A stretch of 64,000 nucleotides of DNA from Lophium mytilinum. Its lineage: Eukaryota. The position numbers and the translations under genes were made by a program. The stretch is from positions 2,129,334-2,193,333 of the forward strand of contig MU004185.1 of assembly GCA_010093605.1 (NCBI GenBank), written 5' to 3'. This document shows positions 1-64,000 of the stretch, one piece after another (within the stretch, counting starts at the first letter, position 1; every line of letters begins with the position of its first letter). The notes under the pieces are model-generated. The model did not search any database. It was not told the DNA's origin and worked only from the letters and a program-made list of their open reading frames with translations.

Positions 1-575
1 ACCGTGGTTGGCGGTCGCTGGAGGGCGGTGTTGTGGTATGATGTATGTTGAGAGAGGTCAGAGAGCTTCAGAGGCGAGTCGGCATTGCGTAGTGGAGGGG
101 CCGACCCTTGAAGCTTGCTGCCAGGGTCTTTGAACAGAAAGTGGCAGTCAACCAGTTTTTGATTATGATACACGCCGACTCCACGATTATGAATACTTGC
201 CTAGCATTGATTGACGTCCTCTGTTACGGCATCACAACTTAGAATTAGCGGCTTTGACAAGGCCGATAGCTCTCTGGGCCACCTCAGGTGGAATCAAACT
301 GGACTGCCACTTTATGTTTAGCGAAGCTTGCCTGCCCTCAATGTAAAAGAGGACTCGAAGGAAGTATCCACAGCGCATCATCACTTTCTCAATGGCATTG
401 ATAGAAATAGAGCGCGCCGTGCTGATACAAATAATCACCCCACAGTGGGTAAATCTCTGGCCTGGCTGCTGTAATGTGCCTAGGGAATATATACAAGTGA
501 ACAGAACCCAGCAGTCAGCCGGACTATTGACGCGGATAAACAATAACTCAACCCAAAAACGCCTGGCTGACCTCT

Positions 576-1432
576 CTAATTGTCGAGAGCGCCAAACCTT
601 CTCCCAAACTCCTTGATAAGACGAGGTGTGATCTCGTCACTGCTGTTCCCTCGGACGTTCCATAGAACGCCCATTTTATCATAATGCTCCAGGAGGGGTA
701 GACTCGTCTCCTTGAAGTTCTTCAACCGCGCCTTCCATACTTCCGGGTCGTCGTCTTCCCTTCGTGTCAAGGGCTCGCCGGTAACATCATCCTTACCCTC
801 AACCTTGGGCGCATTGAAAGTCGTGTTGTAGACTCGCCCGGATGGCGCGTGCACCCACCGATTACAAATCCGGTCGATGATTATGTCGGTGGGTGTGTCA
901 AGATTGACCACGAGGTTGATGGGTATGAGGTCGTCCAGTTGAGCCGCTTGGGCAGCCGTGCGTGGAAAGCCGTCCAAGATGAAGGACGCTGAGGGATGGT
1001 CCGAATAGTTGTACTTGCTGGTGCGCAGCCCGGACGGGATGAAGACGGAGTCCACGGTGTCATCCTGGTCCATCCCGATAGACGACGAGTAGACAGTATA
1101 GGGTCTGATGGTGTCGTTGGTGAGCCAGCCGCGGTTCGTGAGTTCATTTATGATTAGGCGGAGTATCATGGTGTCTGGGACCAGTGCGCCGGCCTTCATC
1201 TTGGACTCGGCTTGGATACCTGCGGCGAACAAGTTGTCAGACGTGAACGAATGCGTTCGAATACTCGGTACGTACCCAGAGGAGTGCGTTCCCGGACATT
1301 CTTCCTCAAAAGGTCGCCCGAGCTGATCGAGGCCAATTCCGGGAACTTTCTCATCAGACGATCGGTCTGGGTGCCCTTGCCGACGCCGGGTGCGCCCACG
1401 AGGATGATGCGGGCGGCGCGCGTGAGAGACAT
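576..1432 (-). CDS. ADK2: Mitochondrial adenylate kinase / GTP:AMP phosphotransferase (AK3-type), 2 exons (intron 1220-1275)
   Basis: P-loop GAPGVGKGTQ, ILDGFPRT, and a LID region RWVHAPSGRVYNTTFNAPK...DDVTGEPL. A 56-nt GTACGT...CAG intron joins the two ORF frames. Confidence 0.9.
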
Positions 1433-2035
1433 GGTGGGTAAGGGCCGTCTGGTCGTAACGACTCGAGGAAACGTGGATAAAGATATATTCCTCTCGCGAC
1501 ACCGGGGGAATGGGCGCTCGCAGGGCCAAAGGGAAGTACACCGGAGGCTATCGGAAATGCATAGTGAAAGTAATATGTAGGTAGTGATACAGTGCAGCCG
1601 TTATACAAGGTGAGGACAGCGTGGACCCGGCGTGAGACACAAAGCAAACGAGGAAGATGAAGATATTGAGGTCGAAGCGTGCATGGTGATGAGGGGAACC
1701 GGAGGATCGTCATTTGTTGAGGCGCGCCTGGAGCACCGATCGCAAGCCGAGCCCTCCGGCACGCCGCCAACCTGGGGCGTATGGGCGTTCAAGCGGGCAG
1801 CACGGGATGATGAGGGCTTGGCTGGGCCCTGTTCCTGGGTGCAAATCCACGCCAGGCCGAAGCCGACGGCCTGCGCAAACTGCACTTTGTCAACCTTCTT
1901 CCACCATCACTCCTTCATCACCCGCCCTTCGCCCCAACCTTTTGCATCTTCACCAACTGCTGTGTAAACACACCTTTTCTTTCTTTCGTCTGATAGTCGC
2001 TCCTTACACTTTCCCTGCCGGTCCGGCGCTCCGCT

Positions 2036-3758
2036 ATGTATCTCCAGCGCTCTGCCTCAAGGGCGGCGCCCCTAGTCCTCAGGAACGGCGCAAGAGTCTT
2101 CCCACGAACCTCCACCCATACGCCGCAGTATGTCACAGCAATCGCTATACTAATTCCGCACCGGGCTCTGGCGACCGACACCTCGACATCCTCGGGTCCT
2201 GGAGGAAACTATCCGCCCCCCGGCTTCAATGCTGACCAAGCCAAGAAACCGCTCCCAAAAGCAGCCCAAACTATCAAAGAGAAGGCGACGGTCAGCGACG
2301 CAGTCTTGACGAACCCCACTGCTGCCAAAGATGCAGCTCCTTCGGCCGCAAAGGCGGCACCCTCGGACGACAAATCGCTCACAGCGCTAGCTACCGAGAA
2401 GGCCGCAGAGAAGAAAGCCGAAGAGAAGAAGCTTGCTAAGAAGAAAGAGGATGAGAAGAAGCTCACAATGTGGCAGAAGGTCAAGAAGGAAGCCAACCAT
2501 TACTGGGATGGAACGAAACTACTCGTTACCGAGGTCAGGATTAGTTCGAAACTGGCCGTAAGAATGGCTGCCGGCTACGAACTCACGCGGAGAGAGCACA
2601 GACAGGTATTTTATCGCTCCTCAATGAATCATGAGCGTGCTAACCCGCAAATAGTTGACCAGAACAGTCCAGGATCTGGGCCGATTAGTGCCCTTCTCCG
2701 CATTCGTCCTGGTTCCCTTTGCCGAACTTCTCCTCCCCGTAGCTCTGAAGCTCTTCCCCAACATGCTCCCCAGCACATACGAGGGCCAGAGTGCCAAGGA
2801 TGTCAAGGCCAAGAATCTGCGGGCTACCCGGAAGGAAGTCAGTAGCTTCCTGCGGCAGACTCTCCAAGAAACTGGTTTGCCTGTAAGCACAGAGAACGCG
2901 CGGAGGGAAGAGTTCCATGAGTTCTTCCGTAAGGTCCGTACGACGGGCGAGACACCCACTCAAGCCGACGTCATCAAAGTTTGCAAGATCTTCAAGGACG
3001 ATTTGACTCTGGACAATCTTTCCCGGCCTCAACTGGTTGCCATCTGCCGGTACATGAACATGACGTCGTTCGGCACCGACAACTTCCTCCGTTACCAAGT
3101 TCGTCACCGCATGCGTCAAATCAAGCGTGACGACCGCGCAATCTCATTCGAGGGCGTTGAGTCGCTTTCCGTTCCAGAGCTTCAAACTGCCTGTGCTAGC
3201 CGCGGTCTCCGGACTCACGGCATGAGCCCCGGCCGTCTCCGTGATGATCTACAAATGTGGCTAGACTTAAGATTGAAATATGGCGTTCCATCCACGCTTC
3301 TGGTGCTGAGCAACGCATTCATGTATGCTCAAGGCAAGGAGACGGAAATGAACTCTCAAATTGATGCCCTCCAAGGTGTGCTATCGAGCATACCCGAGGA
3401 GCTGTATCACGAGATCGAACTTGAAGTGCATAGCGCTGAGGGCGCTGCTACGAACAAGCAGCGTCTGGAGGTCCTCAAAGAGCAACAGGAGCTCATCGAC
3501 GAGGAGAACCAACAGAACAAGAGCAACGCGCACAATGCCAATGCATCGCCGAAGGATCTTGACAACATCGATGAGGATGAGAAGGTTGCTGCCAAGGAGG
3601 CTGCTGGCGAGGACAGCAAAGAAGCTGCCGCTGATGTTGAGGCTGCTGAGAAGGACGAGGGGAAGTCTTCTGCCGAGAAGCGCGAGGAACTGCTTCAGGA
3701 AGAGAAGGAGGCTGATAAGGAGCATGAGACGCAAAAGCTTCAGAAGGAGAAACCTTGA
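2036..3758 (+). CDS. MDM38: LETM1/Mdm38 mitochondrial inner membrane protein, 2 exons (intron 2606-2654)
   Basis: HYWDGTKLL...ELTRREHRQL and RLVPFSAFVLVPFAELLLPVALKLFPNMLPSTY motifs; Arg/Ser-rich presequence; GT..CTAAC..TAG intron restores the frame. Confidence 0.92.
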
Positions 3759-4368
3759 AGTGGTGCAATCCCCACTTTTTGTATGTATATAGACACATGA
3801 GCTTCCCTTGACGACGGAGCCCCGGTAGTGTCCCGGGCTCCAAAACCATAGAACAAAAATACCCAATGTACAAATACGCTCACTACATTACCCTCATGAT
3901 TCCACTTGCAATATTACGACATAAAAGTTGCGCAACCTCTCTCGTATTCTGTTTTAAGACTTGCTTCCAAGTTGCTGATGGAACCCTGGGTCAGACCAAA
4001 ACGGCGTAACAAGTCGATTAGAAGTGTACGGGACTACTCTAATCTGCGTTGTTCTGACTCTTACATCCTGTATAAATGCCGAGGCGTTTGTCCAGGCGCT
4101 GAATATGATGCTGAAAGGGGTGTGGGGAGGAACTAGTTCCGTGAGCTAGCATATCAGTCAAGCATATGCTAGGTTTCGAATCAACGGTCGAAGAATATGA
4201 TCTATCAAGTCATTCTAGAGAGCATTTGGAAAATGTTCTGGCTTCGAACAGTACCTAGTCATCACCCTTGTCGATCTCTCACGTGATGCTCATTGACCCC
4301 ACTTCTCTATTTCAACCTCAACGTTCAGCTAGACCAAGCTGCAAGAATCACGAACCAAATGAAGCAAG

Positions 4369-5382
4369 ATGTCCTCCGCACTCCTCCCACCCTCTGCTCT
4401 CCCTCTACCTCTTGAGCTCTTTCTCCAGATTATTGAACACATTGTCGCCACCCCTCATGGAGCGGTCCCAATTGCGTTTCCCCAATCAGATATCCGCACT
4501 CGCACATTGTACTCTCTTCTTTTCGTCTGTAAACCTATATCCAAGGCCGTGTCTTCTTACCTCTACGCCTACTGTCTCCATCTCAACACTCCCTCCCGTG
4601 TCGAGAAGATCCGAGCGCAAGCCGGCCCTCCCGACAGCGGCTGGCTCAGCAGGTTGATATATGGCACCCCGCAATCCTTCGAGCCGCCTCCAATCACAAG
4701 TCTTTACCTTTGCCACAGCATCCCGGAATGGTATCAGTACGAGAACCTTCGAGTTTCCACCGGCCTCCTCAAGCTCGTGGCGCCAACTTTGAAACGGCTT
4801 GCGTTATTCCTCCCAGTCGCCAACATCTCGCAGGCTGTGAGGTATGAGCTCACCGGCGGCGCCTTAGCTCGCCTTACGGTGCTTGAAGAGCTCGTGAGCT
4901 CACATAGTGCTTTCTTTCGAGACCCAGGACCTGACGTCACGCTTCCCTCGCTCCGGCGGCTGGCTCTTACCGGACCGCTGCATGAACAAGAGCTAAAATT
5001 CTTATCAAAATGCACACACCTGGAAACCCTAGTCTATCGACGTAACTGGTTCGAAGCCTGGTCCGATCCTAAGGAAATTGACGACGTTTTCAATGCTTAC
5101 ACCGGGCCTGCGCTGCGAGTCATGCTAGTGGCTGAGGCCATGCATCACGGCCCGCCAAAGGGCGGTCGGACCTTCCACGAGGATGATCCAATCAAATTCT
5201 ACGAAGTTGACGTGCCGACGAGCTATTACGGGGATGAGAATGCCGAACACCCGTTATGCTATGAGTTCATTCGGGAAGGCGGGGTTAGAGGGACGATCTG
5301 GCAAGAGGAGGCGAGGAAGCTAGAGGACTTCGCGACTGCGAAGAAGAGGTTAGAGAGGATTCGGGCGATTCTGAACCAGTGA
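4369..5382 (+). CDS. Hypothetical protein with N-terminal F-box-like motif and LRR-like segments
   Basis: 337-aa intronless ORF; LPLELFLQIIEHI...LYSLLFVCK F-box-like start; LKRLAL, LRRLAL and LETL repeats. Confidence 0.6.
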   Translation: MSSALLPPSALPLPLELFLQIIEHIVATPHGAVPIAFPQSDIRTRTLYSLLFVCKPISKAVSSYLYAYCLHLNTPSRVEKIRAQAGPPDSGWLSRLIYGTPQSFEPPPITSLYLCHSIPEWYQYENLRVSTGLLKLVAPTLKRLALFLPVANISQAVRYELTGGALARLTVLEELVSSHSAFFRDPGPDVTLPSLRRLALTGPLHEQELKFLSKCTHLETLVYRRNWFEAWSDPKEIDDVFNAYTGPALRVMLVAEAMHHGPPKGGRTFHEDDPIKFYEVDVPTSYYGDENAEHPLCYEFIREGGVRGTIWQEEARKLEDFATAKKRLERIRAILNQ

Positions 5383-6841
5383 TTCGAGAGGCTATGTTTT
5401 CTCTAGCCCAGCAATGGCATGGTGGGGTCTAAGTTGAGAGCAATGATGCGTATGCCATTCATTTCGCATGCTTTATCGAGTGCTTACTTTTTCTTTCGAC
5501 TCTAGGCCCCTTAGCATTGTAGTGGAAACAATATGTATGCCGAATCATATCCCGTATGCACTGAGATCCCTTCTTGGAGACTCTTAGTACGCTAACTGGT
5601 TGCTCCGAATACACCTATGCAAGCAATCGGGGTCCAAAGCTGGCGGCGAGGCGCGAGGCGTTTCACCGGCCCCCAACTCAGCTCGAGATCGGTGAGCTAA
5701 AGGTATGCATAAGATAGCGTGCCAAGTTACCGTTTCAGTGATCTCAGTACCTAGATGCAGTGTCACAGATCTAGCCGTAGTTCATCGGAGGCTACCAAAG
5801 CCATGGGGAACCAGCACGTGCAGTGCATATTGATCTTGCTGTACTAATTATATGCTTAGATCCTAGATTCTCGCTTGCGGGGAAGGGTTTCCGCTCAAGC
5901 GAAGATCCAGATCTGAGCCCCACATCTCACTGATGACGACCACTCTTCACGGGTCGGTCCTCCCGTCGGAACGGCTCCCGCGCCCAGAACCAAGTGCATT
6001 TCCCTAATAGTACAACATATCCACATGGGAGCACTCCTTAATTCCTTCGGCCGAGTAATTGCTCACACAATGCTTCCAAAGTTCTTGCTTCCTAGAGCTT
6101 CACAGCTAGATATACTCAGAAATTAGCAGAGTCTTTCTTGCTCCTGACGTACCTTGGTGGAGTAGGTAGGTGGCACAGGGGTTTAGACCCCAGACAACGA
6201 CGCACCACGAAGGTTTGAGCATTACATATGGATTGCTTCAGAAAAACCCAAGGGATCCCTTCACCAGGGCCACACTCAACCGTCTCCGCTCATCTCCGCG
6301 CATCTCCTCGCCCTTCAAGACCGTCGTATGTGGCCCCCGGAACTCCCATGTTCCTGGTTGTTGGCGTCCTCATCGGTGTGAAGCCGACAGTTAAAGTGAT
6401 CCCTGGCTTCCACCTGTAAGCCTTCCGCGGAAGCGCCACCCGCCTCTTCCCCGGCGCGCCTCCTACTGCGCTAAGGCAAGGTTATTAGCTCGTCCAAAAG
6501 TCAATCTAAATCGACCCTGGTCAATCTGGTTCAACTCCATCTCTTACTGAGGAGTGCAATCCCTTTAGTGCGTTGATTGGTCTCGTCATCTCCGCGTTAT
6601 CACATCGATACTTGATTTCATGTTCCAGATTCTGAGCGTCTTTGGCCTGCTGCATCAATGAATTCCAAATTTGTCACTAGATTTATCTCAGATGGTCACT
6701 TGATTGCCCCTTGATGCTAGCATCTTTATATTTCTGGCCGACCTTTGAGTGACCCTTCATGTCACTCGACAGCCATATCATCTTTCACGGCTTGTGCAAA
6801 CAGCTCCTACTCCAACTCGAGGACTTCAGCGTTGTCCCATA

Positions 6842-8349
6842 ATGGTTTACTCCCCTAAGCAATTAGAGGCCCGTGAGCTCCTGGAAAAGCGTACCGTGTT
6901 GGCTTTTCTGGTCGTCACTTGGATCTTTATAATTCTACGCATTTACGTTCGCGGACATCTAATCCGAGTCTTTGGTTGGGATGATACTTGGATGATTCTG
7001 GCACAGGTAGCTTCTCCCTTTGGTGCACCACAAACATGCGTATAGTTAACTCAAGACTCTCCAGCTCACCTTTACGCTGTACTCTGCGTTTTTCCTCGTT
7101 CTTCTATCATTCGGATCTAGCACAGTGATGATGAATTATGAATTGCAAACCAAGATCACCAATGTTAGTATCTTCTGGCTTGAAGTAAGCGGGACTATAC
7201 TGACGCGTCGTAGTGGAGTATTGCCACCTTATGCCTCTACATTGCCACCATCTGCTTCCTCAAAATCTCGCTCGGCATACTCTTCAACCGCATTGTTGTT
7301 AAGCGATGGCAACGCTTTGTAGTATATGCCACGGTGGCCGTCAGCACTCTTACAAGCATAGCGGTTCTTTTATTCATCGTCTTTCGCTGTGGTACAGACG
7401 TAGGGGACTTCCTCCCAAGAATAGTCGCAGGACAATGTGCAACTCGCAGAACAAGCCTCGTCTTTCTCTACTTGCATGGCGCTATCAACGTGGCCACCGA
7501 CTGGATCTTCGCAACATTACCGATACCGGTTCTCTGGAACGCGAATATGGGTACTAGGACCAAGATCTCCTTCGGCTTCATCCTCGCTCTCGGTGCTGTG
7601 TAAGTACCCTACAAACCTACCACCAGCCGCCTCTAACACTCCCTCAGCGGCAGCATTTGCTCAATCGTCCGATGTTTCTACATCCACGGGGCCTTCCGCC
7701 GCGACGACTTCTTCTGTAAGCCTCACTCACTACGGATGCACATGTCCTCTCCTCTAACAGCTCCTACCCAGGGAACTCCGCCATGGCAGCCACCTGGTCC
7801 ACCATCGAGCCGGGCATCGGCATCATCGCCGCCTCCCTCGCCACCATGCACCCCCTCTTCCGCATCCTCTTCATCAACGCCCGCTCCTTCTCCTCCCGCT
7901 ACGGCCACCCGGCCACCAACCTCTCCAAGCAAACCCGCCGCTCCCTCCCCTTCCGCCCGCCCCCACCACCCGCCTCCACCCCCGACGAATCGCCCGACGT
8001 GAGCGCCGTGGAAATGCGGCGGTCACCCTCGAATCGCGGGTCAGACGCGGCGGTCAAACCGCTCCCTACGTCGACCATCAAGGTCGTCGACACGGGCGAC
8101 GGCTACACCGCGCGCAAGATGTATATCCGCCCGCACAACACGGGGTCCGAGGACGTGATTATCGAGATTGAGCGCGAGAGCTGGTACATGGAGCCCAGCG
8201 ACGACGACCGGTCGAGCCGGCAGTCGACGTCGTTGGAGCTGGTTAACCAGGCGGTGGGCGCGTTGGAGGAGTACATTGGGACGCATGGGCTGGAGGATGG
8301 GACGGTGGAGCTGGATCGGCGGAGTTTGCATACGATTGATGAGGAGTAG
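6842..8349 (+). CDS. PTH11-like / fungal rhodopsin-domain integral membrane protein (multi-exon)
   Basis: LRIYVR...FGWDDTWMILAQ, KISLG, TDWIFATLPIPVLW..M..RTK, WSTIEPGIGIIAASLATMHPLF motifs; several short GT-AG introns; long hydrophilic C-terminal tail. Confidence 0.85.
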
Positions 8350-9121
8350 GTAAGGGGCCGGGGGCTGTTTGTGGGGGGTTTAGCGGGAAGGGGCGGGTGG
8401 GAGTTTGTCCTCTTAGGGAAGTTTGATGCGGTGGGTGGCGTATGGGGGCTGGATATCCGTTCGTTGGGCGAACATATTGTAGATGTTTTGTAGATGTCTT
8501 TTGTAGGAAAGAGGAGTGGTGATGATCAGCGCTCTTTGAGGCTGTAGTAATTATGAGTTGTACAATTTGAGGGTCTCTTCTAAGGGCTTTTGATATAACG
8601 ACCAAGTAAGATTTGGATACGAGTTTGACTTGAAAGTACTACCTGTGCCTCGAACATGACGTATCTGAATTATACAATGAAAAGGTCTACTCTCTTAACT
8701 TGATGTTTAGAACGCAAGATTATTTTATGCCGATAGAATACTGAATTTCGGTCCAACTGAAGTGATTCCCATGTTCAAGATCGGCAACAGCATTGCCCTC
8801 AGCTTCGAAATCCCGGTGATCCAGAACACCATGGTCTTTGCCGCAGATTCTCTGCATAGGGCTGAGATAGGATCAACCGGCCGAAACGGCACCAAGGGTG
8901 TCGATAACCAAGAGTGGGGGAGGGGTGATGGAGTCCACTCCCAGCCCCACCAATGCGATAGAGCTACGCATAGTGATACCGTTAGGATGGTGGCAATAAT
9001 GCACCACCTAGATGAGAAGCGATACTAAAAAGATGAATCATGCAGCGGAGAGAACGAGCAGTACGAGTTTGGAGTTGGAATCCCTTTCCGTTAGTCAGCA
9101 AATATATCCCTGCCAAGCATC

Positions 9122-10283
9122 ATGAAGACCGAACGTGCACCGCCGATCTTGGACTTCTCTGGTAAACTCTCCAACGTTTGATATATCTTGTTCCATTGAG
9201 CTGATTAGAATGGCACAGCTTTCTACGGCACCGATGCCACCGCGAAGCAGAAACTCGTCGACGACGTGCGCGACTGCTGTCTGCACAATGGCTTCTTCCA
9301 GATCACTGGGCACCCGATCCCGCTGGAGCTCCAGGAAGGCGTCATGAACTGGAACAAGAAGTTCTTCGACCTGCCCTTAGAAGAGAAGTCCAAAGTCTCT
9401 CTCCGTAAGCACTCCCTCACTACCCAACCCCATAACCCACCCACTAACCCCCCTCCCAGAAACCAACACCTGGAACCGCGGCTACGAGCTCCTCCGCTCC
9501 CAAATCCTCGAAGAAGGCACCCAACCCGAGCTCAAAGAAGGTTTCTACGTCGGCGACGACATCCCGAAAACCCACCCCTACTTCGTCAACAAGCGCCTCA
9601 ACAGCGGGCCCAACGTCTGGCCCGCCGGCCTCGCCGGCGTCGACGACTTCAAAGCCACGACCCAAGCGTACTACTACGCCGCCGTCGCGCTCGCCAAAGA
9701 CATCCTCGAAGTGCTCGCGCTGACCCTCGACCTCCCCGAAGACTTCTTTAGAGAGTACGCCGAGGGCGCCGTCGCGACAATGCGCCTGCTGCACTACCCG
9801 CCCCAGCAGTCCGACTCGGACGCGAAGCTCGCGAGGGGTATCGGCGCGCACACGGATTTCGGCGGCATTACGATCTTGATGCAGGATGAGGTTGATGGGT
9901 TGCAGGTGTGGGATAAGGAGGTTGCGGATTGGTTTGATGTGACGCCGATTAAGGGCGCGTTTGTGGTCAATCTCGGGAACCTGATGATGAGGTGGTCGAA
10001 TGACCGATATGTCTCGAATCTGCATCGGGTGATTAACCGGAGCGGGAAGGAGAGGTATTCGATTCCGTTTTTCTTTAGCGGGAATCCGGATTATGTGATT
10101 GAGTGTTTGCCGAATTGTAGGAAGGAGGGGGAGGAGAGGAAGTATGCGCCGACGACGGTGGAGAAGGCCGTGTTGGGGGGTTATTCGGATAGTTATGGGA
10201 GGGCGGAGAGGTATAAGAAGGCGCAGGAAGGGGGGCAGGAGAAGGTGCCGGTGGTCGCGGCGAAGGAAGTCGCGGTTGCGTAG
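9122..10283 (+). CDS. hxnY: 2-oxoglutarate/Fe(II) dioxygenase (IPNS-like), probable HxnY orthologue; introns 9162-9218 and 9405-9459; 349 aa
   Basis: PPILDFS, GFFQITGH, NRGYE, MRLLHYPP, the HTD...H facial triad and RYSIPFF. The hxnY label is inferred from family plus linkage to hxnR/S/T-like genes. Confidence 0.75.
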
Positions 10284-10628
10284 GTATATATGTCACTTCA
10301 ACTCAAAATTGTTTGTAACAGTAATGAAACTTCGATCTCTTGGAAGTTAGTGGCATGCATCACGTTGTTAAAAATGGTAACGAATATGTAGTTCCTTGAA
10401 GTTTTTCATTTTTTGGAAGGTCTATATTGATCATGGACCCGGAGGTTTATGGAGGGGTTAAAGAAGTAAGCTGGTGTTCTAGCCGCCAATAGCAATGCTA
10501 TGCAACCAGATTACAAAGAGTTAACAGCAAATACAAAATTTCTGTATCGACTATCTGCCTGTCAGAATGGCAGGATGGTATCAGAAAACAAATAATGAAA
10601 CCTCACAAGCCTGACTTCCTACAACGAG

Positions 10629-12092
10629 CTACTCGTCATCTTCAGCGGCTTCTTCTCCTGAATCGGTATTCCCGTGGGAGTCATCATTGCCAGATGGATG
10701 AAGCTCCTCCCAGTCTTGAATGATCTTCTCAACAGCCTCTTCATCCGCGGGCTGGAACATACCAGACATAGCTGCAACCATAAGGCGTCGGGCAATGATG
10801 TACTCCGGCTTGTAGGCATAGCGAAGGAATTCTCCACCAACGATCTCTTCGAAAGCTTCCTTGAGCTCTAAAGTCTCGGGATCCTCAGGGTCATCTTCAG
10901 CTAGTGTCTCATCCTCATGATCAACGTCTTCGGGAAGCCAGAGCCACATTGGCGGTGCGCAACTCAAGAACTTGGGACCAAAAATTCCGCTGTCCCAGTC
11001 AAGGATGCCGCTGATCTCAACAGTGGTATCATCGACGACCTGGACAAGAATGTTGCGCGCATGGAGATCCATATGGCAGAAGTAGAAGCCCTGGTCTTCG
11101 AAGAGACCCATGTCACCCATCTTCACCGCGATCATCATGAGGTTGGCCCAGAGAGGCTCAGGCGCTCCCCAGTTCGCCTCTTCCCAGTCGCAGAATCGTT
11201 GGAACTGCGTTAGAAGAAGCTCAAGGGTAGTTTGAGGCTTTGCAGCTGAGGTGGTCGTCTCTCCGGTTGGTGTGTCGCGTCGAGGAACTTCGAATTGGAG
11301 AATCTCAGGATTGGGTTTACGAAGGCCAAAGAAGCTCCGCTTGGTACCTATGTACTTGGGACCAACAATACCGGCGCATGGGTTCGTCACCGACTGCAAT
11401 TCAAGCAGTGCTTTACCCATCTCTCGGACAAGGGATAGTTTCTGAGTGTGGTTGAACTCGTCCCAAGCGTCGATCAGGCAGCGGCCGGGGAGGCGGTCCT
11501 GAAGGGAGTAGGGCTTGCCAAGAGCGTTGTTGCTGGTGAGGTCGAGAGCGTGAATCTTTGGGACTGGGAGGTTTGTGTGATCAGCGACATAGCGAAACGC
11601 GGCGATATCGAAGGCAATCTGAGTATCATCTCCGCGCGGGATCCGGAGTATGAGCTGAGATGGATCCTTGAGATGCCAATACGTCGGGAAGCGGAGCTTT
11701 CGTAGTAAGAGCTCGATGAACCACTCGAGTGTCCAAGTTTTCGCCAACGATGGATGGGTAGTGATGCCGATGATGCGGTTGTAGACACCTCCCTTCATGC
11801 GATGGATCTCAAATGCCTCGGGTTTCAAGGACGGCCACAGCCTTTCGCAAAGCCGTGCGACACGAGCCTGGTGGGTCTCGAATGGCTCCTGCTCATATTT
11901 GGCAGTCGATTCCATCGAGACGTCAGAGGCGGCATCGGAATTGTCTCCAGCAGCATCAACGTTGTCGTCGAGTTCAGAGCCTTGGTCAATACGAATGCTG
12001 TCGTCGCCATCCTTCAGGTGAGGAGGTTCAGAGTGGCCAGTGGGTGGTAACGAAGCTTGGGGTAGCTCCGACGCCACGTTCTCAGAGGACAT
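10629..12092 (-). CDS. Aminoglycoside-phosphotransferase (APH)/kinase-like protein
   Basis: 487-aa intronless ORF; GGVYNRI, LILRIPR, LPVPKI, Brenner-like FCHMDLHARNILV and ISGILDWD. Confidence 0.85.
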   Translation of the reverse strand: MSSENVASELPQASLPPTGHSEPPHLKDGDDSIRIDQGSELDDNVDAAGDNSDAASDVSMESTAKYEQEPFETHQARVARLCERLWPSLKPEAFEIHRMKGGVYNRIIGITTHPSLAKTWTLEWFIELLLRKLRFPTYWHLKDPSQLILRIPRGDDTQIAFDIAAFRYVADHTNLPVPKIHALDLTSNNALGKPYSLQDRLPGRCLIDAWDEFNHTQKLSLVREMGKALLELQSVTNPCAGIVGPKYIGTKRSFFGLRKPNPEILQFEVPRRDTPTGETTTSAAKPQTTLELLLTQFQRFCDWEEANWGAPEPLWANLMMIAVKMGDMGLFEDQGFYFCHMDLHARNILVQVVDDTTVEISGILDWDSGIFGPKFLSCAPPMWLWLPEDVDHEDETLAEDDPEDPETLELKEAFEEIVGGEFLRYAYKPEYIIARRLMVAAMSGMFQPADEEAVEKIIQDWEELHPSGNDDSHGNTDSGEEAAEDDE

Positions 12093-13192
12093 TGTGGGTG
12101 GTGAGCTGCTGCCTGACGTATGAGTTGTAGATGCTGGTCTAGTAGAGTGGGATGATGGGGGTTGGTGAGGTGTGCTAGCTGAGAGATTCTGAGAAAGAGC
12201 TATCGAGAGTGAGGGCTTATGTATGCGTTTTCACAGAGCAAAATCCCATGACTTGTCTTTACACAATTCAGTGACTTGGGGAAAGTCTTGAAAGTGAATA
12301 GAGTAGAGATCCTTTGCACTTGCACAATGTGCATTGTAACAGCCCAACGGTGATGCAGCAGAATTATTATCACACAATCTCATTCGACAGTGCTTTGTTG
12401 TCAGTAAGTCTTTGTTCTTGGGAACAAAGGTGAAGTTGTGAGATGACAAGTCGGCGTTTGTGTAGGTGTCAAGCAACCGCCAAGACTAAGCTAGGAGCTG
12501 ACTAAGCACCTCCTTTCCTGGCTTCGTTCTCGAAACTTTGGAGCTCTATTGCTCATACCCATATATGAGAGGCTTTTCAAATCTCTATTGCCATTGATGG
12601 GCCATAACTTTAGACACGCTTGTTCGCCACTGCTTGGGGTACACCCATAGGATATCGAAGATTCAAGGGTGATGTCAAGTTGCGAGCAGCATAGATTAGA
12701 CTGCCTCTTGGCTAAACAACTGATCAATAGCTGGGCTACCCCCTACAGTGGTATTGCGTCAACAACTTTAGAACCAAGCAGTGAGAGTTTTTTGAGCCCT
12801 GACTGAGGCTTCAGCACTATAGCCACCGCCCAAATACCACTTCAAGTACTTCACTGCGTTAGCCTGTGTGTGATTTCTTCGTTATGATACAACAACCCGC
12901 GAAAGCGCTCAGGCTACCGTCGGTATTGTGACTACTCCTAGCTCAGTTGTTCACGCATAGTGTCGTTCATAAACCACAGGCGCTGGCAAGCATTCACATC
13001 ACCTCGAAAAGCACTGTTGTCACTGCACAACGACGACACCTCCGATGCATAAAAGCGTCCCCTCAAACTGCTCATTTCTCTTCTTCATCACTGCACCACA
13101 CAAGCACCACCACAACTGCAGCCTTCTCCAACCAAACCTCACCACAACACCTCCTCATACCCACTTACTACACCTTACAACCAGATCACAAG

Positions 13193-13453
13193 ATGCCTAG
13201 CCTTCTCAAGGGAAGCACCAAGCACCATTGCCCACTTTACGACACCGGAAAGGGACCATGCAATCGGGTAGGAGGAATGTGCGTCAACCACCAGGTGGTG
13301 TGCTCTACTCACACGAGCTCCTTCCATATCAAGGGAGAGCCTTGCACCAAGTGCGAGCGAGCGGCGCAGATGGCTGCTAGCCGTGCCGCAGGCAAGAAGC
13401 CTCCAGCCAAGGAGGCAGTCAAGAAGGAGAAGAAGAAGAGCAAGTACTACTAG
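13193..13453 (+). CDS. Small (86 aa) Cys/His-rich putative zinc-binding protein with Lys-rich tail
   Basis: ATG in CACAAGATG context after a CA-rich leader typical of fungal 5' UTRs; C13-C23-C30-H33-C37-H40-H45-C51-C54; tail KKEKKKSKYY. Confidence 0.55.
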   Translation: MPSLLKGSTKHHCPLYDTGKGPCNRVGGMCVNHQVVCSTHTSSFHIKGEPCTKCERAAQMAASRAAGKKPPAKEAVKKEKKKSKYY

Positions 13454-13899
13454 TGCTTGTTCTAACTTGGACCCGTGGTCAGCTCACAATTGCCCGGCCC
13501 CCTCTTTCTAGCCCCTGAGCGGTGGCTTCAACAGTTCGGTTTGTTGTCCTTAGCATATTGGTACATGACGGCGCTTACCCAAGACAAGGACTCAGAGCTC
13601 AACAAGATCGAGCTTTAGAGGAAATACATCGCTGAGACTGCCTCAGCGTAGACGTAGACGGTTGCTAGTCAGGATGTACCTGGAATGAGTTAGTACATTG
13701 CGAAAGGCGTGTACATAGAGCTCTGAATCTCCCCTTGGTGTGTCTACACATGTAGATCACCGCCCCCAATCAAGAAAATACCCCAAAATTGGTGCCCAAT
13801 GACTATAGTAAAAGTGATATAACGTGATATGTGCGTCAAGTGATGATAACTTTACATCTGTCTGCCGTCGTCTGAGGGAGCTCAGCGAGCTTACAGATA

Positions 13900-14515
13900 G
13901 TTTAATACGATGATTCTTTCTCTGTTTCAGATCGCTGAAATGTGTTGAGGCACCAGTGATAGTGGCGAGAAGGGCTACACAGAAAGGATTCGGTTAGAGA
14001 GGATCACGCCAGCAGTCCTCACTCCTTAGCTTGAGAATTGTAATCTTGCTCGCTCGACGCCACTATAAGGAGTACCCCAGCCAGAAGATATTAGCTTCGT
14101 CAAAAGGTAGTCCAATTTCCACGGCCCTGGTCTTTACATCGTATCTGGAGTTTCAAAAGTGAGTCGGGGTACCCCAAACAGCGGTAGGGGGTGTCCAGAC
14201 CTCTGCCACTCGATATTCAGCTCCGGTGCCGCGAGTCTGCCCGCCCTCTCGAGCGCGTGCCAGTCCGGGACGAAGAAGACGATGCTGTGGATGAAGGGAT
14301 ACGGCGTGCTTCGTTGATGAGATAGCGGTGAGTACGGAAAGGGGAGATGTTGGGGATGTTGAGCTGACGTGACTGAGAGAGGTTCGCGATTTTGCGGCTG
14401 CACCGCGAGGCGTGGTTGAGAGGTGATATCGGAGAGGGTTTTTGGGGACCTTGGAAGGTGACTGGGATGCTTAGGGAGGGTTGGGTTGGATTGGACATCG
14501 GGCGGAGCTGAATGA
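13900..14515 (+). pseudogene. Possible degenerate gene relic
   Basis: Coding-like stretches (LHRIWSFKSE.., RFAILRLHREAWLRGDIGEGFWGPW) interrupted by stops; intron-like GTGAGT...GCTGAC...AG at ~14328-14380. No family recognised. Confidence 0.25.
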
Positions 14516-14903
14516 TGAATGGGATGATTGGGATGGTGTTTCTGCATGCCCTGTGATACAGGGTCTTTATTGGCCCAGAAGAGAATGAGAATTGGAGAAG
14601 TACTCACAAGCTGAAGACACACCTAGAAGTTGGAAGAAGACCTGCTATGAGATGTCACATAACCTACGATGAGAATGAGAAGAAGTCCGAAGCGACCTTA
14701 CTGAACACGCGAAATCGGGAAAACCATTGGCCTTACACATGAAGCGTGAAATTGTTGCTGCGATTGAGTCGTTTGCCCACTTATTCATACCCTCGACTCC
14801 GCCTCAGCACACCAACCCAGCGGCCAGAATCCATATAAGAAAAAAACCCAACCCATAAACCATCTAGTCGTAACTCATAACCTTGCATTCCCTTTTATGT
14901 CCT

Positions 14904-17900
14904 CTACGCAAGTCCCTCGTACTGGCTGACCAACCTCCACGGCACCAAGCCCCTGAGCACCATCATCCCATCATGCACCACCGCCCAGCGGACCTTACTC
15001 AAATGCCTCGCCACCACAGCCGTCAATCCGCTCGTCCTCTTGCGTCCACCTAGCCCGAGACCCGCAAGCGCCTCCGCAGGCACGCTCGTCATTCCACTAA
15101 TAAGCGCATTCATCTCGGCCTTCGCATCCCAGATCATCTCATCGTCGTCGTCATCACTGTCTTCAGCACGCTCGTCCGGTCCAGCTTCACTAGGGTCTGC
15201 ACCCGCAGGACGCGCATGATAGAACGCCCAGCAGGTGACAGTCGCGAGGTAGAGACACCAAGGGAAGTGGAAGAGACCCATAGCGTCGAAGCCCTCGAGG
15301 TTCATGACGCCGTCGCGGACGACCCAGGCGGCGTGCCAAGCCGCCCTAGTGGCGTCGCGGCCTACACCGCCGTTCTCGCCTGTGGCCCAGCGCTTGACGA
15401 CGCGCTGGGAGCGGACGTAGTCGGGGCGAGCTACGGGACGGCCTAGGATATGGCGGGCGCCGGCGTAAATTTGTAGGTCGAGGAATTCAGCGTTGAGGAT
15501 TATATGGGCAGAATGGTAGATAGCGTTGTTGGCGGTGGTGAAGGCGGCGAATTCCTTTCGGATGTCGAGGTCTGCTGGGGAGATTTGGGAAGTGTAGTTC
15601 AGGCAGTAGGAGTCGAAGTCTGCTTTCCACGAGTCATAAGAATTCGCCATGCGGGTTTTCCAGTTGCCGAAAGGTGATTCGTTCTCCACGAGACCTGAAC
15701 TTGTTAGCTAATGGATCTGATGGAATGGATGAACGAGACATACCAAGAGAAGTCTGGTCCCTGCGACGCATATCCCAGGACACGGACATAAGGCCGTGTA
15801 AAAGAAGGATCCGCGAAAGAGCATTCATATGCCTGGGTTGTGGATTTCCGCCGGGCGTAAGATACGCCTTGAGGCACGTCAAGAACAGTAGCGGTGCCTT
15901 CTGCCGACGCCGTACTTGATCCCATTGCTCTGCAGCATCTGCCTCCCACACTGCTTGATCGCAAGGTAGCGTTGAACGAAGTTCGAATGCTGACATGCAG
16001 AGCGATTGGCAGAATAGCACAGCATGCTGTGTGTCCCACATGAAGCATAGGTAGGCCAGCCTAGTCCCAATCAGTCACTACTCTAAACTATACCATAATC
16101 AGACTCTTACCGCTTCTTCTGCTCAGCTTCGGCCCAAATACACCAGTCATCTTCTAGATCATCCGAGCCGTCTTCAATAGTTGGTGGGCGTACGGACTGA
16201 CAGTCACTCCTTCGGATAAGATTGATGAGTAGACCATGAAAAAGATGCGACATGTCGTGCTGCTTTTGCCCAGCTCGACTCTTGCCGAAACATTCCACGA
16301 GCAAAATGGTTTGCAAGACCCATAACTCGGGACGAGCAGTGAAACCAACGTTTGCAAATATTTGAGGGCGCAAGACATCATGAATGCACACCTGAATATG
16401 TCAGCCTCGTAAAGGCGGAATGTGAATAGTATGAGACGTACCGCTAGTTGATGAGCGTCTTTCTCGCAATATGTTGCGCCAACTAGGAGGACAGAAATCA
16501 ATAGAAGTGTCTCGACGTGGGAAGCATCGAACGTTGCCTGATGGATCAGAGGATATGCAGTGTTGAATCGCGTGAAGTACAAATCGCAATAAGTCTGTAG
16601 TGAAGAGAGAGATAAAAGAGGATGATCCCTGGTTATGAAAGACGCATCAGGTGTGATGGGCCGAGAAGCGTCAATCAGATCAAGTATCTGGGCCCGCGCA
16701 ACTTCGTCAATGACTGGCAAGCTTCGCGAGCGTTGGAGCATTGACATAGGACGTTCTAGGTCGGAAGGCGTAGCGGCTAATCTCTTCGTAGGATGCGATC
16801 CTTGTTCGTTCATAGACGACTTATGCATAGCTCCCAAATTTGTAGACGATACTAACTTTGTAGAGGTAGAAAGCTGCGAGACTCCGTCGTAACTATAATT
16901 GGATTGAGAGTGGAAGTCTGTAAAGGGAGGAGAGATGATGGGTCCATTTGCCACAGTATAAGAGCACTCAGATTGGTTTGCTGACAGTGAACTATTCTCT
17001 TTGATAGCATCAAGCTCACGGGCGGCTGCAGTCGGTTCTGGTGGGGCTGAGGGAGAATAGTCCGGAATAGACTGTCCACCTGAAACGTCGCCAGACAATT
17101 GAGAAGGGCCAAAGGCGTCTTGCATGAGACTCGAGGGCTCCACTTGGTTTTGACGGGATGACAGGTCAACATCAAAAAGCCAGTTGTAATTACTCATGGT
17201 GGTGAATGGCATATTAAAAGAACTTGCTTTTATGAGAGTAAGCCGGCGTCAAATGAAAAGACATCCGTATACCAGCCTCGACATAAACTGGGAAAGGTAG
17301 AAATACCTGTGTCTGGGTTGAATATGTCATCGTAGGGTACATTATCATCTGGGCCTTGGCCTAAGGAAGCAGCGAGGTCAGAAGACCAAAAACGACCTTC
17401 GACTGGTTGCTGATAGATCTCTGCGGGCTCTATGGTTGCGTTGATGTTGAATGGATTCAGGCTCCATAGGTCGTCGTTTGAAGCGTGAGCGTCTTGGTCG
17501 TCCGAAAAGGACCGACCGTAAGAGTTGCTAGTGGAAATGGGAGGCGATATAGGGACGCCGGCTTGGCGATTAGGGCCCGTGTGGATTTCGAACAGAGCCT
17601 CCGAGGGAGTGTGCTCGCTTGACAGTTGCTGGCTTTGGTCCCGTTGCTGCTGTAGCTGGTGCTGATGCTGCTGTCGGCTAGACTGCGGACGTTTGGTCAC
17701 AATGTTTCCATCGGCATCCTTCCACATCCGTTTCCTGGTGTTGAGGACACCCGATCCTGGCGCACCGGCCTCGGCATCCTTTTGGCGGTGACGGGCCATA
17801 TGTCTTTCTGGGACACATCAGCATGAGTGCAAAGATGGGGAGCGATGCTAGGCCAGGGCACAGTCCATGCAGGTGAAAAGCCCCACATGGCAGTGAGGGT

Positions 17901-18307
17901 GGCGGACAAATCCAACAACACGGTATTACTTAATCAAAATCACCGCCGCCAAGTTCACATGCAATAGGAGAATGAAGCAGAATAGGCAGTCGAAACTGGA
18001 CCCTGAGAATAACGAAGACCCTGAAAATGACGTCCCACTCTCAAGAATGGAGAGAAATAGCAAGGACAGCAGGCTAGAGAACGGTAGACTCACCCAACAA
18101 GTCCTTCCGCTTAAAATGCGCACTGCACCTGTCGCAGGTATTCTCGCCAGCTGTGTGGTTCAACAGATGTCTTTGCAAATGCTCCGACCTTGTGAAGCTC
18201 CTCCCGCACCCATCAAACGCACAGGCAAACTTCCTCAGCGGCGCCCCATCTCCGCCAACCGTCACCGTGCGTTTGCGCTGCGGACGTGTAGAATGCGGCT
18301 CAGCCAT
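14904..18307 (-). CDS. hxnR: C2H2 zinc-finger plus fungal-specific TF-domain regulator, probable HxnR; 6 exons (introns 17808-18093, 17227-17306, 16392-16441, 16061-16110, 15695-15743); 962 aa
   Basis: Fingers CAFDGCGRSFTRSEHLQRHLLNH and CDRCSAHFKRKDLLERHMARH; Fungal_trans-like YFTRFNTAYPLIHQATF, LWVLQTILL, CFMWDTQH. Exon lengths sum to 2889 nt in frame. Adjacent to the hxnS-like gene. Confidence 0.85.
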
Positions 18308-19273
18308 TGACAGTCAGTACAGCAGAAGCTGGCAAGAGAGAAGAAGGCTGTTGAGAGAGGGCTGTGCAGTGACAGCAAGAAGGTGGAGGGTCTAGGGAGA
18401 TGGTGGGATGAGGGACCATGGTGGAGGACATATCCGCTTCACGCGGCAAGCTTCTGGATGCGCTTATCACGCTTCCACGCTCCCAGCCGTTGAAATCGGA
18501 CCGGCAGCGAGTAGATGCAAGGTACTGTCCTCTGTGCTGTGTTGTTGTGCCCCCATCGCGCCCTTCACGCGCCGAGACGGGGTCTGGGATTGGCACATCG
18601 TGGGAACTGCTGCCGACGTCGTCGCCGACGGATGCTCCAAAAGAGGTAAGCCAAGGGCAAAAGTGGGGGAGATGCCGGCGGGCAAGTCCGCGGCGCAGGT
18701 CACAGCGACGGGATTTTGCCGATGGTGATTGGTGTTGCGGACGGCAAGTCGCTTCCGATCTGTGAATCGGGAGGAAAAGACCGATCAGAACCCCGAATTC
18801 GGGGTCACGTGAGGAGATAGATTTCTAGCCGCACCCAAGGGTCTGCAGGCGCGTCTACATGCCTAGAGGGGAAGGAGAGTTTGAACGGCTAGTCAGGGGT
18901 TGTATCTTGAATTGTTACTGGATTGAGTAATTCAGATACTATTGCTTTCCAACATAGACCTCGCAAAGGTACCTGTGTAGCTTGTATCGACCAATGAGCA
19001 TGCTTTATGCCACCATCTGTATATTATGTATGTCCCTTAACGACTTCTAATATTAGTGAAACAGTGTGTAAGCCGTGTAGTTATCCTTTTTGTTGTTTAA
19101 CAAGAGGAGGGGTCGGGGCCGACGAATCTGGGCACACAGAGTAGATGTCTTTTCCTAACACCTGCTGCTACATCGAGCATCTGGAAGTCTATTCCCGTTT
19201 CACTCGATATTCTGGAGTTCTCGGTTGGAAAGTAGTTAAAAAAGTGAACTCATATCCAAAGACTAAGCCTTGC

Positions 19274-22200
19274 TTAAGCGACAGCCACGAAAAAGTTTCT
19301 TTCTCCCTCCTTCTGGACCACCTGGGCCCTCTTCGCCAAATCGTCCGCCACAGCGAGCCTCATCTTCTCCGCTGTCGCTGGACTATCCAACGCCAGGGGC
19401 TCTTTCGCCCCATTCATTTCCCTAGCAGCCTTCACGGCTTCCCTCAGCGCAAAGAATACCGTTGAACCCAGGAAGAGCGGAGGCTCGCCGATGCCCTTGC
19501 TGCTCTGAATGCTCCGTAGATGCTTCCACGACAACGGCTTGCCCTCGTTGTCATACCTCAGCATACTAGCATTGAAGACCTGCGGAATATCCGAAAATCC
19601 CGGGATCTTATAAGTGCCAGGACCACGAGTCGCAAACTCGCCTGATTTCAGCCAGAGCGACTCTTCAATCGTGAACATGCCCTGACCCTGCACGAACGCG
19701 CCCTCAATCTGGCCGTAGTCGATGGCCGGATTGATGGAATTGCCGACGTCCTAGAAGACAGTAAGCAGGAATTCATGTAAGCAGGATTTGGGGCCTGACC
19801 ATCATGAGATCGGTCCGAAGCACCGTATGGTCCCCCGTGAGCACGTCAAGTTCGACTTCTGTGACGCCAGCACCCTGCGTGAAGTAGTAGTACATCGGCT
19901 TCACTGTTTCATGATTCGTGTCTCCCCACTGGTATCCAATCGTCGGCATTTTCCAAAAGCCGTTGGCCGCAAGATTCACTCGGTCTATATAAGCTGCGTG
20001 GGCGATGGTGCTCATCGGCGCGTTAGGTCCGTACTTCTCTCGGAACGGCTGGAGACGCTCATTGAGGATATCGCAGGCATTCTTTACTGCCATGCCGTTC
20101 AGGTCACTTCCTGATGATGCGGCAGTTGGCGATGCGTTTGCTGATTGGTACGTCTGGGTGTCTTGAGTGAAGATAGCATCGACCGTAACTCCTAGTTCCT
20201 GGGCTGCGACTTGGCACATCTTGGTGTAAAGCCCCTGGCCCATCTCCGTACCTCCGTGGTGCAGCAGGATACTTCCATCAGCGTATATCTTGATATATGC
20301 GCCAGCCTGATTGAGATGAAGGGCAGTAGCGAAGCTGAGGCCAAACTTGGTCGGAACAAGACAAATGCCGCGCTTCTTCCACTTGTTTGTCGCGTTGAAC
20401 TTGGCTACCTCAGCCTTCCGAGTCTCGTAATTCGACGAGTCTCCAAGCTGTTTGAGTAGCAGTGGTACGTGCCAGTCTTCGTCGATTTTCTGGAAGAAAG
20501 GCGTCCAGTTCCCGGGTTTGTAGAGATTCCTCTGCCGAAGCTCATCAATATCAATCCCTAGTCCTTCTGAAACGGCGTACATGATCGACTCAGTGAAATA
20601 CATGCCCTGCGGTGCTCCGAACCCTCGGAAAGCGGTGTTGCTATGGGTGTTGGTCTTGCAGACGTTTCCTTTGAGGTAGACGTCGGGGATCTCGTAGCAG
20701 TTATCGAAATGTGTGATGCATCTGTCCATGACCGCACCACTCATGTCCTGAGAGAACCCGGCGTTGTCGAAAATATCTGCTTCTAGGGCCAGTAGCTTCC
20801 CCTCATTGGATACCCCGATCTTCCATCTCGCTTGGCATGGATGTCTTTGACCGCTAAGCAACATATCCTCATCTCTGTTTAGCATGATACGCATTGGGCG
20901 ACGTTCTTTCTTGGCTGCAATAGCTAGTAAGGCCGCGAATGGAACACTCCGTGACTCTTTTCCTCCAAACGCACCCCCCATTCGCTTCACTCGGCAATTG
21001 ATACGACTGCTTGGGACTCCTAGGACTTGGCTGACAAATTCTTGGGTTTCCATGCTGATGATGGTTAGTCTAAGTCTTCAATGGAGCGATGGGGCAACGG
21101 CCTTACGTATTTTGAGTCGAAGACCACACTTCCATAAAACCATCTTCACTCCCCGGTATCACGAGAGCGGCGTTCGTCTCAAGGTAGAAATGCTCTTGTC
21201 CACCGATCCTTGTCTTGCCCTCGAATATGCGATCGCACTTGGCAAAAGCCTCGTCCATGCTTCCGTCAACCGCAACTCCTTTTTTCAGGGCCCTGTTATG
21301 TTTGAAAAAGCTCTTGGCTTCTATTGCTTCGTCGATGGTAAGAATAGGAGGAAGCTCCTCGTACGTAACTTGAACAGCGCGAGCTGCCGCCTGCGCTTGC
21401 AATGCGGTCTCTGCATAGACCATACCAATCACTTGGCCATGGTGACGTACTTCACCATCGGCGAAGTAAGGCTCATCTTTTATCATGGCACCAAACACAT
21501 TTTTCTCTTTAGGTATGCTATCTTTATCGATATACCCAGCTACGCCCGGCATCTTGAGTGCTGGCTCCCAGTCTACATCCAGTAACTTGGCATGTGCTTT
21601 GGAAGACATTACCAAACCGCCAAATAGCTCCTGATCTTGAGGCGGCATGTCGTCGATGTACTCAGCTTCACCCGTGCACTGCTTCAAGGCTGAAAGATGC
21701 GGGATCTGCTTCCCAACTATCCGTTGTTCATTGGGGTTGTAGTCATCCCTGATGCCGGTCGATATATCGCGATGTATTTCTTCGATAATGTCGTTGTCTA
21801 CGCTACCCAGCGTCAGCTCAGAGACTGATTCATGCCAGAAGCGGAAGAACAATGATAGGGCAAGAGTCTTGCGGTAATGAGCCATGCCTCCAGGGACGCT
21901 AAAGCTCAAGTCGAAATCTCTCGTCAGATTGTCAAGCCCAAGCTCTAGAGTCTCGGAGGAGAACCATTTCTTCCCTAGCAGCGCTGACTGCGCATTCACG
22001 GACTCCACCGTTTTCGGAGCCATGCCACCATATGCCAGTACAATGTCTTCAACTTCTCCCTCCTCATTCAGTCGTACCTTGAAGCCTGCAGTGACTATTG
22101 CAATGTCATCATCTTTCCTCTTGGCTTGTTTGTATGCTTTGAGAACTTCACGAGCTCCAGCTTTATGTAGTGGTATCTTGACATGGGTGATGATCCCATC

Positions 22201-23856
22201 AGGCGGTAGACTAGTGGTTCGATACGCGATGAAGAATTTGTTGAGAGGCACTTCGGATAGTCCAATTGACTGGGACCTCACGACAACTGAAGCTCCAGCT
22301 GCAAGAAGAACGGGGTTGGCATCTGAGATTGGGGATGCCGTTGCGATATTTCCAGCTAGGGAGGCAACATTTCGTATTTGACGACCAGCAAAGTAGCGAA
22401 GTTGCTTGCGGAGTGCTTCCAAGACCATCGCTCGCTTTCCTAGCTTTGCATAGATATCTTTGCACATCCTTTCGACCTCTGTCAATGGCGTATTCGCAGA
22501 AAGGAGCAACTCCTCGGCGGTCTCTAGCGCTCCGAATGATGGCAATTTAGTTTGCTTGAGTTCCTCGATATCTGAGACATACACGGCCACGGCATAATCG
22601 GAATTCTTGAAACGAACTTCGACCTGGACTTCACTCGCACCTCCAACAAGCTTCGCAGATGGGTACACACCCTTCAATTCGGCCAATTGATCTAACGTAA
22701 CTGGCCGGAACCATACTTTTCGGCCATTTCCGTAACACAGAGGTTTTGGATCGTATCTCCAGAGAGCAGGGGGGAATATGAGCTCGGTGCCAGGGATATA
22801 CTCTGCGAACTCGATCTGAGGCACTCCGTTTTTCGAGCCTGAAGTGGGAGCCTGGAGGCTGCTCTCTGTCTTGATGCCTTCGGGATGACTCTTGCTAGTA
22901 TCTTGGACATCATTTTCTCGGGATTTGAGAGGCAGAGCATACGTTGTGCCACTGACTTCTGCGTCCTGCATTGGCTCTTTTGTGACTGCAATGTGAGCAG
23001 GGATGAATTCTTCATCAGACAAGGACGATGGTTCTGTTGATGGGCTGCTGCACTCAGATTTGCTCTCCCCGGAGCTGCCATCGGAAGGGGTATCACGACA
23101 GCAGCCTCCTGGCCTTCCACATGAGCCCTTGGAAGGCCTTCCGCTTCCATTGCTAACTAGGCCGGTAATATCTACCGCCTCAACAGAGTCACCATGAGCT
23201 GTAGAGTCTTCTACTAGTTGACCTTTGAGATCCTCGGTGATGAAGGTCTTCGCGGCTTGGAGAATCGGCTTGTAGCCAGTGCATCGGCAGAGGTTTCCGT
23301 CCAAATGGCCTTCTAGCTCGATATCTCTGGCAGAGAGATGAAACTTCCGGGTTTCGACATTGTAGGAGTTCCTGACAAGCGCGTACAAGGACATGACGAT
23401 GCCAGGGGTACAAAAGCCGCATTGCGATCCATGCATCTTTGCTATCCGTTCTTGAAGTGGATGAGGGCTCGCCACACTCCCAAGTCCTTCCACCGTAATG
23501 ACATGCTTTCCATCGATTCCGACGAGAGGAAATAGACAGGCATTTACGGCAAGATGGACGATCTTTCGTTGATCCTGCGAGTCTTTGACCTGGAGAACGA
23601 CGGTGCAGGCTCCACATCCGCCCTCCCCGCAGCCCAACTTCGTTCCTTTTAGGCTCTTTTGGGCTCGGATGTAGTCAAGCAGAGTCCAGTGTGGGTTGGG
23701 GTTGGAAAGTATGACTTTTTTGCCGTTGAGGTAGAAGAAGAGGTCGGGAGAGGTGTAGGTCGACTCGATCAAAGGAGTTAGCGACTCGGCCGCCGTCAGC
23801 GCCTTCGGAGGATCCGCCAGCGGTTTTGGAGGGGTAGGTAATTCCATCTCTTTCAT
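19274..23856 (-). CDS. hxnS: Molybdo-flavoenzyme of the xanthine dehydrogenase family, HxnS type (purine hydroxylase II / nicotinate hydroxylase); introns 21055-21106 and 19751-19799; ~1493 aa
   Basis: 2Fe-2S motifs GCGEGGCGAC, QCGFCTPG and GNLCRCTGY; FAD domain FAGRQIRNVA; Moco motifs GGQEHFYLE, AFRGFG and GIGEPP; LSFATALHLNQ insertion signature. Confidence 0.9.
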
Positions 23857-24284
23857 CAACCCCTGGTATGCGGTGGATCTGGTGTTGGTTTCTCAAAGAA
23901 ATTCATCTCTAGAAACCGACAAGACATTGATCGTGCCTATCGCCACCGTAATCAAGACCCCTCGCCGGGCTGACACAAGTGCTTCCACTGCTGATGGTCG
24001 CGTCTCCGATTTGCTGCACCAAGCTGCCCACTTGAGCCAAGTGCCGGGTGGCATCCCACCTTCCACCCACCTCTGCGACCCCATCTTCGACGCACCGTCG
24101 ACCTGCATACGCCTAGACACGGCCTCCACCAAGGACTGGACGCGATGGTCCCGCTACGTGACGTGCTACTGCATGCACGTAAAGAGTGCCAACACGGCTG
24201 CTCAAAGGGTTTGGAATTTTCTGTGTGATCTACTTTGTCTTTCTTCAATTCCACTTTCTCAATCCTGTTGCACAGTCTTTCAGC
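23857..24284. promoter_or_regulatory. Bidirectional promoter between hxnS-like and hxnT-like genes
   Basis: Head-to-head start codons ~430 bp apart; contains GNGG(A/T/G)G-type boxes (GCGGTG 23870-23875; CTCCAC 24124-24129). Confidence 0.65.
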
Positions 24285-25616
24285 ATGCCCAAAGCACTTA
24301 CTCCCCCGGCTTTCACGCCTTTGGCGGATTCGGCGCTGTTCAAGCCGCTCAGATTTGGACGTTTGTCCCTCGAGCACCGGGTTGTCCAGGCACCTTTGAC
24401 GCGTATGCGAGCAACTAAGGAAAGCGATGGCATCTTTGTTCCTGGCGATTTGCAGGTGGAATACTACAGTCAGCGCGCAAGCAAAGGAGGGCTACAGCTC
24501 ACCGAGGCGACTGACATACATCATTATGTGGGTCTCAATTTCAATTCCAGAAAGATCGTTGTTACTGACGGCAAGACAGGCCAGCGGCTACCCAGGTGTG
24601 CCAGGCGTCTTCTCCCCCTCCCAATTGGCAGGGTGGAAGAAGGTGACGGACGCTGTTCATGCGAAAGGTGGCTCCATGATCTCTCAATTGTGGCACACCG
24701 GGCGGGCTTCGCCTTCATCGTGGCGGGCAGGCGCACAAGCCTTCAGCTCGAGCAACATTCCTCTCGAAGGAGATGCCCTGGATGGTACGAAGTTCTCCGA
24801 CAATCCTCCGCGTCCTATGACCATCGAGGAGATCCACTCGACAACCAAGGAATGGGCTGCTGCTGCGAAGCGAGCTGTGGATGAAGCTGGCTTTGACATG
24901 GTGGAGATTCATGGTGCCAATGGCTATCTCTTGGATCAATTCCTCCACGACAATGTTAACATCAGGACCGACGCATACGGAGGTTCAGTGGAAAACAGGT
25001 GCCGATTCCCGCTCGAGGTCATTGCAGCTGTCAGCGAAGCCATTGGCGGTGACCGCACCGGTATTCGTCTATCACCCTACAACTACTTCCAAGACACGAA
25101 AGACAGCAACCCCAACGAGCACTGGAAATACCTTTGCGAACAGATTGCAGCTCTACCTGAAAACCAGCGCCCGGCATACGTGCATATGTAAGTTTTCTCT
25201 ATCAAATTGTGAGACGACTAGGCTGATGATTTGCTAGGGTAGAACCACGTTTTGATGAGGTCCTCGACGAGCAAGCTAAAATGGACGCCCTCGCATCCTA
25301 CAGTTCCGCCGCGGAAGGCGTGGAGGCCGAACTTACGGTCAAGACCAAGAACTCTCTTATCCCATTCCGACGCATTCTTGCAAAAGCCGGGATCAAGTTC
25401 CTCGCAGCTGGTGGTTACAACAGAGACAACGCTGCTCCAGCTCTTGAGGCAGATAGTGCGGACGCGATCATCTTCGGCCGCTGGTTCATCGCCAACCCCG
25501 ATCTACCCAAGAGGTTGAGCGAAGGTCTACCATTGAACGCATATGACCGAACGAAGTTCTATGGTGGAGACGCTACGGGCTATGTCGATTACCCGTTCTT
25601 TGAAGGCTCTGCATAA
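24285..25616 (+). CDS. hxnT: Old Yellow Enzyme family FMN-dependent ene-reductase, probable HxnT; introns 24528-24579 and 25188-25237; 409 aa
   Basis: VVQAPLTRMRA, YYSQRAS, QLWHTGR, EIHGANGYLLDQF, RTDAYGGSVENRCRF, FGRWFIANPDLP, YDRTKFY; divergent from the hxnS-like gene. Confidence 0.85.
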
Positions 25617-25743
25617 GCATTCCGGGAGTTCCTTGCCGATTCGATGAAGGGTAAGCGTGGACCTGCAGTTGGAGTAAGTGAGGATACCATGGTCCGGTCA
25701 TCTTTGACCGTGTAGACAGGATAGGCAGCATAAACATTCGGAG

Positions 25744-26973
25744 TTATGTCTTACCACTAAAGTTCTCCATAATGGCTTCCTCTGACTGCGTTGCTACTTG
25801 AACCCCATCTTCAAACGAAAACTCGGCGATGAGACCGTAATGATCAGTGACGAATTCCACCTCCTCTTCGGCTTTCATCTTCGCCCTAACAGCCTCATCC
25901 TCAACCACGACACCCATCCCAATCCTCGTTAAGCTTTTGACTCCCACCTCGCCGCTGAAAACTACCTTATCTAGCCGCGTCGGTCCAAACCGCTTCGCCA
26001 TGTTCGCCTCACTCTGAAATCCCCATGTCATCCCCTCTTCTGCACCCTCTATACCTCCAAGCTCCAAATACGCATCCTTGAACCCATTCTCCGTCGGCAA
26101 CGCCCGATCATACTCCCGATTCGCATTCATATCCCCAGCCACAACCCCCGCAACACACCCCCCATCCCCAACCCACCGCCCCAACGCCGCCATCTGCAAC
26201 GGCCGCATCGGCGGATTCGAAGCCATCGAGTCCAGATGCACGTTGACAACCCTCAAAATCTTCTCTTCCGCCTTCCCAACACCGGCATCCTCCCTGTTCT
26301 TTCCCTCTGATCGAACTTGCAGCACAACATCCACACCCAACCCGTCCCTCTGATACTCACTCACGAACCTCAACCTCGCCGCCCGCGCCACCTTTACTCT
26401 CCGATCTACTAATGTTACGGTGCCGTAGCTACTCCCGTCCCAGGCGGCGGGCGTGCGGTCTGTCATCGCGAAATGGGCACGGATCCAGGGCGTTTCGCTG
26501 AGTTGCTTGAGGTCTGAGGCTGTCATTTCTTGGAGGAGAATGAGGACGGCTGTGGTGGAGGGGAGGGGAGAGAGGAGGGTTGCGAGGTGATTCAGAGCGG
26601 AGGCGAGGCGGGCGGAGCCGTGCGGGGCCATGAAGTCGATGTTCCATGTTAGGAGGGTGACAGAGGTGATGGGGGATGGTAGCGAGGGTGAGATCTGGGG
26701 GTTGCGTAACGGTTGGGATGGTTTTGGTTGGTTTTTAGTTTGGCCAAGAGATATTCGATGCCATGTGCCGGTCTGGAAGTAGTATAGGGGCTGAGGTTGG
26801 GGGATGCGTTGGAGTTGGTTTGCGGTGAGTTTTTCGATTAAGGATTGCTTTGCGGGAGGGAAGGTTGAGGACATGATGGTGCTGGGGACGGCTTTGGCTA
26901 GTTGGGGAGAGCGCTTGAAGGGAGATAGGAAAATTCTAAGACTCTCGAGCTTTTGAAATGCGAATCTGAACAT
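25744..26973 (-). CDS. Endonuclease/exonuclease/phosphatase, TDP2-like (start could be the downstream Met at ~26874)
   Basis: EEP motifs LLTWNIDF, ILLQE, VNVHLDS, AGDMNA, TWG, RLDKV and TDHYGL. Confidence 0.85.
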   Translation of the reverse strand: MFRFAFQKLESLRIFLSPFKRSPQLAKAVPSTIMSSTFPPAKQSLIEKLTANQLQRIPQPQPLYYFQTGTWHRISLGQTKNQPKPSQPLRNPQISPSLPSPITSVTLLTWNIDFMAPHGSARLASALNHLATLLSPLPSTTAVLILLQEMTASDLKQLSETPWIRAHFAMTDRTPAAWDGSSYGTVTLVDRRVKVARAARLRFVSEYQRDGLGVDVVLQVRSEGKNREDAGVGKAEEKILRVVNVHLDSMASNPPMRPLQMAALGRWVGDGGCVAGVVAGDMNANREYDRALPTENGFKDAYLELGGIEGAEEGMTWGFQSEANMAKRFGPTRLDKVVFSGEVGVKSLTRIGMGVVVEDEAVRAKMKAEEEVEFVTDHYGLIAEFSFEDGVQVATQSEEAIMENFSGKT

Positions 26974-27490
26974 CTGAAGAAGAATTTGATAGATTAGGCA
27001 ACACTATACTGATCACGTGTGGCTTTGTGCTTTCTCATCCTTTTCAGCAGGGGGAATTTTGGCACTTAGCAATGGAACGTTCTCATTCGATCGTTTTGAT
27101 GCTAGAATCCATCGTGTTGGACACAAGGATGCGCTTTATAGCGAAAAGAGAGTGAATCTTTGAAGTGCAGGGGTCGTTTTCATTCCTCGGCTTCTCCGTA
27201 TCAAGCTAGACCACCCGCGTGGAAGTGGAGTCTTCAATCTAAACCCCCTAACATCCATCGTCACGACAACACATCGTCAAGATCTAGACGTAGTTCCATC
27301 TCATACGCAATCTTGCGAGATTTCTGCACGCAGTTGAGAGATTGAAAACTTGAATTTGGATCAATATCCATTCTACATCGTTGGCAGTGCATGCTTTCCA
27401 CAGCCATCCTCCTGTTACTGGGTAAAACAACTATCCTTTCTCAATCGCCTCTGTTAACAAAGAACATCGTCAAACTGGGTAACATGAAGC

Positions 27491-29752
27491 CTACGAATCG
27501 CCACCTTTCGGGAGCAAAGATCGCAGCTTTCTCCGGGGTCTTGTTCTCCTTGTCTGTCGATGTTGTTGAATTGTAGGAGGTGCGGCTGCTAACAAGAAAT
27601 CAGGCGTAAATATGAATAGCGGGTGTATAACTGGAGGATTCATGGCACAAATTGCTTGACGTTGAGGGCTATTAGTCGGTTCCATACTCTGTTCAAGTGA
27701 GATATTGCTTTGAGGTGGAATCCAGATTTGTGAGCCTTTTACAGCAATGTCTCGGAAGCATGTTATGGTATGGTGATCCCTTGAACCATATCTGGCGTTT
27801 GGATCGTGCCGTAAACATCCTTCGAACTCCTCTAGCTCTAAGCATTTAACCACAGCGTGGTTTTCTTCGCCTGATGCCCTATTTGCTTCCACTAGGAAAC
27901 TACGTTGCCAGCTTATCATGGAGCAACGATCATTGCATCGTTCGTTGGACACCATCGCGCCAACAGACAAAGTAAGTTTCTTCAGGCGAAGGCAGGAAGA
28001 TGACGACCATAGATCGTTCCAAATTTGCAGGCACCTTCGGTCGGAGACTGGCTTGCGGAAGGCTTTCTGGTTGAACTTCTCCAGCTCGACAAGAAGTCCG
28101 AGGGTTTTGATAAACCACAGCGATCTAGAGATGCATTTCATGTATTTGAGCAGCTGTGTTTTGTAAATCGTCAGCCGCAATACCTCTCAATCTCTGATAT
28201 AGTGCTTGTCACGGTCTGTGTGGCCTTATCTGCGGCAGACAGACGTGCTTCGACACGTTTCCAAAAGCTGTGCTTACCTCTTTATCCTTATACGGGACAT
28301 CAACAGCGAGGCTACGGAGACGAGGGCAAGTCTCCCCCAGTAGCCTCAAAGATGCCACACTGATGATGGACCTAGGAGAGGGACCCAAAGTACCTGGCTC
28401 ATTCTCGTGAAGAGTAAGAGAACGTAAGGACCGACCGAGGTGACCAAAAAGATCTCTGTCGGTTTCGTTGTCACCGGAAACCATGACTGGGAGGCCGTTC
28501 CAAAGCTCAAGGTCTTCCAGGTTAGACTGCGAAAATAACGAGGATCTAACATTGTCGAAGTCAGTCTTCCTTCTGCATGACTTGTCTACATCGAGGTGAG
28601 AAGTGTCGAGCCCAAGTGTCAAGGCTCGAAGTTGAACATCCTCGGACGCAATGACGCTGAGCAAAGTTGGGCAGGTAAAGTGAGCCTCGCGGAGATCTTT
28701 CCACGAAATCATCTTTCCAAGTTGCACCTCTTCGAGATGGAGCAAAGCTTGCTGGCCAGGGCCGCACATGCACATATTGGTAAGGCGTAAGCTTCTTAGC
28801 CTTAACGGACCTCGAGCGGAATCGAAGAAGTCCGTCATCCAGCGGAAGTCGGTGAGGGTAGTAAAGTCATCGCCATCGTGCCGTAACGCATCGTGTCGTG
28901 GATAGATTCTGCCTGCAGCATGGACTTGAAGGCTTTTGAGCGGCGATTTTGATATCAGCTTTCCAAGGGATCGAAGTACGCCATTCTTGTTCGAAGTGTC
29001 GTCCCAAGCTGGCACCACTACTCCGAGACTCACTAAGTTTGATGCAATTGATCGCAAGCCCGATAGACTTTTGAGCGTCTGGATGGAAGGAAAGACTATG
29101 TCCCAAGAGCTGCGATCTCCACTATCCTCAGCCCGCAGTTGCATATTCACTCGACAGTTGGGATGTCTGCGTAAGGCATCAAGGATGCAGTCTGGGATCC
29201 GAGGTTTGGCGGCCCAACTACTCAAGCATTAGCCACCCCGGGCGATGACATAGTTGCGCTAGACACGTACGTGAAGTTCGAAAGTGACAGTTTTGGAATC
29301 AGAGCAGCGAACTGATCGAGCTGTGCCCAGGTAAGGTCACTCCGACGCTCTAAGCACCCATATTCTCCGCGATTGAGATCCCGGAACTCGTAATCCAGGA
29401 AAGGCTCGATTCGATGAACTGGAAGAAGGCCTGAGCAGTAGACGTCCAAGACACGAATGCGATGAAGCCGTTGCTGGAATCTGGAGTCATGTTCAATACG
29501 TTGGAACAGTCGAACGTTGCGCGCGTGCGACCCCGGACTCAGTACAATGTGGTCGATGTCGCCTTCCAATATACGTTGAGCTATTTCATGCCATACTTTG
29601 GAAACGAGACACACGTTGAGGAGGCTTGGGTGATCTGATGACCAAACCTAGAAGAGTATGTTAGGCACGGAGCTAATGTAGGCTTGTTGGAGGCTGCGGC
29701 GAGATACCTCCTGGAAAATGTAGTAAAGAATATCGGTACTAGTTTTTTCCAT
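27491..29752 (-). CDS. F-box-like/LRR-like hypothetical protein; introns ~29648-29707, 29218-29270, 28216-28277
   Basis: Spliced N-terminus MEKTSTDILYYIFQEVWSSDHPSLLNVCLVSKVWHEIAQR (F-box-like); LRSLRL, LRALTL, LRSLTL and CPRLRSLAVD repeats. The 3' end is less certain. Confidence 0.65.
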
Positions 29753-29978
29753 AATGGGTGGTCGAAGGGAACTATTTAGGAAGCTTGCAGGGAAAGTAAT
29801 CTTAAATGTCACGATATGGACTGCTGGCGGGATCGAGAAGTGAGGAGGCCGGGATGCGACTTTGCGGCGCAGAATAGGCTTACTATCACGCGTGATCTCG
29901 CTAACAAATTATCTTGCTACCTAGAAGCCTGGCTTCGACCTTACGTCTCTCAAGCCTCATCGCTACGCGCAAAGCATT

Positions 29979-31613
29979 ATGGCAACCTCGCTTTTACATA
30001 TGCCCGCAGAGATCGTCGAATTGATTGCAGGCCATCTAGGCCTTTCTGATCTCCGCAGCCTACGCTTCGCCTGCAGAGACGTCAACGCGAAAGTCACTGC
30101 GAGTCGCCGCTTCGAAGGCTTTTGCGTTCACAAAAATGTCGAGTTGCGGAAGTCTAACATGGAAGAGCTAGGAGATCGGCTTTGCAAGCCAGGTGTTCAA
30201 AAGCATCTGGAGCATTTGACAATCACGGGTGTTCTCATTGTCACGAAAGGCCTGGAGCGCATTATTCGGGAGAAGACAAAACCGGCCAATCTTGAAGATC
30301 CTTGTGGCATGAGGCGTGACATGATTGGCAATCGCTCCAATCCACAACGTGTTGCAGCTTCTCAGTCTGAGGTGAAAGACGCTGAGTCTCAGCTGTCTGA
30401 CTTCAAAGGGGAAATCCATACTGTCGACACAGAGCGAACGGCCGGTCATGATTCTATTGCCCTGGCTGATTTATTCCAAACCATCAAGACGCACTGCAAA
30501 GCGGCTGGGCTCAAGAGTCTTACTCTCGATCTGGTTGTCCGTAGAGAGCAGACTACTGTCCTGTCGCCAGCCTTGGGTGCACCATTTCGACAGGTCTGGG
30601 AGACCGCGCAACATGTTCTTTCCGTCTCGCTGCAAGCCTGGCATCGTAGCGCTATCAGGATAGAACGCCTGGATGTCTTCTCTGAGACAGAAGCCTGCGG
30701 GGTACAGGCCTACACTTTGGCTGCCCTCCAGAATCAAATTGACTTCAAAAACCTCTTCGGACTAAGGGCGTTGTCTCTGAGCATTAGCAACCGAATCCTT
30801 CCCCTCAGTGCCTCCGAACAGATTCGCAATGCCGATGCGGATGAGGAGCGTCTAGACCGACTAAGTATCATGCGCGAAAACGAACAGCTGTATGCGAACG
30901 CCCAGCAAAGTCACGCGGCGCTCAGGGAAGAACGTATGAGATTGCTGAATGACCCAGATAATACTACCGGACTCGCAGACTGGCTGCGACGGACGACAAG
31001 CCTAGAAGAGCTATCTATCCGTAATTACTGGGTACTCAATAGTTTCGATACCTCTGCTCCCGCTCATGCTAGCCGCAAAGCCTTGGTTGGATACCTCGCG
31101 GAAACCGCACCACTTCCGAACTTGCGCAGCTTAATTTTGCGGAGCGCGGACATCGAAATCGGCGCGCTCCTAACACTTCTGAGAAACAGTCCACGCTTGA
31201 AGTCACTCGCCATGCGAGATGTGACCCTAAATGCATCGAACGGCCAAAGTTGGAGGACAGCGTTTGCCCATATAACCTCCCACGGCGCGGAATTGACCGA
31301 TGTCTACTTTGACAATCTCTTCGAGGAGACTGAATGGCAGCACAGCTACCTCACTTGTTTTACCCCAGGTACCGAGCCTGGGTACAGCATCGGCAGCGGT
31401 GAAGATGGAAGTGCTCGATTGCGAAGATTAGGACTAGTACATTGGGACTTCTGCATGCCGAGCGCAAACGGCGTGAATGCATTCGAACTTCACCGGCGAG
31501 AGGACGTTCTAAGAAGCATTGAATACCAGCTCAACCCACAGTATATCGCTGGCTCGGTGCAGAACTCAATGTGGCTGGAACAACGAAGGCGCAATCACGG
31601 TCCTTTGGGATAA
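29979..31613 (+). CDS. F-box domain protein with LRR-like C-terminus
   Basis: 544-aa intronless ORF beginning SLLHMPAEIVELIAGHLGLSDLRSLRFACR; LEELSI, LPNLRSLIL and LKSLAM repeats. Confidence 0.75.
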   Translation: MATSLLHMPAEIVELIAGHLGLSDLRSLRFACRDVNAKVTASRRFEGFCVHKNVELRKSNMEELGDRLCKPGVQKHLEHLTITGVLIVTKGLERIIREKTKPANLEDPCGMRRDMIGNRSNPQRVAASQSEVKDAESQLSDFKGEIHTVDTERTAGHDSIALADLFQTIKTHCKAAGLKSLTLDLVVRREQTTVLSPALGAPFRQVWETAQHVLSVSLQAWHRSAIRIERLDVFSETEACGVQAYTLAALQNQIDFKNLFGLRALSLSISNRILPLSASEQIRNADADEERLDRLSIMRENEQLYANAQQSHAALREERMRLLNDPDNTTGLADWLRRTTSLEELSIRNYWVLNSFDTSAPAHASRKALVGYLAETAPLPNLRSLILRSADIEIGALLTLLRNSPRLKSLAMRDVTLNASNGQSWRTAFAHITSHGAELTDVYFDNLFEETEWQHSYLTCFTPGTEPGYSIGSGEDGSARLRRLGLVHWDFCMPSANGVNAFELHRREDVLRSIEYQLNPQYIAGSVQNSMWLEQRRRNHGPLG

Positions 31614-32569
31614 AGTTGACTCCTTGAAGAGTAAGCAAGCTCGACTTAGAAAGAATACGCGTCGTTGCTATGGTCAACTAACCTAGCAACCAGGGCCCTC
31701 GTCGAAGGAAACTTTTCAAGGTCTAGGACATAAGGGAATCGCACGGGAAAAACGCAATCGAACCATTCCGTCTCTAGAGTTACAGTATTTCCTGGGAGAC
31801 TAATACAACTCGATCGGCTTTCGTAAATGAACACATCAAGACGACCTGCAAGATGAAAGGGTTTCTCTCACATGATGGCCTCATCGCACTCTATCACGAA
31901 TCTCGGGCGCGTTCGGAGATGCAACAAGCAGCCGGATCATTCCGCAGTGACAGAATAGTATGCCTACACACGTTGCATGTGTGCTCCCGAGAAGAGCTTT
32001 CACTACATAGTACATATCATGAGGCCTCATCGTCGTTACCGTTATGTGAGAAATAATGAGGAAGTCATGCTGATTTTGGGGCTTGTCTGGATCGCACTCC
32101 CATCCCTGCCATCTAATGTGTTCAATCAGGGCGCATTCGGACGGTGACATGGTTTGCAAATGAGTTCGTTTGCAGAAATTCCTGCTGCCTAGTCCTAGCT
32201 AGCAGCAGACCATGCTATTACTACCCTTTGACGCTGGGAGCCCGGAGCTACCAGAGGTGAAGGACGACTACAGAAAGCCCTCGATGCGATCCTACCAGCT
32301 CGAGACAAAGCGGAGTCATCTGCTATAACAGGTGACTGGATTTCAATGAAACTGGGCTCTTTTTACAAGGTTGGTCTACCCCTGCCAACCCTGACCTACC
32401 CAGACAGAATCCTTCGTGATAGTGCGAGGCTCAGCCTCGCTGCTAGCCGAGCGGCCGAATACTAAAGCAAGCAATCCCTCCAATGTCGAAGCGCGACAGT
32501 GAAGAGGTTCGACTTACTTCTACTTGCGTCCTTCAAACCTCAAATCGCGGTATCCCGCTTTACGCGAAG

Positions 32570-33796
32570 ATGCGATGCGGAATTATCTACGCTCTGGCCG
32601 TATTGTTGCTCTTGGAATGTACAACAGATGCAGCCTCCGGGATTAACACGGAAGACTGGCTTGTCTCCCAAAACAAGGACCTGGCATTGGCTGGCACGAT
32701 CGATCTGACGCTAGGAATCGACTATGCAGGCGGTATACGAATGTATGGCTTCGCCGGCACTCACTTCACCGGGGCGACCATTTGGAGGTTGATCGAAGGG
32801 ACTATCGAAGGAGAATACACCTTTCACGCATACGACGATCTAGACAACATCCTAGCAGTAGCCGGGAATAATACCGATGACTATGTCTCACATATGTACC
32901 CCAGCCAATATGTCTCAACCTTCATAGGAAACCCGATCGGGAGTTGGCAGGTGACTCAATACGATGATGGATCGTATGCCTTCTTCGTTCCTGGCACAAA
33001 TGCGGAGCTATCTCTCGCCATCCGAAGCGACAACATAGCTGAGATTTCGTCGGACTGGGAGAACGGGAGCCCGCGTCACATTTGGTATCCTCAAGTTGCA
33101 ATTGTGACTTCATCAATTGAGACTACCATCACTCTCACGTCTACGTCCTTTCTGGCTGGGGCAACAGGAACGGCTGCAACAGTGACCGTCGGAGGAGAAA
33201 CTATAACAGCTTATTCGGTGCAGTCTCTCACAGTAACGGAGGTATTTTGATTTTTATGAAATCCGATTCGTTTCCATGCCACCCGCGCGCTACTAGTATT
33301 GTCGTGTCGTTTTACCTGCTACCTTTCTTAGAAACCCCTTTAAAGACATATGGGACAAAAGCTGACCCACTTATCGCAGACGGTGACAGTAAACGCAAAC
33401 GTCCAACGTCGCCTCCACAAACGTAGCGATCCTACCCTTACTTCTTATATCACCTCGAGAGCCTACGAGACTGTCACTCAGTTGATCAGCGGTATAGTCA
33501 CTATCACCGAAGAGCCAGTCACCATCGTCGCGGTGAAGACGAGCGTATTCACAGAAACACATACCGAAATGATTGGTCACTCGCCTTCCAGCGCCTCCGG
33601 AGTGGCCCCAAGTAGCGGTTCGTCCCCTGCCACTGCAGCCACTACACCAGCAAGTACTGTTCTAGCGCCTCCAACTTCTACCTCGTCCGTGGTTGCGACA
33701 TCGACCTCTGCCGCTAATCAGAAACGCTCTGGGACGTCTGGGCTTCTATTGCGCTGCTCTACCGCTTTACTACTCACGGCCTGGGCATTTTGGTAG
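32570..33796 (+). CDS. Secreted, probably GPI-anchored Ser/Thr-rich cell-surface protein; intron 33242-33379
   Basis: Signal peptide MRCGIIYALAVLLLLECTTDA, a globular N-domain, a Thr/Ser-rich stalk, and a hydrophobic C-terminus (STALLLTAWAFW) after a small-residue omega-like site. Confidence 0.75.
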
Positions 33797-34528
33797 CCTA
33801 TGCGGATTTCGTACGTGTCATTCAGTTGTTGTTTGATTTAGGGAACATATTCTGAGTTAACTTGGACACTATTAGCTGAAACCTCCTCGTATTCTATAAT
33901 CTGCCTCATAGTCTCCTATTTATTTACAACGTTAAAGTTGGTGAGTAAGAAGATGGAGACTTTGCATAGTCACGTGCTGCCCTTTTCTGTCCACAACGAA
34001 ATATTGAACGCCAGTGTGCCCGTAAATTATTTTTACACATGATGACCCGAAGAGCATGTAAATATCATTGCAAATGGAGAATGGTAAGCGTGTGGAAGGT
34101 CTTGGCTCTGCAAGTGTGAAGCGCAGCGTCGAGTGTCGTACTTTGAAAGAACGGGGTGGGTTGCTGGAAGCTTTCAGAAGATGACAAACCTACCTCTAAA
34201 TGTAAAGGTAAGGAGAAATTGTTTGAAGATCAATACAACGCTGAATATTATCCTGAACAGCAGCATTGAGTCATGGTTCATTCGTGGGGTAGTTCGCATG
34301 AGTCGTAAGTCCTGCTGGCCCAAGCTCCTTCAACCCTTTTCGCGATAGACTCTCATCCATCAGCCTCTTCCCCATCCTCCCTCTCTCCATCATCTTAAAT
34401 CTTCCAGTCAGCCAGCCTACAGCCTACTTTGGTATTTCTAGTTTTGATATCGCCATGTCGGATGTCAAACACATGAAAAGACTCACGATGAAACCACAAG
34501 TAAGAACTACAAAGTACTCTTAGCTACC

Positions 34529-35737
34529 TCAAAGCTTGCCTCTAACCCCGGAGAAGACATCCCCTAACCACTCCCAAGTCGCAAACGTCATAATCCCAGG
34601 GTCAGTGCCAAATTGTGCATCGAGGAAGCAATCGATATGGACCTCGTTCTCACATTCAACAAATCTGACACTAACACCTGCGTCCTTCAGCTTCGACGCA
34701 AACTCTGTGTCATCGGTCAGGAAAAGCTCATGTCCTCCTGCGAGAACAATAGTCTCCTTAGCAGGGAGGTCCTTCCACCACGAAATATCAGCACCCAGAG
34801 GCTCGGTGTAGTTATTCTTCTCATCATCGTTCACAAATTTGCGCGTGAACCAGTGCAGGCCGTCAACTCCATGAATGTCTTTCGCGACGTTGTCTCGAAA
34901 TGACTCAGCTTCGGTTGAAAAGGTCACCCAAGGACCGTTGAGTAGAAGGCCTGCTAACGGACCGGATAGGGAGAGAGGTTTGATGTCAGGGTGAGCGTGC
35001 ATAATTACTGATAGGACTGCTAGAGCAAGATTGGCGCCGGCAGAGTCGCCGCCCATTACGACCTGCGATCCATCAGTGAGTGCGTCGTGACCTCGCGGAA
35101 CATGCTCACGTCTCTCGTCTTATAGCCTTTCGAAATAATGTGCCGCAGCACTTCTACGCCTTGCAGATACTGCACAGGGTATTTGGCTTCCATCGTCAGA
35201 GCTACACCATCAAGCGTCAGTTTTGATCTCGAAGCTTTGGATATGTGAAGGGAGCACTGACTATACTCCAGCAAGGCTATCACCACATTTTCGCCTCTTC
35301 GCTCCAGTTGCTTCTGGCATTCGATCAGGAATATTACATGTCCATCGAACATTGGAAGTCCGAAACCGCCCCCTTAGTCAACGTTAGCATCACGGGAAGC
35401 AATGTATTCTAATAATCTCAATTCGATTTCTTGGGGGATTCAACAGGTAAGCATGCTCAATCTAGCGAATTCTCCAGGAAGGACACTCTTCGCAACCCGG
35501 ATGTCTCTTACCATGGAAGTATAGTATAACTTTCTGTGCCGAACGATCTCCAATCCAATGTATGCGTGCGCCTGAACTATTGGGCACGTCGTCAACTTGC
35601 CAAGGTACATTATCCTTTTTACAACGAGACTCGATAATTGCAGCAGTCGGGACGGAGACAGCTTGCGATATCGACGGATCCACGAATGCTTTACGAAGGT
35701 CGACATTGCGCGCGTCGTGTGCTGCGGATCGAGACAT
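34529..35737 (-). CDS. Alpha/beta hydrolase of the HSL / steryl-acetyl hydrolase (Say1-like) type, multi-exon; 5' end uncertain
   Basis: VILYFHG|GGF oxyanion motif across an intron, GGDSAGANL nucleophile elbow, GPWV, GGHELF and VHID. Confidence 0.75.
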
Positions 35738-36264
35738 GATGGACCTGTGAACGACGAACCTTCAAACAACGCAAACGACTGGAAGCTTCGAAGGCCTAAC
35801 GAAGGGATTACAGTTCCTGCATGCGTTTATGAACATTTTTCCTTCGCTCACCGAACCCGAATGCTGTGTAACATCCGGAACCCCGCAAGCTTTTAGCCCC
35901 GAGAGTGGATATCGTTTTGCGTCGCTAAGCGTTTGCATTATCGTGCTCAACATTTGAAATTGATAGATCTACCCGGCGGACGACTTGTCGGTAACTTCGA
36001 ATTATGGGGTTCCCCGCTTCTGAGCTTTGTACCCCACATTCCACTTCTACGCGATCTACCAAACGCGAGGAACTGCATAGAACACCCAGTCAAAAGGATA
36101 GAGGTTATTATAAGGAGAAATAACGCTGAATTGTATATCTCGAGAAACTCAACCCAAAAGCCATCAACAAAAATGTTCCCTCCCATCCCGGCTTCTTCAC
36201 CACAGCTACAACCAACGCCCCCACGATAATCCCGCCGGGTACTATAAACTCAAACAACCCCCGA

Positions 36265-37048
36265 TCACGCATTCCCCAGAACCGGCGCCTTCTTCACCCA
36301 CTCCCTCTTCTCAATCTCCCCAAGCAACCACCTACACAACCCCTCCCTCGACAGCGTCGTCTTCCCCTTAAACTCCGGCGACAACGTCCCCACCACAACC
36401 TCCTTCTCCGGCCCCCCCTTCTCATCCTCCAAAAACGGCACCCGAAAAACCGTCCAATCCAAATCCGTCTGCGCCGCCACCTGCTCCGCAATCCCCTTCA
36501 TCTCCGCATGCCCCTGCGGCACGATCAACGGCGGCATCTTCATGCTCAGATACCACCCCCACGACCGCACCTCGCCGGGGACCTCGAACGCGGGCGTCGA
36601 GAGCGCGAAGATGCGCTTAACCCCCGCGCCTCGCATGGCGTCGAAGACGTGCGGGAAGGCGTCGGCGATGGGGGTGGTTTTGGTGCGGGCGATGAGCGCG
36701 GAGACGGTGGGGTAGGCGCCGAGGAAGGAGATGACGGTGGTTACGTCTTTCATGGCGGTGGAGAGGGCGACGGGGTCGGTCAGCGCGCCTTCGACGATGC
36801 GTACGTGGGAGGAAGCGCTGAACTCGGCGGGCACGCGGGCTTTGGAACGCGCGAAGAGAGTTAAGGTTGGAGCTGGGGATTGTTTGAGAGCGAGGCGGGT
36901 AAAGATGAGGCCGGTAGCGCCTGGGGGGGGGGGGGGGGTATTGTTAGTATAATTCGTTTTAGGTAGTTTGAAGGAGAGATATTATGATAGAGAATGTTAT
37001 ACCTGTTGCGCCGAGAACGAGGATGTTGGATTTTGCGATTGACGACAT
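36265..37048 (-). CDS. NAD(P)-binding Rossmann protein (flavin reductase/BVR-B-like); intron 36921-37002
   Basis: Spliced MSSIAKSNILVLGATGATG, LTLFARS, IVEGALTD, GVKRIFALST and LDWTVFRVP. Confidence 0.85.
36923..36938. repeat. G16 homopolymer (C16 on the coding strand) between intron branch point and 3' splice site
   Basis: Minus strand reads ATACTAACAATA-C16-AG. Confidence 0.9.
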
Positions 37049-37806
37049 GTTGGTGAATTGTGTGATGATGTATGAAGGTTCGATTCCTTTAGAAGGAGAG
37101 AGTTCGTTGTTGATTTAAGAATTGATAGCAAGAAAGAGCGTTCCACCTCGACTATATATATGCATTCTACGCTCGCCAATCAGCGGCGCTTCTTCGGTCC
37201 TATCACCTTGAATTGCGGAGTGACAACCCGCCGAGCCGCAGAGGATCGGACGCTAGTAATACCTTTATCGCTCCTAATCGGCCCTGAAACGCAGAACAAG
37301 GGCATTCGTAATGTCGTTATTGGATTGTTTCAATCCCGCCGTTTCTTGTGCGTGGAATTTAGTCCTCGCTAAAAGTCAAAGCCCGAGTTTGTCATCATGA
37401 ACCCTGAGAGTTAGTACAGAAGATCCTACGCCGATTGGACCCTGCATATAATACAAGACGTCACGATAACACTTCTGTGGTGCAATTGAGGAGTTAGGCC
37501 GGTTTAACAAAAACATTATAGGTGTTCGTAGATTCATGCTTATATAGTGTGGGTAAGAACGATGTAAGGTGAAACTTGGTATCATAAGGTCTAGTCACAT
37601 GATGATATAGACAGAGTCACTTTACAAGAGCGGCTACCATTGGGATGACCGTTGAAAGCTATACTAGAATATAGATCAGGTTACACTGCCTCCAATGCCA
37701 TCAGGCATGCAAGCATCCCCTTCCCACAGACAGGGAAGGAGACCTTCCACTTCTCGTCAACGACCCAGACCCCTGAGATATGACCCGGACGATGTAAACC
37801 CTTCCT

Positions 37807-39102
37807 TCAAATACCACCACCCCATCTGATCTCCTTATGATACGACTTAAAGGGTATCCGGCGGCCCTCCGAGTCCCTCCGCCCATGCGGTCCGGGACGC
37901 ATCTTATTAGTTTCCACATCGAAGCAGCCAATCGCGACCTCCTTCGAACACAGCGGCCACACTTGCTTCTTCTCCATATCGCAGAAGACGCCCTCGCTCA
38001 GCGACACGAAATCCGGTCCCTTAGAAGTCTTGCTATTGCACAGATGCGTCGCATTATGATCCCCATGATGGCTCTTCACCACAGTGCCGGCCATGAATGG
38101 CGGCGCGGGATTGCTGCTAGAAGCCCTCGCCTCGCGTTTCGAAGGAGGCGTTGAACTGCATCCGTTCTTGTTCTTGGTATGCTTATCCTTGTAGCACCAT
38201 CGCTTTTTGTCCAGGACCGCTTTCGGATCTAGGTCGCTGTTGTCGGAGTTGTAGTGGATGAGGTCGTAGAAGATGGGGATGACTGTGTCTTTTGAGATCT
38301 TGGGCCAGGATTTGAAGCGCGGATCGCTTTTGCACATCGTAGCAGGTTGGTCGTGATATTGCTTGGCTCGGCCGTCGGTGTCTGCGTCCTTTGAGGAGCT
38401 GAAGTCGAGGATGTGGAAGGAGAAGCCTTGGAAGCGGAAGTGGTTCGAGCCGTTTTGGTCGACCCAGATGCAGTTGGAGCTGCGGTTGAGTTGGCCTGGG
38501 TTGTTTTTAGTACGGAAAGACTATGTATAGGGGAATGGAGAATTCAACGCACTCTGTGGCTCTTGTGAGGAGGAATCGAAGTTCGCCACGACGTTATCGG
38601 AATAGTACCAATCCGCATCACACAACGTTCCAACATCCCCAAGAAAACCCCAACTCTCCTGATCCGGCCATAAGGTGGTGATATACTGTATGCAGATCGC
38701 ATCATCTCCCGAAGCCGCAACGGCCATGTACTCCGACTTCACGCCTCCCATATCCTTTTCGTGAGCGATTGCCATCTCCACAACACCGCCAGCTTTCACA
38801 TGGCCTTCGCTTCCGCTGCGGCCGACCAAGGTCCCGAGCTGGTCGTAGAGCGTGATGGTGGGGGTGTCGCCTTTGTAGTCGAGTGGATCTCTGTTCCCTG
38901 GGTTCCCGTGTAGGCCAACCCCGATGTTGACGGTAGTTGTAGCTTGTGGGTCGGGCGGTTTCTCTGGCATCAAGGCTGGGATCATCATACCAACACCGAC
39001 TATGAGACCGACTAGAAGAACTTGTGTTAGCTTTCCATATGCCAGTGTTGGGTATCGGTAAGAGGGGTCCGCACCAGCATCGAGAAGCCCAACGACGCTC
39101 AT
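37807..39102 (-). CDS. Hypothetical fungal protein with hydrophobic N-terminus and Cys-rich C-terminal domain; introns 39012-39074 and 38496-38552
   Basis: Splicing gives one continuous frame: MSVVGLLDAVGLIVGVGMMIPALM...GDDAICIQY...NCIWVDQ...LCNSKTSKGPDFVSLSEGVFCDMEKKQVWPLC. Confidence 0.7.
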
Positions 39103-40237
39103 GTTGGCCTAGTATTCGAAGCGTGAAATTGATGGAAGAAAGAAAAGAAGTTGAATGAACAGGTCTTTTGTAATAGTTATGATGAGATCAATTGGATATA
39201 TGGAGAAGGAATAATGGATCTGAACTATCTTGTGAGTTGATGAGAGATATGAGCTACATTTTATATTCAAGGCATCGAACAGATAGCTTACTTCTCTTCT
39301 TACTTTCCCATAAGTTGCAGTCGACTAAGGTCAATGTGTCCCTTAGAACCCTCGACGTCACTCAGGATACGAAGTCCAACACAGTCCGACGCCTCATCTG
39401 ACGTCGAAGAGGGGTCTCGTAAGAGATCGGAAACGCAGGAACGGCGCCGTATGACCCACATATGTTGGTATATCGTACCGTGGAAGAACATGATAGTATC
39501 ATGATGTCGATGGCCGAATGTGAACACGTTGCAGCTCGTACCCATAACCTGATACATTGTGCCTTCTGGAAGCCACGTTTAAAAGCTTGATGAGCAGCAA
39601 TCATGGTCAACGTGAGGCTGTACCCGTCAGGTATGACGCAGCGATGTGAGGCACAATGTTGAAAGTAGAATCTGAGGTGGCGCAGGATGGCGTAGGATGC
39701 GGCGTTAGTAAAGGCGTGACATGCATTCACATACCCCATACCCGGCGGCGCGTGCGGCGTCTATCGAGGTGGCGTCAATCCTCCCGTAGAGGTTATGATG
39801 AACGCATCTCTGAAACTGCCAAGTGCACCGCCTTGTTCATGAGGTACACGAGAGCTCCAAGAGAATGTTCACAACTGTCCTCACGATGTTAGTTGACCTG
39901 CCATTGCGTCACTCTAGGAATAAACGGATGGAAAATGTCCTTACTATGACGATGTAGGATTCGACTGCGGCTGTACCAATCTGTAACCGATGTTTGATGA
40001 GCGATGTTGGATGATGAAACAGAACATGTGCTCACAGTGATATGTTGTCATTCGTCGACCAGTTGCTCCGTGCTAGATAGCACTGGAAGAAGACAGTTCA
40101 TCGTAATTCGCGAGCTAGGTATAAAGTATCGGAGTTGATGAAAGAAATTGATCCATCAGATTCCTCACCAACTTCCCTACTTACTTCAATCATTCATACT
40201 CAAGCAGAGTCTTCCAAAGTTTCACTCACCAATCACC

Positions 40238-41456
40238 ATGCATCTTATCAGAACCTTGTCCGCGTTGACAGCTACGACCCTTCTGATCGCACCCCTGACA
40301 GGACTCCCTCTCGAGAGACAAGGTGGTAGATGTGAGTAGTTTTCCTTCACTTTCCCTCGTCAGACAAGTGTGCACATCCGTTGGCCACCGCATGCGGGGC
40401 TTCCGTACATTTTCATCCCCTGAAGTCCATCATTCTCAACAACCGGGAGACATGTCGGAGCATCTTAAAGAACCTTGAACTAACATAGTAAAAGCACTTC
40501 AGCACTCCGCCAACAGCAGTTCCATAGCCGAGAGAGGCCACGCAGTGGTCAATCTTGCACGCGATCCAGCCTTCATCAAGTCCAAGCCTAAGCCGAAGCC
40601 AGTGAAGCCTAAGCCAAAGCCAAAGCCTGCCCCAAAGCCCCAAGAATGCAAGCGAGGTGCGGGAGCCTGTGATCCCGAAGATAGTGAGGACCTGGGCTCT
40701 GCCCAATACCACACTTGGGGCGTGGAGAGGAAGGACGCTTTGGACAACAAACTTGAGGAGGTTCACAGGACTCCGGATCAGGCCCATGACAAGCCGATAA
40801 CCAAGCCATGGAAGGAGTCGTATGAAAGTGGCGAGGGAGCTACCGATGGCGAGCGAGAGGACGTTCCTGTAGACGACGAAGATCTATTCCACAACGTCAA
40901 ATCCATCTTTCACAACCTCGGGGTGAACAAGAACAAAGAAACTCTTTTCAAATCTACCAACATTTTCTCGAAGGATGAGGAAGGCGACAGCGAGCAGCCT
41001 ACGAACAGCGCCTGTTTTTCGACTACCGAAGGGGATGGCGTTATCGTTGCAAGGACAACCTACAAGAAATACGACTTGAATCCAGAGAACGAGAGATTGC
41101 AGTGGAGCGAGTTGACGTTCCAGCAATGGAGTGAATACAGAAAGGCAGCTGGTTTTCAGTCCTCTGACCTGAAATACATTATTCGCGACGGGATCGTCAA
41201 CAAAGGCTCTCAAAACGTAATCAAGGACATCTGGAAGAACCTAAACATCGACAAGGATCAGGAGTGGGAGACTTTCGATTTTTCCAGCACAAAGGCCGAG
41301 GAAGTAGAAGCAGCCCAAACGTTACTTGGAACAAGGAACGGGAAGGGCGTTGGCTACATGTTGACGGATTATCCAGACGCCTTGGGAAAAAAGAATATCG
41401 CGAAGGTCCACGCCTGGAACAATGACCACCCATCCATTGTCTTTGAATTCGAATGA
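40238..41456 (+). CDS. Secreted hypothetical protein with Pro-Lys repeat; intron 40332-40488
   Basis: Signal peptide MHLIRTLSALTATTLLIAPLTG; KPKPKPVKPKPKPKPAPKP; C-domain with LQWSELTFQQW and LLGTRNGKGVGYML. Confidence 0.75.
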
Positions 41457-42146
41457 AGAGGTTCAGAACGCTCGCCCTTGTGTTTTAGTAATGGGGGTCT
41501 CGATATGGTCACGGAAGACCTCACGCCGCTGCGGGTTGTATGACGGCATTACTCCAAAGGTCTAAGCCTCCTAATTGGGGGCGGTGCTTGTTGACGGTAA
41601 GTGGGTGATGTCAAGTCGAGAGCGAAAATGGGCGCTAAAATGGGAAGGGCTTCGCACTTTAAGTGAGGTACAGCCGGGTATTACGAGTCGTTGCAGACGT
41701 TCATTAACCTTTGATATGTTTCTTTTGGCGTTTTTACATCTTTTACCCCATGCGTCTTTCTCTACGGACAGCTTAGCAACGTTTGAGATGGCTCAAGGAG
41801 TTCATCTATAGATCAAAATCGCAGACTTACATCTCGTTCAAATTCCCAAACGACTGAGGAACCTCACGTAGTGTTAATATGTAAGTTACTCACATGTACG
41901 GTCGCTATGCGAAGTATTAGTATTATCGCACGCTTCAAGCAATCAGGGATGATGATGCTAGGGTCTCTGCTGACTGGTAATCAAGGTCACATGAAGCGAC
42001 CATGAGAATCTATGAAGCTTTTAGACAATCTACTTACATTTTTTCGTATGCTTCAGAGTATATTGAACGACTCTTGGAAGCGCTGCGTAGGTGTATGGGA
42101 CTGCATGTCCTAGTGCTGTAGTAGCAGTGTACCGCATTCGCTTCGT

Positions 42147-43840
42147 TCATGCCAGCACTGTATCCACCCATATACTATACACCTGGAGAGCCACTCGAAA
42201 CCCAGGACTTTTACTCACACTATGGACATAGGGACAGTACGCTCTATAATCCTTCTTCAACCTCGACAAGTCGATTGGGCCTGCTCCGAGCTGGAAAAGG
42301 AAGTGTACCACTTCAGGATTCCCAGCATGCAATGCTGCGGTCATTAAAGAAGACGTGTTTCTCGGTAGTCTGCCGCCACCGACATTAAGCTTGAGATCAC
42401 AGATCAGCCAACGGAGGAATTGGACCCTTCCATAAGATGCAGCCTCTTCCATCGACTGGTTGCGAAAAGACTCAACCGAGGGAGAGTGCACGTCCAGCCC
42501 TCGGCCGATAAGATATTGAGCGATATCGAGTTGTCCGCCACGGGCTGCATCCACAAATTCCCGGTATCCCTTGCAATCGTCATTAATGTTGTCCCCATGT
42601 ACCAGTAGTATGTCCGCAACATCGAAGTGTTTCCAACGGATAGCATAATGGAATGCATATAGACGCCTCCTAGGACATATCGTAGTTGCGGCACCACGCG
42701 CCAGGAGAGCGCGTACGGTATCGCAGTGACCGCTGCGACATGCCCAACGGAGCGGAGCCCATCCGGGAGATGATTCGGGGTCGGAATCCAACGGGGCACC
42801 GGCATCCAACATCTTTAGCATCAACTCAGTACGACCATAGTCCGCAGCCGCCCAGCAGAGGTCTCGTCGTATCTGTTTCACTCCTGGACCTGTGTATTTT
42901 TCGAAGAGCCTCAACGCAGTCTCAGAGCTCTTTGGTAACGCTGCAACAGCTGCCAACCTGAATTCACGAGCGGAGGTATCTAAGTTGTATCTTGGTTCCA
43001 AAAGCAGCTCGACGACGTTTCTGTGTCCGCTAGCTGATGCGACATGAATTGCCGGCTTCTTCATGGCCCTGAGTCGAAGTTCATGGTGGATGTCGGCTCC
43101 TTGGTCTAGGAGTAGCTTGACTGTATCGCAATGTCCTGCATGGCATGCCGTTTGTAGAAGGCTACCAAAATATCTTGTTTCGAAGTTAATGTTTGTTATG
43201 CCTGGTAACATGCTTTGTTGGACGTCAATATAGCGTGCGGATATTGCAACAAGTAGACTGCACTGGCTTATGTCTATTCGACTCTCTTCGTCAGCCCCCC
43301 AGTCGTAAGGAAGCATCTGACTGTTATAATAGTCGTCAATCAACAAGCATCGCAGCATGTTCTCCGTCTCTATGTTACTGAGTGCAGTGCGGCAAACAGC
43401 CTCGAGCACTTCGTTCATAGCCAAAGACTTCTTGCATTGGGCTAGTCGAGACATCAAATCGTCGACCACGGCATGAATTGTCGTTGCGAGCTCAGTCCTT
43501 GCTCGAGATCCGGATGCTAGTCGTTCGACGGCGAGTCGGAGTCCGAAGCCGGGAAGGATCTTGCCGGCATCAAAGCTTGTCGAAGGCGATGGTGAACGTC
43601 GGGGCGCGGATACGACATGCTCCAACCTTAACCTTGCGATTGTTTTCGTAACTTGAGTATCGAACTCATCTATATGGTAACCCTGTGAGCCAGAGCATAG
43701 AACAATTAGAGGTGAATAGCGCAAGCGCTGTACCTACGATTCACCAGACGCAGACTCAAGGCTTCTATGAGCGTTCCTTGTAGCGCGGCCTGAATAATGA
43801 TGTCTCGGAAGAGAACGAGAGGCAATTCCGACAGATCCAT
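42147..43840 (-). CDS. Ankyrin-repeat protein with F-box-like N-terminus; intron ~43670-43737
   Basis: MDLSELPLVLFRDII...SLRLVN; ankyrin repeats LLQTACHAGHCDTVKLLLDQGAD, AIHVASASGHRNVVELLL and PLRWACRSGHCDTVRALLARGA. Confidence 0.85.
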
Positions 43841-44550
43841 AATGAAGATGACACTCGGTTTCCTGGCGTTGCTGAACTCTAGTTGAGTGATATATAGCGT
43901 CTCACGCTTCATGAGGCACAGCCAACGGAAGCCTTGCACCGCGCACGTGTTGTGACGTCAACATCCATGACTTAAGAACACGTGAGTTTGGGCGAATAAG
44001 GTGAGCATCTCAATGAAAGAACCGATGAAGAGTGTTGAAGACTTTGAAGGTTGAGGATGGCAAGATGTCTGAATATTTCGTTGAAAGATTCGCTAAGTCA
44101 GGTGATGTAATCTAAATCCAAAACCCTAAGATACAGTGAGATATCTGTATTCAAATCAAGAGCACTTTTAACAAGTCTCACGTTTCCCGAGAAGACAATA
44201 GAGGACAATGATATCAAAACCCTAGCCAGTTTGCCAACGGCAACAAAAACCAGCTACGAACATGTACTAGAAGAGAATACAAGAACAAGAATGTATCATC
44301 CTCCCGCTCACACCCCTCCCCTATCACAAGCAACAAGCAATGAACAACGCCTTTTACCGTCCAGAATGCCCGCCTGCCTGCCCCACAAACCTAACCAAAC
44401 CAAACCAACGCTGAAAAGCAGTTGTTATATGTACCACCACCCGTAAGTGCCGCCATCCACAAGTTCCGAAAACGCCAATCCAAAATCAAATCAAACCAAT
44501 CAAGCAACAAAGCTATACATCAATTCCGCTTCAATCCTTTTGCTCAAAGT

Positions 44551-46605
44551 TCAAAGTGCCCAGCTGCCTCTTCTCACGGCAACACCGACCCCAATCTCTT
44601 CGCCCGCTGGGCTCATCTTAGGCTGCTGCCGCGCCCACTCCTGGACATACGAGCGTAGCGCCTTCCACCGCACACAAGTCTCCTCGGTGATTGCGCTATC
44701 CGTTAGATTCCCGTCCTCACCAAGTCGGATGTATCCGCGGGAAGTCGCGAGATGGTCGTCTTGTCTGAGCTCTGAGATGGGAATTCGCGAGATTTTGGAG
44801 AGTTCGCCGTCGAAGTTACGGGCGATGGAAGGGTAGCCAAGGGAGAGGTAGTTGTAGACCTGCGTGATGAAGTCGTTGCCAAATTCTTTCTCGATGGTGA
44901 TTTCAGCGCTGAGGCGATCATCTATGCTGGCGATGTCGGGGTTAGAAGGAGGGGGGGAAGGGGGCATGTCTTTCATGGCGGCGGAGGAGGGGGGCGAAGA
45001 TATTTCGAAAGGGTTGCCGATCTCGATCATGGGAGTCATGAGGCCTGATGGACCTCGAGGGGGTGTATTGCCTGTGCCTGCTTGGCAGAAACCACCCCAA
45101 AGACCGCCAGCACTCGGGGCACGGCTGTTGGGTTGAGACCAAAGGGAGGCACCATTGCTAGGGGTTTCTTTGCAGTGCCACAGACCTTCCGGCTCGGTTT
45201 CCTGCTGGCTCTGTTCAGTGAGATAGCACATGGCATTTTTCAAAGCGTGTGAGCCCTGGGTTGGATCGAATCGAGCTGGCTCGGGTGAGCTACACCTCGG
45301 AAATTCGATGTCGCCTCCAAGCATAGGCGGCCTCGCACCACTCCTCATCCGCTCAAGCTCGCCATCTTTTTGCCAGCCTCCAATAATGTTTCTGTTGGCC
45401 GAGGAGTTTGTAAACATTGCTGATGCCGGGTTCCCCCAGGGACTCTGTGCTGAAGGAGGCCCCCCAGCCTGGGCTTGGGTCTGGCGTTGTCTCTCGCTTT
45501 CTCTTTCTTGCTCTAATCGCTCCCGATGTTGCTGCATGGCTAGTAGCTCCCAGTTCACAGTTTTGAATGATGATGATTCCCGGCGACCATATGCTCCGTC
45601 ATAAGATTCTCTCTCGTCAGAGGACATGACAACGCTGGAGTCATCCAGCTCTTGGTTTATGAAGTGGTCGACCGGCTCATGATAATCGTCGTTGGGAAAG
45701 GCCGCCATAGCCTGATCTCGGAGTTGCTTCTCGGCTGCTCTTGCAGCAAGTTCAAGAAGGTAACCCGAAAACCTGTCATCCACACTTTCTCTCATTCTGG
45801 TAGCCTCCTTATACATATAGGATTGGTCGGAGGAGGCTGAAGGAGACGTTGACAGAGATGGTGGATTAGATCCTTCTGACTCGGATGACTCAATAGGTTC
45901 GAGATCAGGAACCCGGAACGAGTGAGATCGGACACTACCTCGCGAACTGGAGCGCAGCGACAATGGAGATCTAGCTCGATCGATGTCAAGAAAGTGTGGA
46001 ATGTGGCCGAAAGAGGCAGTAGGAGTGTTACCCGGCGGTGCGGGAACCGGTCGTATCCGCGCTTTCCTTGGAATCTGTTGTTCATCGCCCGGGGTTGCTT
46101 CTGTTTTGTCTGACGGAAGTATTGCTGGTCCTGGATCGCCAGCCTTCCGTGTTCTCTTCGCTGTCTCTATTAGTTGAGGAGTGAAACGTCTCCTAGGCTT
46201 CTTCTCTGACGTTTGTGATGCTGCAGAGTTCTCTGGAGGAGATGCTTCTAATGCTTTAGCGTTACTCGCTTCATCTTTTTCTTTAGCCTTCTTCCAACTC
46301 GAGGCTGTTGTAGTCTCAATGGGCTCCGGGCTGAATTTCCGGGGTTTTTTGCTGCTCTTCTCATCCGCCTTAGCTTTTGAACTTCGGGAGGTGAATTCAA
46401 ACGGTTCGGCAGCAAATTTTCGATTTGACTTGGTGGTAGTTTCCACTGGCTGAGGAGCGAACCTTCGAGTAGCTTTAGGTGATGCCTCAGCGGGTTTGGA
46501 GGAATCGGTTGGTTCTGACTGCTTCGATGCAGCATTTCTGGAAGACTTGACAGTGGTCTCAATGGGCTCCGCCTTGAAACGTCTTGGGGGTGTCGAGGAG
46601 GACAT
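44551..46605 (-). CDS. Hypothetical, largely disordered protein with N-terminal RxFxPxPxETT repeats
   Basis: 684-aa intronless ORF; five repeats; ordered-looking C-terminal block FITQVYNYLSLGYPSIARNFDGELSKIS...RWKALRSYVQEWAR...RRGSWAL. Confidence 0.85.
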   Translation of the reverse strand: MSSSTPPRRFKAEPIETTVKSSRNAASKQSEPTDSSKPAEASPKATRRFAPQPVETTTKSNRKFAAEPFEFTSRSSKAKADEKSSKKPRKFSPEPIETTTASSWKKAKEKDEASNAKALEASPPENSAASQTSEKKPRRRFTPQLIETAKRTRKAGDPGPAILPSDKTEATPGDEQQIPRKARIRPVPAPPGNTPTASFGHIPHFLDIDRARSPLSLRSSSRGSVRSHSFRVPDLEPIESSESEGSNPPSLSTSPSASSDQSYMYKEATRMRESVDDRFSGYLLELAARAAEKQLRDQAMAAFPNDDYHEPVDHFINQELDDSSVVMSSDERESYDGAYGRRESSSFKTVNWELLAMQQHRERLEQERESERQRQTQAQAGGPPSAQSPWGNPASAMFTNSSANRNIIGGWQKDGELERMRSGARPPMLGGDIEFPRCSSPEPARFDPTQGSHALKNAMCYLTEQSQQETEPEGLWHCKETPSNGASLWSQPNSRAPSAGGLWGGFCQAGTGNTPPRGPSGLMTPMIEIGNPFEISSPPSSAAMKDMPPSPPPSNPDIASIDDRLSAEITIEKEFGNDFITQVYNYLSLGYPSIARNFDGELSKISRIPISELRQDDHLATSRGYIRLGEDGNLTDSAITEETCVRWKALRSYVQEWARQQPKMSPAGEEIGVGVAVRRGSWAL

Positions 46606-48842
46606 GGCTGAGTTACACTGTAAATTACTGAATGCGGATGGCCGAGGGACTCTTTATGTGCATAGCCAAGGCGACATTCACATGCCTAGAGCGACCGAAA
46701 CAGCTTCCACGTTCAGATCGCTCTGGTGTGAATCGGTAATATGGTCCGCTGACTTCCCAGGGCTGATTCGTGGGGCTAAGGTTTGGGCGATCGTTTGAAT
46801 TGCGGGGAACAGGAAGACGGGTGTTTTCGGAGAGAGGATGTGCTTTCTCATCCACTCCTGGGCTGCACTGTGTGTATGGTTTCCAGTCTCCCGGAATCTC
46901 CGCCTCTTGCTAGTAGGTATGAGGGATCCGTCTTCGGTTGTTTCCGATTAAAGTATACAATTGGGTGGTAATGCTCGAAGATGTATCGACACGAAAGGTA
47001 GGAGGGGAGAGTATAGGTGATGCGTCTAGGAAGCCTGTCTGTGGGCAAATGTAGGAAATGTGGGTTTAACTGTGCCTTGCGTCAGTCGCGTGTCGAGTAC
47101 GAGTCGGTGTACTGGCGGACTAGGAAACTCACCAGTCGAAGATTAACACTATGTCCAGCACCCAAGAATATCACTCGCGAAAGAGAACTCGCCAGTTGCA
47201 GTTGCCGTGACCTCGCAGCGCTCGCATGTGAAAATTGGCAACAAATGCAGATTCAGCCCTAGGGAAAGTGACGTCGGCTGTGGATACGGAGGGTATGGAA
47301 AAGAAAGCAACAACACAACACGAATCGCGACACAAAGCAGCAGCGGGTCAGAGGGGAGAGGTAGGACGGGCGGAAGGAGTGTTGGGGAATTTGGGGGGCG
47401 CTGAGGGCTAGGTGAATGGGGATAAGGTAAGGTGTTGTAGAAGGTCGGGATGCGGCGTTCTGGAAGAGACAGCGCAGATCGAGTGGCCAATTACTGCGTG
47501 TCTAACACTCAATGTGGATAGACCCAACTGGCTCCCAGTCGGTGCAGGGCAACGGAGTGGTTTTTTAGGGCACAAGAAAGGGCGGGCACCAGAGCAGTCG
47601 ACGAAAAGTTGTGTTGCACGACCCCGACAAGAGCTGTTAAAGGAGAGTCCCAGCTTCAGACGGTGGCTTGCCCAAGCACCGCACGGAGGACGCAACGACT
47701 CCCGCAGCCCCGACGATGGCTTGCTGTTGGCTGCCGTGCTTTCGCGAGACTCTCACGGCGGGGAGGGCTCCAGATCTGCAGTGGCATGGAGGAGCGCTCG
47801 GGTGGGGTTGTTACGAGGTTATGACGAGCGGGCAGCGTTTGTAATTGGCATGTCCACAGGATTGAATCGCGTCTTTTTTGGCGGAGGTGCAGTATCCTGC
47901 TGGAGGTGCAGTAGTTTGGCGGCTTCGTACGTGTCAGGCAGTGGAGATTGACTTCCAATGCCAAAGTCCCACGCTCACCGCCACCTCTTCGTGCATCGTG
48001 AACTCTTCCGTCACGCGCCGGCTGCCGACACACCATCGACGACAAGAAGCAAAATACAATGTAAATCGCTCACCCGCCCCTCCACGCATTGCTGTTGCGG
48101 TTTCAAACGTGGTGGGCGCCGAGTCCAGCGCACGCCGAAAACAACCGCTAGAGTCTCCCCACGAAGGCTGTCCTCACACTTCCTCCATCATCACAAACCG
48201 CTCATCCCGCACCGCGTCCTCATGTGACAAAGCTGCATAATCAAACCTCAACACTTCTGATGTCTCGGGACCACTGCTCACGATGCTCGTACGTTCGCAG
48301 GGATCGGACGCTGGACCACCCCATCGACTGATATCTGACTCTGCATGCCGCATGGAACTAATGCATCCAGACGCCAATGCCAGTGTCTCCACCAGCGTTC
48401 CTGACCATTCGTCCTATCATTGGCCTGTCTTGTTCGCGAGAGCGTCTATTCCAGGCCCAGGTCTGTGTAATGCTGATACAGGATCATTAAGGGCCGGCTG
48501 CGCGACGGGCGTGGCTTTTGTCTCGGCACACCACACTTCGATATTCACTTCAGAATTCCCAGAGGTTACAATTGTTTTGACTGACTGCAGTATCTACTGC
48601 TCACATTCATGCATCGCAGATCTGCGGCTGACTCCCCTTGGACCCCTTCCCCGAAGCAGACCCTAGAACTCCATGCATACAAACGATTGGCGCGGGAAGA
48701 AAGAAAGAAATCACCCCGAAAGTTTCTCCTCGATAAAGAAAGCCATTCCCGAGACCGCCAAACATCACAACGCCGAAAGTCAATTCCTGCCCGAAGAAGA
48801 CACCTGAAATAGGAGACTTTGGGATAGAACTCTAGAAACAGG

Positions 48843-49622
48843 TCAAATCGTCACGCGCCTCGAAAAGACGCTCTCATTACGGTCGTGATCCATCATGTTG
48901 TCGTGCACAACGAGGTGTGCTGTAACCAGTCCCCGGCAGTATTGCCGTTGAGCTGTCAATCGCAGCGGACTCTTCACGAAGTAGTAATCTGGCAGAGTCG
49001 CCCAGCCACCCATTCCCGGGCCAGGGGAGCCGTAACGAATGTCGGGAATCCTCAACAGTTCACCGCTGCTCGCTGAGCTCTGATCGTCGCTGCGGTTCGA
49101 TTCGTTCGCTGTAGAGGTGACCGTGTCACTCTCAGCATGACCGAGAGCAGGCCGTCGTGCCGGCCAAATTGCCCGTTGCATTCCTTCTGAACCAACAGCG
49201 AAGAGGTCAGGTCGAAATCCTTCCCTAGTCATGATATATCCACCGTATCGAGTTTCAATGCGTTGGATTCCTTCTTGGCTACGTAAGGGGCATGGAGAAC
49301 ATTGTTCCATATCGTTTAGCTTGCGAGGCCTATCCAGGGTAACCTCATCTGCTGAACTCATGTTAAGAACGTCTTCGATAATTTGTTGTGTTCGAGCTGC
49401 TGCACCCTCGTCATCACTGCTTCCTTCCTCGCTGTCTCCGCTAAACGCACATCCACAACCGCACCGACAGCCACAGACGGTTATATTCAATTGAGGTGGT
49501 CGACCGTCGGGAGTTCCTTGGTAGTAAAATTCATTCATTTCCAAGTGTGTCATGGTGGCCCTTTTCCCTCGGGTGAGACTGGCACGTGTCAGCATGCTGG
49601 ATACGAATACATTGATCCACAA
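48843..49622 (-). CDS. Hypothetical protein (boundaries uncertain)
   Basis: 259-aa ORF with CGCRCGCGC and an acidic stretch; no recognisable family; the ORF-track start is not ATG. Confidence 0.35.
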   Translation of the reverse strand: MWINVFVSSMLTRASLTRGKRATMTHLEMNEFYYQGTPDGRPPQLNITVCGCRCGCGCAFSGDSEEGSSDDEGAAARTQQIIEDVLNMSSADEVTLDRPRKLNDMEQCSPCPLRSQEGIQRIETRYGGYIMTREGFRPDLFAVGSEGMQRAIWPARRPALGHAESDTVTSTANESNRSDDQSSASSGELLRIPDIRYGSPGPGMGGWATLPDYYFVKSPLRLTAQRQYCRGLVTAHLVVHDNMMDHDRNESVFSRRVTI

Positions 49623-51347
49623 TAAGAGATCGTATCATACTTCAACTAAGGCCGAACTATACCGCTGTATGGAAGACAAGAGAGCACAATGCAAAGGTAG
49701 CAGTTCGTAACGGCTATTGAATCAAAGGACCACCCAATGCTTGGCGTATAATAACACAGTCACAGAACGGTAAATGCTAAGTGGAAATGGACCATGAAAC
49801 GCCAAATTGAGTTTAATTTTATCTCCGAAATCGAGGTATGAATGTAATCGACGAAGAAAGCACAGGAGATTGCCCGCTATATGGACGCTGCTCCCAAGAC
49901 TCATCGCCCTGTCACACATCACCGCACGACATCACCAGCCCTGTGACCGATCGCCACGAGGCACCGTCTACTCACTGCGCGCGCTTCCACGGGACCAGCG
50001 CTCACCGAACCTGTGATTGAGCCTTTCCAAAGATTCAGGCATAAATTCAGGCAACGACCAGCGTGCCGCGGAATCTCTGCCTGCTTCCCCGACCGATCAA
50101 GCTTTCAACGAACCAATAGACCTCTAGACCCCTCGTCCACTGCTTTCAAAGCACCCTCAGTATCCGTGCCTACCCTCCGGTGAACGGCTATGACTCCAGA
50201 ACCTCGACGTCGCGACATCGCCAACTCTCAAACTCCGCCGCTCTTAACCGCAGGGTCCTAGCCAATCGCACTCCCAGAGAGACGACGGCTCGTACGACAC
50301 GTCTCCAGCACGCGAATTGTAAGTACCTGGTCCTGGTATAGCCGGCCGCCAGCGAGGCCGCCAGCTGTACAAGTTCACCGCGCTGGTGGTTCGCATATGT
50401 ACCCCGCAATGTGGGGCAACGTCTTGAGAACCACGAGCTGCGGCGGCCTCCGACGACCTACCTGTATTTCGAGCACCCATAGCCAAACAACCTTGGACGT
50501 GGAGCTGTTGACTGGTTGCCTCGTTTTATATCCCGTCCCGGCTACCAGGGCGCGCAGAAGCGTGACCGTCCGCGGCTGCGGTCGAGATCTCCGCGCAAGC
50601 CCCCCAGCGGCGCCACGAACTGCTGGCATGCGTTGTTTGCGTGGACTTGCTCATTCGGGGGTGTGACGTGCAGCTGGATGCCTGGTCGATCAGACTGATG
50701 AATGGCTGAGGTAGGGCACAGGTAGGCAGTGCAAAATTGGCTTACCATTGCTTGGAGTACTCCAATGAGGTTTTAAAAGAGCAGACGCAATGTCAGATTC
50801 CATACAGTGGAATCTAAGCTACTTCTTGAATGGCCCTGGGCTTCCTTTGGACCGGGGTCCTCCTGATGGTGGTGTTTAACTTCCGAGAGCGGCGCTCAGG
50901 CGGTAGTGTATTAGCGTGCTAGTATCTTCAAATAGGCCATAGGAGCCGCCAGCACCTCGTCCAAGATCCCTAGACATTGCCAGTTGAAGAACATTCCTTG
51001 GGAAAGGTGATCATAAGGTACTGTAGGAGGGTCCCTGATACAAAGTATTCCACGTAGGCTCCCCAGTGGAGCGTTTAGCGGGCTGTGAGATGAATTTGCT
51101 GTAGAGCTTTTTCCTTTCTGTATATACTCGTACTCTAGATAGATATCTCATACAACACGAGACAAGCGTTCTTACGCTCCTTTGAACCATTTGAACGCCT
51201 GCAACAGCGACTACCCAAAACGCCAGCCGTGATGTGCCAACGCGATGCATACAAACCCCGCAAAAACTATACACAAGAACGTTAAAATCTCGTTCCTCAT
51301 ACCAGACCTCGAATCGATTCTCAGCCCAACCCAACCTCTCCCCCTCC

Positions 51348-52279
51348 TCATTTATTATGCCACACAAAATTCCGCAGCGAGTCCCAATGGTCCGATTGCA
51401 CATAACTAATCCCAAATTAGCTTCTCTCCCCACCCCAAACCCAAAGCAAGGAACAACCCACATATAATGCATACTATTCCGCAAACTCGGCTGCACAGTC
51501 TCCGGATGCCACCGAAACATATACATGACAGCCGCCCAGCTCACACTCGCGAAAACCGGCCACCCCTGCCTCACCACCTCCCGCCTCACCTTCTCGTCCC
51601 CAATCAGCCCCCACCCGCCGCCGCCCCCCGCGATGCGCCCCTTCCCCTTCGGCTCCACCAAGTTTTTCGCGATTGCGAGCACGACCCGCGCGAATACGTA
51701 GATGACGATTTGCTGCGAGACGCTGTTGTGGATCGTGCGCCCGAAGACGGTGTAGCCGCCGACGAGGCCGGCGAGGAAGGCGTCCCAGTGCCGCTCTTTG
51801 CCCGTGGGAGAGGTGTGGCGCAGGAACAGCATGGAGGATTTGTAGACGAGGGCGAAGAGGCCGAGGTTGCGGGCGTGCATGCGGGTGGCGCGCAGGACGA
51901 GGAGGGTTTTCTGGCGGAGGGTGCCGCTGCGGAAGAGGAAGATCATGCTGGGGGAAGTGTTAGTGTGCGCGTTGGGGGCTTGGTGGAGGGGAATGGGGGG
52001 AGCTCGGATGCTTGGGATGCGCTGAAGGAGCGCGTGGAATAGGCAGATGTTTGGGTTTTGCGGTGCGGAGGGGATGGGACGTACACCAGTGCGTGTGGGA
52101 AGCGCACTTTTGATCCGTAGACGATTCCGTTGCGGATGCCTTTCACGAGGGTGAGGACATCGTGGTATTTGGGGTCTAGGACTATCTTCTCCAGCCCCGC
52201 CTGTGCTTAATCAGCTTTCTGTTTTCTTGTACGCCTTCCTCTAGCTTCTTCGTACCTGAAGCCCCTTCAAGTTATCCAT
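51348..52279 (-). CDS. Peroxisomal membrane protein 4 (PXMP4/PMP24, Tim17 family), 4 exons
   Basis: KGIRNGIVYGSKVRFPHALV|MIFLFRSG, ATRMHARNL, SVSQQIVIYVFARV, FASVSWAAVMYMF; last exon YVQSDHWDSLRNFVWHNK* after intron 51406-51461. Confidence 0.9.
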
Positions 52280-52848
52280 TATGTCGTGAGCTGCTCAATC
52301 GGTGTCCGGATGCGGACCTCGGCTTAATGCGTCGTTCGTAGGGGCGTGCTGCTGGGTGGGGTGGTGCGGCGGCGAGGTCGGCTGGGATAGGATGGAACGG
52401 GGGTTGGAAGAAGGCTGTTGTGAGTGTATCATGGGGAAATAAGGGCTAGAGGGGAATGGGTGGTGGTGAGTTTTGATCTGGAACCGCATGCGATGGCAGA
52501 GTGAATGACCTAGGTGGTTGGCCTCGGCTCTCTTTCTCCCACTCGACCTTGCGTTCTCCACAATGCGCTAGTGGGGTTCGGGCTGGGCTGGGGTTTGCAT
52601 GTGAAATCACAGGGAAGTAGACGGATTGACAACATCGGAACCGTATCTCGTGTTTATTTGGATGGTTTAGCAGTGGTCTCTTTTGGTATCGGATGCTGAT
52701 TCCCCGTCGTCTTCGTCTTTATGCCCATTTCTAAACCAGACTCTTTCCGTCAAGTCGATGCTGAATGCTGACTCGCCCACCCATTATCGAGAACCTTCTA
52801 CGCTTGAACGCCGCCCAATGCAATGCAGTACTCGCCGAATAGAACTCC

Positions 52849-53887
52849 TCATGGCCACCTCTGCACCAACCCCTCGTATATCGTGAATATGAAAGCCGAG
52901 CTTGGCGCGGCTCTTGCAACAGTAATTCCGCAACCGCGGTAGAGGCCTTTGACACCGTGCTGCTTCCACAGTGTTTTACCGACTGCACCGAACGTGCGTC
53001 GTCCACCCGCTATCTTGCTCACATCCTCTGTTTGCATCTGCGACTTGATGGTGTCGGCGGGATAGAAGACAAAGTTGTACGACATCCCCGCGAACGCACC
53101 GGCCGTCATTTGTTGCCAGATTGGAAGCGATTCGTCCTTTCCCAGCTTCGAGGAGCTCCCGAACTTGCGGAAGAGGATCTTTGTGCCTTCATTCGCGCCG
53201 AACCATGCGGAGGACCCTCCGGTTTCGCGGATGAGGGTCCCTAGCTGCCCGTGCCAGTATCCCCGAAGTCCTTGGTGACGGTATACGGATGCCATTATCT
53301 GAAGCGGGCCAGGACGCTGGAGATTGGCGGCGGAACTCTCCAATGGGACTTGCATCTTGCACTTTACAAGCTCAATTGGCGTGAGGAGGAAGGATGTGAA
53401 GGCGCCTGCCGCAGCACCACAAGCAAGCAGAGCGGTAAGAGGGAGATCCTCGGTAGCTGAGTACTCTGATGGATGGTATATAGTCGCTCTCATAGCATCC
53501 TTAGCCATTTGATACTGGAAGAGGTGTGAGTCAGGATTGCGAAGGCTCTCAACTGCGCAAAGGACGTACGGTCAGGAACATGCTGCTCATCTCGACAGCA
53601 GCTCCTACCAAAGGAGCGCTAATCCCGCGGTATAGTCCCAGGAACCCATCTTTTCGCAATGACTGCTTGAAGCAATCCACAGGTCCTGTGTAGCGAAGCG
53701 GGAGGTGGTCTGGCTGCGACTGCAAGCGGACCTTGACAGTGTCGAACGGGTACTCGATGTATTTCCCTACAATGCCAGATATGGCACCGCAAGTAATGTC
53801 CCTGACTGCTCTCTCGCCCTGTCCTGAAAGGTCTGTCCTTGGTAGCGGGTCCATGACCGGCTCCGGCATCGCTTTGGCGATTTCCAT
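52849..53887 (-). CDS. ORT1: Mitochondrial carrier, ornithine transporter type; intron 53515-53569
   Basis: Three carrier signatures ([33 protein letters not shown]); [17 protein letters not shown] is characteristic of Ort1/Arg11-like carriers. Confidence 0.85.
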
Positions 53888-54341
53888 AGTGGAGGGGTAG
53901 AACGACAGTGATTGTTCCCGCGGCAAACTTTCAAACGAATGCTATCGAGCGAGCATGGTGAATAGTAGCGGCGAAGACTGAGTGTGAAGGTGCAGCGAGC
54001 GGTGTGGGCTGGCTAATAAAGGCTGTCCTGTCCTTGTTGGCGCAAGAGTGGGTATTTGCCGGGCAGTGGTGAATCGCGACTGCGAAACCGGCTTGCTCAT
54101 TGAGACATAGTCAGGCGTGGCTGCAGGGCAACGGAACGGGCCAGTGCAGAGACAGAGTTTTTCTTTAGCCGTGAGGAGTTTTCTTGAAGCTTGCCTTCGA
54201 GCCATCGGCTTTCCCGCCCGCATCTGCGCTTCCCATTTAATCTTATCAGATCAGATTTCGACCCAGCCCAAACTTTTTCTCCCGCACGCCAAGCCCTTCA
54301 ATTCTCCACCAACCTACACCACCTCCCCCACGAACGAAGCT

Positions 54342-54812
54342 ATGTCTGTCGAAGCTGTCGCGACGTCCGTCGCGGCTCCTGCCGCTAAACCTGCAGTGCA
54401 AGGTATCCGCATAAATGGTACGTATGAAGTATCTGGAATTGCGAAGAACTAGGCTCTAATATTGCGCCATACAGGCAAGCAATGGCACGAAAAGAGGGCA
54501 CCCCTCCGTAAGAATGCCGGGTTGACCTCCTACCAAAAGCGCGCCGAAGACACCAAAGTTCTGGCTGCAATCAAGGCAAAGGAGAAGGAGATGAAGGATG
54601 AGAAGGAAGCCGAGCGACTAGTAGGACTCCACTACGGCCGCCCTACACGAACGGGTCTAATAAAGCTATAGAGGCGAGCGGAGATTATCAAGACCAGGAG
54701 AGCAGCCAAGGCGGAGAAGGAGCGATATGCGCAGATGGAGGAGAAGATGCACAAGAAGAGGGTTGAGAGGCTAAAGAGGCGGGAAAAGCGGAATAAGATG
54801 CTGAAGTCTTGA
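54342..54812 (+). CDS. CGR1: rRNA-processing protein Cgr1, 3 exons
   Basis: [60 protein letters not shown]. Confidence 0.9.
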
Positions 54813-55308
54813 GGAGCTATACCCTCCCAAAATCTGCGCTTGGAACTCTTGCCCTCAAGAGGGTATTTGCATGTTGACGGATGAGCCATGAGACACGAGC
54901 TTTTCCAAATGAGGTGGTCGCGACACAAGAAAGCAAACAACGGATTTGCTATAGCAGGATTGCTATATTCAGTCGGGTCTGATCTGAAGGATCTATGTGA
55001 ATCGCAGCTGCACATGTTGTCCGCAGGCTAAGGGCACTGGCGTGGGGATGAAAGAATCGCATTTGAGCCTTCACGGTGCTAAGAAGCTCCATAACGCTTT
55101 AGAGCTCTAAGCTGGAATTAATACCCAGATAATGAAATCTATCCTACAACACAACAAATTGCTAGTGAATAGCTCTACTTGGGTATCGTCGAATTTACAA
55201 CTGCAACCCGTTTCGGCATGGTACTCGCGCGGGCCATGACGTCTATGCTCAACCTCAACTCCAAGCTGCAACATCCTAATAAACCCCCAAACCACGCAAC
55301 ACCATGCC

Positions 55309-56484
55309 ATGGAAGCATTCAACCCACCCTTCGACCGCCCTTCGAAACCGCCCCTCTCCCGCTCCAACAGCTTCAAACCCACCGCGCCCCCGCGCGTGAG
55401 CACAGCTCCGCATACCTCCAAGAAGACGCATCACACCTCGCTCCACCGACACGGGCACCACCGCCATCACCATACCAAAGATGCCGTCCAATCCGCCATC
55501 CAACTACACGCGCCCTCGAGCTTCGGCGACCTTCTCAAACAAAGCAGCCGCAGCTCCATAGGGTCGCCGGCGCATAGCGCTGCGGGTAGCCGGGCGGGGA
55601 GTGTCGTGAAGGTAGACGGGAGCATAGAGTCGAAGCCCTTACAAGAAGAAACTATTGGGCCGGAGGATGTAGCTAGAGAGCGGGCGAGGGCGAAAATGAG
55701 GGAAGAGTAAGCACTATGTAGGAAGTATTCTAAAGCCAGCGACTATGCTAATGCTACTATAGTGAAATCCGCGCCCAGCTGCAGACTCTCTCTGAGTACT
55801 CTCTCAACAGCACCCGCCGCACGGACGATACGTACTACTCGATTCTGGAGAAAATTGCGGTGCTTCGGTCGACTATTGGGGAGCTGCAGGAGCTGTCGAA
55901 CTTAACGAAGGAGCTGCACGAGGACTTTCAGAATGATGCGGATGAGTTGGAGGAGGAGATAATTGGGCAGATGGATGGGTACCACGAATTTGAGCCGCAA
56001 GAACAGCAGATGGACGTGTTAGAAGAGCGGGTCAAGGCGGGTAGAGAGAAAGCTCGCGCTCTAAATGCGAGGCTGGATGACGCTCGGAAACGTGTCGACA
56101 TACGGGAGAGGTTGGAGCAGGAATGGGAGGTGAAGATCAATCGTGGGTTTCCTCTTCCAGACCTTTTGTTTATCAACCAAGGGCCTTTGCTAAGTGCGAT
56201 TCTCAGGACGATTGCGGATTCTATGGGGCATTCTAGGCACAATTGCCCTTATCTTCGTGCTACTTGTCCTAGTTCACCAATTCAGATTACCACCCAAAGA
56301 CACAGGGAAAGCCTCATCGACATCCAGGGCAAAATGGGACTTCAACGACGCATCAATACCCTCATCCGCAAGAGAAGTGCTGAGCAGCTGTCTTGCGCCA
56401 ACATCCAGCAGCCTGGCGGCACCAGCTCTGCCTGTGTCCCCATCACCGGTGGACCCTAGACTACGTTTGTTTGACGAACTATGA
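55309..56484 (+). CDS. Hypothetical coiled-coil protein with C-terminal transmembrane helix; introns 55707-55762 and 56143-56206
   Basis: Splicing gives a continuous frame: His-rich N-terminus, long heptad-rich region, TM segment ILWGILGTIALIFVLLVLV. Confidence 0.75.
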
Positions 56485-56735
56485 TAGCAATGATACCCCA
56501 AGAATACTTATCAACTGTAATGAAAGTAATATTTGTTCGTCGTACCATTGAGCAGTGCCATCTCGCAAGACCATGCACATGCATCACAGTGCTCGCAATC
56601 TGGCCAAAGCTGGCATCGGCACTCTCAGCGAGCGGAGTCACACCCTCAACAAGCATCCACCGCCATCCACGATCCTACAGCATCGTGGACGAAGCACACA
56701 TCGACGTGTAGCCCAGAACCATCAGCCCAGCCCAG

Positions 56736-58619
56736 ATGGCCCAAGCCATCGATGTCCTCCGCGCAACAGCCGCAGACCTCGTCACCCTCCTTCAGGATGG
56801 AAAGACCACCAGCGTGGAAATTGTCGAAGCATACCTCCGCCAAATTGAAAATCACAACCATGCGGGAGCAAAACTGCACGCTATCATCTCAGTGGCGCCC
56901 GTAAACCAACTTCACCGCGTAGCGAAAGCCCTCGATGACGAAAGGACAAGAGGCCAGGTTCGAGGTCCGCTGCATGGGGTACCCATTATCGTCAAGGTAC
57001 TCTTCTTGCATTCCAGGTTTGCGGTAGGCTTTGCTGATGTTCTAGGATGCGTTCAATACGCCAACTCTCAATATGCCGACGACAATTGGGTCGTTTGCGT
57101 TCGGGGATAGCAAGCCTCTGGTGAATGCAGAGCTTGTCGATGCTGTAAGTTAGTCTTTGGAATCAAAGCAGTGGTACTGATGGCTCGCATAGTTAATTGC
57201 GCAGGGGTTGATGGTGCTGGGGAAAGCGAACTTGACGGCATGTCCCAAATCACGTTACTTTTCGCGTACTAACCACCATGAATAGGAGTTCTGCGGATTC
57301 AAAGGGACCGGTGGCTGGTCGGCCGTCGGAGGCATGTGCCAGTCTCCATATATCCCAGGGGGTTTCAAGAAAGGCGAAAAGAGGAAAGGCGAGACGGTAA
57401 GGCGCTTTGGAAGTATGGTCTTGACCACTCGCTAATCTATGCCAGGCTCCGGGAGGTTCTTCCACCGGATCAGCAGTAGGAGTTGCCGCCGGCTTCAGCC
57501 CTCTCTCCCTCGGGACAGAGACGTCCGGCTCTCTGAACACACCAGCGAGCCGTGCCGCCCTCTATGCCCTCAAGCTAACCCCGGGATCGGTGTCCCTGGA
57601 CGGTGTATGGCAGGTGGCTGCATCTTTCGATACAGCTGGGGGCATGGCGAAATCGGTACTGGATCTTGCCCTTCTGAGCACTGTGCTGCTTCAGCACCAA
57701 GACCCGGGAAGACCGTCGCTCGTCGACGCTATGCAGAGGGATTCGACAGGTATCTCGGCCGGCTTTGTCGATATCGAGCTGTGGCGGCTCCCGGAAGACG
57801 TCCAGGGATGCGTGCCGGGCTACAACGAACAGAGCGTAAGTCATATCGAGCATGTCACTCACCTTCACAGCTGAAAGAGACTAGGCTCGCGAATACCAGG
57901 ACGCTATCGACCTGCTTCGGGCATCTGGAGCCAAGGTTGTGCATCCGGTGCACATCACACCTCCAGAGAAGTGCCTCGTAGAAGGCGGGACCGACGTCGA
58001 CGATCTCATGGTCGATATTATGCGGAGCCAGGCACGCGCGGGATGCGAGTTCTACCTCAAGAGCCTTGAAAACCCGAGAGTGAGGAATCTTCAAGACATC
58101 ATTGCATTCAACGCCGCGAACCCGGAAAAGGAGTTCGACGAAGGTATGTCTGCGCTTCCACATCACTCGAACTTCGCTAATTAGGGGCTGGCCACAGTCT
58201 TCTGCCCAAACCAATCCGGTCTGCTGAAAGCTCAGGAGATGTCTATGAGCAACGAAGCGACACAAAAGAACTTGCGAATCTGCAAGCAGTGGGCTGCCAC
58301 CGAAGGCGTCGACAAAGTCATCGAAGAACACGGTGTGGACGTGATTGTTGCACCGTGCGATAGCTTCTTCGCCGGCGTCGGCGTTGGGGCACGTAAGTTA
58401 CTTGACTCTCCTGAACTCAGGTCAGGCTGACATGTGATAGGCTACCCTTTGGCGTCCATTCCCTTCGGCTATGTGGAGAGCAGCGGACGGCCTTACGGAC
58501 TGCATGTCATCGCGAAGGCGAATGAAGAGGAAAAGATTGTTACGTTTATGAGTGCTTGGGAGAAAACGAAGCCGCCGAGGAGAGTGCCTGATCTCGATGC
58601 CCTTGTACGAGCGTTGTGA
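56736..58619 (+). CDS. Amidase signature family enzyme, multi-exon (includes a GC-AG intron 57238-57285)
   Basis: RGPLHGVPIIVKD, GKANLTEF, GWSAVGG, PGGSSTGSAVGVAAGFSPLSLGTETSGS (Ser-cisSer-Lys triad), GYPLASIPFG. Confidence 0.9.
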
Positions 58620-58761
58620 GATGGGAATTGAAATGCGTGCGCTTCGGGGTCTGAGACCAAAGTAAGGTGTCGAAGGAGCGGATTCTAGAGGATGCTAATA
58701 TGAAGGTGGTCTCATGGATATCTTGTTAACTTTCTATCCGAATCCCGTCTTATAACACCAT

Positions 58762-59850
58762 CTACAATTTTGCATGCTCATTTTCTTCGTTGACCAGCAC
58801 ATACCTGTACCTCGCCTTCCCATCCTCCATATCTACAATCGCCTGGTTGGCGTCCTTCATCCTCCTCTCCTGAATCCATGGCTTGACGCCCTTCTCGGCT
58901 GCAAACTTCAGCATCTCCTCGATCTCCGGCGGGCTCCCAATCTGGCTCCCAGCAATCTTGCACCCCTTCGCAATGAGAGCGAATGCAGAGAACGCCGGCA
59001 TCGGATCCTCGGGTGCTCCCACCTGCACGAAAGTGCCATTTGTCCTCAGCAACTGCAAATACTTCTGCAACGGCATATTCGGCCCCGACACCGTGCTGAC
59101 AATGATATCCAAACTCCTCGCGTGCTTCTTCGCCCACCCCCCGTCCTCAGTCGCGATGAAGTCATCCGCCCCCATCGCCTGCGCATCCTTCCTCTTCGCC
59201 TGCGTCCTCGAAATCGCAACCACCTTCTCACACCCCAACGCCTTCGCAAACAGCAACCCAAAATGCCCCAGCCCCCCCACACCCACAATCCCCACCTTCT
59301 TCCCCGGGCCCGCCCCGTTCTTCTTCAGCGGCGAAAACACCGTAATCCCCCCACACAGCATCGGCGCCACATCCCGACTCTCCAACGCCTCCGGAATCTT
59401 CACCACGAAATGCGCCGGCAGCCGAATCCGCTCCGCATACCCCCCATAGCTCTTACTCCCGTCCGCAAACTTCCCATTGTACGTCCCCGTGAACAGCTTC
59501 GCGCAATGCTGCTCCATCCCCGCCGCGCACTCCTCGCAGTCCGCCCGCAGGCAGCTCCCGCTCTGCGCCCCGACGCCCACGCGCTCGCCGAGCGTGAAGC
59601 GTGTGACTGAGGCGCCGATGCGGGTGAGGGTGCCGACGATTTCGTGGCCCGGGCATACGGGGTAGTTGGATTTGCCCCAGCCGGAGCGGAGGGTGTGGAT
59701 GTCGGTGCCGCAGATGCCGCAGTGGGAGATGGCGATGTCGACGTCGGTGGGGGTGAAGGGTTTGGGGGTGTAGGATTGCCAGACGAGGTTGCCTTGGGCC
59801 GATTTTTCGTCGAGGCCGAGCCAGCCGGTGAAGGTGTCGGGGGAGGACAT
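58762..59850 (-). CDS. NADP-dependent zinc alcohol dehydrogenase (cinnamyl alcohol dehydrogenase / Adh6-like)
   Basis: CGICGTDIH, GHEIVG, structural Zn CLRADCEEC...C, APMLCGGITVFSPL, GVGGLGHFG and GKARYRYVL. Confidence 0.92.
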   Translation of the reverse strand: MSSPDTFTGWLGLDEKSAQGNLVWQSYTPKPFTPTDVDIAISHCGICGTDIHTLRSGWGKSNYPVCPGHEIVGTLTRIGASVTRFTLGERVGVGAQSGSCLRADCEECAAGMEQHCAKLFTGTYNGKFADGSKSYGGYAERIRLPAHFVVKIPEALESRDVAPMLCGGITVFSPLKKNGAGPGKKVGIVGVGGLGHFGLLFAKALGCEKVVAISRTQAKRKDAQAMGADDFIATEDGGWAKKHARSLDIIVSTVSGPNMPLQKYLQLLRTNGTFVQVGAPEDPMPAFSAFALIAKGCKIAGSQIGSPPEIEEMLKFAAEKGVKPWIQERRMKDANQAIVDMEDGKARYRYVLVNEENEHAKL

Positions 59851-60884
59851 TGTGGGTGGTTGGAGAGGAGCGAGAGAGGAGGTTGGAGCTGCAGATAGAG
59901 AGTTGTATGTAGGTAGTCTAGTTGATTTAAGGGATAGGCGGGAAGTATGAGTGGTGTGACGTGCAATGTGCAATTGAGACAGAGAAATGTGTGGAATGTC
60001 AGAAGAAGAGGCGGGAAGTTAGTGAAAGAAGAAAAAAAGAGTTGCGGAACTAGACTCTGGTATAAATGTCCCTCGGCATCTCTTATCCAGCCCACTTCGC
60101 CGCCATTGTTTCGGCGGTGGCGTTATCCCTACCTGCTGCCATCCCGTAGGATTGCACCGCAATGCCCAACAGTAGAATGTGGGGCCTCGGAGGCAATGAC
60201 TTTTCTGACCTGGGAGTAAATGACGTTGTATATCTCCATACCTTATTATAAATCACTGTGGTGTTGTTGTTGACTTTTGGAGTGACGCAGTCATGGTGTG
60301 GGGGCTGTCGTGGGGCCGGCTCTCGGCTGGATAAAGATTGGCCGAAGACACGTGATACAAGGTAGCATATTTCGAAGGATGGAGTGCTCTATAGAAGGGG
60401 ATATGAATCAACCTAAAAATAGACGTTCACTTGGAACTCACTATGGCTTTACATGAAAAATGGACGATTTGGGGGCTGCAAGCTCTAGAGAGAATATATG
60501 CATCCCTGTATACACCAAGGTTACGTGATCCTTGGGGCATTAGCAAACAACGTGAGCCACCCCCGGCCTATCCAGCTCCACTCCATACTCTATGTTGCAG
60601 GCCGCACAACCTAAATCGACACGTCAATCCCACAAACTGAAATCTCCGAAAACGCTCCCCGAAATCCGCACCAAGTGGTCCTCATCTACAAACAAATCAG
60701 GTGGTATATGAGCGCGTAAAGCACCCCTTAATTACGTGGTGTACATGTACAAAGAACGAAGGAATGATGCTAGGGCATGTAGCCAACTGGGGGGGCCCAA
60801 AAGTAGCCAAACCAACGCCTGTGACTCCGCCGTACATGCGCGCTAAGAAGAAGAACAAAGAACGTATGCATTATGTGGTATCAG

Positions 60885-63800
60885 TTACTCGAATGTCATC
60901 TTCATCTCCTTTTCCTTGCCGAAGTCTTCGTCGTCATCGTCAGCCCAGGCGTTGAAGTCCGGGGTTAAGTTGACATTTGGAGTCGTTGCGGTGGACCTAA
61001 GCGGTGGTCGTTGTTCTGGCGTCGAATTCCAGGACGATCGTGGCGGCTCTATAGAGGCTGGCTCAGGGGCTAGGGATGGAGATTTGGTGATTTGAGGAAT
61101 GGGAGCAGGTTTGAATGAAGTGTCGAAGGTCATCGAAACGTTGCCTTCGTCGTGACCGTAATCGTCGTACTCGTCGTATTCATCGTAGGGTTTGGCGAAC
61201 TGATTTGAGGATGAAGGCTCGCGGTGGTTGCTTGGAAGCGCGGGGGTACCATTGGTTCTCAAATCTTCTCGGCCGATGCTGTCATTGAAGCTCTTGGTTT
61301 CTCGGAGAGTTGAGTAAGGATTCGATGAGGATGAAGCATGTATGTCGAGCTTCATTGGCGGCAGCGTAGATTCGAGCTGTTTCACTTCAATTCCTTCGGC
61401 TGCAAGCGCTGCAGCTTCTGCCCTGATGGCGTCAATGTCGAATAAGACTCCGCCCGCCATTTCAGCTCCATCACCCTTCCCGGCTGCGTTTTTCATTCGA
61501 TCATCGTACGTTTCCCATTCTTTCTTCTCTGCCTTCTTCTTACTACTGAAGAATCCGAATCTTTTCTTCTCCGGCTTCTTCTCCAACTCTTTGCGAGCCT
61601 CCTCAATCTCATTGATAAGCTCTCGCTGTCTTTTCTCGTGGTTTTCCGGATCAGGATCCTCTATTTCAGAGAATTCGTCGCTCTCTACCAGCCAGCCAAC
61701 TTCTCTTAGAAGTTTGGGCATTGCTGCTCTGTATGCCATGTGCCCTTTGACTAGTTCGGTGACGTTGATGTTTTCTATGCCTGGAACATCCACCGCTGCT
61801 AGACCAGCAACGCGCGAGATGCCTCCGCCTGTCGCCCTAAATAAGTAGCCTATATTTGCCTTTAGCCGAGAGATCACTGAACACTCCGCCTGGGTGCATA
61901 CCTAGAATCCAATCGTTCGTGGCGTAGCCATTGACAAACCTACCCGGGACTACTGATTTGGCCCGGACGTAATCATCCCCCTTCGCTACTAGTGGAGTTC
62001 CGAAGGTATACACGTTCTGTACCAAACCATATGCACCTTTTCGTGCAAGCTCTCTCAGGCAAGCGATGATTACTCGAGAACCCAGAGAGAACCCAACTAG
62101 AGTGATTGGTCGTGATCCAAGATTGCGGTCGATCAACGAGTCCGCAAGAATAAGACCAGCAGCGTCTGCTCTTGCCTGCGACACCGTCCAAGGATTATCA
62201 ATGAGGTACGACAGCTTCGTCAGAACGATAGGAAGAGTTAGTGCGCCCATGAGAGTAGTGAGAATTGTGCTGCCTAGAACTTGCTGCAAGCCTTGGGTGA
62301 GAGCCTGGGAATATTAGAATGATTCAGTCCCACGGGCATCCCCAACATACCTCTGTTGCTAGAATATTGATGGTGTCACCCATACTTTGCAACATCTCTG
62401 GCTCCCAGAAAACAGAGTATATATCTCCCATGACAGGGTCCACGGTGCTGTAAGGCAATCGAACGTCATCGATCTTGCCATTCATCCACCCTGAGATAGT
62501 TACGATGAGATTGACCCTTTTATTGTTGTGCAATGGCCGATATTCAAAAGTCTTCACAGCGCCCGTTCGCCTGTTGGCCGCCCTCACTGCAACGGTGCCT
62601 CCGCTAAGAACACCCGTAGTCGTAACAATGGCCGCACCGCCCGCACCGGCAAGAAAACCACCAGTTCCGGCTACACCAATTGTTGTGAAACCAGCTGCAA
62701 GCCCTGCACCGATGACTGGGGCAAGAAGACCGGCCGATAATCCAATGACAAGACTACCCCCCACAGTGGCAAGGCCCATGAACACAAGGCGCCTGTTTCG
62801 TGCCATTTTCTTGCGGTTTGCCATGTGCTCGTCTTCATTCCAATTCTCCTTGTCCGCTGCCTCTTGCATTTCTAAGGCGTCTGTCACTCGCTTCTCAAAG
62901 CGGCAGATCTCTAGCCACGGGACGTCGAGATAACTTCCCACTTGCTCGAGAAGCTGCCTTGAGCGGGAATCGTAAATGGAATCGGCAATGAGGGTAAGAA
63001 AGAGATCACATAGTATCGTCCATCGGAGATCAATATCGATGTTTTTGGTATTAGGAAGCTGGGAAGGCATACGGACTTCGGGAAGTTCGTCCCCATCGTG
63101 TTGTTTGTATGGTGGCGGTGGAGAGTCATAGCGCTCGTACAAATTAACGCTCGATGCTGATCTGGTCTTCTCAAAAGCGGATTCTGGCCTGGGAGATGCT
63201 ATTGATTGCGGCCGGGGAGACGATATTGATCCCGGTCGGGGAGACGCAACTGATTCGGGACGGGGACACAATACTGACTCTGGTCGAGGAGATGCCACTG
63301 ACGCACGTCCGGAAGATGCTTCCTCGGCAACGGGATTTTTGACGCGTGAATTCTGCATGAGTGTCGGCGTGAGGTCGCTTGGCTCTACCCCATGCACCGA
63401 CAACTGCTCTATCATGACCTGCTCTGCGGCGTCTAGGTCCATATGACTATAAAGACGGACCATCATCTTTTGGCTCCACATTTTCATATGTTCAACCGCC
63501 AAATCCACCTCTTTCCTCGTGCCCTTTGTCCGTTCAAGGCCATCCAAATCCTTCGACATTTGAACCATGGCCAGCCTTGCGAGACCAACATAAGCGATGC
63601 GTTGTCCCTCTGTCAACAGCCCTTTAGTCGTCTGCATTTGTGCGAGTGGGTCCCGGGCCTCCTCATCGTCATCCTGAAGGTCTGTCCCCTTCTCCTTGAA
63701 TAGATAGGCAGTGTTATCGTCCATGCTTGTCGCAGACTGAGCATCTTCGTCAAGCTGTACCCTAGTATACCCCTTTGCAGCGCCTCCAAGGTTGCCATAA

Positions 63801-64000
63801 CCGTTGGTCTCTTCATCTGACTCGACAGCTTCCTTTGCAACCAGCTTGTTGTCATCGTTGTACATATCGAAGGGCGCATAGGCGGGCATTTCTTGCCAAT
63901 CGACATCGTCCTTTGTTTCGGTGGCCTCCTTATGCGTCTGTGGTGCAAGCTGCTGATGCGACCATTCTGACGCGGCAGCTGTAGGCTGGGTTTGCGAGTG
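60885..64000 (-). CDS. DUF726 / TMCO4 (Mil1-like) membrane protein with hydrolase-like domain; 5' end lies beyond the window
   Basis: IDIDLRWTILCDLFL, YDSRSR, GLATVGGSLVIGLSAGLLAPVIG, RPITLVGFSLGSRVI, GRFVNGYATNDWIL|GYLFRAT and VKGHMAYR. Confidence 0.88.

Follow-up and report, generated by a model that had tools for sequence, protein, structure and literature searches.

A probable four-gene version of the nicotinate-catabolism (hxn) regulon in Lophium mytilinum

Does a group of neighbouring genes in Lophium mytilinum (Dothideomycetes) represent a fungal nicotinate-catabolism (hxn) cluster, and how complete is it? Within the window, the whole 64 kb stretch of DNA analysed here, positions 9122-25616 hold in order genes for a 2OG-Fe(II) dioxygenase (+), an APH-family protein (-), a regulator with C2H2 and fungal-TF domains (-), an XDH-family enzyme (-) and an Old Yellow Enzyme (OYE) (+); in our own gene models, the dioxygenase ATG at 9122 and the OYE stop at 25616 set the limits, which coincide exactly with those of the first-pass annotation. 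We conclude that the stretch carries real, expressed counterparts of four known nicotinate-cluster genes, and that the locus is very probably the Lophium version of the hxn regulon, arranged as hxnT<->hxnS->hxnR plus hxnY. The features are as follows.

8909..8919, + strand: box, exact copy CAAGAGTGGGG, some 200 bases ahead of the hxnY-like ATG
9122..10283, + strand: hxnY-like 2-oxoglutarate/Fe(II) dioxygenase, 349 aa (Pfam PF03171, gene model, X3 splicing); exons 9122-9161, 9219-9404, 9460-10283, both introns skipped in X3 contigs
10629..12092, - strand: APH-family (phosphotransferase) gene, about 487 aa, no intron (Pfam PF01636, 5.8e-18)
12615..14184, no strand: spacer with repeat-like ends and without a supported gene (contig ends, inverted repeat)
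14904..18307, - strand: hxnR-like regulator, 962 aa, 6 exons (gene model, Pfam, X3 splicing); exons 1-3 18307-18094, 17807-17307, 17226-16442; exons 4-6 16391-16111, 16060-15744, 15694-14904 (gene model)
18658..18668, + strand: box, one-mismatch copy CAAAAGTGGGG, upstream of the hxnR-like gene (351 bases from its ATG) and opposite to it in strand
19274..23856, - strand: hxnS-like nicotinate hydroxylase (XDH family), 1493 aa (Pfam set, gene model, signature residues); exons 23856-21107, 21054-19800, 19750-19274, both introns skipped in X3
23857..24284, no strand: shared divergent hxnS/hxnT promoter, 428 bases, including box variant AAGGTGGGA
24285..25616, + strand: hxnT-like Old Yellow Enzyme (FMN ene-reductase), 409 aa (Pfam PF00724, gene model); exons 24285-24527, 24580-25187, 25238-25616, both introns skipped in X3
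25744..27003, - strand: flanking gene of the endonuclease/exonuclease/phosphatase family (EEP; Pfam PF03372), not hxn, a syntenic landmark

Contigs from run X3 skip all 11 introns of the four gene models, and the DNA run X1 skips none of them (0/11). The four families lie where the first-pass annotation had placed them, with Pfam matches to 2OG-FeII_Oxy (PF03171) in 9381-10283(+) at 1e-26, Fungal_trans in 16154-17248(-) accompanied by a zf-C2H2 finger in 18095-18307(-), the full XDH set on 19274-23892(-) (Fer2, Fer2_2, FAD_binding_5, CO_deh_flav_C, Ald_Xan_dh_C and MoCoBD_1/2), and Oxidored_FMN (PF00724) in 24400-25616(+). The proposed geometry was confirmed as well: the XDH and OYE genes stand head to head, their divergent ATGs at 23856 and 24285 being separated by 428 bases; the TF gene lies directly downstream of the XDH gene on the same strand, with its ATG (18307) 966 bases past the XDH stop; and the dioxygenase gene follows 4.6 kb beyond, its stop at 10283 convergent with that of the TF gene at 14904.

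The hxnR-like protein has a fungal-specific TF domain downstream of two C2H2 fingers, and its five introns (5/5 skipped in X3) include one of 286 nt that splits finger 2. One of its exons is 100% identical to a Lophium mytilinum protein, in agreement with the source organism; the regulator matches at 100% a 714-aa protein of this species that lacks the N-terminal 248 residues. It is part of a conserved single family with members adjoining hxn-type genes in metagenome contigs. Our comparison set comprised 53 metagenome loci encoding such relatives, with an XDH gene in 20, an OYE gene in 27 and a close dioxygenase relative in 7. XDH and OYE genes were divergent neighbours in every locus that had both (18/18), and the Lophium order OYE<->XDH->TF, or T(-)S(+)R(+), recurs in six (L006, L007, L010, L011, L014 and L029), while L046 has S, T, R, MFS and Y in the Aspergillus nidulans order. 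A scan of 135 ORFs neighbouring the regulator recovered the remaining hxn-type families, namely MFS, FAD_binding_3 with Phe_hydrox_dim, amidase, SDR and Polysacc_deac_1. The hxnT-like protein, which has OYE-family PDB matches down to 7e-52, is 51-80% identical to the relatives' OYEs that are paired with HxnS-type genes. Synteny extends further in L006 and L007, which share the window's EEP gene and the ORF at 4363-5382; their EEP homologues (44-48%) adjoin the OYE gene.

Substrates and induction of the four genes we infer from Aspergillus nidulans. By this analogy HxnS, with its molybdenum cofactor, FAD and two 2Fe-2S clusters, would convert nicotinate to 6-hydroxynicotinate, HxnT would be an ene-reductase saturating 2,3,6-trihydroxypyridine, HxnY, a 2OG dioxygenase, may have an accessory part, and HxnR would act as the pathway-specific C2H2 activator. 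Nitrogen release would need hxnX, V, W, M, N, P and Z, none of which is in this 64 kb; they presumably lie elsewhere in the genome. HxnX and HxnV are required between the HxnS and HxnT steps, and since both are absent from the window, the four genes cannot alone run the published pathway.

Pfam analysis of all 167 stop-to-stop ORFs of at least 90 aa outside 9000-25700 (35 + 2 + 130), together with tblastn of 24 neighbour ORFs from the relatives' clusters against the window, recovered no MFS, hxnX, hxnV, hxnW or hxnM-type gene in the 64 kb. The first-pass claim that such genes are missing thus stands for MFS, FAD-monooxygenase, SDR and cyclic-imidase genes, with one correction: an amidase-family gene is present at about 56.7-58.6 kb(+). 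At 29-33% identity to the cluster-linked amidases, it is a distant paralogue.

These absences could also mean that S, T, R and Y form a minimal module, Lophium having lost hxnX, V, W, M and N as well as both transporters, so that nitrogen assimilation is no longer fed; nicotinate or other N-heterocycles would then be hydroxylated or detoxified, and HxnR would answer a different signal. We consider this possible but unlikely. It would fit four genes that are all intact and spliced, and L006, L007 and L011, which have T, S and R without a further hxn-type family in their flanks. Moreover, two HxnV-type protein searches returned no Lophium, Lepidopterella or Glonium protein among the best 120 matches of each, yet included at 68% Mytilinidion resinicola, which belongs to the same order as Lophium. 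Absence among the best 120 is, however, weak evidence: Cenococcum hxnR appears in Table S4 of Amon 2017 (PMC5746545), yet is not among the best 120 regulator matches. The hxn genes of A. nidulans are also split over three loci (Bokor 2021, PMC8478523), and HxnT would be left without a known substrate if HxnX and HxnV were gone.

Membership of the dioxygenase needs separate consideration, as it might be an unrelated paralogue lying by chance 4.6 kb from a regulon of hxnS, hxnT and hxnR only. In favour of such a coincidence, the gene stands without hxnP, the MFS gene that is the usual divergent partner of hxnY; the syntenic L006 and L007 have T, S and R without Y; and its best solved relatives are the fungal ring-expansion dioxygenases of secondary metabolism TraH, SpoC and TropC (about 4e-41), Neurospora crassa thymine dioxygenase ranking eighth (9e-29). 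Furthermore, an APH-family gene and the repeat-like spacer separate it from hxnR. The APH-family gene is an insertion and not an hxn family, with a homologue in none of the 53 metagenome loci (0/53); one X3 contig spans 9460-12440 without a joint. At the spacer ends, several DNA contigs with partial matches have loose ends at 12615-12734 and 14042-14181, a 19-nt inverted repeat lies at 12627-12645 / 14166-14184, and a 173-aa ORF within (12932-13453) gave no Pfam match. Against coincidence, relatives of the dioxygenase at 55-72% identity occur near hxnR-like genes in seven loci, five of them distinct (L010, L021, L025, L035/36 and L045/46), and L021 and L025 place them immediately next to the hxnR-like gene and convergent with it, as in Lophium.

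The second argument against coincidence comes from an 11-base box, CAAGAGTGGGG, that marks hxn promoters in relatives and that occurs in exact form just once in the 64 kb, upstream of the dioxygenase; in L025 the Y gene is preceded by this box in the same orientation and at the same distance. The relatives' loci contain 26 exact copies in 577,785 bases against 0.28 expected under uniform base composition, for a pattern picked post hoc, after the data had been seen, and in loci that are related sequences. Seven of the 26 lie in S-T promoters, all oriented like hxnS, and one lies 203 bases upstream of Y; in eight loci R has an exact box on the opposite strand, 227-342 bases upstream. Of the 13 S-T intergenic regions inspected, 10 contain the box family, whose density there is 1.14 per kb versus 0.14 per kb elsewhere in the same DNA. 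In the window, the box or a near copy is found at the places matching these promoters; one of them is AAGGTGGGA at about 24054-24062 on the minus strand, which shares the orientation of hxnS and lies some 200 bases from that gene's ATG. Taken alone, the window's three matches at up to one mismatch do not stand out, with 13 of 100 shuffles doing as well. The consensus contains the published predicted HxnR core 5'GHGGGG. Neither this core nor the AreA site HGATAR is enriched in the Lophium S-T promoter, where each has one copy (equalled by 353/500 and 317/500 shuffles, respectively). HxnR probably acts through the conserved box at the hxnS/hxnT promoter, at hxnR itself and at hxnY. A chance neighbour is improbable, and we retain the dioxygenase as hxnY.

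For the XDH-family protein, we used the residue criteria separating HxnS from the purine hydroxylase HxA (Amon 2017, section 2.2, PMC5746545). In alignments to solved XDHs, every tested position of the Lophium protein is of the HxnS type: F-A-T-A-L-H with an extra Ala and His replacing Phe1013, Ser-Gly replacing Val1081-Ser1082, Pro replacing His954, Val-Leu at the Phe417 site, and Arg880, Glu803 and Phe914 retained. Nine inserted residues also separate Cys2 from Cys3 in its second 2Fe-2S cluster, and its linker is about 142 residues long versus 35. That it is instead an ordinary HxA with coincidental neighbours, as its domain architecture and strong similarity to solved xanthine dehydrogenases would allow, is contradicted by these residues and by F-A-T-A-L-H in 16 of the 20 XDHs linked to hxnR relatives in the metagenome loci, and we give it almost no credence. 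Together, the HxnS signature, the divergent OYE partner, the regulator family, and the dioxygenase relatives with their box support the original proposal of an orthologous but partial hxn cluster.

Cluster 1/VI of A. nidulans consists of hxnS, hxnT, hxnR, hxnP, hxnY and hxnZ (Amon 2017, PMC5746545). Lophium shares with it the same four families, the divergent hxnS/hxnT pair, the HxnS signature residues and a regulator with two N-terminal C2H2 fingers followed by PF04082; the basic stretch after the fingers, VLNTRKRMWKD, agrees with the published NLS VLETRKRMRRA at 7 of 11 positions. In contrast to A. nidulans, the Lophium locus lacks hxnP and hxnZ, its hxnR follows hxnS rather than hxnT and has five introns versus one (962 residues versus 865), its hxnY is convergent with hxnR across the APH gene and spacer, and its HxnS, at 1493 residues in the gene model, has a long linker. 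Cyphellophora europaea and Hymenoscyphus repandus have single clusters of all 11 hxn genes (Bokor 2021, section 2.3, PMC8478523); Lophium keeps their divergent hxnS-hxnT couple, whereas only four of the genes occur within its 64 kb and the hxnP-hxnY couple is not preserved.

Likenesses are also found in Pleosporales-type L013 and L008, the former with a FAD-monooxygenase ORF 100% identical to an Alternaria alternata protein. Both have the hxnS->hxnR core and a box about 295 bases upstream of hxnR, on contigs that stop short of the hxnT side. Unlike at the Lophium locus, their hxnR is followed by a block in which an MFS gene is joined by a divergent pair of hxnV-type and amidase genes and by a Polysacc_deac_1 (hxnM-type) gene. 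Linked hxnS and hxnR, with hxnR after hxnS on the same strand, are recorded for Hysterium pulicare, Rhytidhysteron rufulum, Cenococcum geophilum and Botryosphaeria dothidea (Amon 2017, Table S4, PMC5746545), in tables that cover hxnS and hxnR only and in which Lophium does not occur. The two genes stand 966 bases apart in Lophium, compared with about 0.5-0.7 kb in Rhytidhysteron and Cenococcum and 2.2 kb in Botryosphaeria; Lophium hxnS has two introns, the number given for Pleosporales and Botryosphaeriales (Amon 2017 supplement text, PMC5746545). Foreign genes inserted into hxn clusters have likewise been described (Bokor 2021, section 2.5, PMC8478523). The suggestion in the first-pass annotation that this architecture may be unknown was therefore not borne out, as the hxnS->hxnR tandem was already tabulated and OYE<->XDH->TF recurs in six contigs; with its arrangement already recorded in related fungi, the Lophium locus adds a member to a known system rather than a new system.

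The xanthine-dehydrogenase (XDH), Old Yellow Enzyme (OYE), regulator and 2OG dioxygenase genes that the first-pass annotation had placed in this stretch were all present, at the coordinates it gave. They were found by Pfam on stop-to-stop ORFs, their models were built by hand, and the introns were placed by eye and then checked on contigs of a sequencing run aligned to the window (X3).

Genes of the hxn-like locus (window coordinates)
9122-10283, forward strand: 2OG-Fe(II) dioxygenase (hxnY-like), 349 aa, 2 introns; Pfam and hand-built model
10629-12092, reverse strand: APH-family phosphotransferase gene, intronless; Pfam
~12.6-14.2 kb: spacer with no supported gene
18307-14904, reverse strand: regulator (hxnR-like), two C2H2 fingers plus a fungal-specific TF domain, 962 aa, 5 introns
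23856-19274, reverse strand: full-length xanthine-dehydrogenase-family gene (hxnS-like), 1493 aa, 2 introns
24285-25616, forward strand: Old Yellow Enzyme (hxnT-like), 409 aa, 2 introns

The XDH and OYE genes are divergent, with start codons 428 bases apart, and the hxnR-like gene lies 966 bases downstream of the hxnS-like gene. As had been proposed, hxnY is displaced; the APH gene and the spacer separate it from hxnR. The spacer (12615-14184) is bracketed by a 19-nt imperfect inverted repeat, and several unrelated DNA contigs of the same organism give short matches only, at 12615-12734 and 14042-14181; the spacer is possibly what is left of a repeated element. As no inverted repeats other than short, imperfect ones came out of a repeat search, we do not call it a transposon. 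The hxnY-like gene has immediately to its left an ORF (7214-7600, forward strand) that matches the fungal rhodopsin domain PF20684, which is not an hxn family.

The window is fungal, and a protein-database search found one exon of the regulator gene 100% identical to a named Lophium mytilinum protein. The X3 contigs come from the same organism (12 of 15 aligned pieces at least 99% alike) and are spliced at all 11 predicted introns, with GT..AG ends, including an unusually long one of 286 bases that splits the second zinc finger, whereas DNA run X1 contained none of the 11 joints. In this X3 behaves like an assembly of transcripts, which shows that the four genes are transcribed and spliced. 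In a further run from a related organism (X4, 90-99% alike), 10 of the 11 joints were present. X4 cover was absent over 10543-14609 and X3 cover sparse over 12867-14028; depth was not used for ranking expression, as levels are unreadable from contigs. One 6300-base X3 contig (window 19799-25187) has both hxnS introns (reverse strand) and both hxnT introns (forward strand) spliced out and runs unbroken across the 428-base intergenic region, which suggests either overlapping divergent transcripts or an assembly merge.

The hxnS-like protein shows the full XDH architecture (Fer2, Fer2_2, FAD_binding_5, CO_deh_flav_C, Ald_Xan_dh_C, MoCoBD_1 and MoCoBD_2 in Pfam), and the residues that separate the nicotinate hydroxylase HxnS from the purine hydroxylase HxA are listed in section 2.2 of Amon 2017 (PMC5746545). 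In bovine numbering, HxnS has an Ala between Phe1009 and Thr1010 (FATAL, against FTAL in HxA), His for Phe1013, Ser-Gly at Val1081-Ser1082 (Ala-Ser in HxA), Pro at His954 and an aliphatic residue at the Phe417 site; moreover, its second 2Fe-2S cluster contains an insertion, and the linker that leads to the FAD domain is longer (Amon 2017, PMC5746545). When aligned to solved XDHs, the window protein reads F-A-T-A-L-H opposite F-T-(gap)-V-P-F of the human enzyme, with both the extra Ala and the His at Phe1013, AASSGSD opposite AASVSAD, with Ser-Gly at Val1081-Ser1082, and T-P-F opposite T-H-F, with Pro at His954. It has Val-Leu opposite Phe-Phe of rat XDH, both positions being aliphatic whichever Phe is bovine 417. 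Compared with rat XDH, nine extra residues lie between Cys2 and Cys3 of the second 2Fe-2S cluster, and the linker measures ~142 residues against 35 (query 207-349 opposite chain residues 164-199). Arg880 and Glu803, both lost in XDH-like aldehyde oxidases (Amon 2017, PMC5746545), are kept along with Phe914, which excludes the aldehyde-oxidase type. Judged by these signature residues, the window XDH is of the HxnS type and not of the HxA type.

The hxnT-like protein matches PF00724 at 8.2e-55. For substrate binding, HxnT shares with OYE1 a His-x-x-Asn motif and a C-terminal Tyr (His183, Asn186 and Tyr372 of HxnT; Bokor 2022); candidate counterparts, H-G-A-N and a Tyr in K-F-Y-G-G, are visible in our model. 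For the dioxygenase, a Protein Atlas search gave generic 2OG clusters only. It matches PF03171 at 1e-26, with PF14226 under the cut-off at 22.5 bits on a partial ORF, and among solved structures the thymine dioxygenase 5c3p (9e-29) ranked eighth, behind entries that we take to be newer. HxnY itself combines PF03171 with PF14226, and thymine-7-hydroxylase is close to it among proteins of solved structure (Bokor 2022).

The regulator carries the fingers C-x4-C-x12-H-x3-H and C-x2-C-x12-H-x3-H near its N-terminus in our gene model, and Pfam detected zf-C2H2 (4.6e-07) and Fungal_trans (PF04082, 1.2e-09). The public Lophium protein of 714 aa begins at an internal Met (...M-S-N-Y-N-W-L-F..., invariant columns in an alignment of 22 homologues) and is thus without the first 248 residues; exons 1-2, which encode both zinc fingers, are missing from it. 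The spliced X3 contigs back the 962-aa model. A. nidulans was absent among the best 120 of 215 protein-database matches to the regulator. One Aureobasidium melanogenum protein (P0066, 1184 aa) holds PF00724 and PF04082 in a single model, probably because neighbouring hxnT and hxnR genes were annotated as one.

With the alignment of the 22 regulator homologues we retrieved 53 fungal-looking metagenome loci and compared the four window models with them by tblastn. An XDH was found in 20 of these loci, an OYE in 27 and a close dioxygenase relative (55-72% identity) in seven, five of them distinct; no locus had a homologue of the APH gene. In all 18 loci with both XDH and OYE, the two were divergent neighbours (OYE identity 51-80%), and the hxnS-hxnT couple has been called mostly conserved in Pezizomycotina (Bokor 2021, section 2.3, PMC8478523). 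F-A-T-A-L-H occurs in 16 of the 20 regulator-linked XDHs; of the other four, those of L013, L042 and L044 are gene fragments only, and the fourth is that of L046. Pfam on 135 neighbour ORFs further revealed MFS, FAD_binding_3 with Phe_hydrox_dim, amidase, SDR and Polysacc_deac_1 around the regulator (for example in L008, L013, L031 and L034). Given the families that surround its relatives, the regulator family is by context the hxn regulator family, and the other window genes are its usual companions. Together with the HxnS signature residues, this context bears out the suggestion of an orthologous hxn cluster.

The window order, T(-)S(+)R(+), recurs in L006, L007, L010, L011, L014 and L029; L005 and L013 show part of it. 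Ten loci have S(-)T(+)R(+), as in A. nidulans, nine have T(+)R(+) without S, and in L035 and L036 the order is R(+)T(-)S(+). Along L046 the genes are S, T, R, MFS, Y, MFS, V; its gene order is like that of A. nidulans cluster 1/VI, except that the hxnV-type gene is additional, and it includes the divergent hxnP-hxnY couple. The hxnY-like gene of the window is without a divergent hxnP partner, with no MFS gene in 64 kb. In L021 and L025 a dioxygenase relative directly follows the regulator in convergent orientation, as the two genes are oriented in the window, and in L010 an unrelated histidine-phosphatase gene separates them, comparable to the APH gene of the window. Occasional extra genes of this sort within hxn clusters have been described (Bokor 2021, section 2.5, PMC8478523). 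In L017, a T-R pair without hxnS is accompanied (445-5496) by an FMN-dependent dehydrogenase gene, an SDR gene, a gene for a SnoaL-like protein and one for a Rieske ring-hydroxylating oxygenase; this set recalls the pfd insertions of Bokor 2021 (PMC8478523), with an oxygenase unreported for hxn clusters in the published text consulted.

The monooxygenase ORF of L013 is 100% identical to an Alternaria alternata protein, and hence L013 and L008, whose contigs stop before the T side, show a Pleosporales-type cluster in which the S->R part of the core is followed by lower-pathway genes. L006 and L007 share the window flanks, namely an EEP (endonuclease/exonuclease/phosphatase) gene beside hxnT and a homologue of ORF 4363-5382 beyond hxnR. 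Since they show T, S and R only, the reduced locus at this chromosomal position is not unique to Lophium.

The claimed lack of any MFS transporter or hxnX/W/V/M gene in the 64 kb was confirmed. Outside 9000-25700, none of the 167 ORFs of at least 90 aa matched MFS, FAD_binding_3, SDR or Polysacc_deac_1, and by Pfam and tblastn of relatives' ORFs the window is devoid of hxnP, Z, X, W, V, M and N. Twenty-four neighbour ORFs from relatives' clusters gave one marginal tblastn match, an amidase-family gene. This multi-exon gene with an amidase signature lies at ~56700-58600 on the forward strand (PF01425 on ORFs 56712-57107 and 57425-57871). Its identity to cluster-linked HxnN-type amidases is only 29-33%; an amidase of 35% has been treated as not genuine HxnN, against 51% for genuine ones (Bokor 2021, PMC8478523). 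At this level of similarity, the window amidase is probably unrelated to the hxn regulon.

Comparison of the S-T intergenic regions revealed a shared box, most often CAAGAGTGGGG. A loose pattern of it occurs in 10 of 13 S-T regions, at a density of 1.14 per kb, compared with 0.14 per kb for the remainder of the same DNA, for a pattern chosen post hoc and loci that are related sequences. The exact 11-mer has 26 copies in 17 of the 53 loci (577,785 bases), against 0.28 expected under uniform composition. Seven of them lie in S-T promoters, all in the hxnS direction; eight lie 227-342 bases upstream of the regulator, all on the opposite strand; and one lies 203 bases upstream of the L025 dioxygenase. 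Four more lie at a constant position within the regulator gene of four type-C loci (L028, L030, L031, L032), where they probably reflect coding or intronic conservation, and six are elsewhere, some near other hxn-type genes. The hxn proteins of the box loci L005, L010-L015, L023, L025, L029, L034 and L046 are only 51-80% identical to those of the window, yet the distances and orientations of the box in hxnS/hxnT, hxnR and hxnY promoters are fixed. The copies in the window agree with these positions. Within the window alone, the count of matches with one mismatch allowed (three) is not significant.

Box occurrences in the window
8909-8919: exact CAAGAGTGGGG, the sole exact copy, ~200 bases upstream of the dioxygenase ATG
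18658-18668, opposite strand to the regulator: box with one mismatch, 351 bases upstream of the regulator
~24054-24062, hxnS direction: variant lacking one base, ~200 bases upstream of hxnS

The HxnR site predicted from its fingers is 5'GHGGGG, and the authors of that prediction state that the real sites are not determined (Bokor 2021, PMC8478523). CAAGAGTGGGG contains GTGGGG, which is compatible with this core; the main text of the same paper has GHGGGG and not GTGGGG, and a 10-mer of the box led to no hxn paper among the literature matches listed. In a shuffle test, neither GHGGGG nor the AreA site HGATAR was enriched in the S-T promoter or upstream of hxnR, and a modest excess was seen upstream of hxnY (three GHGGGG, with as many in 4 of 500 shuffles; four HGATAR, 40 of 500). 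We infer that CAAGAGTGGGG is a candidate HxnR operator.

HxnX and HxnV act between HxnS and HxnT, and HxnW, HxnM and HxnN after HxnT (Bokor 2022). As the pathway needs these five proteins, the four window genes alone are unable to release nitrogen. Two HxnV-type queries of the protein database (the Alternaria-identical ORF and a Mytilinidion resinicola protein; best 120 matches, down to 58-61% identity) returned Mytilinidion, many Pleosporales, Botryosphaeriales and Sordariomycetes. With either query, no Lophium, Lepidopterella or Glonium protein was among these 120, an absence that weighs little, because Cenococcum hxnR, which is in Table S4 of Amon 2017 (PMC5746545), was likewise missing from the best 120 regulator matches. 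We consider it unlikely that Lophium and the sources of L006, L007 and L011 possess only a minimal hxnS/hxnT/hxnR(/hxnY) module. If so, the module would have remained intact and expressed after the loss of the ring-processing enzymes and transporters. The known hxn inducer is 5,6-dihydroxypiperidine-2-one, the formation of which needs HxnX and HxnV; as such a module would not make it, HxnR would sense something else, and the role would be the hydroxylation or detoxification of N-heterocycles, not nitrogen assimilation. A separate part of this reading takes CAAGAGTGGGG as the real HxnR operator.

Both the fungal nicotinate pathway and the way in which its cluster has been shuffled are well described, and one more species adds little by itself. 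What may be of use is the comparative evidence for a conserved 11-base promoter element, which extends a purely predicted HxnR site and is directly testable, as well as the corrected Lophium hxnR gene model. Moreover, a candidate lineage with upper-pathway genes kept without the lower pathway bears on cluster dismantling and on the action of HxnT and HxnY on their own, and raises the question of whether the lower pathway exists in the Lophium lineage.

Lophium is unmentioned in the searched text of Amon 2017 (PMC5746545) and Bokor 2021 (PMC8478523, supplement apart), and no nicotinate paper on L. mytilinum was among the literature matches listed. In a screen of 139 Pezizomycotina, hxnS and hxnR occurred together in 85 species, tightly clustered in most (Amon 2017, section 2.4, PMC5746545). 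Gene loss, duplication, reorganisation and foreign insertions are described across the subphylum (Bokor 2021, sections 2.3-2.5, PMC8478523). Table S4 of Amon 2017 (PMC5746545) marks same-strand hxnS->hxnR as linked in Hysterium, Rhytidhysteron, Cenococcum and Botryosphaeria, and the two genes as unlinked, on small scaffolds, in Lepidopterella. With linked hxnS->hxnR already in that table, the idea that this architecture might be new is not borne out. Altogether, the finding correctly identifies a known system in a further species, whose arrangement of the genes is typical of its class.
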